Shown: in pieces, positions 1-64,000 of the stretch
How positions within the stretch are numbered: the stretch's first letter is position 1
Layout: every line of letters starts with the position of its first letter
Assembly: GCA_045803545.1 (NCBI GenBank)
Contig: JBJMOW010000005.1
Span: 1,440,001 to 1,504,000 of the forward strand
From: Gemmatimonadaceae bacterium
GTDB lineage: Bacteria; Gemmatimonadota; Gemmatimonadetes; Gemmatimonadales; Gemmatimonadaceae
Direction: 5' to 3'
DNA: 64,000 nt
The notes under the pieces: generated by a model
What the model saw: the letters and a program-made list of their open reading frames with translations, nothing else
Databases searched by the model: none
Told to the model about the DNA's origin: nothing
Translations under genes and position numbers: made by a program

Positions 1-349
1 CGAGCAGTATCGCAAGTTGTCGCCGACGCCTGACAGCTTCCCGGCGCTGGTGAAAAAGGTGATCGCGGCCCAGCGCGAGCCGCTGTCATGGGGCGAGGAC
101 GTGAAGCGCGTGAAGACGCCGGTGCTGCTCATTGCGGGAGACGCCGACGGGTATACGCTCGAGCACATCGTCTCGCTTTTCCGGTTGCTCGGCGGCGGCG
201 CAATGGGTGACATGGGCAAGCCTTTGCCGGCGTCGCGTCTTGCGATCCTACCGGGCACGTCACACACCGCTGTGATCACGCAGGTCGACGTGGTGATGCG
301 GTTCATCGAGCCCTTCCTGAAGGGCGAAACGCCGAAGGGGTTTCAGTGA
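1..349 (+). CDS. Alpha/beta hydrolase, C-terminal part (5' end outside window)
   Basis: TPVLLIAGDAD (acid) and LAILPGTSH (catalytic His) motifs typical of alpha/beta hydrolases. Confidence 0.8.
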   Translation, partial: EQYRKLSPTPDSFPALVKKVIAAQREPLSWGEDVKRVKTPVLLIAGDADGYTLEHIVSLFRLLGGGAMGDMGKPLPASRLAILPGTSHTAVITQVDVVMRFIEPFLKGETPKGFQ

Positions 350-380
350 GCGAGGCGATGGCTGGAAGATGCTCACGTGA

Positions 381-3359
381 CTAGCGGTTACTAGAATCGC
401 TGGCGGTTACCACCGGCAATTTGGCGCCGGACAGCAGCAGTCGGGATCGTGCGTACGTCAGAGTCGGCCGAAGCTGCGGATCGCAGTCTTTCCAAAGCTC
501 GAGAAAGCGAGCGTACGACTGTGCGGCCAATTTTGGTTTGCGGAGGCGCTCGTAGGTTTCCGCGCGCCCCAACGCAGCTTGAGCGAGAAGGATCGGACGT
601 GAGAGAGACGCATAGGCAAGAAGCGCTTGCTCCCACTGGCCCGTGCGTACGTAAAGCGTCGCTTGCAGCACGTTCTCCGGCATATATGCGAAAAAGCCAC
701 TACCAAGCCTCTCGATCGGTACCTCTCGCCGCATACGCTTCATGTGCTCGAGCGCCTCGGCATTGTCTCCCTTTGCCGCCGCGAGTTCCGCCCGCAGTGC
801 GTGTGCGAGTTCCCACGTCATCGTTTTGTGGGAGGCAGCCGCGAAGTACTCAAGCGAGTCTGCCGCGAGGCGCGCAGCTTTCATGTCACCGAGTCGCACG
901 CTCGTTAGGCCAATGAGAAAGAGGCGCGCATGCGTCGGATTGGGATACGCCGTAGAAAACCATCGTATCGCACTGGGGCTGCTCGGAAGCGGAGTTGCAC
1001 CCCAACCGCGGACCTGGTCCCGAAGGGCCGCGAGCTCCACGCTGGAAACGCGGAGATATGGTAGCGACGCTATCAGCACGCGAAGTTCACGCGCCTCTGC
1101 CGGACGGAGAGCTTCGAGGTCATCGAGATCTCGTTTCGCCGCTGTCCACTGTCCGGCTCCAGCATCAATGTACGTGAGATATAAGTAGCCGCTCGCACGA
1201 CTGTCCGGAGCGCGCGCGGAATCGGCCAGTATCAATGCGAGTTTGCGTTGCCGGGGAAAGTTCTCGGAGTATGCGAGCGCCGTCGTCGCTGCCAGAAGCA
1301 CCGTCGCTTCATCCTGCCGCCGCAGGTCGGCTACCAGCTTTGCAACTGCTGCATCATCACCGAACACCACGTCGCGAAGAACTCTCGTCTCCAACGCGCG
1401 ATCACTCCCGGCAGCAACTCGACTCAGGCGAGCGGCAAGTGTGTCAAACTCATCACGTCTATGCTCCGACGCCGAGATTCGCGACAGGTGGATGAGCGCG
1501 CTGACGTGGCCCGGCTCATAGGCCAGCACCTTCTCCCACGCGGCGCGGGATGCTTCAAATGGACGTAGCAGCGCGGAAGTGCCGTGGTATTCGACCTCGG
1601 CCAGCTGATTCCACGCCTCGACATCTTCCGGAAATCTGCTGAGCACGTGTCGGTACCGCTGTTCGGCCTCCGCCAGTCTACCATTGAGGTAATCGTCGAA
1701 GGCCTCTACGAGCTCGCGGTCGTGCTCCGATAGGCGAGCCATGTGTCGGCGTGCCGTCGCTGATGCCGCCCTCGCGCGATCGTAGTCCAACGCCCATTCT
1801 GACGCGAAGGCAAGTCTGTAGCTGCCCAACGCGAATGTGCTGTCGATGTCCGTCGACTTCTGAAATGCGCGCGCCGCTTGCGCGAACTCGCCCTTGGCGA
1901 GCGCGCGCTCGCCATCCAGAAAAAGCTTGAGCGCAGCGAGCGAATCGGTCATCACGCTACCGGCGTCCTGACGGGACATCCTCGGGCCGAGTGACGCCTC
2001 TGCGAGCAGACGACCCGTCAGCCGGTCGATAAGGACGAAGATCTGAGACTCGTCTCCTTCCACGTCCGCCACCGCCACGGCGTTACCCTTTCCCCGGACC
2101 TCGTACATAGCGGCGGAGACTCGAAGGTGGCCGTTTGCATCAACCACATCTCCGAGAACAACTCTTCCCGCACCTAGCTGGCGACTCGCCTCCCGAGCCC
2201 GGTACAAGTCCGACGAAACCAGCGAGTCGCTTCCGAACACGCGCACGATTGCGCGGGTGTCGAGACTTCGAAGGGTTCCCGCGCGGTCGAGATTTCGGCT
2301 GACCAGCTGCATGAGGGCGGTAGCCAGGTAGCTGTTCGCGGCGCTGGCGTGTACGACGAACGGGAATACGACGAGCCTGTTGGGATCGACGGCGGTCGAA
2401 TCTCCATTCGCTCGCCACAGAAAACCACGAATGCCGACTCCCGCAAGACCAAGCGTGACAGCGGCGAAGGTACTAACAAGCAACCGCCTTATGTTACGAC
2501 TCCCTACAACTGCCGGCGAAGGTGCGCGAATTGTCTCGAATGTCGATGTGGAGGCGATCGCAGCAGGATGCACGATCTGCGCAGCGCTCTCATCGGCGCC
2601 GTTGTGCAGCGAGACTTGTAGGTTACCAGCCGGTTTGGAACGCGATTCTCTAAGACTGTGGAGTTGCGAGGTGAACTCGGTGAGCTCAGGGTCGGGCTCA
2701 GTGCCGAGCTCGCCGCGCACACGACGCTCATAAACTCTCGCGTGTTGGAGCGCGCTCTCGGGCTCTCCATAAGCGGCGAGCAGTCGCGTCAGCGTCAGCG
2801 CCGTGCGCGTGCTCAGCGGATCGAGATTCGCGAGCTGCCTCGACCATGAAATAGCTGTTCGAAGGTCGCCGGCGCGTTCTGCATCCGCTGTCAATGTTTC
2901 GAGCGCGCCTTGCACGAGTTGTACGAAGCGTTGGCGCTGGTATGCGACCCACTCCTCGAATTCGGGAACTTCAGTGAGGTGAAATCCGTCGAGGAAAGGT
3001 CCCCTGTAGAGGGTGACCGCCTCGTTTCTCGCACCGCGTACTAGTGCATCCTCGAACGCGGCCACGTCGCTTCTTACGGCGCGGCCATCCAGGCGCAGCT
3101 CGGTGGTGCCAACGAAGAGCGCATGTTCCCCAAGGTCGCGACGGAGGCCGTACAGCGTTTGCCGGAGGGACGAACGTCCATCGTCCATCGTTGCTTCAGG
3201 CCACAGAAAAGAGATCAGCCTGTCGCGACTCATGCCGCGCTCACCAGCGCAGGCGAGTAGGGCTAGAACCGCCAGCGGCTTCTTCCGCGCCGCTGCTCCG
3301 CTCATCGTCCTGCCGTCACTCGCGATCGACAACCCACCGAGCATATGGATTTCGAGCAA
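381..3359 (-). CDS. SARP/BTAD transcriptional activator with TM helix, TolB-N-like domain and TPR repeats
   Basis: N-terminal wHTH (LLACAGERGMSRDRLISFLWPE), BTAD (LYRGPFLDGF...FEEWV), hydrophobic TM, LVVFPF TolB-N-like motif, TPRs. Start set at TTG 3359 by an upstream GGGGG SD and alignment to the paralog at 42433. Confidence 0.85.
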   Translation of the reverse strand: MLEIHMLGGLSIASDGRTMSGAAARKKPLAVLALLACAGERGMSRDRLISFLWPEATMDDGRSSLRQTLYGLRRDLGEHALFVGTTELRLDGRAVRSDVAAFEDALVRGARNEAVTLYRGPFLDGFHLTEVPEFEEWVAYQRQRFVQLVQGALETLTADAERAGDLRTAISWSRQLANLDPLSTRTALTLTRLLAAYGEPESALQHARVYERRVRGELGTEPDPELTEFTSQLHSLRESRSKPAGNLQVSLHNGADESAAQIVHPAAIASTSTFETIRAPSPAVVGSRNIRRLLVSTFAAVTLGLAGVGIRGFLWRANGDSTAVDPNRLVVFPFVVHASAANSYLATALMQLVSRNLDRAGTLRSLDTRAIVRVFGSDSLVSSDLYRAREASRQLGAGRVVLGDVVDANGHLRVSAAMYEVRGKGNAVAVADVEGDESQIFVLIDRLTGRLLAEASLGPRMSRQDAGSVMTDSLAALKLFLDGERALAKGEFAQAARAFQKSTDIDSTFALGSYRLAFASEWALDYDRARAASATARRHMARLSEHDRELVEAFDDYLNGRLAEAEQRYRHVLSRFPEDVEAWNQLAEVEYHGTSALLRPFEASRAAWEKVLAYEPGHVSALIHLSRISASEHRRDEFDTLAARLSRVAAGSDRALETRVLRDVVFGDDAAVAKLVADLRRQDEATVLLAATTALAYSENFPRQRKLALILADSARAPDSRASGYLYLTYIDAGAGQWTAAKRDLDDLEALRPAEARELRVLIASLPYLRVSSVELAALRDQVRGWGATPLPSSPSAIRWFSTAYPNPTHARLFLIGLTSVRLGDMKAARLAADSLEYFAAASHKTMTWELAHALRAELAAAKGDNAEALEHMKRMRREVPIERLGSGFFAYMPENVLQATLYVRTGQWEQALLAYASLSRPILLAQAALGRAETYERLRKPKLAAQSYARFLELWKDCDPQLRPTLTYARSRLLLSGAKLPVVTASDSSNR

Positions 3360-3532
3360 CGCGCCCCCTTTCACGGGATTCTCACGGCTTTGTGACGGCC
3401 GGCGTCGAGTATAGACCACGCGGAATTGCAACGCAATGCCGCTACGCCGACCACTCCCTCGACGACCGCCACCGAGTCGCCGACGAATCGTTTCACCTCG
3501 CTCGGCGTCCACCGTTTCCGAGGGCTAGTACT

Positions 3533-5232
3533 ATGTTGAGGTTCAACCATCGGGTTGCTAAGCTCCGCGCCCAACCAGCGGCGCGCACAGTTTTTCTGTT
3601 GCTGGCGAGCTGTCTCGGCGCCTGTACCGACTTGCAGTCGCCGACGGAATCGGCGCGGACGTTACCATTACCCTCCCGCGTCAGCGGTGATATGTCATCA
3701 GTTGTTGTCGGCGGAATCGAGGTTCGCGCGCTTTTCGCGGGGATGATTGGCGAAGCAATGCACATCAGCGGGGCGGGCCGCATCGGAGGTGTCTCATATC
3801 CCGGCCATCACGCGCGGTTTTGGGCCAACGCATCTACCGACAACATCGACATCCCGACTCTTGGCGGCCAGTACGGTACGGGAATGGGAGTGAATGACGC
3901 CGGTGCAGTCGTCGGTTATGCGTGGACCGCAGTCGAAGGCGATCGAGCATTCATCTGGACGCAGGCGTCGGGCACAGTTCGCTTGCCTGACTTAGGCGAT
4001 CGCACGCGCGCATACGCGATTAACAGTGCAGGAGTCGTTGTGGGCCAAGCGGATATGCCCGGTAGCTCAGACCACGCGTGGATGTGGACTCCGAACGTTG
4101 CCAACGGAACGCTCGGAACGCTGGTCGACCTTGGCGATCAGTGGAGCCCGGAGAGGAGCGAGGCGAACGATATTAACGATGCCGGTCTAATCGTTGGCTG
4201 GCGGGATGCAGCGACCTTCACGCCGCGCGCGGTGAAGTGGTCGGCAAGCACGGGGATTGAGCAGCTTCCCACTCTCAGCGGGTCTGGTTTGGGCTACGCG
4301 CGCGGGGTGAACAATAATGGTGATGTCGCCGGGTACAGCACCGCGGCGGATGGTACGCTACACGCGACCCTATGGAGGAATGGCGAGTCCACCCCGATCG
4401 ATCTCAATACTTATTCTCCTGGCTGCTCGGGCCAGAGTTACGCGTACGGCGTGAATGATTTGGGTTGGGTCGCTGGCCAGTGTGGAACGGTCCCGGTGGT
4501 CTGGAGTCCGACTGAAATGGTTGCGCTCCCCGCTAATCCAGCGTGGGGATCGACAAATGGCGAAGCGCGGCACATCAACAACGCTGGAGAAATCGTAGGT
4601 ACGATGGTTGGGACACCGGTGTATTGGAAAGTCTCGATCACGCAACCACAGAGTATCAGCTTTACGTCGAGTCCACCCAACCCGGCTGTAATTGGTAGCA
4701 GCTACTCTCCAAGTGCGAGCGGCGGAGCGTCAGGGAACCCCGTTGAATTCAGTTCGCTGACCGCTTCGGTTTGCGCAGTATCCGGCAGTACCGTGAGTCT
4801 CAGCAACGTTGGAACGTGCACGATTGCAGTAACCAATCGGGGAACGCCGGCTACGACGCAGCACCACAAGTAACTCAAAGCTTCTCTATCGTATTTCCAT
4901 TTGTCGGGTTCTTCTCGCCCGTCGACAACCTTCCTGTCGTCAATGTTGCACAGGCAGGATCTGCCATCCCAGTGAAGTTCAGCCTGGGAGGCAACAGAGG
5001 TTTGTCCATTCTAGCGCAGGGATCGCCGTCCTCCGCGGCCTACGCCTGCGTCAGCGCGCCTCAAGACGACATCGAACAGACGGTCGCTGCGACTACGAGT
5101 GGTCTTCAATACGACGGCACGCAGTACATCTACGTGTGGAAGACCGAGAAAGCGTGGGGCAAGACATGCCGCCAATTGGTGGTTAAGCTCACCGACGGCA
5201 CAACCCACCGCGCGAATTTCCAGTTCCGTTAA
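3533..5232 (+). pseudogene. Lipoprotein with HAF extracellular repeats, Ig-like domain and C-terminal PxKF domain; frameshift at ~4830
   Basis: Lipobox LGAC; repeated A.AIN..G.VVG / HA..W units. ORF 3533-4873 continues in another frame as NQSGNAGYDAAPQV...IPVKFSL (4771-5232). Could be a sequencing error. Confidence 0.75.
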
Positions 5233-5578
5233 ACGATTTCCGGTTCGAGAGGGAGGATACGGCGGGGCCAGAGCACGGCCTCGCCGTCACGCTGCTGAGG
5301 GAGCGGAGACCTTCGTCGGCTTCACCCATTTCGTGTGAAGGGGGAAACGCCGAAGCAGCTTGCTTTGGAACTTGATCTGCTTCGCCCATTTTCGTGTCGG
5401 GCGGTAGCGACCGTGGCGGAATGGTTTTGGTGAGCACCAGCGCGCGCGTTCCCACGGTTGCGGTCCGGTGGCTCGGTGGTGCGGGCGCTTTCGCAGGCGC
5501 AGCGAGAAGCGCTGCGCAATCGGGCTACCTCCGGTCCGTTCTATTGGGCAGGGTTCGTTCTTACGGGCGGGAGCTAGG

Positions 5579-8326
5579 ATGATACCAATGTTTTCGCGCA
5601 GGCTTTCTCTTCGTAATCTCGGCTTCGCCATTCTCGCAGCCGTTACCGCGGGCTGCTCGCATGATACCGTGGGTCCTCCCGACCCGGGCCCGCGTCCCGG
5701 CGCCGCGTCGTCCCCAATGTATGTATCCAATTCCAGGTCGATATCGAGCGCGAACTCCGCTATTGCAGGAGTTTCCGGCTACCGCGGCGGACTCGGTTCG
5801 ATGTCGGTTGGCGCCGCCGACGCCAACGTCGCATTCATCTCGTTGCAACCGCAAACAGTTCCCGGCGGCGTCACAGCCATCGTCAGTAATGTCCGATCGG
5901 GCGCAAGCGTGACGACTTCGATGGTGGACGGAGGAATGGATCCCATTCCAGTGCCTGCAGTTGCCGGCGACAGTATAACGATCGAGGCGCAGGCCGCGTC
6001 GGGGGCGGCGCTTGTTACGCTCGGTAATTCCGTTCCTAGCCGGCGGCCGCCCAAAATCGTGCGCACCCTTCCTGGCCGCGGCAAAACGGGCGTGCCGCTT
6101 AATAAGACCATCGAAGTCGTGTTCACTGAGCCGGTCGCACAGGCTTCACTGCCGTCATCAATCCGGCTGTTCCAGGGGAACGCGGAGGTTTCCGGCACCG
6201 CCACGATTCTGCAGGGAGTTACGGCGGCAGTCGTGTTCAAACCAGCGGCTAACCTTGCAGCCAACACCGACTACGAATTGGTCGTAACCAATGGCGTTCG
6301 CGATCTCGATGGCGATGCAGCCGATTCGACCGTGAGAGTTTCATTCACCACGGGTACGTCGATCGAGGGACCGGTCGTGTCGCTGAGTATCATCCCTGAT
6401 GGTGCGAATCTCCGGGTCGGAGATCAGTTCCAGGCGGTAGTCGTCGCAAAGGATGCCGGAGGAAACGAGCTGATCGGTCATGCAATCAGGTGGTACACCG
6501 ACACTCTCACCGCTGTGGATGTGACAACCACCGGGTTGGTTACGGCGCGAGATGAAGGAGGCGAGAATGTGTTTGCCGAGGTGGACGGCTTGACAGCCTC
6601 GATCAACGTGCGCGTTTCGAACGCGCTACGGCCGGTAGCGTCAGTGATGGTTGCGTTCGATTCAGGCACCGTTGCGGCGGGCGGCACATTACAGGTAGCT
6701 GCTCTAGCCCTGGATGCAGATGGAAACCTGCTGCCGCAACGCGTCGTACACTGGTCCACCACTAATGCTGCGATCGCTACTGTAGCCGCGTTCAATCAGT
6801 CTCCACAAACCGACATCAACCGCGCGTGGTTCAAGGGGTACCCAGCGACAGCGTCCGCGATTTACTGGGCGAACGTGACTGGCGTTGCAAACGGCGTCGC
6901 TCGGATTGTCGCGACAATCGACAACCATAGCGACACGTTGGTAGTGACGGTCGGCTCCTCATTCCCGGTCGTCGGCTTTGTCGTCCCAGATACGGCTACC
7001 TTGTTGTTACGCGAGATGGCGCCGTTGATGGGCTCGAGTGTGAATTCTGCGGGTGGACGCGCAGAGATACCAGCGACGCAGATCCAGTGGGAATCCTCGA
7101 ACCCTGCTGTTGCGACGGTCGATGTAAACGGATTCGTCGTCGCCGCTGCCGCGGGTTCTGCTATCATCACCGCTCACTGGAACACTTACAGTGCGGCCAC
7201 GCGCGTCACCGTTGTCCAAGTGACATTCGAATCATTGAACGCTGGTGGTTCGTATACTTATGCTGGTGGGCATAGCTGCGGGATTGCAACGGATGGGGCC
7301 ACATACTGTTGGGGAGCCAACTGGGCTGGCCAGGTCGGACGACCGACAGTAGCTGAAAGTGATTTTCAGCCGGCGGCGCTTTTCTATCGAAAACCCGTCC
7401 CCGTTGCGCAGGGGTTTGCCTTTGTCACACTCGCCGCAGGTAGCAATTATTCATGCGGTTTGACGGCAGCGGGCGCGGCCTACTGTTGGGGGCGTAACGA
7501 TTCCGGCCAGCTCGGCTCGAATAACGCTGATGACTCGTGGCGGCCAGTGGCTGTCAGCGGTGGCTTTTCGTTTGTGGAAATCGACGCGGGCAGCGGCAAC
7601 CATACTTGTGCGCTTACGTCCTCCGGGAAGGCCTACTGCTGGGGCGTCGGGGGCCTTGGAATTACCGGCGTGATGGAGAGCCGCGTTCCGGTTGCCGTCT
7701 ATGGTGGAATCAACTTCGCAACGTTGAGCGTGGGTGGTAGCCACACCTGCGGCCTCACATCAGACGGGACCGCGTATTGTTGGGGCGATAACAACGCTGG
7801 TCAGCTTGGTGTTGGGCAGTTTGGCAATCGGATGGATACTCCAGTAGCGGTCAGCGGCGGATTGAAGTTCGCCACCATCACTACTGGTGATGCGCACACG
7901 TGTGGCGTGACGTTGAGCGGCTCACTGTACTGCTGGGGACACAACGCGTTCGACGAGTCGGGAACCGGACCGTTTTTCGATAATAGCTACGTGCCAGCAC
8001 CCGTCATCACCAATCTTAAGTTCTCGGTGGTCGGCGCCGGACCCACTCATACGTGCGCTCTCGACGTGACTGGTAACGCCTATTGCTGGGGATTCAATGA
8101 GGGTGGCCAGCTCGGTATTGGAACCGTTACAACGGAACTCTTCGAGACTCCGCAACGTGTTATCGGCGACCTCACCTTCGACAGGCTGAGTGTACGCGGC
8201 TCGCATACCTGCGCTCGTTCTACGGCGGGAGGTTGGTATTGTTGGGGAAACAACGAAACAGGCGCGCTCGGCGTCGGAAGCAGCAATTCCAGTGGCACAC
8301 CACTCAAAGTGCTAGGGCAACAATAG
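5579..8326 (+). CDS. Lipoprotein with Ig-like (Big_5/Big_2) domains and RCC1 repeat beta-propeller
   Basis: Lipobox TAGC; W.S.NPAVATV Big_2 motifs; about seven HTCG...G.AYCWG.N..GQLG repeats. Confidence 0.9.
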   Translation: MIPMFSRRLSLRNLGFAILAAVTAGCSHDTVGPPDPGPRPGAASSPMYVSNSRSISSANSAIAGVSGYRGGLGSMSVGAADANVAFISLQPQTVPGGVTAIVSNVRSGASVTTSMVDGGMDPIPVPAVAGDSITIEAQAASGAALVTLGNSVPSRRPPKIVRTLPGRGKTGVPLNKTIEVVFTEPVAQASLPSSIRLFQGNAEVSGTATILQGVTAAVVFKPAANLAANTDYELVVTNGVRDLDGDAADSTVRVSFTTGTSIEGPVVSLSIIPDGANLRVGDQFQAVVVAKDAGGNELIGHAIRWYTDTLTAVDVTTTGLVTARDEGGENVFAEVDGLTASINVRVSNALRPVASVMVAFDSGTVAAGGTLQVAALALDADGNLLPQRVVHWSTTNAAIATVAAFNQSPQTDINRAWFKGYPATASAIYWANVTGVANGVARIVATIDNHSDTLVVTVGSSFPVVGFVVPDTATLLLREMAPLMGSSVNSAGGRAEIPATQIQWESSNPAVATVDVNGFVVAAAAGSAIITAHWNTYSAATRVTVVQVTFESLNAGGSYTYAGGHSCGIATDGATYCWGANWAGQVGRPTVAESDFQPAALFYRKPVPVAQGFAFVTLAAGSNYSCGLTAAGAAYCWGRNDSGQLGSNNADDSWRPVAVSGGFSFVEIDAGSGNHTCALTSSGKAYCWGVGGLGITGVMESRVPVAVYGGINFATLSVGGSHTCGLTSDGTAYCWGDNNAGQLGVGQFGNRMDTPVAVSGGLKFATITTGDAHTCGVTLSGSLYCWGHNAFDESGTGPFFDNSYVPAPVITNLKFSVVGAGPTHTCALDVTGNAYCWGFNEGGQLGIGTVTTELFETPQRVIGDLTFDRLSVRGSHTCARSTAGGWYCWGNNETGALGVGSSNSSGTPLKVLGQQ

Positions 8327-8524
8327 CGGTTACGCGCAAAACAATCGCGTCAGTCCGTTTTTCCTGTTTTTATTTTGCAGTTAAGTCAGTCGGAAGACCT
8401 GTAGATAGTTTGAACTCTCCCCGACCATCCGATAGGTTGCAGCAGGTGCATTGAACTTGACTCCAACCAGGACTGAACCGCGTCTCAGGTATCCCGCGTA
8501 GAAGAGGATTGTCCGCTCGCCGGC

Positions 8525-9730
8525 GTGCTCGCCGAGCGGCTCAGGGCTTCCCGGCGTGAGCTCACCGCGCTCTGGCTCGATCGGATCTCCAGCCGCATTG
8601 CGCTCGACCCGAACAAAGTCTTCCCGACTGAGGATCTGCTCGACCACGTCCCGCTCCTCATCGACGGAGTGGCCGAGTATGTCCAGAATCCCGCGGCCGA
8701 GATCGGCGCCGACATGCCGGTCGTCGCCAAGGCGATGGAGCTGGGCGCGCTGCGTCACGGGCAGGGTTTCGACGCCTATCAGATCCTCAAGGAGTACGAG
8801 TTCCTCGGCGGGATCCTCTTCACATTCTTCACGAAGACGGTCGACGAAATCGACGAGCCCTGCGGCAAAGCGGAGCTGATGGCGTGCGGATCGCGACTCT
8901 TCCGCGCGATCACCATCATCCAGCAGGCGACGATGACGCACTTTCTCGTGCTCGCGGACAAGGTGGTCGCGGAGCGCGAAGACAGACTGCGCGCGTTCAA
9001 CCGCGTCATCTCCCACGAGATCAAGAACCGCATCGGCGCGGTGCTCGGCGCCAGCAGCGTGCTGAGAGAAGTACCCAATCTGCCCGTCGACAAGCACGAC
9101 GAGCTGGTCGACATCATCGGACGCAACGCGCGCGAGATGGGTGACACCGTCGACAACGTGATCGTTCTCTCCCGCGTCGGAACCGACGACGCGCGCCAGC
9201 ACCGCAACATCATGCTTCCGGAAGCGATCCGGGAAGCAGTGCGTCAGCTTCGCGAAGCCGCGCAGTCTGCCAAGGTCGATGTCCGTATCGACGCCAACAT
9301 TCCCGCAATCGAAGTCAACGCCGCGGTGATAGAGCTGTGCATCAAGAACTACCTCTCGAACGCGCTCAAGTACGCCGAGCCCGCGAGGGGCAACCGGTTC
9401 GTCGAGATCAGCGCCGTCGAGGAGGAGAAGATCACTGGCAAGCGCGAGCTGATCGTGCGCGTCGCGGACAACGGAATCGGAGTGCCGTCGGACAAGCGAG
9501 AGCACCTCTTCGAGCGATTCTATCGTGCTCACGAAGGCAACATGGCGATCACGGGAACCGGGCTTGGCCTCAACATCGTGCGCGAGATTGCCGAAGCGCA
9601 GGGAGGAAGGGCGTGGGCCGAGTACCCGGAGCAGGGGTCGATCTTTTTGCTGGCCCTGCCGCTTCGACGAGAGAAGGAGGTGACGGGCGAGCATCGGGCC
9701 CACACAGGCGCGCTTCAAACGCGTCCATAG
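8525..9730 (+). CDS. Cytoplasmic sensor histidine kinase (RsbRD-N-like input + HisKA + HATPase)
   Basis: H-box ISHEIKN, N-box NYLSNALKY, G1 VADNGIG, F-box LFERFYR, G2 GTGLGL. True start may lie a few codons upstream. Confidence 0.9.
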   Translation: MLAERLRASRRELTALWLDRISSRIALDPNKVFPTEDLLDHVPLLIDGVAEYVQNPAAEIGADMPVVAKAMELGALRHGQGFDAYQILKEYEFLGGILFTFFTKTVDEIDEPCGKAELMACGSRLFRAITIIQQATMTHFLVLADKVVAEREDRLRAFNRVISHEIKNRIGAVLGASSVLREVPNLPVDKHDELVDIIGRNAREMGDTVDNVIVLSRVGTDDARQHRNIMLPEAIREAVRQLREAAQSAKVDVRIDANIPAIEVNAAVIELCIKNYLSNALKYAEPARGNRFVEISAVEEEKITGKRELIVRVADNGIGVPSDKREHLFERFYRAHEGNMAITGTGLGLNIVREIAEAQGGRAWAEYPEQGSIFLLALPLRREKEVTGEHRAHTGALQTRP

Positions 9731-9805
9731 TCGACCCACCTTCCCTCCGCTGGCGGATGTTCACTCACGCACCCCATGTTCTGAATCCCACCGCTGGAGG
9801 GATTC

Positions 9806-10810
9806 ATGTCCGTCAACAGCTACGCTGCCTTCGCTCCCCACGAGAGCCTCAAACCGCACACATTCGATTTCGGCGCGCTCGGCGCCAATGAAGTCGAGAT
9901 CGACGTCAGCCACTGCGGTATCTGTCACAGCGATCTTCATCTCATCGACAACGATTGGGGATTCAGCTCATACCCGTTGACGCCCGGCCACGAAGCCGCC
10001 GGCGAAGTAGTCGCACTCGGCTCGGCGGTGAAGTCGCTGAAGCCGGGAGATCGTGTCGGTGTGGGTTGGCTCGCGGGGAGCTGCGGGTCGTGCGAGCAAT
10101 GCACCGAAGGCCACGAGAACAACTGCGCTGGATGGCAGCCCACCTGCGTCGGCAGAGCGGGCGGGTTCGCCGACAAGCTGCGCGTAGATCACCGCTTCGC
10201 CTTCGAGCTCCCGAAAGAAATTAAGTCGGACGAAGCCGGTCCGCTCATGTGCGGTGGAGCGACGATGTTCAGTCCACTCGAGGACAACGACGTGAAGGAC
10301 GGCGCCCGAGTTGGAGTCGTCAGCATCGGCGGCCTCGGCCACCTCGGCGTCCAGTTCGCCCGAGCGCGTGGGTGCAAAGTGACAGCGTTCTCGACATCAG
10401 CGAGCAAAGAGGCAGAGTGTCGCGAGATGGGAGCGTCGGATTTTGCCGTCATCACGGATGCCGATGCAGTCAAAGCCCGAATGAATTCACTGGATTTTCT
10501 GATGACGACGGCCCCGACGGATTTGCCGTGGGACACACTCATCGGACTTCTACGTCCGCGGGGAGCGTTATGCATACTCGGCATCCCGCCCAATCCGGTG
10601 CAGTTCCAATCATTCCCGCTGCTCGCGGGCAGCAAGAAGATTATCGGCAGCAACACCGGCAGCGCTCGCGGAATCAAATCGATGTTGCACACCGCGGCCA
10701 AGAAGGGCGTGAGGCCCTTGGTCGAACGTCACGCGATGGCGGATGTAAATACTGCGCTCGATCGAGTGAGGAACAACCAGATCAGGTACCGTGCGGTGCT
10801 GGTGGCGTAG
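9806..10810 (+). CDS. Zn-dependent NAD(P) alcohol/aldehyde dehydrogenase (CAD/Ahr-like)
   Basis: CGICHSD, PGHE, structural Zn CGSCEQC...C, IGGLGHLG; SD GGAGG upstream. Confidence 0.92.
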   Translation: MSVNSYAAFAPHESLKPHTFDFGALGANEVEIDVSHCGICHSDLHLIDNDWGFSSYPLTPGHEAAGEVVALGSAVKSLKPGDRVGVGWLAGSCGSCEQCTEGHENNCAGWQPTCVGRAGGFADKLRVDHRFAFELPKEIKSDEAGPLMCGGATMFSPLEDNDVKDGARVGVVSIGGLGHLGVQFARARGCKVTAFSTSASKEAECREMGASDFAVITDADAVKARMNSLDFLMTTAPTDLPWDTLIGLLRPRGALCILGIPPNPVQFQSFPLLAGSKKIIGSNTGSARGIKSMLHTAAKKGVRPLVERHAMADVNTALDRVRNNQIRYRAVLVA

Positions 10811-11052
10811 GAACTCGTTGTTGGCTGGAACTCGGTGCAGACGTTGAACACCGCCTGCGCGTAGTAGTCGTGCGGTGGAGATCAGCGAGACTTTTTCGAT
10901 CCTCAGCACGTTCGCTTGGGTAGTATCTACAAGGCGTTGGTGACGACGCCGCGGGATCTGGCGCCGCCCAAAACGTCGCCACCAATCAAGACGGTGAGGC
11001 GATGTACCCGCGAAATGGTCGCCCACTGGTGACACAGCGAGCATGTGCTGGG

Positions 11053-11439
11053 TCAAAACCGACTCGCCGGCTCGTGATCCTCGAGCAGTTCGCAGAGTCG
11101 CGTTCCGTAGCTGCCCGGGAATACATGGCCGTAATTGACATCGTAAATGGTATAATGTCGCGGTAGCCAGTCACCGGTGCAGACTACGTCCACGCTATTT
11201 TCTGGCGTGTCGTAGTTCCGGGTCACACGCGGCGACACATATTCCCGCCAGAATTCCGGGTGCTTGGCGATAAGGGCTGCACAGACATGGTTCGCATTCG
11301 GGCCGTTGACCGCAAGGACTGCCAAATGGTCCCGCACCTGAACGGCGCACGCTTCGCCTCGACGGTGCACTACGACTCCCGCCGTCGTAGATACGGCAAC
11401 GACACCGATGACGAGAAGATAAATCAACTGTCGCTTCAT
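11053..11439 (-). CDS. Hypothetical exported small Cys-containing protein
   Basis: N-terminal hydrophobic segment, four Cys, co-directional with the upstream gene. Confidence 0.55.
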   Translation of the reverse strand: MKRQLIYLLVIGVVAVSTTAGVVVHRRGEACAVQVRDHLAVLAVNGPNANHVCAALIAKHPEFWREYVSPRVTRNYDTPENSVDVVCTGDWLPRHYTIYDVNYGHVFPGSYGTRLCELLEDHEPASRF

Positions 11440-11485
11440 TCCCTGCAACTCCGCCCAAGAGAATGGCTACAGAACTGCACCGGGC

Positions 11486-12817
11486 TTAACGGCAGACAGC
11501 CTGCAGGTTAGTGAGCTTTACGGTCTTACCTGAAACCACCGAGAATGCGTTGGACAGCACGAGCACCAGCGCACCAGGTTGGCCAGTGGTCACATTCAGG
11601 GTGACAGCCGTCTTTTTCCCGGACTCGAAGTAGACTTTGGCTTCGTGGGCGTTCACGTAGCTCTGGTAATCATCGGCAGGCATCACCAGCACGTTTACGT
11701 CCTTGCTCCCACCGGCGATCACTTCAACATGACCGGTGACCTGACAGCTCGGCTGCGCCGAAGTCGCCTCCCATCTGAAGCTTTGCACGAAGCCGGCTGG
11801 AATGACCATCTCCGTATCCAATGCGAGCTGCGTTACGCTCGGCGAGGGACCTTCTGCAACACGGCGCGTCGCCGGCGTTGGATAGCCGCAGTTGATGACT
11901 CCATTTTCAGTCGCGCACACCGCGGACGACTTGCCATGAGTCGCAGTCGCGGTCCAGCTCGGTGGCGGACCCTGCGTCGCAATCGCACGAATCGTGACGT
12001 TGCTTGACGGCGTGAATCCGTTGAGAGGTTTGCTGGCGGTCGCCTTGCCGGAGAAGTAAGCGCCTTCGTTGTCGGCGGAGAATTGCTCCTCATATGTGGC
12101 CAGATTACGCAGGTCACTCTTCATCTCGGCGATGAATGCGCGCTCACGAAGATCCTCCGTTCTACCGGACTCACCCCTCGCCGTTCTTATCGCTTGCTGT
12201 TTCATCCCGGTGTCGTACGTGGGCGGAGCCGGCGCCATCGCAGGCGCGGCGGTGTCCGCATCCGCGGCTGAGAGCAAACTGGTCGGACATCCGTTGAGGC
12301 GAGAGAAGAAAACCGCGGCGTCTTTTCTAACTGCGCGATCGGTCTCCCGCGCGTCGGGACTGGTTATTGGCTGAACGGCATTCTTTCCGTCAAGCCACTG
12401 CACCAACCTGCCATTCATATAGTAGAGGCGATCATCTGATCTCTCCACCGCCGGCCCATACAGTTGATCGGAGCGCTGACTCTCGATTTGCACCAGGAAC
12501 AGCGAGCCGTCCCAGAAATAAAATGTGGTAACGCTGCTTCCATGCTCGCCGAAATCAGTCGCAACAATACGTCGAGTATCAGTGGCCTTGCACGAGACCT
12601 CCAACTTTCCACCATCAGTGGACCGACGGTCGATGCCGAGTGCGTCCATGTCTACCGCAATCGTCCGATAGCTGGGGAGCTCTCGGTTGATTGTAGCGTA
12701 ACGGGCAGGATAGCTCGCGAGTGAATTCGCAGGCTGTGTAGACCGCGTCTGCGCCAGGGAGGGGGCTGCAACGAAAAACGTCGCTAGCGCGACGCGTGAG
12801 AGCGATTGGATTGTCAT
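11486..12817 (-). CDS. Secreted multidomain protein containing a type IV pilin-like globular domain
   Basis: Signal peptide; central RERAFIAEMKSDLRNLATYEEQF...WTATATH...C...C resembles pilin head domains; C-terminal beta-sandwich. Confidence 0.65.
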   Translation of the reverse strand: MTIQSLSRVALATFFVAAPSLAQTRSTQPANSLASYPARYATINRELPSYRTIAVDMDALGIDRRSTDGGKLEVSCKATDTRRIVATDFGEHGSSVTTFYFWDGSLFLVQIESQRSDQLYGPAVERSDDRLYYMNGRLVQWLDGKNAVQPITSPDARETDRAVRKDAAVFFSRLNGCPTSLLSAADADTAAPAMAPAPPTYDTGMKQQAIRTARGESGRTEDLRERAFIAEMKSDLRNLATYEEQFSADNEGAYFSGKATASKPLNGFTPSSNVTIRAIATQGPPPSWTATATHGKSSAVCATENGVINCGYPTPATRRVAEGPSPSVTQLALDTEMVIPAGFVQSFRWEATSAQPSCQVTGHVEVIAGGSKDVNVLVMPADDYQSYVNAHEAKVYFESGKKTAVTLNVTTGQPGALVLVLSNAFSVVSGKTVKLTNLQAVCR

Positions 12818-13064
12818 CGTAATTGTGGGAGGGGAAGAACTACCTTAAGACGCGCAGCCAGACTTCACGGCAACCCGAAAACACATCGACAAGTGGCCGC
12901 GCCAGTCCGACACACGTCGACTGATAGAAAAATGACCTGCCAGTGATATGAAAACGACATATCGCGGGTAATTCCAAGCCACATATTCGGAGAACCCTTG
13001 CGGAGCCAACACGTTATGGCTTCCCGGACATCCCGGTTGTAGGTTCGGAAGAGCTGGAGGACGT

Positions 13065-13538
13065 ATGCGAATTAGCGCACTTATCGCGGTAACATCGCTC
13101 TGCCTGGCGACTCACTCGCTGGTCGGTCAGGAAAAAACATCACAGGGCGCCGCAGTTACACGCGTCGCCACCCCGTTGCGTGAGGGGCCATCGGTAGAAT
13201 CGGCCGCCTTTGCGACGATACCGCCGAAGACCAGTGTGAACGTGTCATCGTGCACCGATGGGTGGTGCGCGGTGGAATATCAAAACCGCACAGGGCACGT
13301 CATACAAGTCTTCTTGCGGTTTGCGCCACTTGCTGCGCCGCAAACACTGAAGTCAGCGCCACCCAGTGGCCGCGGCTACACAAACTCGCAGGGAGAATGG
13401 GTCCAATCGCCGACGCGCACGCTGACCGGCCAAGCCCCTGCGGGAGCCAGCGCGAAGTGTCGAGACGACACGTACAGCTTCAGCCGATCACGCCGGGGCA
13501 CTTGCTCGCATCACGGCGGCGTTGCGCTGTGGCTTTAG
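13065..13538 (+). CDS. Secreted SH3 + DUF3761 domain protein
   Basis: Signal peptide; LREGPS...C.DGWC.V SH3b-like; GASAKCRDDTYSFSRSRRGTCSHHGGVALW matches DUF3761; SD GGAGG. Confidence 0.85.
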   Translation: MRISALIAVTSLCLATHSLVGQEKTSQGAAVTRVATPLREGPSVESAAFATIPPKTSVNVSSCTDGWCAVEYQNRTGHVIQVFLRFAPLAAPQTLKSAPPSGRGYTNSQGEWVQSPTRTLTGQAPAGASAKCRDDTYSFSRSRRGTCSHHGGVALWL

Positions 13539-13759
13539 TGGAGAGCGTTGAACCCGGGCGGGTAGAAAAGCCGTCGATACTTGGCGTTGATGGGTGTAAG
13601 GGTGGGTGGATTGCGGCCGTGCACGGTGGCGCGGCCGCCACACGTCTAGAGTTTTTTCCATTTTTCGACCAGATCGAATCGGGGGCTTTCTTCGGGGCGC
13701 TATCTCTTCAAGAGACTTTCGCGCTTTTTTTCAAGTTGTGCGGGCGGCAAAGAACCTGA
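13538..13759 (+). pseudogene. Truncated DUF429 family (predicted RNase H-like nuclease) N-terminal fragment
   Basis: GTG overlaps the previous stop; ILGVDGCKGGWIAA is the DUF429 N-terminal motif; frame ends after ~70 codons, running into the convergent island gene. Confidence 0.6.
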
Positions 13760-15099
13760 GCGTTGGCTGTATTTGTCTGGCCGCCTCGACTATGCGGTAT
13801 AACATGATCCGCATCATACTCGCGCCACGCAACCTCAGATTCGTCAGGAGTCTTTCCTTCAGAGAGGCACATCTTGCAGAGCCCATTGTCGCGTCTATAG
13901 ATCGCGATCCGCTCGCTCTCGTCGAATTCACGTTTTTGATCCTTCGTTTTGAGTGACTTCTTCCTGCGGGTCAGGTCCGCAAAAAACAGTTGCCTCAGGA
14001 CCCGAAGTCGAATCTCAATATCCTTCGCCGAATGTTGCCGGTGATCCGAGAAATTCAACACATCTAAATCGGTTTCTCGCCGTTCGCGCCATCGCTGATG
14101 GAATGCAATTGTGAACTTGAGGAAGTCTTTGCTCTCGTCTGGCCCGAATACGTAGTACTGTAAAAGGTGACGCAACAAAAGATAGAACGAGATTATGAAG
14201 TACTCGATCCGAAACTCTTTCATTCCATCCCCGCCTTTTACCATCGGATCCGCCGCGAAAACTTTGTAAAAAGCATTCATGATTTTCAGGGTGTCCTTGG
14301 CAATTGGGAAACTCTCAAATGACTCGTCCCCTATGCCTGTAGGCTGTTCCCATTTCTCAATGAAGTCGCCCACTTCAGTGTCTCTGATGTCCGCAACACC
14401 GTCGTTCTCCTCGAGTATTACTAGCCGCGCGAGCAGAGCGAGATGCTGCATACGGTCGTTGTTTCTGTCGATGACTTTGAAGAATTGATGCTTGTGCGGA
14501 TTTTTGTCGAGCGGACGGTACGACGTATAATCGAAGCTTATATCGTCGGCGTATTTGACTATGAAATTCCGTGACAAGCTAGCTACGCGCGCATGGGCTA
14601 TTTCCATGAAAGTAAGGCTCTCTCCTTGTTGGAGGCGCCAAAAAATGTCAGCTGCAATTCGTTGGTGATCAGGGTTCGTGGGAGTTTCGATCCCTTTGAC
14701 GACATCGGCATTAAACTTCAGCTCCTTGTCGACAAACTTTCGGAGTTCCGTTGGTAGCTGGCTGTATTTTTTCCCCGGTAATGATGCGTGCACATCCTTG
14801 AGCGATGAAGGCAGGACCAGCTCATCGCTGAAGAACTCCTTGGCCGTCGTGATCCGTTGCTGGCCATCGATGATTTCCTTCGCAATCTTTTGATCGGAAA
14901 GCCGAACGTATCTCACCACTATTCGAGGTACGTAATATCGGCGGAAAAGGCTGTCCAGGAGCGCTAACTTCTTTTTACGACTCCATACACTTTTCCTCTG
15001 GTAGGGCGGGCGGACGACGTAATCATCCCAGTAGGCGTAGAAGTCCCTAAGCGGGATACTATCAAAAGTGACGTCATAGCTAGTCAAAGGATCAAACAC
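13708..15099 (-). CDS. DUF262 + C-terminal HNH endonuclease (GmrSD-like)
   Basis: PPYQR..VW, IIDGQQR, IFWRLQ.G DUF262 motifs; C..C and DHVIPHSRGG.T...NAQVLC..HN HNH; GTG 15099 has a GGAGG SD. Confidence 0.88.
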   Translation of the reverse strand: MFDPLTSYDVTFDSIPLRDFYAYWDDYVVRPPYQRKSVWSRKKKLALLDSLFRRYYVPRIVVRYVRLSDQKIAKEIIDGQQRITTAKEFFSDELVLPSSLKDVHASLPGKKYSQLPTELRKFVDKELKFNADVVKGIETPTNPDHQRIAADIFWRLQQGESLTFMEIAHARVASLSRNFIVKYADDISFDYTSYRPLDKNPHKHQFFKVIDRNNDRMQHLALLARLVILEENDGVADIRDTEVGDFIEKWEQPTGIGDESFESFPIAKDTLKIMNAFYKVFAADPMVKGGDGMKEFRIEYFIISFYLLLRHLLQYYVFGPDESKDFLKFTIAFHQRWRERRETDLDVLNFSDHRQHSAKDIEIRLRVLRQLFFADLTRRKKSLKTKDQKREFDESERIAIYRRDNGLCKMCLSEGKTPDESEVAWREYDADHVIPHSRGGQTNTANAQVLCRPHNLKKSAKVS

Positions 15100-15236
15100 G
15101 CCAAGACCTCCGACGTTATTGGCAGGCGAGGCAAATCGCACTGAGTCCGGACGGCTACTTTAGTTGTTTGCCGACGGGCGCACAACTGGGTACGCCCCCA
15201 GGTGCCATAAAGCTCTAAGCGTCGCCTCGCCGCGCT

Positions 15237-15803
15237 TTGATTGACCATCCTAATACTCTAGCCGAGGCAATCCTCGCCAATATCGATATGAACACGGACA
15301 AAGTCTATCAACGCATTGGAGAATTTGTGGTTAGTTACCAATGGGTCGAAGACAAGTACCGGCAGATCGGTCAGTTCATCCTGGATCCGAATCGAACTGT
15401 TTGGCCTCCTACCGCGCTGCGCAATGAGACGACGCAGCAACTGTTAAAAAAGGTCACGCGACTCTACGAGGAAGCACTTTCAACCATGCATCTCCCACAT
15501 GAAGGCGAAATGCGTGCATCCTTCCATGAGACTACGGCTCGCTTCAATAAGCTTCGACAGGTCCGGAACAGAATTCTGCATTCGGTTTACATCGAGATCA
15601 AATCTGGCGGCGAGATCCGGGGTCTTCTCAGAGCAGATATTCAGAATCGCCAAAACGAACAGCAACTCGATCCTCCTGCACAAGAATTCTTGTCAGATAA
15701 GTCATTCGAAAAAATCATGGAACGACTTGGATCCGTCGCTATCGACATTAGCAGGCATTACATGCAGCTACTTCATCGGTTCGGCGTTCATTTTGGGGCC
15801 TGA
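15237..15803 (+). CDS. Putative HEPN-domain protein
   Basis: Apparently helical protein with IGEFVVSYQWVE near the N-terminus and an Rx4H motif RNRILH. Confidence 0.55.
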   Translation: MIDHPNTLAEAILANIDMNTDKVYQRIGEFVVSYQWVEDKYRQIGQFILDPNRTVWPPTALRNETTQQLLKKVTRLYEEALSTMHLPHEGEMRASFHETTARFNKLRQVRNRILHSVYIEIKSGGEIRGLLRADIQNRQNEQQLDPPAQEFLSDKSFEKIMERLGSVAIDISRHYMQLLHRFGVHFGA

Positions 15804-15857
15804 CAAGCCTTAGGACCGTGACGTAAAAGACGACACGAATGCGACGCTTAAGCAAAT

Positions 15858-16547
15858 TTATTTCCGCGGCTTGGCTGCATCGGAGGCGCTCCATTCTGGT
15901 CGGGGTGTCCGGCCAGATTGACGAGTCTCTACTCGTATAACGAAGTCGCGAACGTCTGGAATTGAGTAGTCTACCGTCAGTTCGACAACTGCATTGCGCT
16001 TCGTGGCAATCTTTCTGCGCGCAGACCAATCAAAGTCCTGAATTCTTTGGAACGTTCGTCGTCCGCGAGGGAATGGGTACGGCTTCGTCGCGCCGGTATT
16101 CATCGGACTGACTGTCACGCAGTCGCTGTGAACACCGAGAAGAGCGCTGGTATCTAAAATTAGAACCGTGTGCTGTCTATCTCGATACGCGCGCGCATCA
16201 AGCATGCCCTCCAACCTGTGCTCACTAACCCAGAAAAACACTCGGCGATTTATCGTTTCGTACCACTCTTTGGGCGTGAGACCGTCCTGAAGGCAGCGTA
16301 AGAGTCCGCGGTCGTCAAGTGGAAGATTGTCCCTTAGCTCAAAGCTACCGATCCCAGGTCGGGAGAGCCGATTTATTTCGTGGCGCCGTTGCGATTCGAG
16401 CGCTGCTCTTTCTGAAGCGCTAACGGACACGAGATCGAGTATCGCGCTCGTGCTAAGCAACCCGTGTTGTCGGATGCTTGGCCAGCTCCCGTGCGTAGCC
16501 ATGTGATACAGCCACGGGTACTCGCTTATAAACTGGTCGATCTTCAT
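15858..16547 (-). CDS. DarT-like ADP-ribosyltransferase (DUF4433/DUF7002-like)
   Basis: LYHM....W.SI..HGLLS, RVFFW and distal ELTV..SIP parallel the DarT YHIT...GLLS / VPFY / AEFLV motifs. Confidence 0.7.
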   Translation of the reverse strand: MKIDQFISEYPWLYHMATHGSWPSIRQHGLLSTSAILDLVSVSASERAALESQRRHEINRLSRPGIGSFELRDNLPLDDRGLLRCLQDGLTPKEWYETINRRVFFWVSEHRLEGMLDARAYRDRQHTVLILDTSALLGVHSDCVTVSPMNTGATKPYPFPRGRRTFQRIQDFDWSARRKIATKRNAVVELTVDYSIPDVRDFVIRVETRQSGRTPRPEWSASDAAKPRK

Positions 16548-16575
16548 CGAGCGAGGCTAACACAGGTTGATCCGA

Positions 16576-18189
16576 CTACCAAATTCGTCTGTCTATAATG
16601 TTCCGGTAGTGAAATCGTGTAACGATCAGCGACACACGTACAGCTGCGACACGTTCTACTTCCTCCACAAACTGAATTGTGTTTTCATCGAGTTGCTCGA
16701 AACGCCTTGCCTTGCGGTTCTCTATCCCGAGATAGTCCGTAAAGCTTAGGGCAATGTCCGTCGGTCCGTTCAAGGAAACCGCTTGCCGCAATTGCTTCCA
16801 ATCAAACTCGGCAACACGTCGGCTACGTTTTGTTGTTGTTGTAATCTCAGCTTCGGTGAGTTCTTTGAGAGGAATTTCCGAGCGGTGGGAGACATCCTGC
16901 CAAGTAATTTCGGTACCCATTGGGCCTGATGTTCCCCCGGCAGGGCTTTCTACCCTAATCGGGTAAGTCCGGCAGACCATTATTGCACGTCGAACCCGGG
17001 ACGGAGCAATTCCCGCATCGGCCAAGCAGCCGCTGACGCTAGTCTCGCGCGACGTGACGAAGGGGTACGCGCCGTGGTGTAAGCTGAGCGCAGTGCCCTG
17101 CGTTCCCTCTAGGAAAACGCGTCTTCCTTGTGCGAACGCGTCGTCCAGAAGGTCAAGAGTGGGGCGCACATACGGCTTGAAGTCTTCAATATCTCGAGCT
17201 AAGCGGACTGGTGGGGGTAAGGCACCCCGAAGAACCTTTCTCGCAGTCGCGAAGCCCACGCCCTGTCCTGTAGAGCCAATCGAGCCTTTGAGAGATTTTC
17301 CCTCTGATGCAATGTCCTCATCCTCGATGATCATCGCTTGTGGGTCCACAAAAAGCCGACCCACTTCCAGTCCACATTGATTGACTTCTTCAAAAAACTT
17401 CGAAGGACGGATCACTGATCCTGGGCCAAGCACGATTTGAGCACCTGGCGCCCTCATTGTGCCCGAGGGAATGTGATAGAATTTCGTGGGTTTCGGCTCC
17501 TCATATACGGTATGGCCGGCGTTCGGTCCGCCAACTCGCACGAGAACGTCGTATTCGGGGGCGAGATAAGCTGCGATGTTCCCCTTACCCTCACTCCCGT
17601 ACTGACCGCCGATCAAAACGTCTACGAGACGCTGGTATGAACGACCATACAACCCGAGGCGAGCAGCAACTCTAGCGAATACGTCTTCGGGACGGGAACG
17701 CGCCGTGTCGATTACAATGTCCGCAAGCGCCGCGAGGCTTTCGACATTTGCTTCAGTCGGGTCTGACCGAACTGCATCATAGCTTTCCAGCTCTTTAACC
17801 GCCCCTTTACGATGGAGGTAGCGACGCTCGAGAATTTCGATCGGCGCAGTCACATGAACATGGACGACACGCGGACCGAAGCCCTTTCTAACAGACTCGA
17901 TTTGGCCTGCCGTCCGAACAGCATCCACAAGCACATTTGTCCCGTCTGGGACACTCGTCACATAGCGAGCAAGCGCATCGCCTACCCACGCGCCCTTTGT
18001 CGCCTCATCAAGAGCGGCTCCGCCACCCTGCAATGCTGTCCGCTCGAGGGCGGAATCCTTAAGTGCAGAAATTAATTCTCGTGTTTTTAGCCATGCGAAC
18101 TTGTAAGTGTCACTCAGGTTCTCGGCGAGTGTAGTCTTGCCGCCAGCAACGGGGCCCGAGAGAAGAACGACCAGCCCCAAACGCTGCAT
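16576..18189 (-). CDS. P-loop (d)NMP kinase fused to a PurZ/PurZ0-like adenylosuccinate synthetase homologue
   Basis: N-terminal GPVAGGKTT, R..LQ..G and VDAVR; C-terminal GGQYGSEGKG, GPNAGHT, GSTGQG, EGTQG, YPFVTS, RTYPIRV, TTTTKRSRRV, SFTD. Confidence 0.85.
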   Translation of the reverse strand: MQRLGLVVLLSGPVAGGKTTLAENLSDTYKFAWLKTRELISALKDSALERTALQGGGAALDEATKGAWVGDALARYVTSVPDGTNVLVDAVRTAGQIESVRKGFGPRVVHVHVTAPIEILERRYLHRKGAVKELESYDAVRSDPTEANVESLAALADIVIDTARSRPEDVFARVAARLGLYGRSYQRLVDVLIGGQYGSEGKGNIAAYLAPEYDVLVRVGGPNAGHTVYEEPKPTKFYHIPSGTMRAPGAQIVLGPGSVIRPSKFFEEVNQCGLEVGRLFVDPQAMIIEDEDIASEGKSLKGSIGSTGQGVGFATARKVLRGALPPPVRLARDIEDFKPYVRPTLDLLDDAFAQGRRVFLEGTQGTALSLHHGAYPFVTSRETSVSGCLADAGIAPSRVRRAIMVCRTYPIRVESPAGGTSGPMGTEITWQDVSHRSEIPLKELTEAEITTTTKRSRRVAEFDWKQLRQAVSLNGPTDIALSFTDYLGIENRKARRFEQLDENTIQFVEEVERVAAVRVSLIVTRFHYRNIIDRRIW

Positions 18190-18201
18190 TTACGTGGAGT
18201 G

Positions 18202-19620
18202 CTAATTGAGTGATAGCGCAGTCTGTTCCGACTGCTGTGTGTTATGCGGGCGCGCGCTAGGAAGGTCGTACACGGTGACCCTCACGCCCTCCGGGCCAAA
18301 CGATGCGCGAATTAACGGCTCTATCACATCCCAGGACCCGCCCGCTTGACCGCAGCCGATTCTCGGCATATGGACTGTCGAGCGCGTCAACGCCGCCAAT
18401 TTTGCGACTTCTGCTAACCCTTTACGTAATGCGTCGTACCTGATCTTCGGCCGGACTGATGGTTTGTATCCGTGCTGGGCAACGATGCTAGCAACCATTA
18501 ATTCGGAATTCACATCTGCGATTCTTACGTTGCCCAGGCAAAGGTGGCGGCGGTCATCCGAAACCCACTGCTGGAAGTCGCTCTGCACGGAGGGGAGCGC
18601 ACTCCTTAAAGCCGAAGCGAACCCGCCTCCTCCCCAGTTCGGCGTCGCGTCATTCACAACGTGCACGATGATTCGCCGGCCACCAACACTTGGCTTGGTA
18701 GCGTCGCCTCGGACATATGTCAGCACGGGCTCTGATGGAGCGACCTCCGAGTCCGCGAATCGCAGCATTCCAACGACCCTCGGCAATCGCGCTCCCGGAT
18801 AGGGAGGGATTCCCACGCATTCAGCGACGAATTGCTTAGCATCCGTCTCTTGTGACACCAGCTGCCACGACTCCAGGCCTTTCGCTGTAAATCCAACGCC
18901 GACACAGCGTGCCGCAATAGTGCCCTGGGGCAGTAGGTCTCCTCGGGCTCCCCGCAAGTCGTTAGGCCAAGAATCCGACCCGATCAAGTACTCAAGCCGA
19001 TAGCGGCCGCGCCGAAGACCATCGTCTATATGCGCTGCGCAGAACATTGCGATCCGCAGATCACTCAACCGTGCAGATCGTATAAAAAGCGCTTCGGTAG
19101 AAACGTCGAACAGTTTTTGTTGATTGACGAGCTGATCGATATCGGTGTGTGTAGCTTTTTGGGAAGCCATTGCACCAAAAGGCATCAGTAATTCTGCAGC
19201 CGCGATGTTGCACAATGCTTCAAGCTGCCATTCGTCCCCTTTGACTTCCGTCCTCGTGGCTCGGTGTCGGACGGTATCCGCGTAATCCGGAAACAGCGTA
19301 TGAGCGATCTCGTGAGCCAAAGAGTAGTTCAGGCGGCCGCGCGGTCGGGTCGGGTTGAACTCGATGCGCGCCGACTTCCCTGTAGGAACCGTACGAGCAT
19401 CCCGGACGTCGGCGTTGGGCACTGTCTTGATTCCCAACAAATCCGCCAATTCGACTGGATCGTACGGAGGTCCACTCCATCCCCGATCAAGCGCACGTGC
19501 GACGGTCTCCCGTGCTTTCTCAGTCACGGCCGCGACCGGATCCACATCTCCGGCCAACGATAGCACCGATGCATTGGTCCAACGGGGGAGGCGCTTTGTC
19601 AATGGCTGGGACGCCAGCAC
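18202..19620 (-). CDS. ImmA/IrrE family metallopeptidase fused to a DarG/TARG1-like macrodomain
   Basis: YSLAHEIAH (HExxH) plus E.LCN..AAELLMP; C-terminal GDAT...IVHVVN...WGGGGFA...HMPRIGCGQAGGSW macrodomain. Start codon uncertain (19620 GTG or 19602 TTG). Confidence 0.88.
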   Translation of the reverse strand: MLASQPLTKRLPRWTNASVLSLAGDVDPVAAVTEKARETVARALDRGWSGPPYDPVELADLLGIKTVPNADVRDARTVPTGKSARIEFNPTRPRGRLNYSLAHEIAHTLFPDYADTVRHRATRTEVKGDEWQLEALCNIAAAELLMPFGAMASQKATHTDIDQLVNQQKLFDVSTEALFIRSARLSDLRIAMFCAAHIDDGLRRGRYRLEYLIGSDSWPNDLRGARGDLLPQGTIAARCVGVGFTAKGLESWQLVSQETDAKQFVAECVGIPPYPGARLPRVVGMLRFADSEVAPSEPVLTYVRGDATKPSVGGRRIIVHVVNDATPNWGGGGFASALRSALPSVQSDFQQWVSDDRRHLCLGNVRIADVNSELMVASIVAQHGYKPSVRPKIRYDALRKGLAEVAKLAALTRSTVHMPRIGCGQAGGSWDVIEPLIRASFGPEGVRVTVYDLPSARPHNTQQSEQTALSLN

Positions 19621-20072
19621 ACATCTACACCTGCAAAGGGTAGATGTAATGTTTCGGAAACTTCAGGGGGACGAAAGGTCAATTCTCTATCACCCAAATG
19701 CACATTTCATATCATTGGCGAGCCGACGTATAGCTTAGGTGTTTCTTTTCATGCGAATATGATCTACCTGACAGGGCGATTACGACCTGCGCAACGCCAA
19801 TTATGGAAGCACGAAACCCAGTGGATGTTAGCCTTTTCGTTCACCATGGGCAGAATTCATTCATCCGACGCGCGTTAGTCTGCATTACGTGTCTTTGAAG
19901 TCATTGCCGCAGAACAATCTTGGAATCCCCGCGCCACGTATCGAAGTATTATTGTGCGTCGAGCAGCAACAAGAATAACGAGCTTGAAGATTACGTTAAC
20001 GCGGTGCGAGCGTGTCCGGAACGCGAGAATTCCCCGCTCTCGGCGAGTTAAGGGTTAACAGGTCAGGGATAC

Positions 20073-20675
20073 ATGCTGACGCTCCAAGATATCGTCGCTG
20101 ATTTCGCGCGCGCATTGAAGGCTGTCGATACGCAGGCGCCAGTTGGTAGTTCGCGGACGCGGAGGTACAAGCCGGGCGTCGGACCGCTGACGGAAGTTGC
20201 AGCTGTGGGAGCTGCCCTCGGACATCTAAGAAAGTTCAGCCGCGAGTACGAGCACGCGTCGCCAGCAACATATCCCAACAGCCGCCAAATTTGCGACCTG
20301 TTAATCCCGGGGGCCTGGGCAATTGAAGTAAAGCTCGTACGACCCTTTGGCGACAATGGTCGCCCTGCAGAACACTGGGCCGAGAATATTCTTTATCCTT
20401 ATAGCGGGACGACGAGCGCAATTGGTGATTGTTACAAGCTCCTGGAATCAACCTTTGCGGAAAAGAAGGCCGTTATCGTATTTGGGTTTGAACATACACC
20501 TCCGCAGCTTCCGTTGGAGCCAGCCATTCGCAGCTTTGAACTGATCGCACCACAGGTTTGTGGGATTGCGCTCGGGCAACGTGTGTCAGCCGATTTCACC
20601 GACTGCATACACCCCTCTCATCAGCAGGGTTATGTATATGGCTGGGAGGTCAACGGCTCGATTAGAGGAGCTTGA
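20073..20675 (+). CDS. Putative PD-(D/E)xK nuclease
   Basis: CDLLI...WAIEVK catalytic-like motif; immediately upstream of the methyltransferase. Confidence 0.6.
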   Translation: MLTLQDIVADFARALKAVDTQAPVGSSRTRRYKPGVGPLTEVAAVGAALGHLRKFSREYEHASPATYPNSRQICDLLIPGAWAIEVKLVRPFGDNGRPAEHWAENILYPYSGTTSAIGDCYKLLESTFAEKKAVIVFGFEHTPPQLPLEPAIRSFELIAPQVCGIALGQRVSADFTDCIHPSHQQGYVYGWEVNGSIRGA

Positions 20676-20732
20676 TCACTGCGGGGGTCTTTTGTATTCG
20701 CTCGCTCCGGTACGGCAAGATAGTTTTCTTAC

Positions 20733-21959
20733 ATGAACGGTGCTCCCAAACTAGTTAGCCTTTTTACCGGTGCCGGTGGCTTAGATCTTGGCCTTGAAGC
20801 GTGTGGATTTGAGACTGCGCTTGCGGTCGAGATGGATCCCGATGCTTGCGACACTCTGCGACTGAATCGGACCTGGCCAGTCATACAGGCTGATATCAAC
20901 TCTCCCCAAGCGTCCTCAAAGGATATTCTTAGACAAGCTGGCCTGAAGGTCGGAGAAGCAGCTTTGCTTACGGGCGGGCCACCCTGTCAGCCTTTTAGTA
21001 AATCGGGTTATTGGGCAGGCGGTGACTCGAAGCGGCTGAACGATCCTCGTGCCTCAACGCTCGCTGCATATCTGCGGGTTCTGCGCGACATTCAGCCTCA
21101 AGCGTTCGTCATTGAGAACGTGCCGGGTATTGCATTCAGCGCCAAAAGCGAAGGCATCGAATTTTTAGAACGGTCAATCGATTCCATCAACAAAGAAATC
21201 GGAACTCGCTACTCGTTCAGACCCAAGCTTCTCAACGCCGCCGACTACGGCGTCCCGCAGGAGAGGCAACGCGTATTCATCGTAGGCCACCGCGACGGCA
21301 TGCAGTTCAAGTTTCCGGCCAAGACACATTACGCGCCCGATGAGCACTCTGCAGTATCGCAAGACTCGCACTATTTCACGGCATGGGACGCTATAGGAGA
21401 CCTCGAATCAGACGATGACGAATCGCTTCGGCTGTCAGGTAAGTGGGCAGATCTGCTACCTTCGATCCCCGAAGGTCAGAACTACCTTTTCCATACGATG
21501 CGGGGCGATGGAATTGCTCTTTTTGGTTGGAGGCGCCGCTATTGGAGCTTTCTTCTAAAACTCGCGAAGGCTCTTCCGTCTTGGACCATCGCGGCGCAGC
21601 CCGGACCCGCGATCGGACCGTTCCATTGGAAAAATCGGCGTTTATCGGCTACTGAGCTTTGCCGTTTGCAAACTTTCCCGGAGGGATACAAAATCGCGGG
21701 GCGGCGTAATTCGATTCAACGACAGTTGGGGAACGCTGTTCCGTCGGCGCTGGCTGCACAGCTGGGAGCGGCGATTCGCAAACAGCTTCTCGACGGAGGT
21801 GAGTGCATATCCGCCGCCGCTCTCTTTCCGAAGAGACGTGGGGCACCACCGCCGCCCGAACAGCCGCAGTCCGTTCCCGACAAATACTTACATCTCGAAG
21901 GCGAACACGCGGCGCATCCCGGAACGGGAAAAGGATACGGCGCACTCACTAGAGTTTGA
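20733..21959 (+). CDS. dcm: DNA (cytosine-5) methyltransferase
   Basis: Motifs I FTGAGG, IV GGPPCQPFS, VI ENV, VIII YGVPQERQR, IX-X RLQTFP / QLGNAVP. Confidence 0.95.
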   Translation: MNGAPKLVSLFTGAGGLDLGLEACGFETALAVEMDPDACDTLRLNRTWPVIQADINSPQASSKDILRQAGLKVGEAALLTGGPPCQPFSKSGYWAGGDSKRLNDPRASTLAAYLRVLRDIQPQAFVIENVPGIAFSAKSEGIEFLERSIDSINKEIGTRYSFRPKLLNAADYGVPQERQRVFIVGHRDGMQFKFPAKTHYAPDEHSAVSQDSHYFTAWDAIGDLESDDDESLRLSGKWADLLPSIPEGQNYLFHTMRGDGIALFGWRRRYWSFLLKLAKALPSWTIAAQPGPAIGPFHWKNRRLSATELCRLQTFPEGYKIAGRRNSIQRQLGNAVPSALAAQLGAAIRKQLLDGGECISAAALFPKRRGAPPPPEQPQSVPDKYLHLEGEHAAHPGTGKGYGALTRV

Positions 21960-21962
21960 GTG

Positions 21963-23132
21963 TTACCCCTGCGCTGCTTTCATTAGAACTTCTTCGAGAT
22001 CGTTCGACCATGAATCGTCGACGGACACCTTGTTCGATAGCTTTCCAACACAGGTTGGATGCGCTTGAAGCGCCTGCGTAGTCTTGCTCCGAAAGGTCCA
22101 CGTCTCTGACTGGGCATGCAGACATGCCGCGACAACGTCGAAATCGCTGGGGCTATAGTACCTTGAGCACGGATTGGCGAGCGACGCCCTCGTCCGCATA
22201 AAATCGAGCCTCGCATTCCCAAATTTATCGGGCTTACGCAGTACGTTCTTACATTCGAGAAGAACGGGGTTACCGCGAGTCATAACAACACGGAAATCGG
22301 GCGATCCGTCTCCAGTTAACTGCTCGCAGCGCTTTAGTCTCTTAAACTGCTTTAATACATCTGCGAGGTGGCGCTCAGCTACCCAGCCGCGTACCGCCAT
22401 CTTGAGGCGCGGCGCTTGGCTTATTAAGTCGAGAATTTCAGAGCGAGGAAGATCGAATTCTTTCTCGAGAGCGTGGACTCGCTCGAGAGAGACAATCGGC
22501 AGCACATTGGACGGATCTGACTCCCGTTCGAGTGTCACAGATCGAAAACGTTCGGCGACTAGCTGGCGATGCCCTTGATCCTCCCCAAGCACCTCACGCT
22601 CAAAAAGGATGTATCGGAGGAAGTTCTCCGGCTTGCCACCCACAACGACCTCGACAGGTGAATCAGGCGTGCCGCGTTGATCACGCTCCCACGCATACCA
22701 GCCCTGCGAAAGAATTTCGTCCACGTGATGTTGCTTGAACTCCTTCGAGATGAAAAAGCGTGTGGGACTATTTAGGACAGGGTCGACGCCAACGAAGAAG
22801 TCTTGCTCGGGGTTGACGCCGAGCATGAGAGTCGTGTAAAGACCGTACGGATCCTGCCAGAGGTTATGAAGCACACCATCTTTCGACCCATACTTTATCT
22901 GAAACCGGTGCTCGTCGGCGGGGCGATTCTTGGTGACCCTTTCATTGGCTAAGAACGCATAAGCAACGATTCCCAACCTGTATCCCGAAGGAGTCTCGAA
23001 GGTCACTTGGAATGGAGCGGTGCCCGGTTGCGAGGCGCGGATTATAGAGCACCCACAGACTTCTAGGGACCTATAGATGAAGCGGGCGATCGGCTCTCGT
23101 GCGGCTTTGCTTACGCGATAGACTTCGAACAT
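21963..23132 (-). CDS. Methylase-associated PD-(D/E)xK restriction endonuclease-like protein
   Basis: PDFRV...LLECKN motif; N-terminal RPADEHRFQ domain reminiscent of methylase-associated domains; convergent with the MTase, overlaps vsr. Confidence 0.65.
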   Translation of the reverse strand: MFEVYRVSKAAREPIARFIYRSLEVCGCSIIRASQPGTAPFQVTFETPSGYRLGIVAYAFLANERVTKNRPADEHRFQIKYGSKDGVLHNLWQDPYGLYTTLMLGVNPEQDFFVGVDPVLNSPTRFFISKEFKQHHVDEILSQGWYAWERDQRGTPDSPVEVVVGGKPENFLRYILFEREVLGEDQGHRQLVAERFRSVTLERESDPSNVLPIVSLERVHALEKEFDLPRSEILDLISQAPRLKMAVRGWVAERHLADVLKQFKRLKRCEQLTGDGSPDFRVVMTRGNPVLLECKNVLRKPDKFGNARLDFMRTRASLANPCSRYYSPSDFDVVAACLHAQSETWTFRSKTTQALQAHPTCVGKLSNKVSVDDSWSNDLEEVLMKAAQG

Positions 23133-23596
23133 GCGCGGTGGCGAAGAAGTCTCTCGATCCTATCAACAGCCTTCGAAGGGCGGCGAAGCAAATCGGTTTC
23201 CCACACTCGTATGACCTTCCATCCCGCGGCCCGCAACAGCCGGTTAATCCGGCGGTCACGCTTGATATTTGATTCAATCTTGGGAATCCAATAGTCGGCG
23301 TTACTCCCGTTGAGTAGCCGTTCACGTCGCGCTTTCCAGTGGCGCCCGTGCCAGAAATCGCCGTCGAGAAACACCACTATTCGATCCTCAGGAAACGCGA
23401 AGTCCGGTCGCCCCAAGAAACCGGAAGAGGCAGATTTTGCTCGTAAACCGCGACTTCTTAACGCAGTGCGAAGGATTCGTTCAGGCTTAGTATTCGAGCT
23501 TCGATTGCCTTGCTTTGCGCGCGACGCATGGGGCGAGCTAGACGAAAAATTGGAGAACCGCGGAACTCTCCTTCCGATTTGCTGAGAACGACCCAT
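23111..23596 (-). CDS. vsr: Very short patch repair endonuclease
   Basis: NTKPE, GRPD, FLDGDFWHG, YW..KI..N..RD, GWKVIRVWE. Start uncertain. Confidence 0.92.
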   Translation of the reverse strand: MGRSQQIGRRVPRFSNFSSSSPHASRAKQGNRSSNTKPERILRTALRSRGLRAKSASSGFLGRPDFAFPEDRIVVFLDGDFWHGRHWKARRERLLNGSNADYWIPKIESNIKRDRRINRLLRAAGWKVIRVWETDLLRRPSKAVDRIERLLRHRACSKSIA

Positions 23597-23953
23597 GCGG
23601 ATAAAGAAAAACGGCGTGTGCTCGCCGGGATGAGGTTTCCCTGCTAGGCGTCCGGACCAGAACTCGCGTGATCCAGACCAAAACGTGTTGCGAGTTACGT
23701 CAGGGGCAGAACGACTCTTGTCCCAATGTAAAGTCAAATCGCTACTCATTCAAATCTGCTGGTCGGCGAATCCTGCCCGGGACGCTGGTCGCGTTCATCT
23801 GAGGCTTAATCCTCGCAGAAGATCGCCGTGCCTACGGCTATTTCGACGTCCGGCGAGGTGGATATGAGGCTACCGTCCGGAATGGTTCCGAGTTGCGCGG
23901 GTCAAGCGCCACCGCCAACAGGAAACCCCCAGCCCGACGGAACTTGCCCGTCA

Positions 23954-24547
23954 TCAGGCCCCGTGGAGATGACCAGCGGAGCGGTAAGTGTTGAGGAGGA
24001 CGCCCTTTGGCGTGCTCCGCGTTTCAACGAGCGATATACCACGCGCTGGGACCCCGTTTTCGAACAACCGCTTCCCTTCGCCGAGCACGACCGGAACGAT
24101 CCACAGTCGATATTCGTCGACGAGCTCGGCACCCATCAAGGTCTGCAGCAAGTTACTGCTGCCCCAGATGTGCAAATCCGGCCCATCCGATCCCTTCAGC
24201 CGACGGACCTCGCCCACGACATCGTCGCCAATGCGCACCGATTTCTTCCAGTCGAGTTTGTCGAGGGTGCGCGTGGCGACGTACTTCGTCGCCTTGTTGA
24301 ACGCGTTCGCGATGTTGCCAGTCTGCTTCGGCCAGTAGCCCACCCAGATCTCGTAGGTTCGGCGCCCCAGAACCAGATCGAACTCGGCGGCCATGATCTC
24401 GTCAATGACCTGGCGCAGTGTGTCGTCAATGAAGGGCATCGCCCAGCCGCCATGGGTGAACCCGTTGGTCGGATCCTCCTCGGGGCCACCGGGTCCTTGC
24501 ATGACGCCGTCGACCGTGAGCTGGACAATCGCAATGAGCTTTCTCAT
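23954..24547 (-). CDS. Dihydrofolate reductase / RibD C-terminal family protein
   Basis: TVDGVMQGPGGPEED, LGRRTYE, GSSNL, VDEYRL...PVVLGEGKRLF. Confidence 0.9.
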   Translation of the reverse strand: MRKLIAIVQLTVDGVMQGPGGPEEDPTNGFTHGGWAMPFIDDTLRQVIDEIMAAEFDLVLGRRTYEIWVGYWPKQTGNIANAFNKATKYVATRTLDKLDWKKSVRIGDDVVGEVRRLKGSDGPDLHIWGSSNLLQTLMGAELVDEYRLWIVPVVLGEGKRLFENGVPARGISLVETRSTPKGVLLNTYRSAGHLHGA

Positions 24548-24557
24548 TGGCCCTAAT

Positions 24558-25961
24558 CTACTTGCTTATCGCCGCCAGCTCCTTTGCGCTCCTTAACAAT
24601 CCGTCGAGGGCGCGACGATCGAATAATCGCCCGCCCTGAATCACCGCGCGAATCTTCCTGGTGTTGGCGATGTTCTGCAACGGATTTCCATCCAGCAACA
24701 CCAGATCGGCAACCTTCCCAGGCGCGACGACGCCGAGTGAATCGGTCAGGCCGAGGAATCGCGCTGGATTGATCGTCGCCGTGCGCAACGCTTCCGCCGG
24801 TGTCAGCCCGGCGCGCACGAGCAAGCCGAGCTCATCGTGCAGACCGAATCCTGGATAGACGTAAGCGTTGGCGAGGTCGCTGCCCGCCAACATCGGAACT
24901 CCCGCTCGATTGATCGGCGCAATCAGTGTGGAGTGGAATTCTCCGAGGGCGCCAATGCGCGCGTTCAAATCCGCAGGCATCGACTCCCACAATTTGCGCA
25001 GCATCTTCGGGATGTAGACGATGAGCGAATCGCTCGCGACGTGACCGCGCTGCGCATGATCACGCAGCGCGTGCAGCACGATCAGAGTCGGACATTGCCA
25101 GGTTTCGTTCCGCCGGAAGCGATCGAACAGCGACGCCGCCTTGGCAGAGTCGAATGTCGCTCTGAGCCGAGTGGCGTCCGGCAGGTAGCCATGCTTTTGC
25201 GCCACCGCCTCGAGCTCCTCGGCTTTGATCTTCGCCTCATCGCTCGACGTTCCAACATCGACTTCGGTGAGGTGCTCGAGACTTCTCTGCCGCGCATCTG
25301 ACGCCTCGGCGGCCGTCAATGCATACGGCACATGACCGGCGAAAGGAATTCCTTCGCTCTTCGCTTCGCTGGCGACGGCGTAGTACAAATCCCTCGGCAA
25401 CGAAGAATAGACTTTGATGAAGTTGACGCCGCCGGCCTTGAGCTCCTGCACTGCCCTTCTTGCTTCCTCAGGCGTGTTGACGATCCGGGCGACGGGCAGA
25501 TATGAATTCGGACCGTCGATCGCCGGTCCCGCGATAAAGAGTCGCGGACCGATCTGCCTGCCGCTGACCACGTCGCGCCTGATCGAGTCGATGACGGGCA
25601 GGATGCTGTGCATGTCGCGCACGCCGAGCACGCCGTTGGCGACGAGCACCGGCAGAAAAATCTTCGCGGCGCCGGCCGGCCAGCTGAGGTGGACGTGCAT
25701 GTCCCACAGCGCGGGAATGAGGTACCTGCCGCGGCCGTCGATGACGCGCGCATCGCCGCGGATGCGGACGTCGCGAGTTGGCTTGACCGAGGCGATCGTT
25801 CTGCCATCGATCTCCACCGTCATGTCGGGCTGCACGTTGCCGGCGATCACGTCTACTACTGACACGTGCGCGATGTAGATAGCCGCGGGGGGAACACGCT
25901 GACCTTTGACCAACGGCGTCAGGCAGACGACGGCGAGGACGATGCATGCAGCTGTCTTCAT
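24558..25961 (-). CDS. Secreted amidohydrolase family protein
   Basis: Signal peptide; DMHVH, IKVY, GH, EH, AGSD, GKVADLVLLDGNPL. Confidence 0.9.
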   Translation of the reverse strand: MKTAACIVLAVVCLTPLVKGQRVPPAAIYIAHVSVVDVIAGNVQPDMTVEIDGRTIASVKPTRDVRIRGDARVIDGRGRYLIPALWDMHVHLSWPAGAAKIFLPVLVANGVLGVRDMHSILPVIDSIRRDVVSGRQIGPRLFIAGPAIDGPNSYLPVARIVNTPEEARRAVQELKAGGVNFIKVYSSLPRDLYYAVASEAKSEGIPFAGHVPYALTAAEASDARQRSLEHLTEVDVGTSSDEAKIKAEELEAVAQKHGYLPDATRLRATFDSAKAASLFDRFRRNETWQCPTLIVLHALRDHAQRGHVASDSLIVYIPKMLRKLWESMPADLNARIGALGEFHSTLIAPINRAGVPMLAGSDLANAYVYPGFGLHDELGLLVRAGLTPAEALRTATINPARFLGLTDSLGVVAPGKVADLVLLDGNPLQNIANTRKIRAVIQGGRLFDRRALDGLLRSAKELAAISK

Positions 25962-26005
25962 TGCTCTGACTTAGACGGGAGGATCGGGCCGAACGTTGAG
26001 GACCC

Positions 26006-26043
26006 AAAAAAAGGACGAATCAGCATAAGTGCTTGACTCGTCC
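26006..26043 (-). terminator. Intrinsic terminator after tRNA-Gln
   Basis: On the minus strand, an imperfect GGACGA...TCGTCC hairpin followed by a 7-T run. Confidence 0.6.
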
Positions 26044-26047
26044 AAAG

Positions 26048-26120
26048 TTGCCCCTCCTGGGCTCGAACCAGGACTCTCCTGATCCAGAGTCAGGCGTGTT
26101 GCCAGTTACACCAAGGGGCA
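26048..26120 (-). tRNA. tRNA-Gln (anticodon CUG), CCA not encoded
   Basis: Reverse complement TGCCCCTTGGTGTAACTGGCAACACGCCTGACTCTGGATCAGGAGAGTCCTGGTTCGAGCCCAGGAGGGGCAA folds as a cloverleaf with GTTCGA T-loop. Confidence 0.96.
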
Positions 26121-26202
26121 GTACCTAGATTTTTCGCCGAAATCGGCGGGAACTGCAATCTAAAACCACTCGGCCGGGGCGCAATCATCGACCGGCCATT
26201 GC

Positions 26203-26565
26203 CTAGCTCCACAACCAGTCCTCGGCCTCCTGTCGATCACGAAATACCTCGATCGTCTGACCATTCGCCTCCGCGTGAATCGCGAACATCCGCGCCATAC
26301 CGAACGTCACGTCCGTGGGCGCAACGAACGCCCGTCGAGTGCCCGGTGTGAAATACTGGTCGCGGGCCGCCGCCGTCACCTTCGGCGTCGTGATGCGGAT
26401 CTCCGTTATGGCAGTGAGGTCGATCAGCTGTCGATAACCCGGATCGAAGTCGGGATCGGTTCGTAATGTCCGATTGTGGTCATCCACCTGTTCGTTGGTC
26501 ACTACCTCCGACAAGCGGCTGGTCACCAGTTGCTTCTTCTTATCTATGTCGTAGGAAATCGACAA
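26203..26565 (-). CDS. SpoIIAA/STAS-SEC14-like small protein
   Basis: DPDFDP...LIDL, RRAFVA...FGMARMF, VFRD..EAEDWL pattern. Confidence 0.7.
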   Translation of the reverse strand: MSISYDIDKKKQLVTSRLSEVVTNEQVDDHNRTLRTDPDFDPGYRQLIDLTAITEIRITTPKVTAAARDQYFTPGTRRAFVAPTDVTFGMARMFAIHAEANGQTIEVFRDRQEAEDWLWS

Positions 26566-26754
26566 TTCGCTCTCTGTCCGGTATCAGACAAGCTTACCGA
26601 CATCGTCAACCCCACGCAGAGCCCAATCTACGCGATAGCAATAGCACACGGTTCAATGCCTCCACCCAGATTCGCTCATACTCCATCACATCCTTGGTTG
26701 ACACCATTGATCCTCCATTCATCGATGGCGAGACACGCCGGCGGTTCAGATGGA

Positions 26755-29424
26755 CTATCTGGCAAGCAAACGCTCAAACCGCGGATTGCCGCGCAGCGGA
26801 TCCCACCACGGGTCGACGCGCAGCTGCGGAACGGACACATCGCTCGGAATCGCAAGAAGCTGCTCGAGATTGGTTATCGCCTCGTCGTACGATCCGGCGA
26901 GCACCGCGTTGCTGGCGATAGCATAGAGATTGTTCGAGCCGCGTATCGCATCGGCGGAAAGGGGCGTGGTCTGCAACGAGAGCCTCCCCTCTTCCAGGCT
27001 GCGCTTCCTGTCACCCTTCGCCGCGTAAGCCTCGCCGAGGAAGGCGTGGAGGCCGGCGTCGAGAAAATTTCCCCGCATCGCTTTTGGTGCCTCCGCGATC
27101 AACGAATCAGCGAACGCGAGCTGAGCGGGCTTGTTTCTGGTGTACACACTGAACGTCAAACTCGCGACAAGGAAAACCATTCGGTTCTGGATGTCTTTCG
27201 CAGAAAGGGCTTGTTGCATGTCGCGACGGATTTCCGGATCAGTCAGCGCGGGCCAGTTCAGCAGCAGCACTCCGCGCTTCCACTGGTCGGGATCTACTTG
27301 TCTTTTCGCCTCCGTTAGAATCGCCACGGCTTTGTTCACATCACCTGTACTAAGCAAAATGAGATTGGAAAGGTTGCCGTAGCCTAGCAATTCGTCCGGA
27401 GCCAGCGGGATGGCTCTTTCACAAACTGCCTGGGCTTCAGTGTAGTGACGTGTGAGCGTCAGGCTTTCGCACAGATCTGCGACGTATCTCGCATTCCTCG
27501 GATCGAGCTGTGCAGACCGTTCCAAATCCGTGATCGCTTCGCCCCACTTGTTCCGCCGGCGCTCGATCAAACCCTTCAGGTAAAGTACCTCGGGATCATT
27601 TGGCGAGATTTTCTCCGCCAGAAGCAGAGTCTCGAGCGCTTTGTCGTAGTCCAACTTCGCGCGGTAGTAGTAGGTCGCCCTCGCGATGTACCCGGCGGCC
27701 AGGTCTGGGTCGAGAGCGAGCGCGGTATCAATGGCCGCCTGAGCCAGCGCCAATCGGTGCGGGTTGTCGTCCGCCTGAAACCAGAAGGCGGACAGGTGTG
27801 CGTTACCGAGCTGGGCATAGGCGAGCGCAAATTTCGGGTCCCGCTCTACCGCGTGCTGCAGATATGCTGCTGCCCTTAAATAACCCGACGGACTGCCAAT
27901 ACTCGTCGCAGTGCCGGACATCAGGCTTTTTCCGCGCAGGAAATAGTCGTAGGCTTGTGCGTCAGCTGTGGGCCGCGCGGACAGTTGCGTTCTGTCGGAC
28001 TGACTCAGTTTCACTCTCATTGCTTCGGCGACGTGTTCCGCCACCTTTCCCTGGATGTCGAATACGTTGGTTGCTTCCGCCTGGTATGGCTCTGACCATA
28101 TCTGGGCGCCGCTGCTGCTGCGCAGCAGAACGGGTGTGATCTTGACGAGACTATGCCCATTTCGCGATCGATCCCAACGAACGGTTCCGGTGAGGAGATA
28201 GGTGGCGCCGAGCTCCTTCCCGATTTGTTGCGGAGGCTTGGTGGTATTGGCGTAGCTCTTTGCGCTCTGCCTGCCAATTACTGTGAGTCCACCGACGCTT
28301 CCCAGCTTGCTCGAGATTTCGTCGGTCATCCCCTCGGCGAAATACTCGTCATCCTTGTTTCCGAGATTGTCGAAGGGAAGAACGGCGAGAGATGGAGTGG
28401 TATCCGCGACAACCGCCGGGCCAGCATCGACAGCTCGATGTGTTCGCCAATAGGCGGTTGACGATGCGAGCAGCAGGACGACGATCGCACCCGCGACCGC
28501 CATGAACGTTCCGCGTCTGCTCGAAGGGTACGCGCGACCTGGCGCAATCGCGCCGATATGCGGTGTCGTCGCACCGCTCGGCGTGACGGCTGCTTCGAGG
28601 TCGGCCAACATTTCCGCGGCAGACTGCGGTCGATCCGCGGCGTGTTTCTCCAGCGAGCGCGTAATGAGAGATGACAGCTCGCGCGGCACCGAAGGACGCC
28701 GCACGTCGATTGGTTCCGGCTTCTGCGTCGCGTGCGCGGCGAGCATCGCCTGTGGTGAGCGAGCGCTGAACACCTGCTGCCCGGTGAGCATCTCGTACGC
28801 CATTGCACCAACACCGTAGAGATCGGCGCGATGGTCGGTAGCAGGATCCGCCGCCGCTTGCTCTGGCGACATGTACGCGGGCGTGCCCAACGCAACGCCG
28901 AGGGAGGTGAGCGACGACCCGGGATTGGTCGACGCGCTCAGCGCTTTCGCAACGCCGAAATCGGCGACGACCGCGTGATTGCCGGTGAGCAGCACGTTGT
29001 CGGGCTTCATGTCGCGATGAACGACACCGTGCTCGTGTGCGTAGGACAGAGCGCTCAGAACGTCGCGCAGAATTCGCGCGGTATCGTGTACCGGAAGCTC
29101 GCCCGACCGCGACAGCCGGGCGCGCAGCGACTCGCCCTCGATGAATGGCATAGTATAGTAGGGGAGTCCATCGCTGATCCCGGCGCTAAGAACCGGAACG
29201 ATGTGCGGGTGCTGCAGCTTCGCGGCGAGCTGAATCTCGCGCCGGAAGCGCTCGATGTTGACGGTAGCCGCCAGATCCGGCAGCAGTACTTTCACTACGA
29301 CCTTGCGGCCGAGCGAGTTGTCCTCGGCGATGAAAACCCTCGACATGCCGCCACCACCGAGCTCGCGCTCGAGGGTGTAGGCTTCTCCCAAAGATTTCTG
29401 GAGCTGTTCGCGCAGCTCGGTCAT
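26755..29424 (-). CDS. Membrane Ser/Thr protein kinase with TolB-N-like and TPR domains
   Basis: GGGGMSRV, VVKV, HRDMKPDN, DFG, GTPAYMSPE; TM; SLAVLPF; TPRs; DPWWDPLRGNPRF tail. Confidence 0.93.
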   Translation of the reverse strand: MTELREQLQKSLGEAYTLERELGGGGMSRVFIAEDNSLGRKVVVKVLLPDLAATVNIERFRREIQLAAKLQHPHIVPVLSAGISDGLPYYTMPFIEGESLRARLSRSGELPVHDTARILRDVLSALSYAHEHGVVHRDMKPDNVLLTGNHAVVADFGVAKALSASTNPGSSLTSLGVALGTPAYMSPEQAAADPATDHRADLYGVGAMAYEMLTGQQVFSARSPQAMLAAHATQKPEPIDVRRPSVPRELSSLITRSLEKHAADRPQSAAEMLADLEAAVTPSGATTPHIGAIAPGRAYPSSRRGTFMAVAGAIVVLLLASSTAYWRTHRAVDAGPAVVADTTPSLAVLPFDNLGNKDDEYFAEGMTDEISSKLGSVGGLTVIGRQSAKSYANTTKPPQQIGKELGATYLLTGTVRWDRSRNGHSLVKITPVLLRSSSGAQIWSEPYQAEATNVFDIQGKVAEHVAEAMRVKLSQSDRTQLSARPTADAQAYDYFLRGKSLMSGTATSIGSPSGYLRAAAYLQHAVERDPKFALAYAQLGNAHLSAFWFQADDNPHRLALAQAAIDTALALDPDLAAGYIARATYYYRAKLDYDKALETLLLAEKISPNDPEVLYLKGLIERRRNKWGEAITDLERSAQLDPRNARYVADLCESLTLTRHYTEAQAVCERAIPLAPDELLGYGNLSNLILLSTGDVNKAVAILTEAKRQVDPDQWKRGVLLLNWPALTDPEIRRDMQQALSAKDIQNRMVFLVASLTFSVYTRNKPAQLAFADSLIAEAPKAMRGNFLDAGLHAFLGEAYAAKGDRKRSLEEGRLSLQTTPLSADAIRGSNNLYAIASNAVLAGSYDEAITNLEQLLAIPSDVSVPQLRVDPWWDPLRGNPRFERLLAR

Positions 29425-30609
29425 CTGGCCTGTCGCCTACCGGTGAGGTGCTGCGCGGGCGCGTGGCGCCGTGGTAGCGAGAAAAGCGCACCATGCGGAG
29501 TTCCGGCCACCTGCCACTGCGAGCCCAGTCCCAGCTGTCCTGTTTTCTCGTCGAAGTTCGCGATGACTATCCGATGCACGAGATCGCCGTATCCGGTGAC
29601 GACTGCACGACGATGGTTCGGCTCGAGCGCGAGCCAGTGCGGAACGTCGTTCGCGCCGAGCACCAGGCGTGATACTTCCCTTGGCGCATTGGGATTGGAA
29701 ATGTCGAGACTCACCACTGCGCTCCACGCGGGTACGGTCACCAGGTAGTAGTGTCCGGCGATTGCCGGCACCGCGCAGTACGTGCCTGGTCTTCGGGGGA
29801 ATGACGACACAAGCTGGCCTGATGGGTTTGACCCGTCGAGCCCACGCAGCACGTAGAGCCCGCACGCAAACGTAGAGACCAACACCGTGCGTCCATCGGC
29901 GAGGAGCCTTGGCTCCGCCGTCATCGACGCTTCGTCACCGCGCGCGCCCTGCGGCAGCTCAAAGGTCTTCAGCAGCTTCATGTCAGAGAGCCTCCACAAT
30001 TGAAGCGTCGGAATTTCGGCGGTGCCGTCCATATCCGTCGTCGTCGTGACGATGCGATCGAGGCGCGGAATTACCACCGCCGAATAGGGACGCACGCGCC
30101 GGTCGATGCCGGCACCGTTTGCGGAAGTCCATCTTACCACCCGGCCACGATTCGTCAGCTCGGCGATTCCGCCCGGCTCGACGCCGAGAGAATCGTGTTG
30201 CATCTGAAAAGTCGCCAGCACGTGGCCATTCGGAAGTCGCACGTAACTGTGCGGATGCATCATGCCGGCGACGTCACCGAACTGTTCAGCGATTCTTGGG
30301 TGCGTCGGGATCACTGGTGTCGAAAATGAAAGTCTGACCGGTGGCAAACCCATTCGCGAAGAGCCGGTGATCGGCCGGCATTTCGTATTCGGTGTGATGC
30401 GGCCGGTTCCTGTGGCCGGGGACGGGCACGGTTGCAATCACCTGTCCGTACGCCGCGGATGATACGCGCGCATCGAACACAGCGAGAAAATCGGGTCGAG
30501 CCGAGTCGGCCGACGCGGTCCAGGCGTAGAGATAGTCACTCGAGGCCTGCTGCGCCGCTATGGACGACGACGCGATCGCGGCGGCAGCGGTGAAGATCAA
30601 TAGACGCAT
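29421..30609 (-). pseudogene. Secreted SBP56/methanethiol-oxidase-like beta-propeller; frameshift at ~30300
   Basis: Signal peptide and DFLAVFD...PHHTEY in one frame, HPHSY...PHWL...PHGALF in another; the frames join with one extra base. Confidence 0.65.
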
Positions 30610-30647
30610 CGCAGAGTGAGGAGAGAGGTTTCGGAACGCGGTGTTGT

Positions 30648-33338
30648 TCATCGGCGCGATTTCGCTTTGAGGTCCTCGAACCAGTTTTCGACGACAATCA
30701 GCCGCTCGGGCTCAGAACCAGGGAGCGGCCTGAGCATCAAGAACCGCTGATCGTCCGCCGCCACATCGTACTGCGGACTTGCCTCGAAAGACCCGAAGCG
30801 AGTCGCAGAAAAAAGGATTGTCGTGCGCGTCACCGAAAACACCGGATTCGTGCGTACTTCGGCCGCTACCATGTTGCCCGCGGCATCCCGGTAGAACAAC
30901 TCGTTACCGCGATGCGCCCAGCGTGGCTCGGTTCCTCCAGCGGTGGACACGATCCACTTGGCGGCGCTCGTGTTGGGAAATGGCACGACGTAGATCTCGT
31001 AGCGTCCACTTTCGTTCGATGCGTACGCAAGCCATTTCGAGTCCCGAGAGATCGCCGGGGTGAACTCGGTGAACCTCGTTGCGACAAGCGGTATTGGCGC
31101 GGTGTCGACGCCCGGTCTGATTGCCATGATGTCGCTCGCGCCAGGGCCCTGCCTGTCGGTGCGATAAATCAGCCACTTACCATCAGGTGACCAAGTCGCG
31201 CCAACCGCCGTCTTCGTTTTCAGCTGAAGCACGGCCTGCGAGCTGCCATCTGCACGTTTCTTTAAAACACCAAGCGACTGTTGAATGCCGTTGGTGTACA
31301 TGACCGATCGTCCGTCAGGTGTCCACGCGGGATAGATGTTGGACCGACCGTCAAGCGTGAGTCTCGTCGCGGGTCCCTTGTCCAATTGCTTGATCCACAC
31401 GTCGCGGCTGCCGGCATCACCGACCGTCAGGGCAAGCAATTTTCCGTCAGGCGACAACGTCGGGAACGAGAAATATCCCACCCACGTCGAATCGACAGGC
31501 TGCGCTTTTCCGTCTCGCGTCACCCATACCAATTCGCCGTTGCCGGCGTTCGCTCCGGTAGCGTAGATGAGAGTTCCATCCGATGACACGCCTAAATCTG
31601 CCGATGCTGACGTTCCCAGACGCACGGATTCGACAACGGTGGTCGGCTCACCTTTCACCGTCATCGAATTTTGATCGAATGGAACCATCATCAATGCTCT
31701 GTCCGTCGTCACGTAAAGCAGGTGCCCGGAGGGAGAGTACCGAGCGAACGTAGCGCCATTCAAAAGGATCCTGTGCTTGCCGGAGGGCACCTCGGCTACC
31801 GCCACAGAAAGGGGCCTTCTTCCCTTTGCGTCGTTCCTCCCGCCGTACACCACCGTGAACAAAACGCCCTTCCCGTTCGGCAGCACGTCGGGCCAAATGT
31901 GGTCGGTCTCTCCCGCCGAACTATCCAGCATCGTGAACCATTTCGGGTGCGCGCCCGCCTTTGCTTCTACCTTAAGAAGAGGAGCAGCGCCAAAGCCGTC
32001 GGCGTAAATGAAACCGTCGCGTGCCCACGAAGCGCCGGCGACGCCCACCAGGGTGTCGGTGACGACAGTCGGCGCGCCGCCCGATAACGGAATGAATTGC
32101 AGGTACCCCGACCTCATGTACCCGACCGATCGACCGTCCGGCGAGAAAAACGGCGTGTTCGCTCCGTCCGACCCTGGGACGGCGATCCCGTGCAGCTGGT
32201 CGCGCGCGCGAATCCATAGCGTCCCGCGGGGAACACCGACGTACGCCAGGTAAGATCCGTCGGGGGATAACGCCATGCGGCCCCAGAATCCTCCACCCCC
32301 AACCATCGCTTCACTGGAATCCAGAACGAAGTTGTAGCGCACTACGCGCTTCGCGGTTGTCGGGCGCATCCATCCCCACAGCGCAGCGATCGCCAGTAGC
32401 GCCGCTAATGTGCTGACGGCATACAGCGGTCTCCGGGAACGGCCGGAAGAACGCCCCGTTTTGGCCGAGGAGCCCACAGTTGCCGACGAAGCGTTGTTCA
32501 ATGCATCCGAGAACTCGCGTGCGGAGGCGAATCTGTCCGCGGGCAGTTTCTCCAATGCGCGCGAGATTGCTGCATCTACATGCGCCGGCACGCTTCGGCG
32601 CTGCTGCGTTAGACTCCGCGGCTCCTCCGTCATAACGCGCGCGACGATCGCCTGCGCCGTTGGCCCGGTGAACGGAGGCTCGCCGGAAAGCATTTCGTAA
32701 GCAACGGCGCCGAGCGAGTAGATGTCGCTTCGGGCGGTGATGGTGCGCTCTCCCATTGCCTGCTCGGGACTCATGTAGCTCGGCGTTCCGAGGGAGAGTC
32801 CCGTCTGCGTCATGCGCGCGCCGCCCGCCTGGGTGACGGCGAGCGCGATTCCAAAATCCGCAACGATCGCACTGCCGTCGTGCAGAAGAATGTTCTCGGG
32901 CTTGATATCCCGGTGGATGATGTTGTGCCTGTGGGCGTAATCGAGCGCGCTGGCGACTTCAGTCGCGATGCGTACGGCGTCGGGGACAGGGAGTTGTTGT
33001 TCGGTCTCGAGCCTCTGGCGCAGCGACTTTCCTTCGACGTAAGGCATCACGTAATACGGTCTTCCGCGCAGCTCGCCCGCGTCGTCGCCAACTACTCCTG
33101 AATCGATCAGGCTCAGGATGTGGGGATGCTGGAGATTGGCGGTGACTCTGATTTCCTGCAGGAACCGATCGGCGCCGAGCACTGCTGCGAGCTCGGCGTG
33201 GAGAATCTTGATGGCGACTTTGCGATCGTGCTTCTTGTCGTGAGCGAGATAGACGATGGCCATCCCGCCACTCCCCAATTCGCGCTCGATCCTATAGGCG
33301 GAGAAAGCACGCTGCACCTGTTCAAGACGCTCAGTCAT
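30648..33338 (-). CDS. Membrane Ser/Thr protein kinase with PD40 (TolB-like) beta-propellers
   Basis: GSGGMA, VAIK, HRDIKPEN, DFG; TM; repeated SPDG/TPDG. Confidence 0.93.
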   Translation of the reverse strand: MTERLEQVQRAFSAYRIERELGSGGMAIVYLAHDKKHDRKVAIKILHAELAAVLGADRFLQEIRVTANLQHPHILSLIDSGVVGDDAGELRGRPYYVMPYVEGKSLRQRLETEQQLPVPDAVRIATEVASALDYAHRHNIIHRDIKPENILLHDGSAIVADFGIALAVTQAGGARMTQTGLSLGTPSYMSPEQAMGERTITARSDIYSLGAVAYEMLSGEPPFTGPTAQAIVARVMTEEPRSLTQQRRSVPAHVDAAISRALEKLPADRFASAREFSDALNNASSATVGSSAKTGRSSGRSRRPLYAVSTLAALLAIAALWGWMRPTTAKRVVRYNFVLDSSEAMVGGGGFWGRMALSPDGSYLAYVGVPRGTLWIRARDQLHGIAVPGSDGANTPFFSPDGRSVGYMRSGYLQFIPLSGGAPTVVTDTLVGVAGASWARDGFIYADGFGAAPLLKVEAKAGAHPKWFTMLDSSAGETDHIWPDVLPNGKGVLFTVVYGGRNDAKGRRPLSVAVAEVPSGKHRILLNGATFARYSPSGHLLYVTTDRALMMVPFDQNSMTVKGEPTTVVESVRLGTSASADLGVSSDGTLIYATGANAGNGELVWVTRDGKAQPVDSTWVGYFSFPTLSPDGKLLALTVGDAGSRDVWIKQLDKGPATRLTLDGRSNIYPAWTPDGRSVMYTNGIQQSLGVLKKRADGSSQAVLQLKTKTAVGATWSPDGKWLIYRTDRQGPGASDIMAIRPGVDTAPIPLVATRFTEFTPAISRDSKWLAYASNESGRYEIYVVPFPNTSAAKWIVSTAGGTEPRWAHRGNELFYRDAAGNMVAAEVRTNPVFSVTRTTILFSATRFGSFEASPQYDVAADDQRFLMLRPLPGSEPERLIVVENWFEDLKAKSRR

Positions 33339-33353
33339 TGTTGAACCCCGCGC

Positions 33354-36020
33354 TCAATTCGAGCTCGCGACCAGCTTCTGAAAGCGCGGATTTTTGCGCA
33401 ACGGGTCAAACCACGGATCGACACGCAGTTCGGCCGCCGATAGATCGGCGGGAATGCTCAGTACTTGCTCGAGCGTCGCCACCGCTTCGTCGTAAGCGCC
33501 CGCAATGACTTCGCTTCTAGCGATCAACTCGAGGTTCCTCGCCGCGCGGAGTGCGTCAACCGATACCGGGGTCTTCGCCATCGAGAGCTTCCCCTCGGCG
33601 ATAGCTCGCTGCGGATCGCCCGCGACCGCGTAGGCGAGCGCGAGATCAGCGTGCAGCTCCGAATCGAAGAACGTTCCGTTCAGGGAGCGCGGAGCGACAG
33701 CGATCACGGAATCCGCGAGCGTGGAGGCGAGCTGGCGGTGATTGGTGTAGAACGCCAACATCGCGCGGCTGGCCAGATACCCAGCCGTCCCGTCCATTCC
33801 GCTCGGAGCGCCGCCGCTCTCCATTAGTTTCAACAAATCCGCATCGGTGACCGACGGCCAGAACTTACGACTGTCGTCAGCCATTACCTGTTCCTTGAAT
33901 TCTCCAGGGTCGACACGAAGCCGGGCTTCCTTCAGGACTGCGAGCGCGCGCTTGACGTCGCCGGACCGAAGCATGACCACCCTCGACAGGTAGGTGTACC
34001 CGGAAAGCTTCTCAGGCTCGAGCTCGATCAGCCGTCCGCAGCTCTTCTCGGCATCGTCGTATCTGCGATTCAATATCTGGGTTTCACAAACGGCGTCTAC
34101 GAACGTCGCGTTGCGGGGATCGAGCTGAGTCGAGCGCGCCATATCGGCAAGCGCCTCGTCATACTTGCCCTGCCGCCTGTGAACGAGACCTCGGAGATTC
34201 CATGGGTCCGCGTCGTTCGGCGCCAGTTTTTGCGCGCTGTCCAGCGCATCGAGCGCGCGCGTGTAGTCCAGAAGACCGTGATAGTAATAGTTCGCCAACG
34301 CGAGATATCCCGTGGCGGACGCCGGATCGAGCGACAACGCCTTGTCGATGGCCGCCTTCGCGATCTCGAGCCGGCGTGGGTTGTTGTCGCGATACCAGTA
34401 GGCGTTCAGCTCGGCGATACCCATCCACGCGTAGGCTAGCGCGAAGTGCGGATCGAGCTCCACGGCGCGCTGCAAGAGCGCCGAGCCACGGAGATAGCCG
34501 GTTGCACTGCTGCCCGTGCTGCCGGCGAGGCGAATCCCGCGCAGGTAATAATCGTAAGCCGCCGCATTGTTCGTGGGTCGCGATGCGAGCGCTTCCTTCT
34601 CGGTCCCACTCACCCTGACTCGCATCGCTTGCGCCACACTCTCGGCAACCTTTGCCTGAATGTCGAACACGCCGGTCGCTTCGCCTTGGTACGGCTCCGA
34701 CCAGACTTGTGCTCCTGTGCTGGCGCGCTGTAACACTGGCGTGATCTTCACCAGCTTGGTACCCGGGCGCGACCGATCCCAGCGGACGGTTCCGGTAAGC
34801 AGATAGGTCGCGCCCAGCTCTTTGCCGATTTGCTGAGGGGGCTTGGTAGTGTTCGCGTAAGCCTTGGAGCTCTGTCTCCCAATCACTGTGAGACCGACGA
34901 GCGTTCCCAGCTTGCTCGAGATCTCGTCCGTGATCCCCTCGGCGAAGTACTCGTCATCCTTGCCGCCGAGATTATCGAAGGGAAGAACCGCCAGCGACGG
35001 AGCGCTGTCAGTAGCTGCGGCGGTGTTCGCCTCAGACGCGCGGTGCCGTCGCCAGTACACAGTGGACGAAGTCAGTAGCGCGAGAACGGCAGCCGCCGCC
35101 ATCGCCATGAACATTCCCCGTCGATCGGATTTCGCGAGCGGAGCGACCGCGCCGACGTGCGGCGTCGTTGCTCCGCTCGGCGTCACTGCTGCTTCGAGCT
35201 CGGCAATCATCTCCGCGGCTGACTGGGGACGATCGGCGGCGCGCTTCTCCAGGGAGCGCATGATGAGATAGGACAGCTCGCGTGGCACCGAAGGACGTCT
35301 CACGTCGATCGGCTCCGGCCGCTCCGTCATGTGTGCAGCGAACGTCGCCTGTGGGGAGCGCGCGCTAAATACCTGCTGCCCGGTGAGCATCTCATAGGCC
35401 ATCGCGCCCACGCCATAAAGATCTGCGCGATGATCAGTGGTCGGATCAGCGGCGGCTTGCTCGGGCGCCATGTACGCCGGAGTACCTAGCGCAACGCCGA
35501 GCGAAGTGAGCGAGGATCCCGGATTGGTCGAAGCACTCAAGGCTTTCGCAACACCGAAGTCCGCGACCACCGCGTGACTGCCGGTTAGAAGCACGTTGTC
35601 CGGCTTGATGTCGCGGTGAACTACGCCGTGTTCGTGCGCGTAAGACAGCGCACTCAATACGTCCCGGAGAATTCTCGCTGCGTCCTGCACCGGCAGTTCT
35701 CCCGTTCGTGCGAGTCTCGCACGCAACGATTCCCCCTCGATAAACGGCATCGTGTAGTAGGGAAGACCGTCACTAATTCCCGCTGCGTGAACCGGGACTA
35801 TGTGCGGGTGCTGGAGCCTGGCCGCGAGTTGAATTTCGCGCCGGAAGCGCTCGACGTTTACTGTGGCGGCAAGGTCGGGCGGGAGTACCTTGATGACGAC
35901 TTTTCGCCCGAGTGAAACCTCTTCGGCGAGGAACACGCGCGACATCCCGCCACCGCCAAGCTCGCGCTCGACTATATAGTTGTTGCCAAGCGTGCGTTGA
36001 AGCTGCTCCCTCAGGTCCGT
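33354..36020 (-). CDS. Membrane Ser/Thr protein kinase with TolB-N-like and TPR domains (paralog of 26755-29424; canonical start missing)
   Basis: Frame open to TDLREQLQRTLG...ELGGGGMS, matching the paralog N-terminus; the first ATG (35945) lies inside the Gly loop. Confidence 0.88.
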   Translation of the reverse strand, partial: TDLREQLQRTLGNNYIVERELGGGGMSRVFLAEEVSLGRKVVIKVLPPDLAATVNVERFRREIQLAARLQHPHIVPVHAAGISDGLPYYTMPFIEGESLRARLARTGELPVQDAARILRDVLSALSYAHEHGVVHRDIKPDNVLLTGSHAVVADFGVAKALSASTNPGSSLTSLGVALGTPAYMAPEQAAADPTTDHRADLYGVGAMAYEMLTGQQVFSARSPQATFAAHMTERPEPIDVRRPSVPRELSYLIMRSLEKRAADRPQSAAEMIAELEAAVTPSGATTPHVGAVAPLAKSDRRGMFMAMAAAAVLALLTSSTVYWRRHRASEANTAAATDSAPSLAVLPFDNLGGKDDEYFAEGITDEISSKLGTLVGLTVIGRQSSKAYANTTKPPQQIGKELGATYLLTGTVRWDRSRPGTKLVKITPVLQRASTGAQVWSEPYQGEATGVFDIQAKVAESVAQAMRVRVSGTEKEALASRPTNNAAAYDYYLRGIRLAGSTGSSATGYLRGSALLQRAVELDPHFALAYAWMGIAELNAYWYRDNNPRRLEIAKAAIDKALSLDPASATGYLALANYYYHGLLDYTRALDALDSAQKLAPNDADPWNLRGLVHRRQGKYDEALADMARSTQLDPRNATFVDAVCETQILNRRYDDAEKSCGRLIELEPEKLSGYTYLSRVVMLRSGDVKRALAVLKEARLRVDPGEFKEQVMADDSRKFWPSVTDADLLKLMESGGAPSGMDGTAGYLASRAMLAFYTNHRQLASTLADSVIAVAPRSLNGTFFDSELHADLALAYAVAGDPQRAIAEGKLSMAKTPVSVDALRAARNLELIARSEVIAGAYDEAVATLEQVLSIPADLSAAELRVDPWFDPLRKNPRFQKLVASSN

Positions 36021-36221
36021 CGCGGAGTCCCCCGGTTACTTGCAAATCCTAATGTAGGAGCGCTCCAGCTTTGCGGCCAACATTTGTTTGGCGTAGTGCA
36101 ACCCTTTGGTGATGATCAGGTTCTGGCAAGCACTTTAAACGAAGCGAGCAGCAGAAGGGTGATTGAAGCAGCAACGTGGTTGAGGCCCGGCACGCGAGGA
36201 GTTCCGCGATTCGCCCGCGCT

Positions 36222-36710
36222 TTACGGACGCTGAGCTGGCCCGGGATAGACGCTCGCTAACAACCGCCACGCGTTGCCCTCGCGCACCCAAGTGGAAATG
36301 AAGACACCTTTGCCGCGGAGTTTCTGTCCGACCGCAGTGGTGCGCTGCGTGTACTCGCCGCTGACAACGGCGTAATCACTCAAGAGGTGAACATGCACAT
36401 GGGCGTAGGTCACCGAGTCGTACGGCTGTTGATGCTGTGCACGGCTGGTCTCGACCCACTGCTGCTTCGTGAATACTAAGCCCTTTGGCGCGATAAATCG
36501 GAAGCTATCATCCATTAAGGCGGCGGAGGCCTCGACCTCACCTCGGAGCGCCGTCTGGACCCAGGCGGCCTGGAGCGCCAGGATGGAGTCTTCGGCTGGC
36601 GTGAGGCGCATGTCCTGTGTCGCGGTCGGCCTCGACGAGGACGTCAGGCCACCGCAGGCGCCGACACTGGCAACGAGTGATAGGAGTAGAACGATTGTCT
36701 TCCGGTGCAT
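36222..36710 (-). CDS. NTF2-like / DUF4440 lipoprotein
   Basis: Lipobox VGAC; D.F.FI..KG...TK..W and W.R.G..WRL motifs; SD AGGAG. Confidence 0.8.
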   Translation of the reverse strand: MHRKTIVLLLSLVASVGACGGLTSSSRPTATQDMRLTPAEDSILALQAAWVQTALRGEVEASAALMDDSFRFIAPKGLVFTKQQWVETSRAQHQQPYDSVTYAHVHVHLLSDYAVVSGEYTQRTTAVGQKLRGKGVFISTWVREGNAWRLLASVYPGPAQRP

Positions 36711-36754
36711 AGGATCTCCTTAAGGAGAGTGCCGGGAAAAAGATTTCGATGCCG

Positions 36755-36980
36755 TTACCCGGTCGATCGCGGCATTCTGCATCCGGCAAAGTTTTCCGGA
36801 GAGATCAACGGACAGACGATGACGCTGACTGTCATGCTCACTGATACCAATCGCCTGCTCGGACCGGTGACACTGATCTATGGTAACGAGCCGAAGATGG
36901 GGCCATGTCCGATTTGTCGCGTCCCAAAAAGTCGCATCGAACAACTGAACCAGCAGCGGCGGGCTTCCTCGACACCTTGA
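36755..36980 (+). pseudogene. C-terminal fragment of a hypothetical protein
   Basis: Protein-like HPAKFSGEINGQTMTLTV...GPCPICR with no credible start or RBS, abutting the divergent DUF4440 gene. Confidence 0.4.
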
Positions 36981-37003
36981 TTGAAGCGGCATACCTTGCG
37001 GGT

Positions 37004-37516
37004 ATGAAAACACAAATTGGTTTCTTCATCGTTGCATCCCTCATCGCTGTTTCGCCACGCGATGTCGTCGCTCAACAGGCGTCGCCACCAGCTGCCCTCG
37101 ACCTGACGGGAACCTGGATCATCAACCGCGCCAAGAGCGATTTCGGCACGTTGCCGCCGCCGACGATTGATTCCTCGGTCGTTACCCGCGTCGGAACAAT
37201 GTACGAGATCGATGCCACGAATGATTTCGGCGGCCAGGGTACTCAACATCGCGTGATCAAGTGGCCGGTCGGCGCAGGAGAGACGACGACTGATCTTGGC
37301 AATGGCGCGACAATGCAGACCACGACCAAGCTCGCTAACGACACGGCGACGTTCGTCAGCAAAATATCGGTACAAGGTCAAGCTGTCGCGCTTCAGAGCG
37401 GTCGCGTGTACTTATCAGCGGATAAGAAGACTCTCACCCGCGAAATGGACATCCAGCCGCTGGCCGGTCCGAGCACCGATCCGCTCCATTTCCGAATGGT
37501 TTACGATCGCAAATGA
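37004..37516 (+). CDS. Secreted beta-barrel hypothetical protein
   Basis: Signal peptide; DLTGTWIINRAKSDFG and LSADKKTLT...VYDRK motifs. Confidence 0.75.
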   Translation: MKTQIGFFIVASLIAVSPRDVVAQQASPPAALDLTGTWIINRAKSDFGTLPPPTIDSSVVTRVGTMYEIDATNDFGGQGTQHRVIKWPVGAGETTTDLGNGATMQTTTKLANDTATFVSKISVQGQAVALQSGRVYLSADKKTLTREMDIQPLAGPSTDPLHFRMVYDRK

Positions 37517-37549
37517 GGTGACAGCGCCGGCGTAGCCCGTCGAAGCATG

Positions 37550-38884
37550 CTACTCCGCGCCGTTGGTCGGACACTTCTCCGGCATGGTTTCGTAGTGCGG
37601 TTGCCGGCCATAGATATTGGCACCAGGAACGAACCAGCCTTCGCGCCCATCTTTCGCACGCACCTTCACCCACCACTGCGAGTTGATCGGGCGTACCAGA
37701 TCGTATCCACGCTCGGCATACATCCCGATGTCATCCGGGTCGCCATTGCCGAAGAAAAAGTCGCCGCCGGCTTCCTTGCCGCGGAAGTACCAAAGTCCAC
37801 CGCCCTCTGAACCATACATCAGGGGGTATAGAGTATCCGCCGGCGTGAAATAATACGTCCATCCCTCTGCCTCGATCTTCACGTTTCGCCTGAAGACGAC
37901 CATCCCGGCCTGCATCACATGCATTTCGCCGGTGACGGCGGTGAACCTGTCACCTCGCTTCAGCATGAACGCCGTGCGCGCCGTCGTTCCAGGCTCGGCG
38001 AAAATCCGCGTCGTATCACACGTCAGCCATTCACCGAATGAGCAACCCTCGTACTGGCAGATGTCTTTGTAAACCATCGGAACCTTCGGCTCTGGATTGC
38101 CTTCGACCAGGAATGTTGAGGGCAGCTTCGAAATCGAATCGGCAAGCTGTCGCAGTTTTTCGGTCGTGACACGCTCATCCCACACGACTGCCATTCTTTC
38201 GACATCCGACGAGCGAACGGGAAGCCACGGAGTGTAAGGCTTTAATGATCCGTCGGTGTTCCAGCCAGTCAGGTGGGCCGGCTTTTCGCAGACCGTCCAG
38301 GTACTGTCTTTCACGCTGCTGCTTACGACCAGAGAGACGGTGTCCCGCGTCACGTTGACGCTGCCATGCCATTTTGCATCGACGCCGCGCTGCAGCAAGG
38401 CAACGCGTGTAATCTCCGCATCCGCGTTGACTCTTCTGACATAATGATCATCGCCGGCATAAGCGATCTTTATCACGCGCGGACGAACGAATGCGAAGCG
38501 CACGTCGGCACTTGTATATCGTCGCACCGAAGTCGTGTCGTAGAATCGGCAAGGATTTCCATATTGGGGCGACGGTCCACTCGCAGTGAACTCCTCGGAG
38601 TGGAGTCGCGCCTCGAGTACCGTTTTAACTGCCGTGAGATCTTCGCGGCCGAAGTCGGTGCCCGTGGTGTCGGTGACAACGAGCGAATCGTTCGGGATCA
38701 CGATGACGGTATCCGAAGGTTCCTCCGAGCCGACAGTCGCAGACGATTGTGACGTGCCCGGTTGCGCGGAGGCCGGTTGAGGCGAAACCTGCGCAGCATT
38801 GCGTGCGGGCTGTGCTGCGCGCTCACATGAAATGATGAGCGGCACACAGAGCGCAGTCAGGACAAGCGCGTAACGCTTTGGCAT
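37550..38884 (-). CDS. Hypothetical lipoprotein with C-terminal SH3-like segment
   Basis: Lipobox IISC; CQYEGC..GEW; WWVKVR..DG.EGW. Confidence 0.7.
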   Translation of the reverse strand: MPKRYALVLTALCVPLIISCERAAQPARNAAQVSPQPASAQPGTSQSSATVGSEEPSDTVIVIPNDSLVVTDTTGTDFGREDLTAVKTVLEARLHSEEFTASGPSPQYGNPCRFYDTTSVRRYTSADVRFAFVRPRVIKIAYAGDDHYVRRVNADAEITRVALLQRGVDAKWHGSVNVTRDTVSLVVSSSVKDSTWTVCEKPAHLTGWNTDGSLKPYTPWLPVRSSDVERMAVVWDERVTTEKLRQLADSISKLPSTFLVEGNPEPKVPMVYKDICQYEGCSFGEWLTCDTTRIFAEPGTTARTAFMLKRGDRFTAVTGEMHVMQAGMVVFRRNVKIEAEGWTYYFTPADTLYPLMYGSEGGGLWYFRGKEAGGDFFFGNGDPDDIGMYAERGYDLVRPINSQWWVKVRAKDGREGWFVPGANIYGRQPHYETMPEKCPTNGAE

Positions 38885-39002
38885 ACTCTAAGACGGTCGC
38901 GATCGATATCGCGCAACCGCTTCTTCGACCGCGATCGAGGTAAGAAAAAGGTGGCCGCGACCTTGGCAAAATCGTCTTATAACACCAGTAATTCAGTTCC
39001 GC

Positions 39003-39710
39003 TTGACGCTCGAATTCGAGGAGCTAGTAGTGCCTCTGGCTCGCACCAAATCCTTTTTAGTTCTTATCGCCGCCTCGTCGGCGATCGTTGGCAGCGCTCC
39101 TGCTCAACAAGCGACTCCGGGAAATACCCTGGCCGGCGCGCAGGCATTCATCACTCCCGACTCGGCGCGCTTCGTGTTCCCGCGTCAGGCAAATGATTCG
39201 TACGAGTGGGACGTGCCAATCTCCGAGGATCACGGCGGCGGCGGCTACGTGTGGGATGTGAGCTGGGAGACTCCCGCCGACAGAAAAGGAATCGATCCGT
39301 GTGCGCTCTGGGTCGTTCAGTATCCGAAGTCCGGTGGGCCGCGACATGGGCCGCTCAAGGCGCTGATCGAGTGGCTGAGGATCGAGCCGATGGTCAGAAG
39401 CACGAAGGACCTTTCCAACGTCGAAGCGGTGCGCAAAGTCGATCGCAAGAACGTGTTCGCAACACTCGAGGACGGGCGGCTGGTTTTTATCGTCCGTGGT
39501 GCTGACGCGGTCCGAAACATTTTTCCGACGATTCCATCGCAGGTCACGTTCAGGGCGATCATCGAGTCGACCAGAACCCCGCAGCACCGGTGGGGCGCCG
39601 GATCGGTACACGACTATAAGACAGTCATCGTCAACGATCCGCATTCGCCCGACATCGCCGAGACTCGGCGCAGCAAGTGTGACAACATCGGAGATGATCC
39701 GAACGGATAG
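39003..39710 (+). CDS. Hypothetical secreted protein
   Basis: Signal-like LVLIAASSAIVGSAPA; fills the gap between neighbouring genes. Confidence 0.55.
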   Translation: MTLEFEELVVPLARTKSFLVLIAASSAIVGSAPAQQATPGNTLAGAQAFITPDSARFVFPRQANDSYEWDVPISEDHGGGGYVWDVSWETPADRKGIDPCALWVVQYPKSGGPRHGPLKALIEWLRIEPMVRSTKDLSNVEAVRKVDRKNVFATLEDGRLVFIVRGADAVRNIFPTIPSQVTFRAIIESTRTPQHRWGAGSVHDYKTVIVNDPHSPDIAETRRSKCDNIGDDPNG

Positions 39711-39733
39711 TCTCGGAGCGCGACATCGTCCAA

Positions 39734-42433
39734 CTATCGCCTTGAAGCCGGCAGTGCCTTGGCTGACTTCAACTCCTCGAACCAGTTGTCGACGACGATG
39801 ATGTTGTCAGGCGCGTTTGTCTCCAGAGGCCGAATCATGAGGAACCGCCGGTCGTCCCGAGACACTGCATACTGCGGGGTGTATCGCATGGATGCGTATC
39901 CCGCGGCAGGAAAAAGTGTTGTCGAGCGGCCGACCGCGAATGGCCCGTCGGCATTCACCGCGACTGCTACGAGATCGCCCGATGCGTCGCGATAGAACAA
40001 TTCTGTACCGCGATGGGACCAGACCGGCTCCGTCCCACCGTCCGTCGTAACCGGCCACTTCCCTCCACGCGTGTTCGGAAAAGGGACCACGTAGATATCG
40101 TCCGTTCCGGCCTCGTTCGAAGAGTACGCCAACCATCGTCCGTTGGGTGAAATGGTTGGCGCTGTTTCCGTGAATGTGGTCGCCACCAGCGGGATCGGTG
40201 CGGTATCAACTCCGGGCCGCATCGCCAGTATGTCGCCCGCGCTCGGCCTATCCGTCTCGAAGATCAACCACCTCCCGTCCGGCGACCATCCTGCATTGAA
40301 CAGATTACCGGTTCGGCGAAACTGCACTGCTCGCGATGCGCCACCGTCAGCGCGCTCGATCTCTACATAGCTGGAGCCCTTCGTTGGGTTCGATGTGAAC
40401 GCCACCGACCTACCGTCCGGTGACCAGGCCGGCTGAAAGTTTTCATTTCCGTCACCAGCCAATAGGATGCTCGGCCCTCGATCCAGCCGCTTGATCCAGA
40501 TCTTGAACGGCTCGCCGCGGGCGCTCCGCGTCACTGCGAGCTGCTTCCCGTCCGGTGAGACCGCCGGGAAACTCAACAATTCGCCCGACCAGTCGGGGTC
40601 GACCGCTTCTGCTATGCCTTGGCGCGTGACCCACACCAGCTCCTGCTTTCCAGCTTCCGCGCCAGTCGAATAGACCAGTGTGCCGGTCGCTGAAATCGCC
40701 AGGTCCGCCGAGCCGCCAAGGCCCGCGCGAATGCCTTCGGTAAGCGCGACCGGTTCACCTGTGAGGGTCATGGAATTCTGATCGAACGGCACTGCCATCA
40801 ATGTCTTGTCATCGGTCACGTAGAGTAGATGGCCGGACGACGCGTACCTGGCGAAGGTTGCGTCCTGAACGATTACCCTGTGTTTGCCCGATGGGATTTT
40901 GGCGACCGCAATCGCGTAAGAAAAACGCCCCTTGACGCCCTTTTTTCCGCTGTAGGTGACTGTGAACAGCACACCTTTGCCGTTGGGGAGCACATCGGGC
41001 CAGGTGTGATCGATTTCACCGTTCGCGGTATCGAGAGTGGTGAACCGGTTTGGGATGGCGCCTGCTTTTGCTTCCACACGAACGAGACCCGCAGTTCCGT
41101 CATTGTCTGCGTAGATCATCCCGTCGGCTCCCCACGACGCGCCCGCCAATCCGGTCAACGTGTCGTTGACTGTAATCGATGGACCACCTTGGGTGAGAGT
41201 AATCGGTGGACCACCCTCGATCGACGCGATTCGAACTCCTTCACCTTGGAGAAAGCCAACGTGCTTACCATCGGGAGAGAAAAAAGGGTTGGTCACCCCT
41301 TCTGTGCCGGGTAAGGCGATCGCGTGCAGCTGATCGCGAGATCGAATCAGGAGCTGCGACCTCGGGCCGCCGATGTAGGCGAGCAGCTTACCGTCAGAAG
41401 AAAGCGCGATGCGTCCCGACCAGGACGAGCCTTTCGCGATCGCCTCCGTTGAATCCATTACCAACCTGGACCGCACGATCGACTTCGACGAAGACGGCCG
41501 CATCCACCCGAGGATTGCCGCGCCGGTCATCAGGACTGCCAAAGATATTACTCCAAACAGAAGCGCTCTCTCCCAACCGGTTCCGCTTTTTTTACTCGTG
41601 GTCCAGGTGTCTCGCGATGGACGGGTGGAAGGATTGTTCACGGAGTCAGCGGACTCGCGAACTGATGCCACCGGATCGTTGGCGCCCTTTGGAACCACCT
41701 TGGACCCCGCGCTCTCCGGGGCCGCAGCGCGACTCAAACGATTTGCCAGCGCTTCGATTTCTGAATCTGGTTCCATCTCGAGCTCTTGACGCACCAGCTC
41801 CTGATAGAGACGGGCCTGTCTCAGCGCCCCGGCGCGATCTCCGGCGGCGGCCAGAGCGAGCATCAGCTTTTTCGTGGCGTGCGGAGAGAGCGAGTCGGAG
41901 TTGGCGAGTGTGCGCCACCAGATCACGCTCTGTGAGCGATCACCAGCCTCGGTCGAGGCATTGGCGAGATATTCCAACGCGTTGTGATAGTCCTGTCGCA
42001 GGCGCGTTCGGTTCGCATCGATCAACGATTCGAGCTCGCGACCCTCGCCGAAATGCACGCCGTCGAGAAGACTTCCTTTGTAGATGCTCGCCGCTCGCGC
42101 CCAGTCATTCGCGGCGATTGCCTCGTCGAACAACCATACATCTGCGTTGACGCGTTCTTGGTTGAGTCTGAGATCCTGGGACGTGGAAAGAATTAGATCG
42201 TCGCCAAGGCTTTGCCTGATCGCATAGACGGCCTGATTGAGGGCGTGACCCGCGCGGTCGGCCTCGCTTTCCGGCCAGAGGTATGATTCGATGCGGTGGC
42301 GCGAAAGACCTTGCTTGCCACCCAGGGCGAGGACTGCGAGGAGTGCCAACGGTCGCTTTTGTTGTGCGACCAGCGGGACTGAACCGACATCAGCCCGCAA
42401 AGACAGGGTCCCGAGAAGCTCGATGACCAACAT
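39734..42433 (-). CDS. SARP/BTAD transcriptional activator with TM helix and PD40 beta-propellers
   Basis: wHTH-BTAD N-terminus; the C-terminal ~600 aa are homologous to the kinases at 30648 and 45268 (IDHTWPDVLPNGKGVLFT). Confidence 0.88.
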   Translation of the reverse strand: MLVIELLGTLSLRADVGSVPLVAQQKRPLALLAVLALGGKQGLSRHRIESYLWPESEADRAGHALNQAVYAIRQSLGDDLILSTSQDLRLNQERVNADVWLFDEAIAANDWARAASIYKGSLLDGVHFGEGRELESLIDANRTRLRQDYHNALEYLANASTEAGDRSQSVIWWRTLANSDSLSPHATKKLMLALAAAGDRAGALRQARLYQELVRQELEMEPDSEIEALANRLSRAAAPESAGSKVVPKGANDPVASVRESADSVNNPSTRPSRDTWTTSKKSGTGWERALLFGVISLAVLMTGAAILGWMRPSSSKSIVRSRLVMDSTEAIAKGSSWSGRIALSSDGKLLAYIGGPRSQLLIRSRDQLHAIALPGTEGVTNPFFSPDGKHVGFLQGEGVRIASIEGGPPITLTQGGPSITVNDTLTGLAGASWGADGMIYADNDGTAGLVRVEAKAGAIPNRFTTLDTANGEIDHTWPDVLPNGKGVLFTVTYSGKKGVKGRFSYAIAVAKIPSGKHRVIVQDATFARYASSGHLLYVTDDKTLMAVPFDQNSMTLTGEPVALTEGIRAGLGGSADLAISATGTLVYSTGAEAGKQELVWVTRQGIAEAVDPDWSGELLSFPAVSPDGKQLAVTRSARGEPFKIWIKRLDRGPSILLAGDGNENFQPAWSPDGRSVAFTSNPTKGSSYVEIERADGGASRAVQFRRTGNLFNAGWSPDGRWLIFETDRPSAGDILAMRPGVDTAPIPLVATTFTETAPTISPNGRWLAYSSNEAGTDDIYVVPFPNTRGGKWPVTTDGGTEPVWSHRGTELFYRDASGDLVAVAVNADGPFAVGRSTTLFPAAGYASMRYTPQYAVSRDDRRFLMIRPLETNAPDNIIVVDNWFEELKSAKALPASRR

Positions 42434-42564
42434 TTTGCCGCCTGGAGCCCTGTGACTTCTACGTGATTCTCTGCTGACTCCGCGCTCCTATCATGCGCCT
42501 CAGTGCCGCCCGGGTCAACGGGGAACTGGACCTGCTGGCAGCCTCAACCTGATGGAGGCTCTTT

Positions 42565-43041
42565 ATGAAGTACGGTACAACGACTGTAGCTCTCGCGGCA
42601 TTGGGTGTCGCCGCCGCGTGCAGCGGCGATCTAAACCGGTCCCTGAGTCCCGATGGGATCTCGAGGGCGAACAACGAGGCATTCGCGCGAAGTGGAACTG
42701 TCAACATCCAGAAGGACTGCACCGCCTACGCGCTACGGGCCGGCGACACGTGCACGATCACGAAATCGAACCTCAAGGAGATCGGGATTGGTACGACGAT
42801 CCATTATCTCCAGGCGGCTAATCCTGACTTCACCTTGAGCAGTGACGTTGTCCTCGACCCGCCAGGGCCCGGCAACAACGCCGCGTTCGGCCATTGCACT
42901 CTCAGCCTGGTGACCGGCATTGGCGTGTGCGTGCTTTCCGGCGGGACAGGCAAATTCATGTTCTTCAATGCGAGCGTCGACGTCACGCCACTCGGCGGCC
43001 CAATCTTCGCCTGGGACGGGACGTACAGTTACAGTCGGTAA
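42565..43041 (+). CDS. Hypothetical lipoprotein (allene-oxide-cyclase/dirigent-like barrel?)
   Basis: Lipobox AAAC; GHC...G.C.LSGGTGKF motif; SD GGAGG. Confidence 0.7.
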   Translation: MKYGTTTVALAALGVAAACSGDLNRSLSPDGISRANNEAFARSGTVNIQKDCTAYALRAGDTCTITKSNLKEIGIGTTIHYLQAANPDFTLSSDVVLDPPGPGNNAAFGHCTLSLVTGIGVCVLSGGTGKFMFFNASVDVTPLGGPIFAWDGTYSYSR

Positions 43042-43101
43042 ACTGAACGCGCATGCATCGCAAAGTCTTTCGTGCATGCGCGCGTCACTTTACGAAACTG
43101 C

Positions 43102-43899
43102 TCATCGCGCCGACTCGAGTCGCCTGATCTGGTCGACTGCGTCGTCGATCTTGTACTGCAGAAAAATGTCACCCAGCGCTACCGAGGCTTTGGTAGGATC
43201 GCCATCCACACCCGTTGCCGCGGTGCGCGCGCCCGTGCTCGGCGCCAGCTTGTCGGATCTGATCCAACGATGCTGTCCGTCGAGCGCCATCAGCTCCGAC
43301 GTGTCGTCGAGGCCGGCGTGAACATCGTTGGCCGGCAGTCCGTGTGAAGTCGCATACGCTTTTGCCTGCTGCTTTTCTTTCGCGTAGAGATCCGCAACGA
43401 AGAAGACGCGCACACCGCGCGGCTTCCACTGCGCGTCGAGCTCCTTTGCGACGGCTGCCAGCTCGGCCTGGCCACCGCCATGGTCGCCCATCAGGAAGAC
43501 GTTCTTAAATCCGGCGTCGGCCGCGCTCACGGCGATGTCGTGCACGGCTCGCTGAAACGTCTGGGGATCGAACGACACCGATCCCGGAAAGCGCATGTGC
43601 CCGGTCTTCTTCGACAAGTCGCCGGTGATCGCGAATGGAAGCACCGGATAAACCAGCGCGTCGCCGAGCTTGATGGCGATCGACCCGGCGACCCAGCGCG
43701 CGATGAAGTTGTGCTTTCCGATCGCCATGTGCGGGCCGTTCTGCTCGGTGCTGCCGGTGTAAATGATCGCACTGTTTTTGCCCGCCGCGATTGCGCGCTC
43801 CACTTCCGGCCAGGTGAGATCTTCTATATAGACTGACTGCTGCGCACCAAGAGCTTCACCACATGCCATCAGGGCGAAAACCATCACACCTGGTTTCAT
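43102..43899 (-). CDS. Creatininase family protein (exported)
   Basis: LTWPEV, GSTEQNGPH, GDHGGG, HAGLDDTS, GVDGDP. Confidence 0.9.
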   Translation of the reverse strand: MKPGVMVFALMACGEALGAQQSVYIEDLTWPEVERAIAAGKNSAIIYTGSTEQNGPHMAIGKHNFIARWVAGSIAIKLGDALVYPVLPFAITGDLSKKTGHMRFPGSVSFDPQTFQRAVHDIAVSAADAGFKNVFLMGDHGGGQAELAAVAKELDAQWKPRGVRVFFVADLYAKEKQQAKAYATSHGLPANDVHAGLDDTSELMALDGQHRWIRSDKLAPSTGARTAATGVDGDPTKASVALGDIFLQYKIDDAVDQIRRLESAR

Positions 43900-45134
43900 C
43901 GCATGTTACCCGTGTGGCCCAGTGAGAACCGGCCCGGTTCCGGCCACACAGCCAGACCGTGGGGCTCGTGTCCGACCGGAATCCGGTGAGTGAGCTGGCC
44001 AGTCTTCGTGTCGAACACGTACACCTCGTCATCGTAACGACCGGACACCCATAGCTCTTTGCCGTCGGCCGAGACGTTGCCCATGTCCGGACTGCCCCCG
44101 CCGGGAACGTGCCAGTTGGCGACGACGCTGTCAGTCTCCGGATCGAGCACGGAGATGGAACCCGGGCCGTGACGCCCGGCCTTCAGACTGTTCCAGCCGC
44201 GATTGGTGATGTAGAGCAGCTTGCCGTCCCGGCTCGGGAAGATTCCGTGAGTGCCGACGCCGGTTTCGACGAAATCGATTCGCTCGAACTTATAGGGATC
44301 GACGACGAAGACGCCGTTCAACTTCATATCCGCGACGTAGAACTTGGAGCCGTCCGCGGATGAGCGGATATCCTGAGGCATCGATGGCACCCGCATCATC
44401 GCCGCAAATCCGGCCGTCCGATGCTGCTTGCGCCCGAAGAACCGCGCGATGGGCGCCGGAACATAGTTCTGCCATGCCGCGGGGTCGAGCACGAGGTATC
44501 CGACAACCTTCCTCGTCGCGAGATCGATCTTCACCAGCTGTCCGGAGAATTCACACGTCGCGATGGCGTAGCGGTTGTCGGCGGTGAACTCGACCTGGTC
44601 GAGTCCCTTGCACGATACCGGCAGCGCCTCGATCAGCGTCATGGTGTGCGGATCACGGAAATCGATGCGACGAATTGCCTCGGCGATCACCATCGCGTAC
44701 TTGCCGTCGGGAGTGAAGTAGAGATTGTACGGATCATCAACCTTCACAGCTTTGCCTGCGATGCCGGTTTTCGGATCGATGGGCGTCAGTGTGCCGCTCG
44801 AGTTGTTGGCGACCCATAGTGTGGACAGGTCGTACGAGGGCACGACATGCTGCGGGACTCTGCCGGTCGGAAAGGTGCGCACGACCTGGTAGGTGCGCGG
44901 ATCGATCTCGGTGACCGTCCCCGACTTCGAGTTCGGAACGTAGACCATCGGCAGCGCGCGCCTCGCGGCTGGAGCGAGCTCGTTGGCGCCCGTCAGTGCA
45001 TAGATGTTCACGCTCGCGCCCGCCTTCGAAGCCGCGGCGAACGCAGTGTGGCTGGAATCGGATTTACTTCCGCAGGCCGTTACTCCTGCGACGACAATCA
45101 CTGACGTCAGTCTGCCGACAGTTTTCTTTTTCAA
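43896..45134 (-). CDS. YncE/YVTN beta-propeller lipoprotein
   Basis: Lipobox VTAC; VYVPNS, LWVANN, FYVADM, LYITNR repeats; stop overlaps the next ATG. Confidence 0.85.
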   Translation of the reverse strand: MKKKTVGRLTSVIVVAGVTACGSKSDSSHTAFAAASKAGASVNIYALTGANELAPAARRALPMVYVPNSKSGTVTEIDPRTYQVVRTFPTGRVPQHVVPSYDLSTLWVANNSSGTLTPIDPKTGIAGKAVKVDDPYNLYFTPDGKYAMVIAEAIRRIDFRDPHTMTLIEALPVSCKGLDQVEFTADNRYAIATCEFSGQLVKIDLATRKVVGYLVLDPAAWQNYVPAPIARFFGRKQHRTAGFAAMMRVPSMPQDIRSSADGSKFYVADMKLNGVFVVDPYKFERIDFVETGVGTHGIFPSRDGKLLYITNRGWNSLKAGRHGPGSISVLDPETDSVVANWHVPGGGSPDMGNVSADGKELWVSGRYDDEVYVFDTKTGQLTHRIPVGHEPHGLAVWPEPGRFSLGHTGNMR

Positions 45135-45267
45135 TTGCCGGAGGGAAAGCGAAACGATGATGGCGGGCGCTCAGTCAGTGGAGCGCCCTTACATCTCGCT
45201 TTGTGACAGCCGGGTTTAGCTGTGCCGCAATTGACCATGTCGGGCTTCTGGTGCACGTTCTTTCACC

Positions 45268-47970
45268 ATGCCTGATCGCATCGAACAGGCTCAACGCGCA
45301 TTTACGGCGTACACTGTCGAACGCGAGCTCGGCAGCGGCGGGATGGCTACGGTCTATCTCGCCCACGACAGAAAACACGATCGCAAAGTAGCGATCAAGA
45401 TTCTGCACGCTGACCTGGCCGCAATACTCGGCTCGGACCGTTTCCTCCAGGAAATCAGAGTTACTGCCAACCTCCAGCACCCGCACATCCTCGGACTGAT
45501 CGATTCGGGGTTGATCGGCGACGATGGAGGCGTGCTGAGAGGACGGCCATACTATGTGATGCCGTATCTCGACGGTGAATCGCTCCGTCAACGCCTCGAC
45601 AACGAGCAGCAGCTTCCGATTGCTGATGCGGTCCGCCTCGCCACAGAAGTTGCCGGCGCGCTCGACTACGCGCACCGACACAGCGTTGTCCACCGTGATA
45701 TCAAGCCGGAAAACATTCTTCTGCACGATGGTAGCGCAATCGTCGCCGACTTTGGAATTTCGCTGGCGCTAACTCAGGCTGGCGGCGCGCGCATGACGCA
45801 GAGCGGCATTTCACTCGGCACGCCCACCTACATGAGTCCCGAACAAGCGTCCGGTGAGCGCTCGGTTACTCCACGCAGCGATATCTATTCGCTCGGCGCC
45901 GTCACCTACGAGATGCTGTCGGGTGAGCCGCCCTTTGGCGGCGCTAACGCACAGGCAGTCATCGCGAAGGTGATGACGCAGGAGCCGCGTCCGCTCACGA
46001 GCCAGCGTCGGAGCGTTCCGCTGCACGTTGCGTCAGCCGTCTCACGCGCGCTCGAGAAGGTGCCAGCGGACAGGTTCGCCTCCGCACACGAGTTCGCGGA
46101 AGCACTGAACAATCCGTCGTCCGTGACTGCGAGCACCCCACGTCGCGAGGCGGTCGCGACGGATCGCACGAAGTGGATGTTGTACGGCGCCGCATCGCTC
46201 GCCGGGCTTTTTCTGGGAATCTCCATCTGGGCCCTCGCTCGTCCCGCATCTCCGAGAGCGGTGGTGCGGTACAGCATTGCGTTCGATTCCGCCGAGGCCT
46301 TGGCTCCGGATGCTCCGTATTGGGGGCGGCTCGACATCTCGCGAGATGGATCCCGACTCGCTTACCTCGGCGGGCCGCTCGGACAGATCTTCATACGACC
46401 ACGAAATCAGCTGCACGCCACCGCGCTCAACGGGACAGAGGGCGCGTTAACGCCCTTCTTCTCGCCGGACGGCAATCAGGTTGGATTCTCTACGATCCGC
46501 ACTGTTTTTGACCTGCACATCGTGTCCGTTGCCGGCGGTCCGCCGGTGCTGGTGACGGATTCGCTGGTCAGCGTGGCAGGGGCCTCGTGGGGCGCGGACG
46601 GATACATCTACATCGACTCGCGCGGCCCTCTCCCCTTGTCTCGAGTGGAAGCCAGGCAAGGCGCGACACCAAAGCTGTTCACAACACTGGACACTGCGGC
46701 CGGGGAGATCGATCACACCTGGCCGGACGTGCTGCCCAATGGCCAGGGTGTGCTGTTCACCGACACTTTCGGCGCGAAAAGCGGACACCGCGACAGATCG
46801 ATATTCAGCATCGCCGTCGCCGAAATCCCGTCGGGCAAACATCGCGTGATCGTAAACGACGGCATGTACGCGCGCTACGCCGCGTCGGGCCATTTGCTCT
46901 ATGTGACAGCAAACAAGACGTTGATGATCGTGCCATTCGATCAGAACACAATGAAACTCACCGGCACTCCGACCTCCCTGATCCAGGGCGTCCGAATGGG
47001 CGCCTACGGATCTGCCGATGTGGTCGTCTCACTCGATGGCACGCTCGTATATGCCACGGGCGCCGAGCAGACCAAACGCGATCTCGTGTGGGTAGCGCGC
47101 GACGGCAGTCAGAACAGTATCGATCCGGATTGGCAGGCCGGGTTTATGTATCCGGCGCTTTCCCCCGATGGAAAAGAGCTCGCCGTCACAGTGCGACCCA
47201 GTGGTCAGACATCAGACATCTGGATCAAACACCTCGATCGCGGGCCGGCCAGCAGGTTGACGCTCGATGGACTCGATCACTATGGCCCAGCCTGGACCGC
47301 AGACGGCAAGCTGGTTACCTACGTATCGAACGCGGCAGGGTTTTTCGATCTGTGGACGAAGCACGCCGATGGAAGTGCGCAACCGGTGATTCAACTCGCC
47401 ACGAAACAAGATTGGTTCAATCCGCGATGGTCGCCTGACGGTAGATGGTTGCTCTTCAACACCGGCATCGGTGATCGCAACCTCGGCGACATCTTCGGCA
47501 TCCGCCCGGGAATCGACACGATTCCGCTTACAATCGTCTCGACCGGCTTCACCGATCAGTCTCCCGACGTCTCACCGAATGGAAATTGGCTGGCCTATCA
47601 ATCGAACGAGACTGGCAGGTTCGAGATTTACGTCGTGCCGTTTCCCAACACGCGCGCTGCCAAGTGGGCGATATCGACGCGCGGCGGTACCGAGGCGCGG
47701 TGGGCTCATTCCGGACGCGAGCTGTTCTACCGCGACGGCAAAGGCAACCTAGTCGCGGTGGAGGTCGAGACCAATCCGGCTTTCGCCGTCGGTCGATCAG
47801 TGCCGCTGTTTTCGACTTCCGGTTTTTCCAGCGATTTCGATCCAAGCTACGCGGTTTCGCCCGACGACCGCCGCTTCCTGATGATTCGCCCGCTCACCGC
47901 TGGCGGCTTCGACAAGCTGATCGTTGTCGATAACTGGTTCGAAGAGCTGAAAGGAAGATTGCGGAAGTAG
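45268..47970 (+). CDS. Membrane Ser/Thr protein kinase with PD40 beta-propellers
   Basis: Full kinase motifs; close paralog of 30648-33338. Confidence 0.93.
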   Translation: MPDRIEQAQRAFTAYTVERELGSGGMATVYLAHDRKHDRKVAIKILHADLAAILGSDRFLQEIRVTANLQHPHILGLIDSGLIGDDGGVLRGRPYYVMPYLDGESLRQRLDNEQQLPIADAVRLATEVAGALDYAHRHSVVHRDIKPENILLHDGSAIVADFGISLALTQAGGARMTQSGISLGTPTYMSPEQASGERSVTPRSDIYSLGAVTYEMLSGEPPFGGANAQAVIAKVMTQEPRPLTSQRRSVPLHVASAVSRALEKVPADRFASAHEFAEALNNPSSVTASTPRREAVATDRTKWMLYGAASLAGLFLGISIWALARPASPRAVVRYSIAFDSAEALAPDAPYWGRLDISRDGSRLAYLGGPLGQIFIRPRNQLHATALNGTEGALTPFFSPDGNQVGFSTIRTVFDLHIVSVAGGPPVLVTDSLVSVAGASWGADGYIYIDSRGPLPLSRVEARQGATPKLFTTLDTAAGEIDHTWPDVLPNGQGVLFTDTFGAKSGHRDRSIFSIAVAEIPSGKHRVIVNDGMYARYAASGHLLYVTANKTLMIVPFDQNTMKLTGTPTSLIQGVRMGAYGSADVVVSLDGTLVYATGAEQTKRDLVWVARDGSQNSIDPDWQAGFMYPALSPDGKELAVTVRPSGQTSDIWIKHLDRGPASRLTLDGLDHYGPAWTADGKLVTYVSNAAGFFDLWTKHADGSAQPVIQLATKQDWFNPRWSPDGRWLLFNTGIGDRNLGDIFGIRPGIDTIPLTIVSTGFTDQSPDVSPNGNWLAYQSNETGRFEIYVVPFPNTRAAKWAISTRGGTEARWAHSGRELFYRDGKGNLVAVEVETNPAFAVGRSVPLFSTSGFSSDFDPSYAVSPDDRRFLMIRPLTAGGFDKLIVVDNWFEELKGRLRK

Positions 47971-47981
47971 GGCAAACTACG

Positions 47982-48752
47982 CTAGCTGCACGCGCCGAGT
48001 ACTGCGTCGTAGACCGCTTTGGTCTCCTTCGAGGGAGCGACTCCAATTTCCCTCGCGATCAACCGACGGCACTTCTCGTACGCCCAGAGCGCTTCCGCGG
48101 TATTCCCAGCTGCAGCAAGACTCCGTATCAGCAAGCGATGACCACTTTCGCGTAGCGGTTCGAGTCCCATCAACTCGTGCGCGGCTTCGACGGCGAGGCT
48201 GTATTCATGATTCCACAGATAGACTTCGCCGCGACACTCGAGCGCACGTAGCAGCACGTTGCGAAGACGGTTGCGACGTGATTCGATCCATGACCCACGC
48301 CAACCCGGAAGAAACGGTCGCCGAGCGATGTGGTGAGCGACAGCTGACGGCCCATAGGCACGTCCGGGATCACCGACGCGAATCGCAGTCTCCGCTTCGT
48401 GGATCGCGTCGGCTGCTGCCTCGAGGTCGAGCCACGTTGACTCCGGCAGATGAAGCTCGTAGTAGCCCGCGCCACCGGTGAGTGCGCCCGACGACAATTT
48501 CGCTCTGACAAGCAGCGCTCTGAGTTTGCTCATCACCGCGTTGAGCGCGGTGTCGGACGAAGACGGTACTTCGCTCGGCCATAGTGCATCGGCCAGCTCG
48601 GTGCGCTCGACCGGTCGACCACGCTCGGCGGCCAGATAGGCGAATGCGACTCGTCCCTGCTGGCCGGGGAACTCGGGCTGATCGAAAAGCTGACCACACA
48701 CTTCGAGCGACACACGGCCGGCGAGATGAATTCTTACCTGATGTGACTCCAA
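47982..48752 (-). CDS. Stand-alone SARP/BTAD transcriptional activator
   Basis: V.R.ELADALWP, wHTH, EPLRESGHRLLIR...GVAPS BTAD. Confidence 0.85.
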   Translation of the reverse strand: MESHQVRIHLAGRVSLEVCGQLFDQPEFPGQQGRVAFAYLAAERGRPVERTELADALWPSEVPSSSDTALNAVMSKLRALLVRAKLSSGALTGGAGYYELHLPESTWLDLEAAADAIHEAETAIRVGDPGRAYGPSAVAHHIARRPFLPGWRGSWIESRRNRLRNVLLRALECRGEVYLWNHEYSLAVEAAHELMGLEPLRESGHRLLIRSLAAAGNTAEALWAYEKCRRLIAREIGVAPSKETKAVYDAVLGACS

Positions 48753-48847
48753 GCTTATTCCATCCCTCCACCAACCTCATCGCAACAGCGTCTACTTATC
48801 TTCGCGTTCCGAGTCCCAAAACATATGAATAGACGGAGGAAGACACC

Positions 48848-49000
48848 ATGGCGACCAAGAAAGTGGCGTGCGATTGCGGCAAGACGATTACCGAACGGAG
48901 TGACGACGAGCTGGTGAAGGCGGTGCAAAAGCACGCGCAGGACGTGCATCGCATGGACCTCAGTCGCGACCAGGTCCTGGCGATGGCGGAGCCGACATGA
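48848..49000 (+). CDS. DUF1059 family small protein (50 aa, not in ORF track)
   Basis: MATKKVACDCGKTITERSDDELVKAVQKHAQDVHRMDLSRDQVLAMAEPT; SD GGAGGA; ATGA overlap with the next gene. Confidence 0.85.
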   Translation: MATKKVACDCGKTITERSDDELVKAVQKHAQDVHRMDLSRDQVLAMAEPT

Positions 49001-49485
49001 AAACGAATCCGCTCATTGTACTGGCGCTGGTAGTAGGCGGCGGTGGCCTCGCCGCGACCCACTCGAATACTCGCGCGGCAAGCGCGGCGTCTTGCAACGT
49101 TCAGGGGGTGTGGCAAGCCGAGAGGGTGACGGTAAATGGACAGCCTTACACGGCCGCGATGGAAGTGAAGATTGTGACGAAGAATCACTTCATGTGGGTG
49201 CAGCAGGAGAATCGGCGTGATACCCTCCCACTCAGAACCTTTCAGGACACCGCGCGCGTATTCAACGACGCCGGCGGCTACGGCACCTACAGGCTGTCAG
49301 GCAACAACTACATAGAGCGCATCGAGGCTTTTCCGGATCCGACATTCATTGGTAAGGAGTGGCCAGCGACTTGTAAGACAACGCGAACTCAGTGGACGCA
49401 TAGCTACATATCGCCGGAGCGCACCGATGCGAACGGGCGCACGAGACGCGACACGGTGGTGGAGGTTCTCCGACGGGTGGAATGA
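48997..49485 (+). CDS. Secreted lipocalin-like hypothetical protein
   Basis: Signal peptide; QGVW, GGYGTY.L.G..Y.E. Confidence 0.7.
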   Translation: MKTNPLIVLALVVGGGGLAATHSNTRAASAASCNVQGVWQAERVTVNGQPYTAAMEVKIVTKNHFMWVQQENRRDTLPLRTFQDTARVFNDAGGYGTYRLSGNNYIERIEAFPDPTFIGKEWPATCKTTRTQWTHSYISPERTDANGRTRRDTVVEVLRRVE

Positions 49486-49624
49486 GACCATACGTTGAAC
49501 CTTTCGGCTTTTTCATTCAATTTGAGAGCTGGCAGGACATCTCGCTGGTCAAGCGGGCTCACTCGTATCGAACGAAGCGGCGTAATCGCCGAATCGATAA
49601 ACCACCATCCACCCGAGGTGTGAT

Positions 49625-50518
49625 ATGAGAGACCTGATGGGAATACGACTCGCCGGCGCCGCGGCGGTCATTGCGCTCAGTGCGTGCGCAACGATGACCG
49701 TCAACCAGGCGAGCGAGGAAGCGGCGATACGCGCCGCAGAGGCCGAGTACATGGCGGCGTTCAATGCGCACGACGCCAATCGACTCCTCGCGGTTCACAC
49801 GCCCGATGCGGTTCTGATGGTGGCCAACGCCCCGTTGTCGACGGGTGCTACCGCTATGCGAAGCTCTTTCAGCGACCTCTTCAGCCAGGAATCACCGACA
49901 CTGAGCTTTACACCGACGAGGATCGAAGTCACGAGCCCGACGACCGCGTACGATTATGGGACTTACACCCTCAATCTCAATACGCCGCAAGGCCAGGTGA
50001 CTGATCGCGGCAACTATACAACGCTATGGCGCAAAATCGACGGTCAGTGGCGAATTGCTCTCGACGCTCCGGTAACGTCGACACCGATGCCGATGGCGGG
50101 CGCAACCGCAATGGCGAGTCCAATGTATCCGCCTGACGTCCAGATAGTGTCCAACAGCGGTCTCGCCTGGAACGCCTTCACGCCGCCGGGCTTCGATCCC
50201 GGAATGAAGCTCGCCGTCATCAGCGGTGATCCGAGCAAGGCTGGTCCGTACACGGTGCGACTGCAGTTCCCAGCCGGTTACAGATTCCCGGTGCATTGGC
50301 ATCCCAGCGCCGAGAACCTGACCGTTGTCTCGGGAACGTTCCAGCTTGCGATGGGAAATACCGCCAACTGGAGCGCGCTCCGGAATTACGGACCCGGCGA
50401 CTACCTATATATCCCGCCGCGTCACTCTCATTTTGGCGGCAGTCCGTCCACCGGTGCATCGGTAATTCAGCTGCACGGCATGGGTCCATTCCAGGTGATA
50501 GTCGGCCCGGGAATGTAG
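49625..50518 (+). CDS. Lipoprotein: DUF4440/SnoaL domain fused to a cupin domain
   Basis: Lipobox LSAC; GNYTTLWRKIDGQWRI; cupin GDPSK.G.Y..R...HWHP..E...H. Confidence 0.85.
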   Translation: MRDLMGIRLAGAAAVIALSACATMTVNQASEEAAIRAAEAEYMAAFNAHDANRLLAVHTPDAVLMVANAPLSTGATAMRSSFSDLFSQESPTLSFTPTRIEVTSPTTAYDYGTYTLNLNTPQGQVTDRGNYTTLWRKIDGQWRIALDAPVTSTPMPMAGATAMASPMYPPDVQIVSNSGLAWNAFTPPGFDPGMKLAVISGDPSKAGPYTVRLQFPAGYRFPVHWHPSAENLTVVSGTFQLAMGNTANWSALRNYGPGDYLYIPPRHSHFGGSPSTGASVIQLHGMGPFQVIVGPGM

Positions 50519-50547
50519 GCGCAACGGCAGTCCAGGTTGACCTTGAG

Positions 50548-50583
50548 CGAGCCTCCGCGTCCCTGCGGAGGCTCGTTTTTTTT
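50548..50583 (+). terminator. Intrinsic terminator
   Basis: CGAGCCTCCGC-loop-GCGGAGGCTCG followed by T8. Confidence 0.88.
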
Positions 50584-50622
50584 GCGGCCGCCCGGCTGGG
50601 AGTCGCTGATGACTGAGCCCGC

Positions 50623-52216
50623 TCAAAAGCGCGATCCGGCGAGCTTGACATCCGCGTTTGCCCAGGCTTTCTGAAGTCTCTCCTCTGCTTGAGCGGCTTG
50701 ACCAATCCTCCCCTGTGCCCGCAACGCCAGCGCGAGTCCATAAAGCGACCAGCCGTTCTCCGGAAAGCGCTTGAGATCTTCCTGATAAACCGTCTCTGCT
50801 TCTCCAGGATGATTGCCTTTGAGCAGCGCCGCGCCGAGTGACTGACGCAGCGGATAGTACCAGCGTGGCGGCTCATTATAGACCAACGAGTCGTCAATTG
50901 CGACCGCCTGACGGAAATGCGAAACAGCGTCGTCAAACTTTCCGCTGCGAGCGGCGATCTCTCCCATCAACGCGTGCATCGCAATCGAAGTTACCGGCTT
51001 GGATCCGTTGTCCGCCGCGGTCCCAGCATCGATCGCCTTTACAGTGTCGAGCGCCGTTTGCGCCCTCGCGAAATCGCCCATCGCTGCCAACGCGATGCCT
51101 CGTGCGTAGTACGCCAACGCCGTGCGCACGCGCGTCTGCGACGGCGGCAACGGCTCGGCGAGAACCTCGTTCCATCGTCCGAACGTGGTCAACATCAGCG
51201 CGTGATACGGCATCACCTCCTGCCACATCTCGACAGCACTCGGGCCCGCGGCCTCGATTTTGTCGCTGAGCGTTTTCGCCCGCTGAAATCGCGTCTGCAC
51301 TCCGCCCAGCCAGCATCGCGGCGAACGCCAGAAAGTGAATGTTATGCGGGTAGTACATCATTGAGTAGAACGACGGCTCTTTCTGCCCCTCCATGAACAT
51401 TTCGTCCGTGTGGACCGCGTGAACGTTGCTCGACACGGCATCGTTGTACCGACCAACACGGATGTAAATGTGCGCGGGCATGTGGACCATGTGTCCTTCG
51501 CCCGGCATCAGCGACGCGAGCCGCTCGGCGCACGGAACAGCGAGCTCGGGATGAACCGCCTCGACTGCATGTATATAGTAGTGGCAGGCACCCGGATGAT
51601 TCGGATTCCTGGCAATTACCGACTCGAGCTGTCGAACGATTTGATCCGTGCCCGGATACGGTTGCCCGTCGAGTGTCCAGTAATTCCACGGCCGCAAATC
51701 CATCATCGACTCCGATGCAAGTGACGCCGCATCGAGATCATTCGGAAATCTCGCGGCGACGTCGCGCATGGCTCCAGCGTAGGCGGAATCGAGTTTCGCT
51801 CTGTCGTCCCGAGGAACGGCGGCGTACCGCGCGGCGATCGCGGTGGCATAAGCTTGCTGCCAGGCTGGCCTCGTGACAGCGAGCGAAAGCGCTTTCTGTG
51901 CGGCCTGGAACGCCTTGACTCCGCTAGTCGAGTCCATGCCTGCGTTGACGTGCGGGCCATAAGCGTACGCGATTCCCCACCAACACATCGCGCACGCCGG
52001 ATCCAGTTCTGCAGCGTGCGTGAAAGAGCGGATGGCTTCCGCGTGATTGAAGCCGTAGGCGAGCCGCAAGCCCTGATCGAAGTAACGCTGCGCCTCCGGA
52101 ACTGTGGTGCCGATGTCCTTGTGGTACGTGCCGAGGTTGTCGTAGAGCGGCACATTGCTTTGCGCGGAGAGCGTTGCGGCGGCGAAACAAAGAGCGGAAA
52201 TGATGAACCGAAACAT
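50623..52216 (-). pseudogene. Secreted TPR-like protein; frameshift at ~51280
   Basis: AQRYFDQGL...YGFNHAEA, HPGACHYYIHAVE, HMVHMPAHIY; the C-terminal half continues in another frame after an extra G. Confidence 0.75.
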
Positions 52217-52301
52217 CGTGACTCCTTTGGTCTCGGCATCGACATTAGGCTCGCCGCGCCCGGCACGCAAGCAACCAACGGCGCGTTATACGAAAGGTGG
52301 G

Positions 52302-54140
52302 TTATTGCTCGCGAATCTGCAGTCGAGTGTTGATTCCTGGATTCTCAAGCATCTGAACCGCGCCCCGCGGCCACTTGATCTCGATGCGGTCGACTTTGGA
52401 TTGATCTCCGAGTCCGAAGTGCAACACCTTGCTCGATTGAGCGAGATATCCGCCGGCTGGATTCACCTGGCGGATCATTACCGTATTCCCGATCCAGAGT
52501 CGGGCGACGGCACCGATGGCGTCGCGATTGCTGCGAGTTCCCGTCAGCGCGAGCTCGATGTAGTTGCGGCGCGGAAATCGATTCGCGAAGAAGTATGGAC
52601 GGTCGTTGAAGTTGTTGGTGACGATTTCGAGTCGGCCGTCTCCGCCGAAATCAGCGACTGCCGCGCTGCGTGAGCTGCGTGCCGCCTTCGTGCCGGCGAT
52701 CTCCTTTTCCTGGTACGTCCCTCCACTTGGTGGCTCGACGCCAAACATCGCCGCTCGCTCCGCGAAGGTCCCGTCGCCGTTGTTCATCATCAGCTGATTG
52801 GGCCAATAGTAGAATGGGTAGCCCATGCCCGAAGTAATGAACGCATCCTCGTGGCCGTCGTTGTCGAAGTCGCCGGAGGCGATTCCCCACGGCCAGAACG
52901 TTTCCATTCCCGCCGCAAGCGCTGTTTCCTCGAAATGTCCTTTGCCGAGGTTACGGTAGAGGGCGTTGCCGAAGAGGAATTCGTCGTACTTCTCACCGTG
53001 AACCGCGAATTCATTCCGTTCATTCTGAACGAAGCGAGCATCATTCTCGTCGCCAGTTGGGCCCCCCGGCGAGCGGAAGCGCTGATGCTGAAACTGCGTC
53101 GCCGCCGGCAACGATGCCTGATGCGAGTCGAGTCCCATCCACATGTCGGAATGCATGTCGACGACGAATAGGTCGAGACGCCCGTCGCCGTCGTAGTCGA
53201 ACACCTTCGCACCGATTGCGCCGTGTGGAGTGGCGCCCAGCGTTTCGAGCGTGACGTCGGTAAAGGTTCCATTGCCGTTGTTGCGATAGAGCTGGCCGCG
53301 GCCGAACATGCTCGGCACAAACACATCGATGAAACCGTCATCGTCATAGTCGAACACCGCGAGGTCGCCTGCCCAGCCACGACCGCGCATTCCTGCCTTG
53401 TCGGTTACGTCGGTGAAGGTGCCGTCCCCATTGTTGTGATAGAGGATGTTGGATTCGTGGGCGCTGGTCATCAGCCCCTCGAGGCTTGCCTTTCCTTCGT
53501 AATGATGATCGGCGGCATCGAGATTGTCGGTAGTCCACGCCGCGGTGTTGGCGAGAAAAAGATCGAGCCGTCCATCGTTGTCGTAGTCGAAGAACACCGC
53601 CGTCTGCGAGTGACCGACATGAGCAACGCCCGCTTTCGCGGTCACGTCCTCGAAGGTGCCATCACCGCGGTTGTGGAAGAGGACATTGCCGCCGCGGGTG
53701 GTGGTGACGAACAGATCCTGGAATCCATCGTTGTCGTAGTCGGCGAAGGTCGCGGCGACCGAGACACTGCCGCCGAGCGCCACACCCGCCCTGGCGGTGA
53801 CGTCTTCGAAGGTAGCGTCGCCCTTGTTGCGGTAGAGAGCGTTCGGACCGTGCTGATTCAGAAAGTAGATGTCGTCGCGTCCATCGCCATCGAAATCGCC
53901 GACGGCGAGCCCGGAACCGTGATCGTACAGATTGATGCGGAAACGCTCACCTTGTTCGCTGTTGAGATTGTGCATCTGAAACGCAATCCCAGCCTGCTGC
54001 GCGCGTTCCTCAAACCCAGGGCTTTTGCGCAGGCGCGCGTGGATCAAGCCATAGCCGGCAAAGGAGACGGCGGCGGCGATCGTCACTGCAAGCACGATGA
54101 CTGGAAAACTCGATCTTGTTTCGTCGGTGGCGTTGGGCAT
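52302..54140 (-). CDS. CRTAC1-like FG-GAP repeat protein with ASPIC/UnbV domain
   Basis: Repeated DYDNDG..DLF and LY.N.GDGTF.DVT; NRDAIGA...GGYLAQS..LHFGLG. Confidence 0.9.
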   Translation of the reverse strand: MPNATDETRSSFPVIVLAVTIAAAVSFAGYGLIHARLRKSPGFEERAQQAGIAFQMHNLNSEQGERFRINLYDHGSGLAVGDFDGDGRDDIYFLNQHGPNALYRNKGDATFEDVTARAGVALGGSVSVAATFADYDNDGFQDLFVTTTRGGNVLFHNRGDGTFEDVTAKAGVAHVGHSQTAVFFDYDNDGRLDLFLANTAAWTTDNLDAADHHYEGKASLEGLMTSAHESNILYHNNGDGTFTDVTDKAGMRGRGWAGDLAVFDYDDDGFIDVFVPSMFGRGQLYRNNGNGTFTDVTLETLGATPHGAIGAKVFDYDGDGRLDLFVVDMHSDMWMGLDSHQASLPAATQFQHQRFRSPGGPTGDENDARFVQNERNEFAVHGEKYDEFLFGNALYRNLGKGHFEETALAAGMETFWPWGIASGDFDNDGHEDAFITSGMGYPFYYWPNQLMMNNGDGTFAERAAMFGVEPPSGGTYQEKEIAGTKAARSSRSAAVADFGGDGRLEIVTNNFNDRPYFFANRFPRRNYIELALTGTRSNRDAIGAVARLWIGNTVMIRQVNPAGGYLAQSSKVLHFGLGDQSKVDRIEIKWPRGAVQMLENPGINTRLQIREQ

Positions 54141-54237
54141 TTGCGCCCAACGTCGTGTGTGGACCAACCCAGCACGAGCAGAGGTTGGGTGAGTGTATCA
54201 CGATGTTTGGCGAGCGGCCGGAATCTCTCGGTGGCTA

Positions 54238-54852
54238 CTAGTCTCCCGCTCGATCAAAGAGTCGCTGCGCCACCGCGTCCAGCGAGCTGCCGGCGGCTTC
54301 GAGTGCGACTGCGACATGGTAGACCAGGTCGGCCGCTTCCTCCGCGGCTTGATTGGCGTCGCCGTCGGCGAGCGCGGCGATGAGCTCACCGGTTTCTTCG
54401 CCGATCTTCTTGAGCCGGAGATTGCGATCGGTGAGCAGCTTCTTCGTGTAACTCGCTGACTTCGTCTCCACGTCTGCGACGCGTTTGGCAATTATCTTCG
54501 AGAGCGCAGACCAGGCACTTGCGGTTGCGAGCGAATCATCGAAGCACGATTGGGCACCGGAGTGGCAGGCCGGCCCCGCAGAGATAACGCGGGCGAGCAC
54601 CGTGTCGCCATCGCAATCGGCGGTGAGCGACACGACCCGTTGCAGGTTGCCGCTCGTCGCGCCCTTCCGCCACAGGCCGCGGGTGCGGGAGCGGTAATGC
54701 ATCTCGCCCGTTTTCAGGGTGAGCTCGAGCGCCTCCCGATCCGCGTTCGCAACCATCAATACCTGTCCGCTCACTGCGTCCTGTGCGACGACGACGATCG
54801 TTCCTTTGTCGGCGTCGAAGCGCAACTCATCCAGATCCAATCGCAGGGTCAT
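54238..54852 (-). CDS. hisIE: Bifunctional phosphoribosyl-AMP cyclohydrolase / phosphoribosyl-ATP pyrophosphatase
   Basis: LWRKGATSGN, DCDGD, GPACH, KKIGEE, EAADLVYH. Confidence 0.95.
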   Translation of the reverse strand: MTLRLDLDELRFDADKGTIVVVAQDAVSGQVLMVANADREALELTLKTGEMHYRSRTRGLWRKGATSGNLQRVVSLTADCDGDTVLARVISAGPACHSGAQSCFDDSLATASAWSALSKIIAKRVADVETKSASYTKKLLTDRNLRLKKIGEETGELIAALADGDANQAAEEAADLVYHVAVALEAAGSSLDAVAQRLFDRAGD

Positions 54853-55655
54853 CGCTGATCGCTCACCAGAAATTCGCGTGTTACCTCCGCGAGGTTTGCA
54901 TTGGTGGCGATGGCGTCGCCGCCGAACGACGTCGCACGACCACGCCAGTCGGTGAAAACGCCACCCGCTTCGACGATGATCGGCAGCAGCGCGGCGGCGT
55001 CCCAGTCGGAGACAACTTCGTCAACCATGATGTCGGCGCGACCGGTGGCGACGAGCAGGTAACCGTAACAATCGCCCCACGTCCGCATCGCGCCTACCTC
55101 GGTCTGTAGTCGCACCCAACGCTCGCGACGCGCTCTGTCGCGCAGAAATCTCGCGTCGGACGTAAGCAGTCGCGCGTCGGTCAGTCGATCCGTCGTCGAA
55201 ACTCGCGCGCGCGATCCGTTCCACCAGCAGCCTTGCCCCGTGGCTGCCAGAATTGTCTCGTCGAGTGCCGGGAAATACGCTGCGCCCGCGATCACGGAGT
55301 CGCCTTCCGCCACAGCGACGAGCGTTCCCCAGAGCGGCACCGATTGCAGAAAAGTGAAGGTCCCGTCGATCGGATCCAGAATCCAGCGTCGCACCGCCTC
55401 GGGTCTCGACTGCGGCAGCTCTTCGCCGAGGATTCCGTCGTCGGGAAATCTCCGCTCGATCCACTCACGAGCGGCGCGTTCGGCGTTGACGTCGGCGACA
55501 CTCACCGGCGATCCATCGCTCTTGATACGCGTCTCCGGATTCCTTCCGAAATAATTCTTCGCGACGTCGCCGGCTACACGCGCGACTTCGGCGACCGCAT
55601 CCATATATGTTTGCGTGTTGTCGGCGCCGAGTTCCAGAAGGCGAGTTTCCGTCAC
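54849..55655 (-). CDS. hisN: Histidinol-phosphate phosphatase (inositol monophosphatase family)
   Basis: [34 protein letters not shown] overlap with hisF. Confidence 0.9.
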
Positions 55656-56413
55656 GCGGCGCTCCTTACACGAATGCCCGACGCCGCCAGCGCGGACTTC
55701 ACAGCGCGAATATCGGCAGTCCCATCGTGGAGAACTCCAGCCAGCAGCGCCGCTTGAGCGCCACCGTTTACGAAAGCGGCAACGACGTCTGCCGCTGACC
55801 CGGCGCCACCGGATGCGATCACCGGTACTGACACCGCGCCCGATACCGCGGCGGTCAGCGCGATATCGTACCCCGAGCGAGCACCATCGCGATCGATGCT
55901 GGTGAGAAGGATCTCGCCGGCGCCGAGCTCGGCGCACCTGACTGCCCACTCGACGGCATCGATCCCCGTCGGTTCCCTCCCGCCGTTGATGTAAACCTCC
56001 CATCGCGCGCCTTGTCGCAGCGCATCGATGCTCCCCACGACGCACTGTGATCCGAACCAGTCGGCCGCCTCGCTCAGTATCTGTGGGCGACGCACCGCCG
56101 CGGTGTTGATGGCGGTCTTGTCGGCGCCGGCGCGCAATGCCTCCGCGATGTCATCGACCGTGCGCATTCCTCCACCGACAGTCAGCGGAATGAACAATCG
56201 CTCAGCGGTGCGTCGAACGAGGTCGAGCAGGGTGCTTCGACCTTGATCCGTCGCCGAGATGTCGAGATAGACGATCTCGTCGGCGCCCTGCATCTCGTAC
56301 CGTTCGGCAAGGACCACGGGATCGCCGGCGTCACGAAGATTCACGAAGCCGGTTCCTTTGACGACCCGCCCGTCCTTTACATCTAGGCAGGCGATCACTC
56401 TCTGCGTCAGCAT
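55652..56413 (-). CDS. hisF: Imidazole glycerol phosphate synthase cyclase subunit
   Basis: [38 protein letters not shown]. Confidence 0.96.
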
Positions 56414-56423
56414 CGCTGGTCTC

Positions 56424-57005
56424 TCATCGTGGGCGGTCGACACTGACCGCGACAGTCCCCTTGGTGCTGACCGTGTCGCCAGTATCGACGAGCGCATCAC
56501 GGAGCGCGAGGCCGAGCGCCTTGAATGCGGCTTCGACGACGTGGTGGCGATCGCGACCACGCAGTACCACGACGTGGATGGTCGCGCGCGCCTCGTTGCT
56601 GAACGATCGCATCCAGTGATCGTACAAACCGCTAGGCAGCGGTCCTTCGTAGTAACGGCGCCCGCCGATATCGACCGAAACCTGAACCAGCGCATCGTCC
56701 ATTGGGATAACACGATTGCCGTAGCGAGCGGCACCCGCAGGGACGATGTCGCGAAACGCGCGACCGACGGTAAGCGCGACATCCTCGATCAAATGGTGCG
56801 GGAGATCGCCGCGCGCCGTCACCCTCAGACCGAGTCCGGAGTAGCGGGCGAACGCGGTGAGCATGTGATCGAGAAATCGGTTGCCGGTGTCGATCGGTTT
56901 TTTGCCAGAGGCGGCTTGCTCGATTGCGCTGCTCGCGCCGTTGTCTCCCGGCAGAATCTCGACGCTGATCGATGTCTCGTTCGTCTCTCGCTTCGTCACG
57001 CCCAT
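56424..57005 (-). CDS. hisB: Imidazoleglycerol-phosphate dehydratase (monofunctional)
   Basis: [34 protein letters not shown]. Confidence 0.95.
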
Positions 57006-57712
57006 GCGGACATTTCCTCGATGAGTGTTTGCGGATTCAGGGCACCCGTGTAGAGCGCCATGCCAACGATCGCCGCGACAGCTCCCGCGTCGGCGAGCGC
57101 GCGGATGTCGTCAATGCTTCGTACTCCACCCGAGGCCTGAACTGGAATCGTCGATCGCGCAGTGATTTCCTCGACGAGTCTGACGTCGGGGCCTTCCAGG
57201 CGACCCTCGCGCTCGACCGCCGTCACCAGAACGGCAGCGAGCGCAAGCGGCGCGAGGCATTCGACGAATTCGATCACATCGCGTAAGCTGGTTCGCGACC
57301 AGCCGCGCGAGAGCACTCGTCGCCCCGATGCATCGGCGGCAACGATGATCTGGTTTGGGTAGCGCCTCACCGCATCCTCGAGCCAGGCGCCGTCCTCGAC
57401 AGCACGTGTGCCGAGCACGACCTCTGATGCGCCGGCGTCGAGCAGCTCATCGATGGTATCGAGATCTCGCACGCCGCCACCGCACTGGAAGCTCCCCGCT
57501 CCTTGGAGGATTTCTCGAACGGTCTCGCGATTGGAGCCGCGTCCGGTGGCGGCGTCGAGATCGACGATGTGAATGCGGGAGAATCCGAGGCTTGTCCACT
57601 CGCCTGCAACGGCGACAGGATCCGCGATCCTGACGCGTTCCTCGGCGTACGATCCGCCGACGAGCTGCACGCAGGCCCCGTCGCGGATGTCGATGGCGGG
57701 AATCACTTGCAT
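56996..57712 (-). CDS. hisA: ProFAR isomerase
   Basis: VIPAIDIRDG.CVQL, HIVDLD, GGGVR, ASGGV. Confidence 0.95.
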   Translation of the reverse strand: MQVIPAIDIRDGACVQLVGGSYAEERVRIADPVAVAGEWTSLGFSRIHIVDLDAATGRGSNRETVREILQGAGSFQCGGGVRDLDTIDELLDAGASEVVLGTRAVEDGAWLEDAVRRYPNQIIVAADASGRRVLSRGWSRTSLRDVIEFVECLAPLALAAVLVTAVEREGRLEGPDVRLVEEITARSTIPVQASGGVRSIDDIRALADAGAVAAIVGMALYTGALNPQTLIEEMSAWA

Positions 57713-58377
57713 GTCATTGAATCACGCGCCGCATCGACGACTCGAATCTCCGAATCGAGGAGATCGTCGATGACGGCGTTGATGAAAGCGCGACCGGCAG
57801 CGGAGCTCTTCTCCGGGTGAAACTGGACGCCGACGGTATTGGCGCGGCGAACGACCGACGCGAAGGTCGTGTCCTGGTGCGTCGTCGATGCCAGCACGAA
57901 GGATTGATCGTCCGGGCGACAGACATAAGCATTGGCGAAATACGCCGTCTGCAACCGGCCTAATGGGGCAACGTCGTCGCGCCATTCGATGTCGTTCCAT
58001 CCCATGTGCGGCACGGTCGGAGTGCGGAGCCTGGTGACGTTGCCGGCGATGAAACCGAGACCCTGACCAGGTCCTTCCTCGCTACCGTCGAAGAGAAGCT
58101 GCATGCCGAGGCAAATGCCGAGGCACGGCAGGCCGTCCTCGAGTGCGGACGCGACGGATGGCCGCGCGCTCTGCATCGCCCGCGCCGCGGCGCCGAAAGC
58201 TCCGACGCCCGGCAGCACCAGGAGATCCGCGCTGATGGCGCGCCTCAGATCGGTCTCGACGGAGATGTCCCGATCATCTCTGGCGATGGCCTTGAGCAGC
58301 GAGTGCAGGTTGCCGGCGCCGTAATCGTAGACTGCGATTGTGCTCCGTCTGCCACCATTTATTGCGCGCGAGATCAC
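57703..58377 (-). CDS. hisH: Imidazole glycerol phosphate synthase glutaminase subunit
   Basis: DYGAGNL, LPGVGAF, LGICLGMQ, VPHMGWN, QFHPEKS. Confidence 0.95.
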   Translation of the reverse strand: MISRAINGGRRSTIAVYDYGAGNLHSLLKAIARDDRDISVETDLRRAISADLLVLPGVGAFGAAARAMQSARPSVASALEDGLPCLGICLGMQLLFDGSEEGPGQGLGFIAGNVTRLRTPTVPHMGWNDIEWRDDVAPLGRLQTAYFANAYVCRPDDQSFVLASTTHQDTTFASVVRRANTVGVQFHPEKSSAAGRAFINAVIDDLLDSEIRVVDAARDSMTCK

Positions 58378-59444
58378 GTAGCCTCCTCGAGCGCGTCGAG
58401 GAAACGATGCATCATCTCCCAAGGTCCAACCGCGACACGGATGGCGTCGCCGATGCCGCGAAGTTGCGGCAGTGCACGAACGCGGACTCCGAGCCGCTCC
58501 AGACGAGACGCGAGTGCCACGCACTCGGTGACCGGCGCGAGGAGGAAGTTTGCGGCCGACTCGAATGTGTCGATGCCGCGCATCTTCAGCTCGGCGCGGA
58601 GGCGCGAACGGTTGACGACGACTTGCTTGATTCGCTCGCCGACCCATGCGCGTTCACTGGTGAGAGTAGCAATGGCGGCACGCTCGGCGGGTGAGCTGAC
58701 CTTGTACGGTCCGCGCGCCTTCATTACCTCGGCGACCAGCTCTGGTGCGCCCACTCCGTAGCCAACGCGGAGTCCCGCCAGCCCGAACGCCTTCGACATC
58801 GTGCGCGTCACGATTACCGGCCGGCCGCTGCGGACAAGATCTACAAAGTCATCGCCACCGAATTCGACGTACGCCTGATCGATGATGACGAGCCCCGGTG
58901 CGCGCTCCACGATTTGCTCTACGCTTTCGCGCGAAAGGGCACTACCGGTCGGATTGTTCGGTGTACAGAGGTAGATGATGCGCGCACCTGACTCTACCAT
59001 CGCGTCGACGTCGACATCGAGCGAATCGGTCAGCGGAACAGCGACGGGAACGAGTCCGTTGGTGCGCGCAAAAACGGGAATCATGCTGAACGACGGATCG
59101 GGCAGGCACAGCACTTCGCCCGGCTGGGCGAAAGCGCGGATTGCAGAATCGAGCACATCATCCGAGCCGCAGCCGCACACTATCATTTCTGCAGACACGC
59201 CGACGTACCGCGCGAGTGCCTCGGCGAGTGCCGGCTCGTAAGCGACCGGGTAGCGGGCGATACTTCCATGTCGCGCCGCGGCGATCGCCCGCAACGCAGC
59301 CGGTGGCGCGCCCCACAGATTGGTGTTGTCGCTCAGATCCAGTGCGACGGTTTCGCGCGGCGCGGAGTACAGCCCAATGTCGCGATAGCCCTCGCGCAAC
59401 AGCGAAGCGATCGAATCAGCTCCTGAAGTGACGTTGGTTGTCAT
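58374..59444 (-). CDS. hisC: Histidinol-phosphate aminotransferase
   Basis: GSDD, PNNPTG, DQAY.EF, RTMSKAFGLAGLRVGY. Confidence 0.95.
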   Translation of the reverse strand: MTTNVTSGADSIASLLREGYRDIGLYSAPRETVALDLSDNTNLWGAPPAALRAIAAARHGSIARYPVAYEPALAEALARYVGVSAEMIVCGCGSDDVLDSAIRAFAQPGEVLCLPDPSFSMIPVFARTNGLVPVAVPLTDSLDVDVDAMVESGARIIYLCTPNNPTGSALSRESVEQIVERAPGLVIIDQAYVEFGGDDFVDLVRSGRPVIVTRTMSKAFGLAGLRVGYGVGAPELVAEVMKARGPYKVSSPAERAAIATLTSERAWVGERIKQVVVNRSRLRAELKMRGIDTFESAANFLLAPVTECVALASRLERLGVRVRALPQLRGIGDAIRVAVGPWEMMHRFLDALEEAT

Positions 59445-60784
59445 TGATTGACCCGGAATTCACTTCGCTTTGCCTGCGCACGCGGCGCCAGCGCCGCTGC
59501 TGCGTGCGCGGGCAGACCCTCAGCGGATGCGAGAATCGCGGTGTCACTGGCGAGTCGTTGCGCCGCTTCGGGCGTCACTTTCTGGTACGAGGTCCAGCGA
59601 ACGAAATCGAGGGTGCCGAGTCCGGAGTAGCTGCGCGCCAGACCGCCGGTGGGCAAAACGTGATTGCCGCCCGTGAGGTAATCGCCGAACACGACCGACG
59701 AAGACTCGCCGACAAACACGCAGCCGGCGTTGCGCACGTCGGGAAGCACTCGCTCCGGATCGTCGAAGGCCAGCAGCAGATGTTCGGGCGCGAATTCATT
59801 TGCGAACCGGATTGCTTCTGTTATCGACGCGGCGGTGACGAGAACGCCCGATTGTTCGAGCGCTGCACGAATTACATCGGCGCGCGGCGCATCGGTGAGG
59901 ATCTGTTCGACGGCGTTGGCGATCGACACCGCTGTCGCATCATCTATACAAATGACGACGACGCAGGCGTTCACATCGTGCTCCGCTTGCGCCACGACCT
60001 CGTGGGCGATCGTGTCGGCGTCGCAAGTCGCATCGCAAATCACCAGCAGCTCGCTCGGGCCCGCGGGAGAGTCGATCGCCACATCCCGGCACACCTGCAG
60101 TTTCGCTTCGGCGACGTAGGCATTGCCAGGCCCGACGATTCGATCGACTCGTGGAATGGTTTCAGTGCCGTAGGCCATCGCGGCGATTGCGCCTGCGCCG
60201 CCGACGGAGAAAACGCGATCTATTCCGGCGATCTCGCACGCCGCGAGAACTATGGACGCCGGGCTTCCATCACTTTGCGGCGGTGAACAGAGCACGATCT
60301 CGGCAACACCAGCGATGCGCGCGGGGATTCCCGCCATCAGTACGCTGCTCGCATACGCCGCGCGTCCGCCCGGCGCATAAATGCCGACACGCTCCAATGG
60401 ATCGGACCATCTCCCGACGGTCACACCCGGTTCCGTTTCGACTTCGACGGTCCGCGGCGGGAACGCACCGTGAAAAGACCCGATGTTCCGCGCCGCACGC
60501 TCGAGCGCGGATCGCACAGGGGGAGCAACATCATCAAGTGCCCGCCGTCGCACAGCACGCGAAACTTCGAGCGCATCGATCGACACTCCGTCGTACGCGA
60601 GCGCCATCTCCCTCAGCGCGTGATCGCCATCGCACCGGACACGCCCAATAATTCGTTCAGTCGCCTCGCGCACCAGCGAGCTGGTCGCGCTCGAGCGTCG
60701 CAGCACTGACCTGCCGTCGCCGGCGGATAACGAGCTCAGCGCGCCTGCAAATTTCCAGCAGGTGTCCTCGATTGTCTGGGTCAT
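59441..60784 (-). CDS. hisD: Histidinol dehydrogenase
   Basis: GIYAPGG, GPGNAYV, AGPSE, QAEHD, APEHL, GDY..G.NHVLPT. Confidence 0.96.
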   Translation of the reverse strand: MTQTIEDTCWKFAGALSSLSAGDGRSVLRRSSATSSLVREATERIIGRVRCDGDHALREMALAYDGVSIDALEVSRAVRRRALDDVAPPVRSALERAARNIGSFHGAFPPRTVEVETEPGVTVGRWSDPLERVGIYAPGGRAAYASSVLMAGIPARIAGVAEIVLCSPPQSDGSPASIVLAACEIAGIDRVFSVGGAGAIAAMAYGTETIPRVDRIVGPGNAYVAEAKLQVCRDVAIDSPAGPSELLVICDATCDADTIAHEVVAQAEHDVNACVVVICIDDATAVSIANAVEQILTDAPRADVIRAALEQSGVLVTAASITEAIRFANEFAPEHLLLAFDDPERVLPDVRNAGCVFVGESSSVVFGDYLTGGNHVLPTGGLARSYSGLGTLDFVRWTSYQKVTPEAAQRLASDTAILASAEGLPAHAAAALAPRAQAKRSEFRVNQ

Positions 60785-61644
60785 GGCATCAGCCGCTCCA
60801 CCCGCGTGACGAGAATGCCACTGGCGTCGAGAGCCTTGAGCGCACCGATCGTTTTGTAGACCGTTCCCGCGTCGACCACCGCGTGCACCGCCACGCGATC
60901 ACCGCCGTTGAGGATGTCGATCACCGTCGGACCGTTGATCCCAGGGATGACCTGCTTCACTGCATCGAGCGATCGCCGCGGCACATTTGCCATCAAGTAC
61001 CTCTTGCCGCGCGCTCTGACAACGGAATCGAGCGCCATAATGAGCGAATCGAGCGCCTCTCGCCGGTCGCGCTCGAACGCGGCGTCGCATCGCGTGACGA
61101 GGTGCGCGCGGGAGGAGAGCAACGTGCCGATCTCCCGCAGTCCGTTGACCTTGAGAGTCGAGCCAGTCGAGGTGATGTCGACGATGACGTCGGCGATGCC
61201 GAGCAGCGGCGCGATTTCCGCAGCGCCCGAGATCGGCACTATTACGACGTTCTGGTTTCGTTCCTGAAAGAATTCCCGCGTGACGTTGGGGAACGAAGTC
61301 GCAATGCGCATTTCCGGCGCGATGTCGTCGACGGTGATAATTGGACTGTCGTCGCGGACAGCGGCGACGAGTCGGCAATCGCCAAAGCCGAGATCGAGCC
61401 TTCGCTCGACGGGACGTCCCGATTCGCGCACCAGGTCCCAGCCGGTGACTCCAACGTCGGCGACACCGTCGGCAACGAATTCCGGAATGTCATTGGCCCG
61501 AACGAACAGCGCCTCGAACTCTCCGCCGAGTGATGCGGTAAGAGCCCGGTCGCTGCCTGATAGCACGGGCAGTCCGGCGTCTCTGAAGAGCTCGCGCGCA
61601 TCGTCAGCAAGCCGTCCTTTGTTTGGCAGCGCGATTCTAAGCAT
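60781..61644 (-). CDS. hisG: ATP phosphoribosyltransferase (long form)
   Basis: LRIALPNKGRL, LDLGFG.C, IVDITSTGSTL..NGL, C-terminal regulatory domain. Confidence 0.96.
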   Translation of the reverse strand: MLRIALPNKGRLADDARELFRDAGLPVLSGSDRALTASLGGEFEALFVRANDIPEFVADGVADVGVTGWDLVRESGRPVERRLDLGFGDCRLVAAVRDDSPIITVDDIAPEMRIATSFPNVTREFFQERNQNVVIVPISGAAEIAPLLGIADVIVDITSTGSTLKVNGLREIGTLLSSRAHLVTRCDAAFERDRREALDSLIMALDSVVRARGKRYLMANVPRRSLDAVKQVIPGINGPTVIDILNGGDRVAVHAVVDAGTVYKTIGALKALDASGILVTRVERLMP

Positions 61645-61679
61645 GGGAAGCGGGAAGCGGGAAGCGGGAAGCGGGAAGC
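61645..61679. repeat. Tandem heptamer (GGGAAGC)x5 directly upstream of the hisG start codon
   Basis: Read directly. Confidence 0.9.
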
Positions 61680-61708
61680 GGATAACGCGGCTACGAGAAT
61701 CGGGAAAT

Positions 61709-61735
61709 AAAAAACCCGTCCAGGAATCGGACGGG
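61709..61735 (-). terminator. his operon attenuator terminator
   Basis: mRNA CCCGUCC-GAUUCCU-GGACGGG-UUUUUU between the leader ORF and hisG. Confidence 0.85.
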
Positions 61736-61774
61736 CTGCGGAAGCTTTGTTAGTGGAGTCTGACTAGCTGATTT

Positions 61775-61864
61775 CTATAGTCTGACGTTCACGCGCAAGA
61801 GCGTCCGCGGCCCGAAATGGCCGTGGCGCGGGTGCGCATGGTTGGTGAAGGTGTTTGTCGTCAT
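61775..61864 (-). CDS. hisL: his operon leader peptide (29 aa)
   Basis: MTTNTFTNHAHPRHGHFGPRTLLRVNVRL; 4 His within 8 codons; followed by the terminator. Confidence 0.8.
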   Translation of the reverse strand: MTTNTFTNHAHPRHGHFGPRTLLRVNVRL

Positions 61865-61872
61865 TGACCAGC

Positions 61873-61901
61873 ATGTTAACCGGCGGGTGCGATCAGCGCA
61901 A
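61873..61901 (-). promoter_or_regulatory. Sigma70-like promoter for the his leader
   Basis: TTGCGC-17 nt-TAACAT, 8 nt before the leader ATG. Confidence 0.65.
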
Positions 61902-61917
61902 TAACCGGCGCGCTTTC

Positions 61918-62062
61918 CGTAAGGGACGACTCGTAACGGACGACTCGTAACGGGCGACCCGTAACCGGTAACCCGTAACGCGTTACCCGTTACCCGTTAC
62001 CCGTTACCCGTTACCCGCGTCCCGCTTCCCGCTTCCCGCTTCCCGCCTCCCGCCTCCCGCCT
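61918..62062. repeat. Composite heptamer-phase array: 14-mers CGTAACGGACGACT-like, then (CGTTACC)n, (CGCTTCC)n, (CGCCTCC)n
   Basis: Read directly. Confidence 0.9.
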
Positions 62063-62067
62063 CGCGC

Positions 62068-62096
62068 TTTACTTTTCCGCCGACATACTCTACCTT
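62068..62096 (+). promoter_or_regulatory. Sigma70-like promoter for the aro leader
   Basis: TTTACT-17 nt-TACCTT, 8 nt before the leader ATG. Confidence 0.6.
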
Positions 62097-62104
62097 CGGT
62101 GCAA

Positions 62105-62191
62105 ATGACCGCATTGTGGTTCGGAGTGACCTACTACGCTGGCTTTATCGGCTACTTGCCGATAGGGGGCCCCGGGTCGCGCGTGCGGTAA
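62105..62191 (+). CDS. Aromatic amino acid leader peptide (28 aa) of DAHP synthase
   Basis: MTALWFGVTYYAGFIGYLPIGGPGSRVR: 1 Trp, 2 Phe and 3 Tyr in codons 5-17. Confidence 0.8.
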   Translation: MTALWFGVTYYAGFIGYLPIGGPGSRVR

Positions 62192-62227
62192 ATAGCAACG
62201 AGCAGGAAAAAGCGCAGCAACACCACC

Positions 62228-62264
62228 AGGGCCTTCGCCGAACGCGGGGGCCCTTTCTCTTTTT
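62228..62264 (+). terminator. Attenuator terminator upstream of DAHP synthase
   Basis: AGGGCCTTCGC-CGAAC-GCGGGGGCCCT followed by TTCTCTTTTT. Confidence 0.8.
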
Positions 62265-62324
62265 CTATTTCGGCGCCCGCGAGAACGAGACCCGATCTCT
62301 CACCATCACTCGGGGATGTGTGTC

Positions 62325-63239
62325 ATGCCAGGAACGGAGTCGATTCTTCAGACGTCAGTCGCACGAACGCACGCGCATAACGCGCACAACGCGTCCGCCG
62401 CCGCGCGCGATCATGCGCGGCCGTACCGGCTGGCGGCGCACTCATCGCCCGCGCACGCGACTCGGCCGGTGCGCGTGAACGACAGCGTGACGATCGGTGG
62501 CGCGCAAATCACGGTCATTGCAGGACCGTGCTCCGTCGAAAATGGCGAGATGATCGTCGATGTCGCGAACCGCGTCCGGCAGCTCGGCGCGGTGATGCTG
62601 CGCGGCGGCGCTTTCAAGCCCCGCACTTCTCCGTATTCGTTCTCGGGACTCGGTGCATCGGCGCTCGAGCTGTTGGAGTTGGCGCGGAACGCGAGCACGC
62701 TCCCCGTCGTCACCGAGGTGATGGATACGCGACAGGTCGAGCTCGTCTCGCGCAGTGCCGACATGCTTCAGGTCGGCGCCCGCAACATGCAGAACTTTTC
62801 GCTGCTCGAGGAAGTCGGCAGAAGCAACAAGCCAGTGCTGCTGAAGCGTGGATTGTCGGCGACGACGACGGAGCTCCTGCTTGCCGCCGAGCACGTAATG
62901 GCGGCGGGCAACTCCAACGTCGTCCTGTGTGAGCGCGGAATCCGCACCTTCGAGACTTCGACGCGAAGCACGCTCGATGTTTCAGCGATTCCGGTGCTGA
63001 AGGAGGAGACGCACTTGCCGGTGATTGTCGATCCCAGTCACGCCGGCGGACGGGCGCGACTGGTGATTCCGCTGGCGCTGGCGAGCATCGCGGCCGGCGC
63101 CGACGGCATCATGGTGGAAGTGCACCCCGATCCGGAGTCAGCGCTGTCGGATGGAGAACAGTCGCTGACGATCGAGATGTTCGGCGAGCTGATGCGCGCG
63201 GCAGGACCCGTTGCCAGAGCTGTTGGGCGAACGCTTTAA
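62325..63239 (+). CDS. aroF: DAHP synthase, type I-beta
   Basis: IAGPCSVE, RGGAFKPRTSPYSF, QVGARNMQNF, LLKRG, ERGIRTF, DPSH, EVHPDP. Start 62316 or 62325. Confidence 0.95.
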   Translation: MPGTESILQTSVARTHAHNAHNASAAARDHARPYRLAAHSSPAHATRPVRVNDSVTIGGAQITVIAGPCSVENGEMIVDVANRVRQLGAVMLRGGAFKPRTSPYSFSGLGASALELLELARNASTLPVVTEVMDTRQVELVSRSADMLQVGARNMQNFSLLEEVGRSNKPVLLKRGLSATTTELLLAAEHVMAAGNSNVVLCERGIRTFETSTRSTLDVSAIPVLKEETHLPVIVDPSHAGGRARLVIPLALASIAAGADGIMVEVHPDPESALSDGEQSLTIEMFGELMRAAGPVARAVGRTL

Positions 63240-63246
63240 TCTCACT

Positions 63247-63344
63247 CCCGTGTTACGCGTAGCGCGTCACGGGTAACGCGTAACCGGTAACGCGTTACCC
63301 GTTACCCGTTACCCGCTTCCCGCTTCCCGCTTCCCGCTTCCCGC
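63247..63344. repeat. Palindrome plus (GTTACCC)n/(GCTTCCC)n heptamers at the convergent aroF/metX junction
   Basis: 63271-63300 is 28/30 self-complementary; the heptamers match the 61918-62062 array. Confidence 0.85.
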
Positions 63345-64000
63345 CTAGAATTTCGCGCAGCAGAGCGGTCACCTGGTCTGCTTCGAGCAAAAACCCATCG
63401 TGCCCCTTGAGCGATTGGATCTCCCGGTATTCCGCCCCCGCCTCTTCCGTCCACCGCTGGACATCGAGTACCGGATCGTAAAGCAGATCTCCAGGAATTC
63501 CAACTCCAATGATCCGCCCAGCGACCGGACGCAGCGCGCTCGCAACGCCGCCCCGACCACGACCGACATCATGACTGTCCATCGCGGCAAGGAGCGTGAG
63601 GTAGGTATACACATCGAAGCGCGCGCGAAGCTTCTCGCCCTGCCTCGACAGGTAGCGCTCCACCGCGAATCCTCCACCCTCCTGTTCGTCGCGCCCAAAC
63701 CGATCGGCGAGCTCGCCCGCGGTACGATACGTCATCATCGCGATCATGCGTGCGATCTCGAGACCCTCGTCACCCGCAGTTGCGATTGCGCGGCGCTGGA
63801 TGTGACTCCAGGCGATCGCCGATGCTGGATGCTCGGCGGGCGCAGCGAGAACGACGACGTTACGCGCGAGCGCGGGGTACGTCGCCGCGAACTCCATTGC
63901 CACCATTCCACCCAGTGAGCCGCCGATCGCCAGCGCCACCGACGGCACGTGCAGCGATTCCACCAGCTGTCCCACAAGCCGAGCCATGTCGCGCGTTGTC
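63295..64000 (-). CDS. metX: Homoserine O-acetyltransferase (MetX family), C-terminal part
   Basis: IGGSLGGM nucleophile elbow, AR.IAM.TYR, YL..QG.K...RFD, GHDGFL. Confidence 0.88.
   Translation of the reverse strand, partial: TTRDMARLVGQLVESLHVPSVALAIGGSLGGMVAMEFAATYPALARNVVVLAAPAEHPASAIAWSHIQRRAIATAGDEGLEIARMIAMMTYRTAGELADRFGRDEQEGGGFAVERYLSRQGEKLRARFDVYTYLTLLAAMDSHDVGRGRGGVASALRPVAGRIIGVGIPGDLLYDPVLDVQRWTEEAGAEYREIQSLKGHDGFLLEADQVTALLREILGGKREAGSGKRVTGNG

What the first reader, a model, noticed from the sequence alone, without database searches (positions are those of the whole stretch)
16576..17640. Chromosomal PurA homologue has a PurZ/PurZ0 signature and a hybrid specificity pattern
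Seen: GGQYGSEGKG (17581-17610) has Ser where canonical PurA has catalytic Asp13 (GDEGKG). The substrate loop is EITTTTKRSRRV (E. coli EFGATTGRRRRT), and the NTP motif is SFTD (PurA TKLD). From recalled literature: Asp-to-Ser and Gly298-to-Thr are PurZ hallmarks linked to dGMP use; PurZ has an NFxN-type motif (ATP) while PurZ0 keeps the Asp (GTP). Here the Asp is kept, suggesting GTP. The Arg303-equivalent, which contacts the 2'-OH in PurA and is replaced in phage PurZ, also appears kept. Inference: the substrate may be GMP as well as or instead of dGMP, giving ribo-Z nucleotides. No DatZ- or MazZ-like gene is present in the window, so wholesale Z-genome synthesis is unlikely.
Basis: partly seen in the sequence, partly recalled or inferred. 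Interest (0 to 1): 0.85.

Follow-up and report, generated by a model that had tools for sequence, protein, structure and literature searches.

The report
Z-base enzyme inside a defence operon
The gene is not the cell's ordinary adenylosuccinate synthetase but a nucleotide kinase fused to a relative of the phage Z-base (2-aminoadenine) enzyme, sitting between a predicted ADP-ribose eraser and a predicted DNA ADP-ribosyltransferase in a widely conserved three-gene operon that likely defends against phages by making Z nucleotides that would tag viral DNA for attack.

Summary
The ORF is 16576-18189 (537 aa): an NMP-kinase-like domain fused to a Ser-type (PurZ-like) synthetase. A canonical purA lies elsewhere in the genome. 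Upstream is an IrrE/CapP-like peptidase fused to an SCO6735-type macrodomain. Downstream is DUF7002, whose model has the DarT fold. The DUF7002 gene follows in 79 of 81 informative loci and the peptidase-macro gene precedes in 74 of 76. The operon is patchy (3 of 301 genomes of the phylum) and often lies beside defence genes. The family keeps further PurZ residues (R407, I411) and forms its own clade beside PurZ and PurZ0. The same fusion sits in phage replication modules without the transferase. The ribo-Z idea is weak: dGMP-using phiVC8 PurZ also has a basic residue (Lys) at the Arg303 position. Best reading (inferred, 0.4): an anti-phage module that turns infection-released dGMP into dZTP, with the DarT-like enzyme ADP-ribosylating Z-containing DNA. 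A 2025 survey noted the transferase-synthetase pairing but not the PurZ signature. No activity is shown.

The parts
16576..18189 (-). 537-aa fusion: NMP-kinase-like domain plus Ser-type (PurZ-like) short adenylosuccinate-synthetase domain
   Evidence: ORF; Pfam PF00709 E 6e-57 plus CPT/AAA_18; AlphaFold2 model pLDDT 93.8; Foldseek hits to PurA/PurZ/PurZ0 and to UMP/CMP and adenylate kinases
17650..18189 (-). N-terminal P-loop NMP-kinase-like domain (residues 1-180); G17, K18, R50, D89, R92, R123 invariant
   Evidence: 136 of 136 rows; profile hit to AdkA-like 3lw7 E 4e-8; only weak PHROG hits to guanylate and dNMP kinases, E 6e-4 to 4e-3; substrate not determined
16576..17631 (-). PurZ-like synthetase domain (residues 187-537): S199, H226, S306, Q364, T379, R407, I411, V413 with insertion, T450, R455, R457, F483, D485, F526
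   Evidence: alignment to E. coli PurA, phiVC8/S-2L/PMBT28 PurZ, Archimedes/Wayne PurZ0; trees
17581..17610 (-). P-loop GGQYGSEGKG (Ser in place of Asp13)
16957..16971 (-). RTYPI: R407 and I411 match phiVC8 PurZ R230/I234 where PurA has K267/T271
   Evidence: invariant in 136 of 136 rows
16813..16848 (-). Aspartate-binding loop EITTTTKRSRRV
16735..16746 (-). NTP-specificity motif SFTD
18202..19620 (-). 472-aa IrrE/CapP-like HExxH metallopeptidase fused to an ALC1-like (SCO6735/BT1257-type) macrodomain; predicted regulator and ADP-ribose eraser; 12 nt upstream of the kinase-synthetase gene
   Evidence: Pfam PF06114; PADLOC capP E 2e-17 and DarG E 1e-7; profile hits 2fg1/2afc/5e3b E about 1e-50 to 1e-46 and IrrE 3dte, CapP 7t5t; Q382 48 of 48 and N323 44 of 48, matching SCO6735 Gln85/Asn27 by motif position (PMC9411070, passages)
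15858..16547 (-). 229-aa DUF7002 protein, DarT-fold predicted ADP-ribosyltransferase (H15, R55, W106, N150, E189 invariant); 28 nt downstream
   Evidence: Pfam PF22531 E 4e-67; model pLDDT 95.3; best folds E. coli DarT1 8baq (Foldseek E 6e-5; Z 10.2, rmsd 3.5, 164 aligned) and DarT2 7omu/7omv; 68 of 68 rows
13708..23749 (.). Low-GC defence island holding the operon: DUF262-HNH nuclease (13708-15141), cytosine methylase (20733-21959), MTaX1-domain protein (21963-23132), Vsr (23111-23749)
   Evidence: GC 0.50-0.555 against about 0.60 elsewhere; GC3 0.54-0.61 against 0.69-0.76 for five outside genes; families

Best explanation
This is the middle gene of a conserved three-gene operon (peptidase-macrodomain, kinase-PurZ-like synthetase, DUF7002) that is likely an anti-phage module: the synthetase is predicted to turn dGMP into the Z-base precursor, host PurB and the fused kinase would carry it on toward dZTP, Z would enter newly made phage DNA, and the DarT-fold protein would ADP-ribosylate that DNA and stall its replication. 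Shown here: the domain anatomy, the PurZ-type residues, the operon and its conservation, the patchy spread, the folds, a separate canonical purA, purB and gmk in the genome. Inferred, with my odds: defence role 0.8; dGMP + Asp + GTP chemistry 0.65; DUF7002 is an active nucleic-acid ADP-ribosyltransferase 0.75; coupling through Z in DNA rather than a soluble signal about 0.5 given the rest. The trigger would be the dNMP surge when a phage degrades host DNA, since dNMPs are not the normal route to dNTPs. Z could be the acceptor base (its 2-amino group, as for guanine in DarT1) or part of the recognised motif with thymidine as acceptor, which fits the macrodomain class better. The macrodomain would erase stray marks; the peptidase would regulate. 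A Z-reading transferase would also hit phages whose genomes are already Z-substituted.
For: Operon: DUF7002 downstream in 79 of 81 informative loci, peptidase-macro upstream in 74 of 76 (84 loci, 76 clusters at 90% and 55 at 70% identity; the profiles were built from many of these loci, but BLASTP with the window's own proteins alone finds most). Plasmids: all 11 full-length fusions have DUF7002 at adjacent coordinates, and 11 of 13 near-full-length DUF7002 hits sit beside the fusion. Patchy: 3 of 301 genomes of the phylum; DUF7002 in 5 of 401 and 0 of 6 same-genus genomes. Neighbours include Gabija, Lamassu, CBASS, AbiE, restriction-modification, SIR2. PurZ residues S199, R407, I411 invariant; catalytic H226, K202, Q364, T379, R457 invariant. 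Tree: 14 kinase-fused rows form one clade (100/99) inside a Ser-type group with PurZ and PurZ0 (99/99), apart from canonical PurA and an Asp-type short PurA. Deoxy evidence: insertion after V413 as in PurZ (118 of 136 rows matched the pattern with 3-9 residues before SG; PMC8342488 passages); the same fusion in 7 distinct viral contigs without the transferase, three beside a DNA polymerase A hit and three beside a deoxyribosyltransferase-like/MazG-like fusion; YfbR-like 5'-deoxynucleotidase beside 5 of 6 plasmid loci opened; purB 64-68 nt downstream in L057 and L060, a deoxynucleoside kinase overlapping in L073. DUF7002's best folds are DNA-base transferases DarT1 and DarT2. The transferase survives intact without eraser or synthetase in G330 and without synthetase in G248, and three plasmid loci tested have no peptidase-macro gene, as expected if it is harmless without Z. 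E. coli polymerases take dZTP and PurZ/MazZ/DatZ expression puts Z into E. coli DNA (PMC8342488, passages). Phage T5 degrades host DNA to dNMPs, and dAMP is not the host route to dATP (10.1101/2024.12.20.629578, passages).
Against: No activity, phenotype or expression is shown. The closest solved relative by sequence and fold is IMP-using Pyrococcus PurA (E 8e-52; TM 0.93 of target), and no archaeal Asp-type PurA was in my trees. Arg303 is kept in 106 of 136 rows, which in PurA contacts the 2'-OH. The SCO6735-type macrodomain is a thymidine-ADP-ribose hydrolase and held a dG-ADP-ribose substrate unproductively in simulations (PMC9411070, passages), against Z-N2 as acceptor. The invariant Asn150 cannot be read as a 2-amino sensor: Asn also stands at the analogous motif in 3 DarT genes next to DarG macrodomains, His in 2. 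Host Gmk already serves phage PurZ (10.1101/2025.10.22.683976, one passage), so the fused kinase is unexplained and may act on another product. The phage-borne fusions have no DatZ match (0 of 5 records; none by BLASTP) and their MazG-like domain shows no pairwise match to S-2L MazZ, so they are not proven Z-genome phages. Raw enrichment of defence neighbours is not significant: 37 of 145 flanking ORFs against 4 of 35 control ORFs, P = 0.11; 27 of 145 against 0 of 35 (P = 0.003) only after I removed generic-domain hits after seeing them. Accessory nucleotide enzymes are few, partly from related lineages, and may be separate systems. Lone transferase genes may simply be silent.
Confidence: 0.4

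Rival explanations
1. Soluble-signal model (Kongming-like): the fusion makes dZDP/dZTP, or the succinylated nucleotide phosphorylated directly by its own kinase, and this nucleotide switches on DUF7002, which then modifies ordinary DNA or drains NAD+. A guard variant has the nucleotide hold the toxin off until a phage depletes it.
For: Kongming uses a base-modified dNTP (dITP) as immune signal (10.1101/2024.12.20.629578, abstract and passages). A dedicated kinase, doubled in L002, L129, L153 and P0241, suits a product that host kinases do not take. A thymidine-type macrodomain fits modification of ordinary DNA.
Against: DUF7002 is a single 229-aa domain with no receptor module, whereas Kongming has a separate receptor protein. 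The guard variant would make lone transferase genes (G330, G248) toxic if expressed.
Confidence: 0.22
2. Two loosely coupled arms: DUF7002 plus the macrodomain is a DarTG2-like toxin-antitoxin pair on thymidine, released by the peptidase; the synthetase-kinase works in parallel by draining dGMP/GTP and poisoning the phage dNTP pool with dZTP.
For: DarT fold and DarG-class macrodomain; Z-cluster expression is toxic in E. coli (PMC8342488, passages).
Against: The conserved core is synthetase plus transferase; the macrodomain gene is the part that is dropped (L127-L129, L153). A constitutively active DarT without antitoxin should not persist.
Confidence: 0.14
3. Ribo-Z model: the enzyme uses GMP, giving ZMP/ZTP that enters RNA or an NAD analogue which DUF7002 uses as donor, so that phage ADP-ribose erasers miss the mark.
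For: Arg303 kept in 106 of 136 rows; NAD docked in a non-standard pose in the Lmac_3114 family model (PMC12522546, passages); the kinase's nearest solved folds are ribonucleotide kinases.
Against: Lys at that position in dGMP-using phiVC8 PurZ; PurZ-type insertion after V413; phage replication-module context; deoxynucleotide enzymes among neighbours. GMP is abundant, so the product would be made without infection.
Confidence: 0.12
4. The synthetase makes some other N6-substituted purine (different base or amino acid), or acts mainly as a nucleotide sensor.
For: Own clade, below the curated cut-offs of PurZ, archaeal PurA and PurA models; family-specific F526 and variable residues in the aspartate loop.
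Against: The residues that hold aspartate (T452, T453, R457) and the PurZ guanine-pocket residues are conserved; all catalytic residues are intact.
Confidence: 0.1
5. A second housekeeping adenylosuccinate synthetase of the archaeal short type.
For: Best PDB and NCBIfam scores are to archaeal PurA; databases label it adenylosuccinate synthetase.
Against: Catalytic Asp13 replaced in 120 of 120 homologues; canonical purA present; patchy; fixed link to a DarT-fold gene; tree position.
Confidence: 0.02

Closest known systems
Phage PurZ (phiVC8, S-2L; NCBIfam NF038379)
   Same: Short fold, Ser for Asp13, R230/I234-type residues, Thr at Gly298, Phe in the NTP motif, insertion after the ribose-facing Val.
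   Different: Asp rather than Asn/Gln in the NTP motif; fused kinase; Arg at 303; 211 bits against cut-off 300; separate clade; no datZ/mazZ in the genome; cellular operon with a DarT-fold gene.
PurZ0 (Gordonia phage Archimedes, Arthrobacter phage Wayne; PDB 7vf6)
   Same: Ser for Asp13 with Asp kept in the NTP motif; basic residue at 303. GTP use by PurZ0 is recalled; the one sentence seen in PMC12884076 section 24 lists the ATP/GTP preferences in the opposite order.
   Different: Phe not Met beside the Asp; GSEGKG not GSEAKG; not in the PurZ0 clade; kinase fusion; no dutZ/dmtZ beside the window's gene.
Lmac_3114 ART-like family beside adenylosuccinate synthetase (PMC12522546)
   Same: Motifs Hxx, FFW, xxE; synthetase domain nearby in 60% of cases; AAA-domain plus synthetase operon. 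Very likely the same family as DUF7002 (inferred from motifs and context, not tested with their sequences).
   Different: That paper treats the partner as an ordinary synthetase affecting NAD+ supply; in the passages seen it does not note the PurZ signature, the kinase role, the peptidase-macro gene or a defence role, and reports a NUDIX variant I did not find.
DarTG1/DarTG2 toxin-antitoxin defence systems
   Same: DarT-fold transferase with conserved His, Arg, Glu; DarG-class macrodomain.
   Different: No PF14487 or PADLOC DarT hit; macrodomain is SCO6735-type, fused to a peptidase and dispensable; an obligatory-looking nucleotide synthetase lies between them.
Kongming (KomABC)
   Same: Predicted logic: a base-changing enzyme acting on a dNMP, a kinase step, an NAD+-using effector.
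   Different: No shared protein family; kinase is built in rather than borrowed from the phage; effector is ART-fold not SIR2; no HAM1-like receptor.
Archaeal short PurA (Pyrococcus horikoshii, 5k7x)
   Same: Closest solved sequence and fold.
   Different: It keeps Asp13, K/T at the 267/271 positions and the TGRRRR loop (alignment).

Membership tests
Housekeeping PurA | Catalytic Asp13 in GDEGKG | tested here: not met
   Ser199; Ser in 120 of 120 homologues
Housekeeping PurA | Curated score of TIGR00184 or PRK04293 | tested here: not met
   201 of 395.55 and 274 of 368 bits
Housekeeping PurA | IMP + Asp + GTP activity; complements purA | not testable with these tools
   needs assay
Phage PurZ | Ser at Asp13; Arg/Ile at phiVC8 230/234; Thr at Gly298 | tested here: met
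   S199, R407, I411, T450; that R230/I234 are named signatures is recalled, the alignment is from calls
Phage PurZ | ATP-type NTP motif NFxN/Q | tested here: not met
   SFTD; D485 in 136 of 136
Phage PurZ | NF038379 cut-off; inside the PurZ clade | tested here: not met
   211 of 300 bits; separate clades
Phage PurZ | Synteny with datZ and mazZ | tested here: not met
   none in G000 (93% complete) or the 84 operon loci by BLASTP with S-2L DatZ/MazZ
PurZ0 | Ser at Asp13 with Asp kept in the NTP motif | tested here: met
PurZ0 | Inside the PurZ0 clade | tested here: not met
PurZ/PurZ0 | dGMP to dSMP activity | not testable with these tools
   needs assay
DarT (DUF7002 gene) | ART fold closest to DarT | tested here: met
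   8baq Z 10.2, rmsd 3.5, 164 aligned; 7omu Z 9.5; Tpt1 7yw2 Z 8.2 is close behind
DarT (DUF7002 gene) | Sequence membership of PF14487 or PADLOC DarT | tested here: not met
   no hit; profile comparison with 5 DarTs 11% probability
DarT (DUF7002 gene) | Catalytic Arg and Glu equivalent to DarT1 R52/E152 | tested here: inconclusive
   R55 and E189 invariant in 68 of 68 and in the expected order; no residue-level superposition was available
DarT (DUF7002 gene) | ADP-ribosylation of ssDNA | not testable with these tools
   needs assay
SCO6735/BT1257-type macrodomain | Profile match and Gln85/Asn27 equivalents | tested here: met
   E 1e-50 to 1e-46; Q382 48 of 48, N323 44 of 48
Catalogued defence system (PADLOC 2.0) | All genes match one system's models | tested here: not met
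   only partial capP, DarG, dCTPase-kinase hits; none for DUF7002; library dates from 2023
Kongming | Deaminase, HAM1-like receptor, SIR2 effector | tested here: not met
   none of these families in the operon

The most novel reading that the evidence does not exclude
Bacteria and probably archaea captured a phage Z-base enzyme and turned the phage's own camouflage base into a kill mark: on infection they make dZTP, let it slip into replicating viral DNA, and a Z-reading DarT-like enzyme ADP-ribosylates that DNA. The same enzyme would be the first known defence aimed at Z-genome phages, and the kinase-fused synthetase a third, GTP-using PurZ lineage shared by uncultured phages.
Probability: 0.3. 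Interest if true: 0.92.

Novelty: new variant of a known kind. Interest (0 to 1): 0.76.

Why it matters
In the papers I saw, Z-base synthesis is a phage trait used to evade restriction. A widespread cellular PurZ-like family tied to a DarT-fold transferase suggests hosts use the same chemistry for defence, either as a mark on invader DNA or as a new base-modified signal after dITP. It makes two open questions testable with three small genes: what cells do against Z-genome phages, and whether Z nucleotides have a cellular role. A Z-selective ADP-ribosyltransferase would also be a reagent for detecting Z-DNA. The kinase-fused lineage adds a branch to PurA-to-PurZ evolution and candidates for new Z-genome phages. 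These proteins are labelled adenylosuccinate synthetase in databases, probably wrongly.

Tried and rejected
Complex prediction of the kinase-synthetase with DUF7002: no answer, score 0.00, neither support nor evidence against. Profile comparison of DUF7002 with five DarT sequences aligned only the N-terminal motif, probability 11%; PDB sequence search with the DUF7002 profile gave DarT1 only at E 0.33. Asn150 as a guanine/Z 2-amino reader: rejected as non-diagnostic. Arg303 as a ribose marker: rejected. Prophage origin of the window's gene: no phage genes seen among the window ORFs scanned; DUF7002 has no match in 50,697 phage records. The operon from L129 has no DNA match in the E. coli collection. 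No RNA holder listed. Promoter/terminator and repeat scans gave nothing above shuffles or nothing tied to the operon. DatZ search in five phage records with the fusion: none; terminase family PF03237 found in 1 of those 5. L002 and L027 have the fusion without DUF7002 or peptidase-macro by profile. Earlier scan findings: none by sequence, words or place. Literature: ten searches; DUF7002 appears in 0 papers; no listed paper joined PurZ or aminoadenine to an ADP-ribosyltransferase defence system; several searches listed only the top 15-30 of hundreds. The original PurZ and PurZ0 papers (Science 2021, Nature Microbiology 2023; recalled) did not appear in the listings and were not read. Supplements of PMC12522546 and PMC12884076 were not opened and may list members of this family.
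Full report
Observation. The three motifs are present at the stated places. The open frame is longer than reported: 16576-18189 on the minus strand, 537 aa. Residues 1-180 are a P-loop NMP-kinase-like domain (Pfam CPT/AAA_18; AdkA-like 3lw7 at E 4e-8 by profile; UMP/CMP and adenylate kinases by fold). Residues 187-537 are a short-type adenylosuccinate-synthetase domain. It passes none of the curated cut-offs: archaeal PurA 274 of 368 bits, PurZ 211 of 300, PurA 201 of 395.55. The genome holds a canonical purA with Asp, EFGATTGRPRR and TKLD at C6:72468-73781, and purB and gmk above their cut-offs. No DatZ or MazZ homologue was found (93% complete).

Active site. Against E. coli PurA and five phage enzymes fetched from annotated records: S199 = D13 (Ser in all PurZ/PurZ0); S306 = T128; R407 = K267 and I411 = T271 (Arg and Ile in all PurZ/PurZ0); T450 = G298; F483 = K331 (Phe in PurZ, Met in PurZ0); D485 = D333 (Asp in PurA and PurZ0, Asn/Gln in PurZ). 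Catalytic K202, H226, Q364, T379 and R457 are invariant in 136 of 136 rows. Because 64 metagenome rows were found with a pattern containing the Ser, I recounted on unselected proteins: Ser in 120 of 120; R407, I411, F483, D485 in 70 of 70. The Arg303 position is R 106, K 25, other 5 of 136. It is Lys in phiVC8 PurZ and both PurZ0s and Leu in S-2L and PMBT28. PMC8342488 (passages) gives two reasons for deoxy selectivity: the 303-equivalent lies far from C2', and an insertion pulls a conserved Val toward C2'. This family has that Val (V413) and an insertion after it. So GTP is the likelier donor, and the ribose question leans deoxy but is open.

Tree. With 42 of 117 rows (IQ-TREE, LG+G4), 14 kinase-fused rows form one clade (100/99) inside a Ser-type group (99/99) with PurZ (100/100) and PurZ0 (100/100), apart from canonical PurA and one Asp-type short PurA; the order inside the Ser group is unresolved (FastTree on all 117 agrees). 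With viral rows added, support for all kinase-fused rows fell to 86/76 and a core of 25 rows kept 99/96. No archaeal Asp-type PurA was available for the trees, although Pyrococcus PurA is the best solved match.

Operon. Upstream by 12 nt is a 472-aa IrrE/CapP-like HExxH peptidase fused to a macrodomain of the BT1257/SCO6735 class. SCO6735 removes thymidine-linked ADP-ribose from DNA and needs Gln85 and Asn27 (PMC9411070, passages); the matching Q382 and N323 are kept in 48 and 44 of 48 rows. Downstream by 28 nt is DUF7002. Its model (pLDDT 95.3) is closest to DarT1 (Z 10.2, rmsd 3.5, 164 aligned) and DarT2; H15, R55, W106, N150 and E189 are invariant in 68 rows. In 84 loci (the best 80 of 592 metagenome matches, two named genomes, two relatives), DUF7002 follows in 79 of 81 informative loci and the peptidase-macro gene precedes in 74 of 76. 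On plasmids, 11 of 11 full-length fusions have DUF7002 next door and 11 of 13 near-full-length DUF7002 hits are beside a fusion; the three plasmid loci tested by profile lack the peptidase-macro gene. The conserved core is therefore synthetase plus transferase.

Spread and context. The full fusion is in 3 of 301 genomes of the phylum and DUF7002 in 5 of 401, none of 6 in the same genus. Of those five, three are full operons, one (G330) is an operon broken by an insertion sequence with the transferase left intact, and one (G248) has the transferase alone. In the window the operon lies in a low-GC stretch with a DUF262-HNH nuclease, a cytosine methylase, an MTaX1-domain protein and Vsr. Among 145 of 153 flanking ORFs from 65 loci, 37 in 29 loci hit PADLOC at E 1e-8, including GajA, LmuA/B/C, a CBASS cyclase and effector, AbiEi/ii and several restriction-modification proteins; the control was 4 of 35 window ORFs, all Ser/Thr kinases. 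The raw difference is not significant (P = 0.11); after removing generic-domain hits post hoc it is 27 of 145 against 0 of 35 (P = 0.003). The ORFs came from my own rough caller. A defence role is likely but not proven.

Phage copies. Among the best 80 of 122 IMG/VR matches, 11 loci hold the fusion; three carry DUF7002 and eight (seven distinct) do not. The latter lie among replication genes: DNA polymerase A hits in L150, L152, L156; helicase and primase in L156, L161; a deoxyribosyltransferase-like/MazG-like fusion in L149, L152, L158; a dNMP kinase and 5'-nucleotidase in L150. This recalls the DmtZ-DutZ pairing of PurZ0 phages (PMC12884076, passages and section 24) in function only. No DatZ was found in five of these records, two of them at least 90% complete, nor DUF7002. 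Phage copies branch at the base of and within the transferase-linked group, which fits capture from phages but does not show direction.

Mechanism. Best reading (0.4): on infection dGMP rises; the synthetase makes dSMP with Asp and GTP; host PurB gives dZMP; the fused kinase and host Ndk give dZTP; polymerases that do not tell A from Z (PMC8342488) put Z into phage DNA; DUF7002 ADP-ribosylates Z-containing DNA; the macrodomain erases stray marks and the peptidase regulates. Only anatomy, conservation and folds are shown; every catalytic and causal step is inferred. Rivals: a soluble Z-nucleotide signal as in Kongming (0.22), two loosely coupled arms (0.14), ribo-Z or an NAD analogue (0.12), another product or a sensor (0.10), housekeeping PurA (0.02). 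Points against the best reading are the thymidine-type macrodomain, the retained Arg303, the unexplained need for a private kinase, and a control showing that Asn at the base-reading motif also occurs in DarG-linked DarTs (DarT1 N104 from PMC11543638, passages).

Prior art. PMC12522546 (passages) describes a DarT-like family, Lmac_3114 (Hxx, FFW, xxE), with an adenylosuccinate synthetase domain nearby in 60% of cases and suggests control of NAD+ supply. That is very likely DUF7002, so the gene pairing is in print. I found no paper noting the PurZ signature, the kinase fusion or a defence mechanism in ten searches or in term searches of PMC9503650, PMC13434031 and the Kongming preprint. PMC12884076 sampled only up to two prokaryotic PurA sequences per phylum, so it would likely miss this family. 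Subscription papers and unopened supplements may cover it.

Verdict. A real, previously uninterpreted PurZ-like lineage in a conserved, probably defensive operon. It is not a member of PurA, PurZ, PurZ0, DarTG or Kongming by their defining tests, but is predicted to work like a PurZ feeding a DarT. New variant of a known kind; interest 0.76; the Z-marking reading has probability about 0.3 and would deserve 0.92.

Noticed in passing
IMG/VR loci L149, L150, L152, L155/L169, L156, L157, L158, L161: Phage contigs carry the same kinase-PurZ-like fusion in replication modules without the transferase; three have a deoxyribosyltransferase-like/MazG-like fusion nearby and none of five records searched has a DatZ match. 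Candidates for a new type of Z-genome phage.
   Followed up: partly
window 26047-26120 (-) and 23653-23706: A tRNA-Gln(CTG) gene and a 54-nt, 76% identical degenerate copy 2.4 kb away at the right edge of the low-GC island; possibly an old attachment-site remnant. No integrase seen among the ORFs scanned.
   Followed up: no
window 20073-23749: Restriction-modification-like cluster: 200-aa protein with no family, cytosine methylase, convergent MTaX1-domain protein, Vsr.
   Followed up: no
L126:4369-10990 (Rhizobium leguminosarum plasmid): Short Asp-type purA in a cluster with folE, purB, queE, IMP dehydrogenase, nitrile hydratase, queC and a HAD hydrolase; this gene set resembles toyocamycin/sangivamycin 7-deazapurine biosynthesis (recalled).
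   Followed up: no
L125:4296-7057 (Sinorhizobium medicae plasmid) and L055:4827-6155: A stand-alone Ser-type synthetase coupled to a dCTP-deaminase/dUTPase-like gene with a divergent HD-like gene; a homologue of that deaminase-like gene follows the operon in L055, ahead of a PHP-domain protein. A second cellular PurZ-like arrangement.
   Followed up: partly
L127, L128, L229, L230, L231: Rhizobial two-gene versions sit near a YfbR-like 5'-deoxynucleotidase and a 450-460 aa protein with no Pfam or PHROG family; L231 also has a Pua-like/calcineurin phosphoesterase gene.
   Followed up: partly
L057:8306-9775, L060:3559-5025, L081:2560-3897: Adenylosuccinate lyase 64-68 nt downstream of the operon in two loci and 655 nt upstream in a third; these loci group together in the tree and look archaeal from their neighbours, so they are not independent.
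   Followed up: partly
L050, L054, L070, L075, L076: A sigma-70-like gene abuts or overlaps the start of the peptidase-macro gene in five loci, suggesting a regulatory extension.
   Followed up: no
L141/L146 (G330:C1 about 188200-189600): Operon broken by an insertion sequence: the start of the peptidase-macro gene and the last about 80 codons of the synthetase remain, DUF7002 is intact.
   Followed up: yes
L002:7279-11378 (Tardiphaga): Variant with a 241-aa unknown gene, a free kinase, the fusion and an HExxH peptidase, without DUF7002 by profile.
   Followed up: no
L123:2950-4071 and P0304-P0390: Bacillus phage vB_BpsS-140 has a Ser-type, ATP-motif enzyme sister to PurZ, and dozens of stand-alone Ser- or Gly-type representatives lie outside both PurZ and PurZ0, so the group is much wider than the named clades.
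   Followed up: partly
window 26755-35945 and 45268-47970: Four long Ser/Thr kinase genes; their PADLOC PD-T4-6 hits cover only the kinase domain.
   Followed up: no
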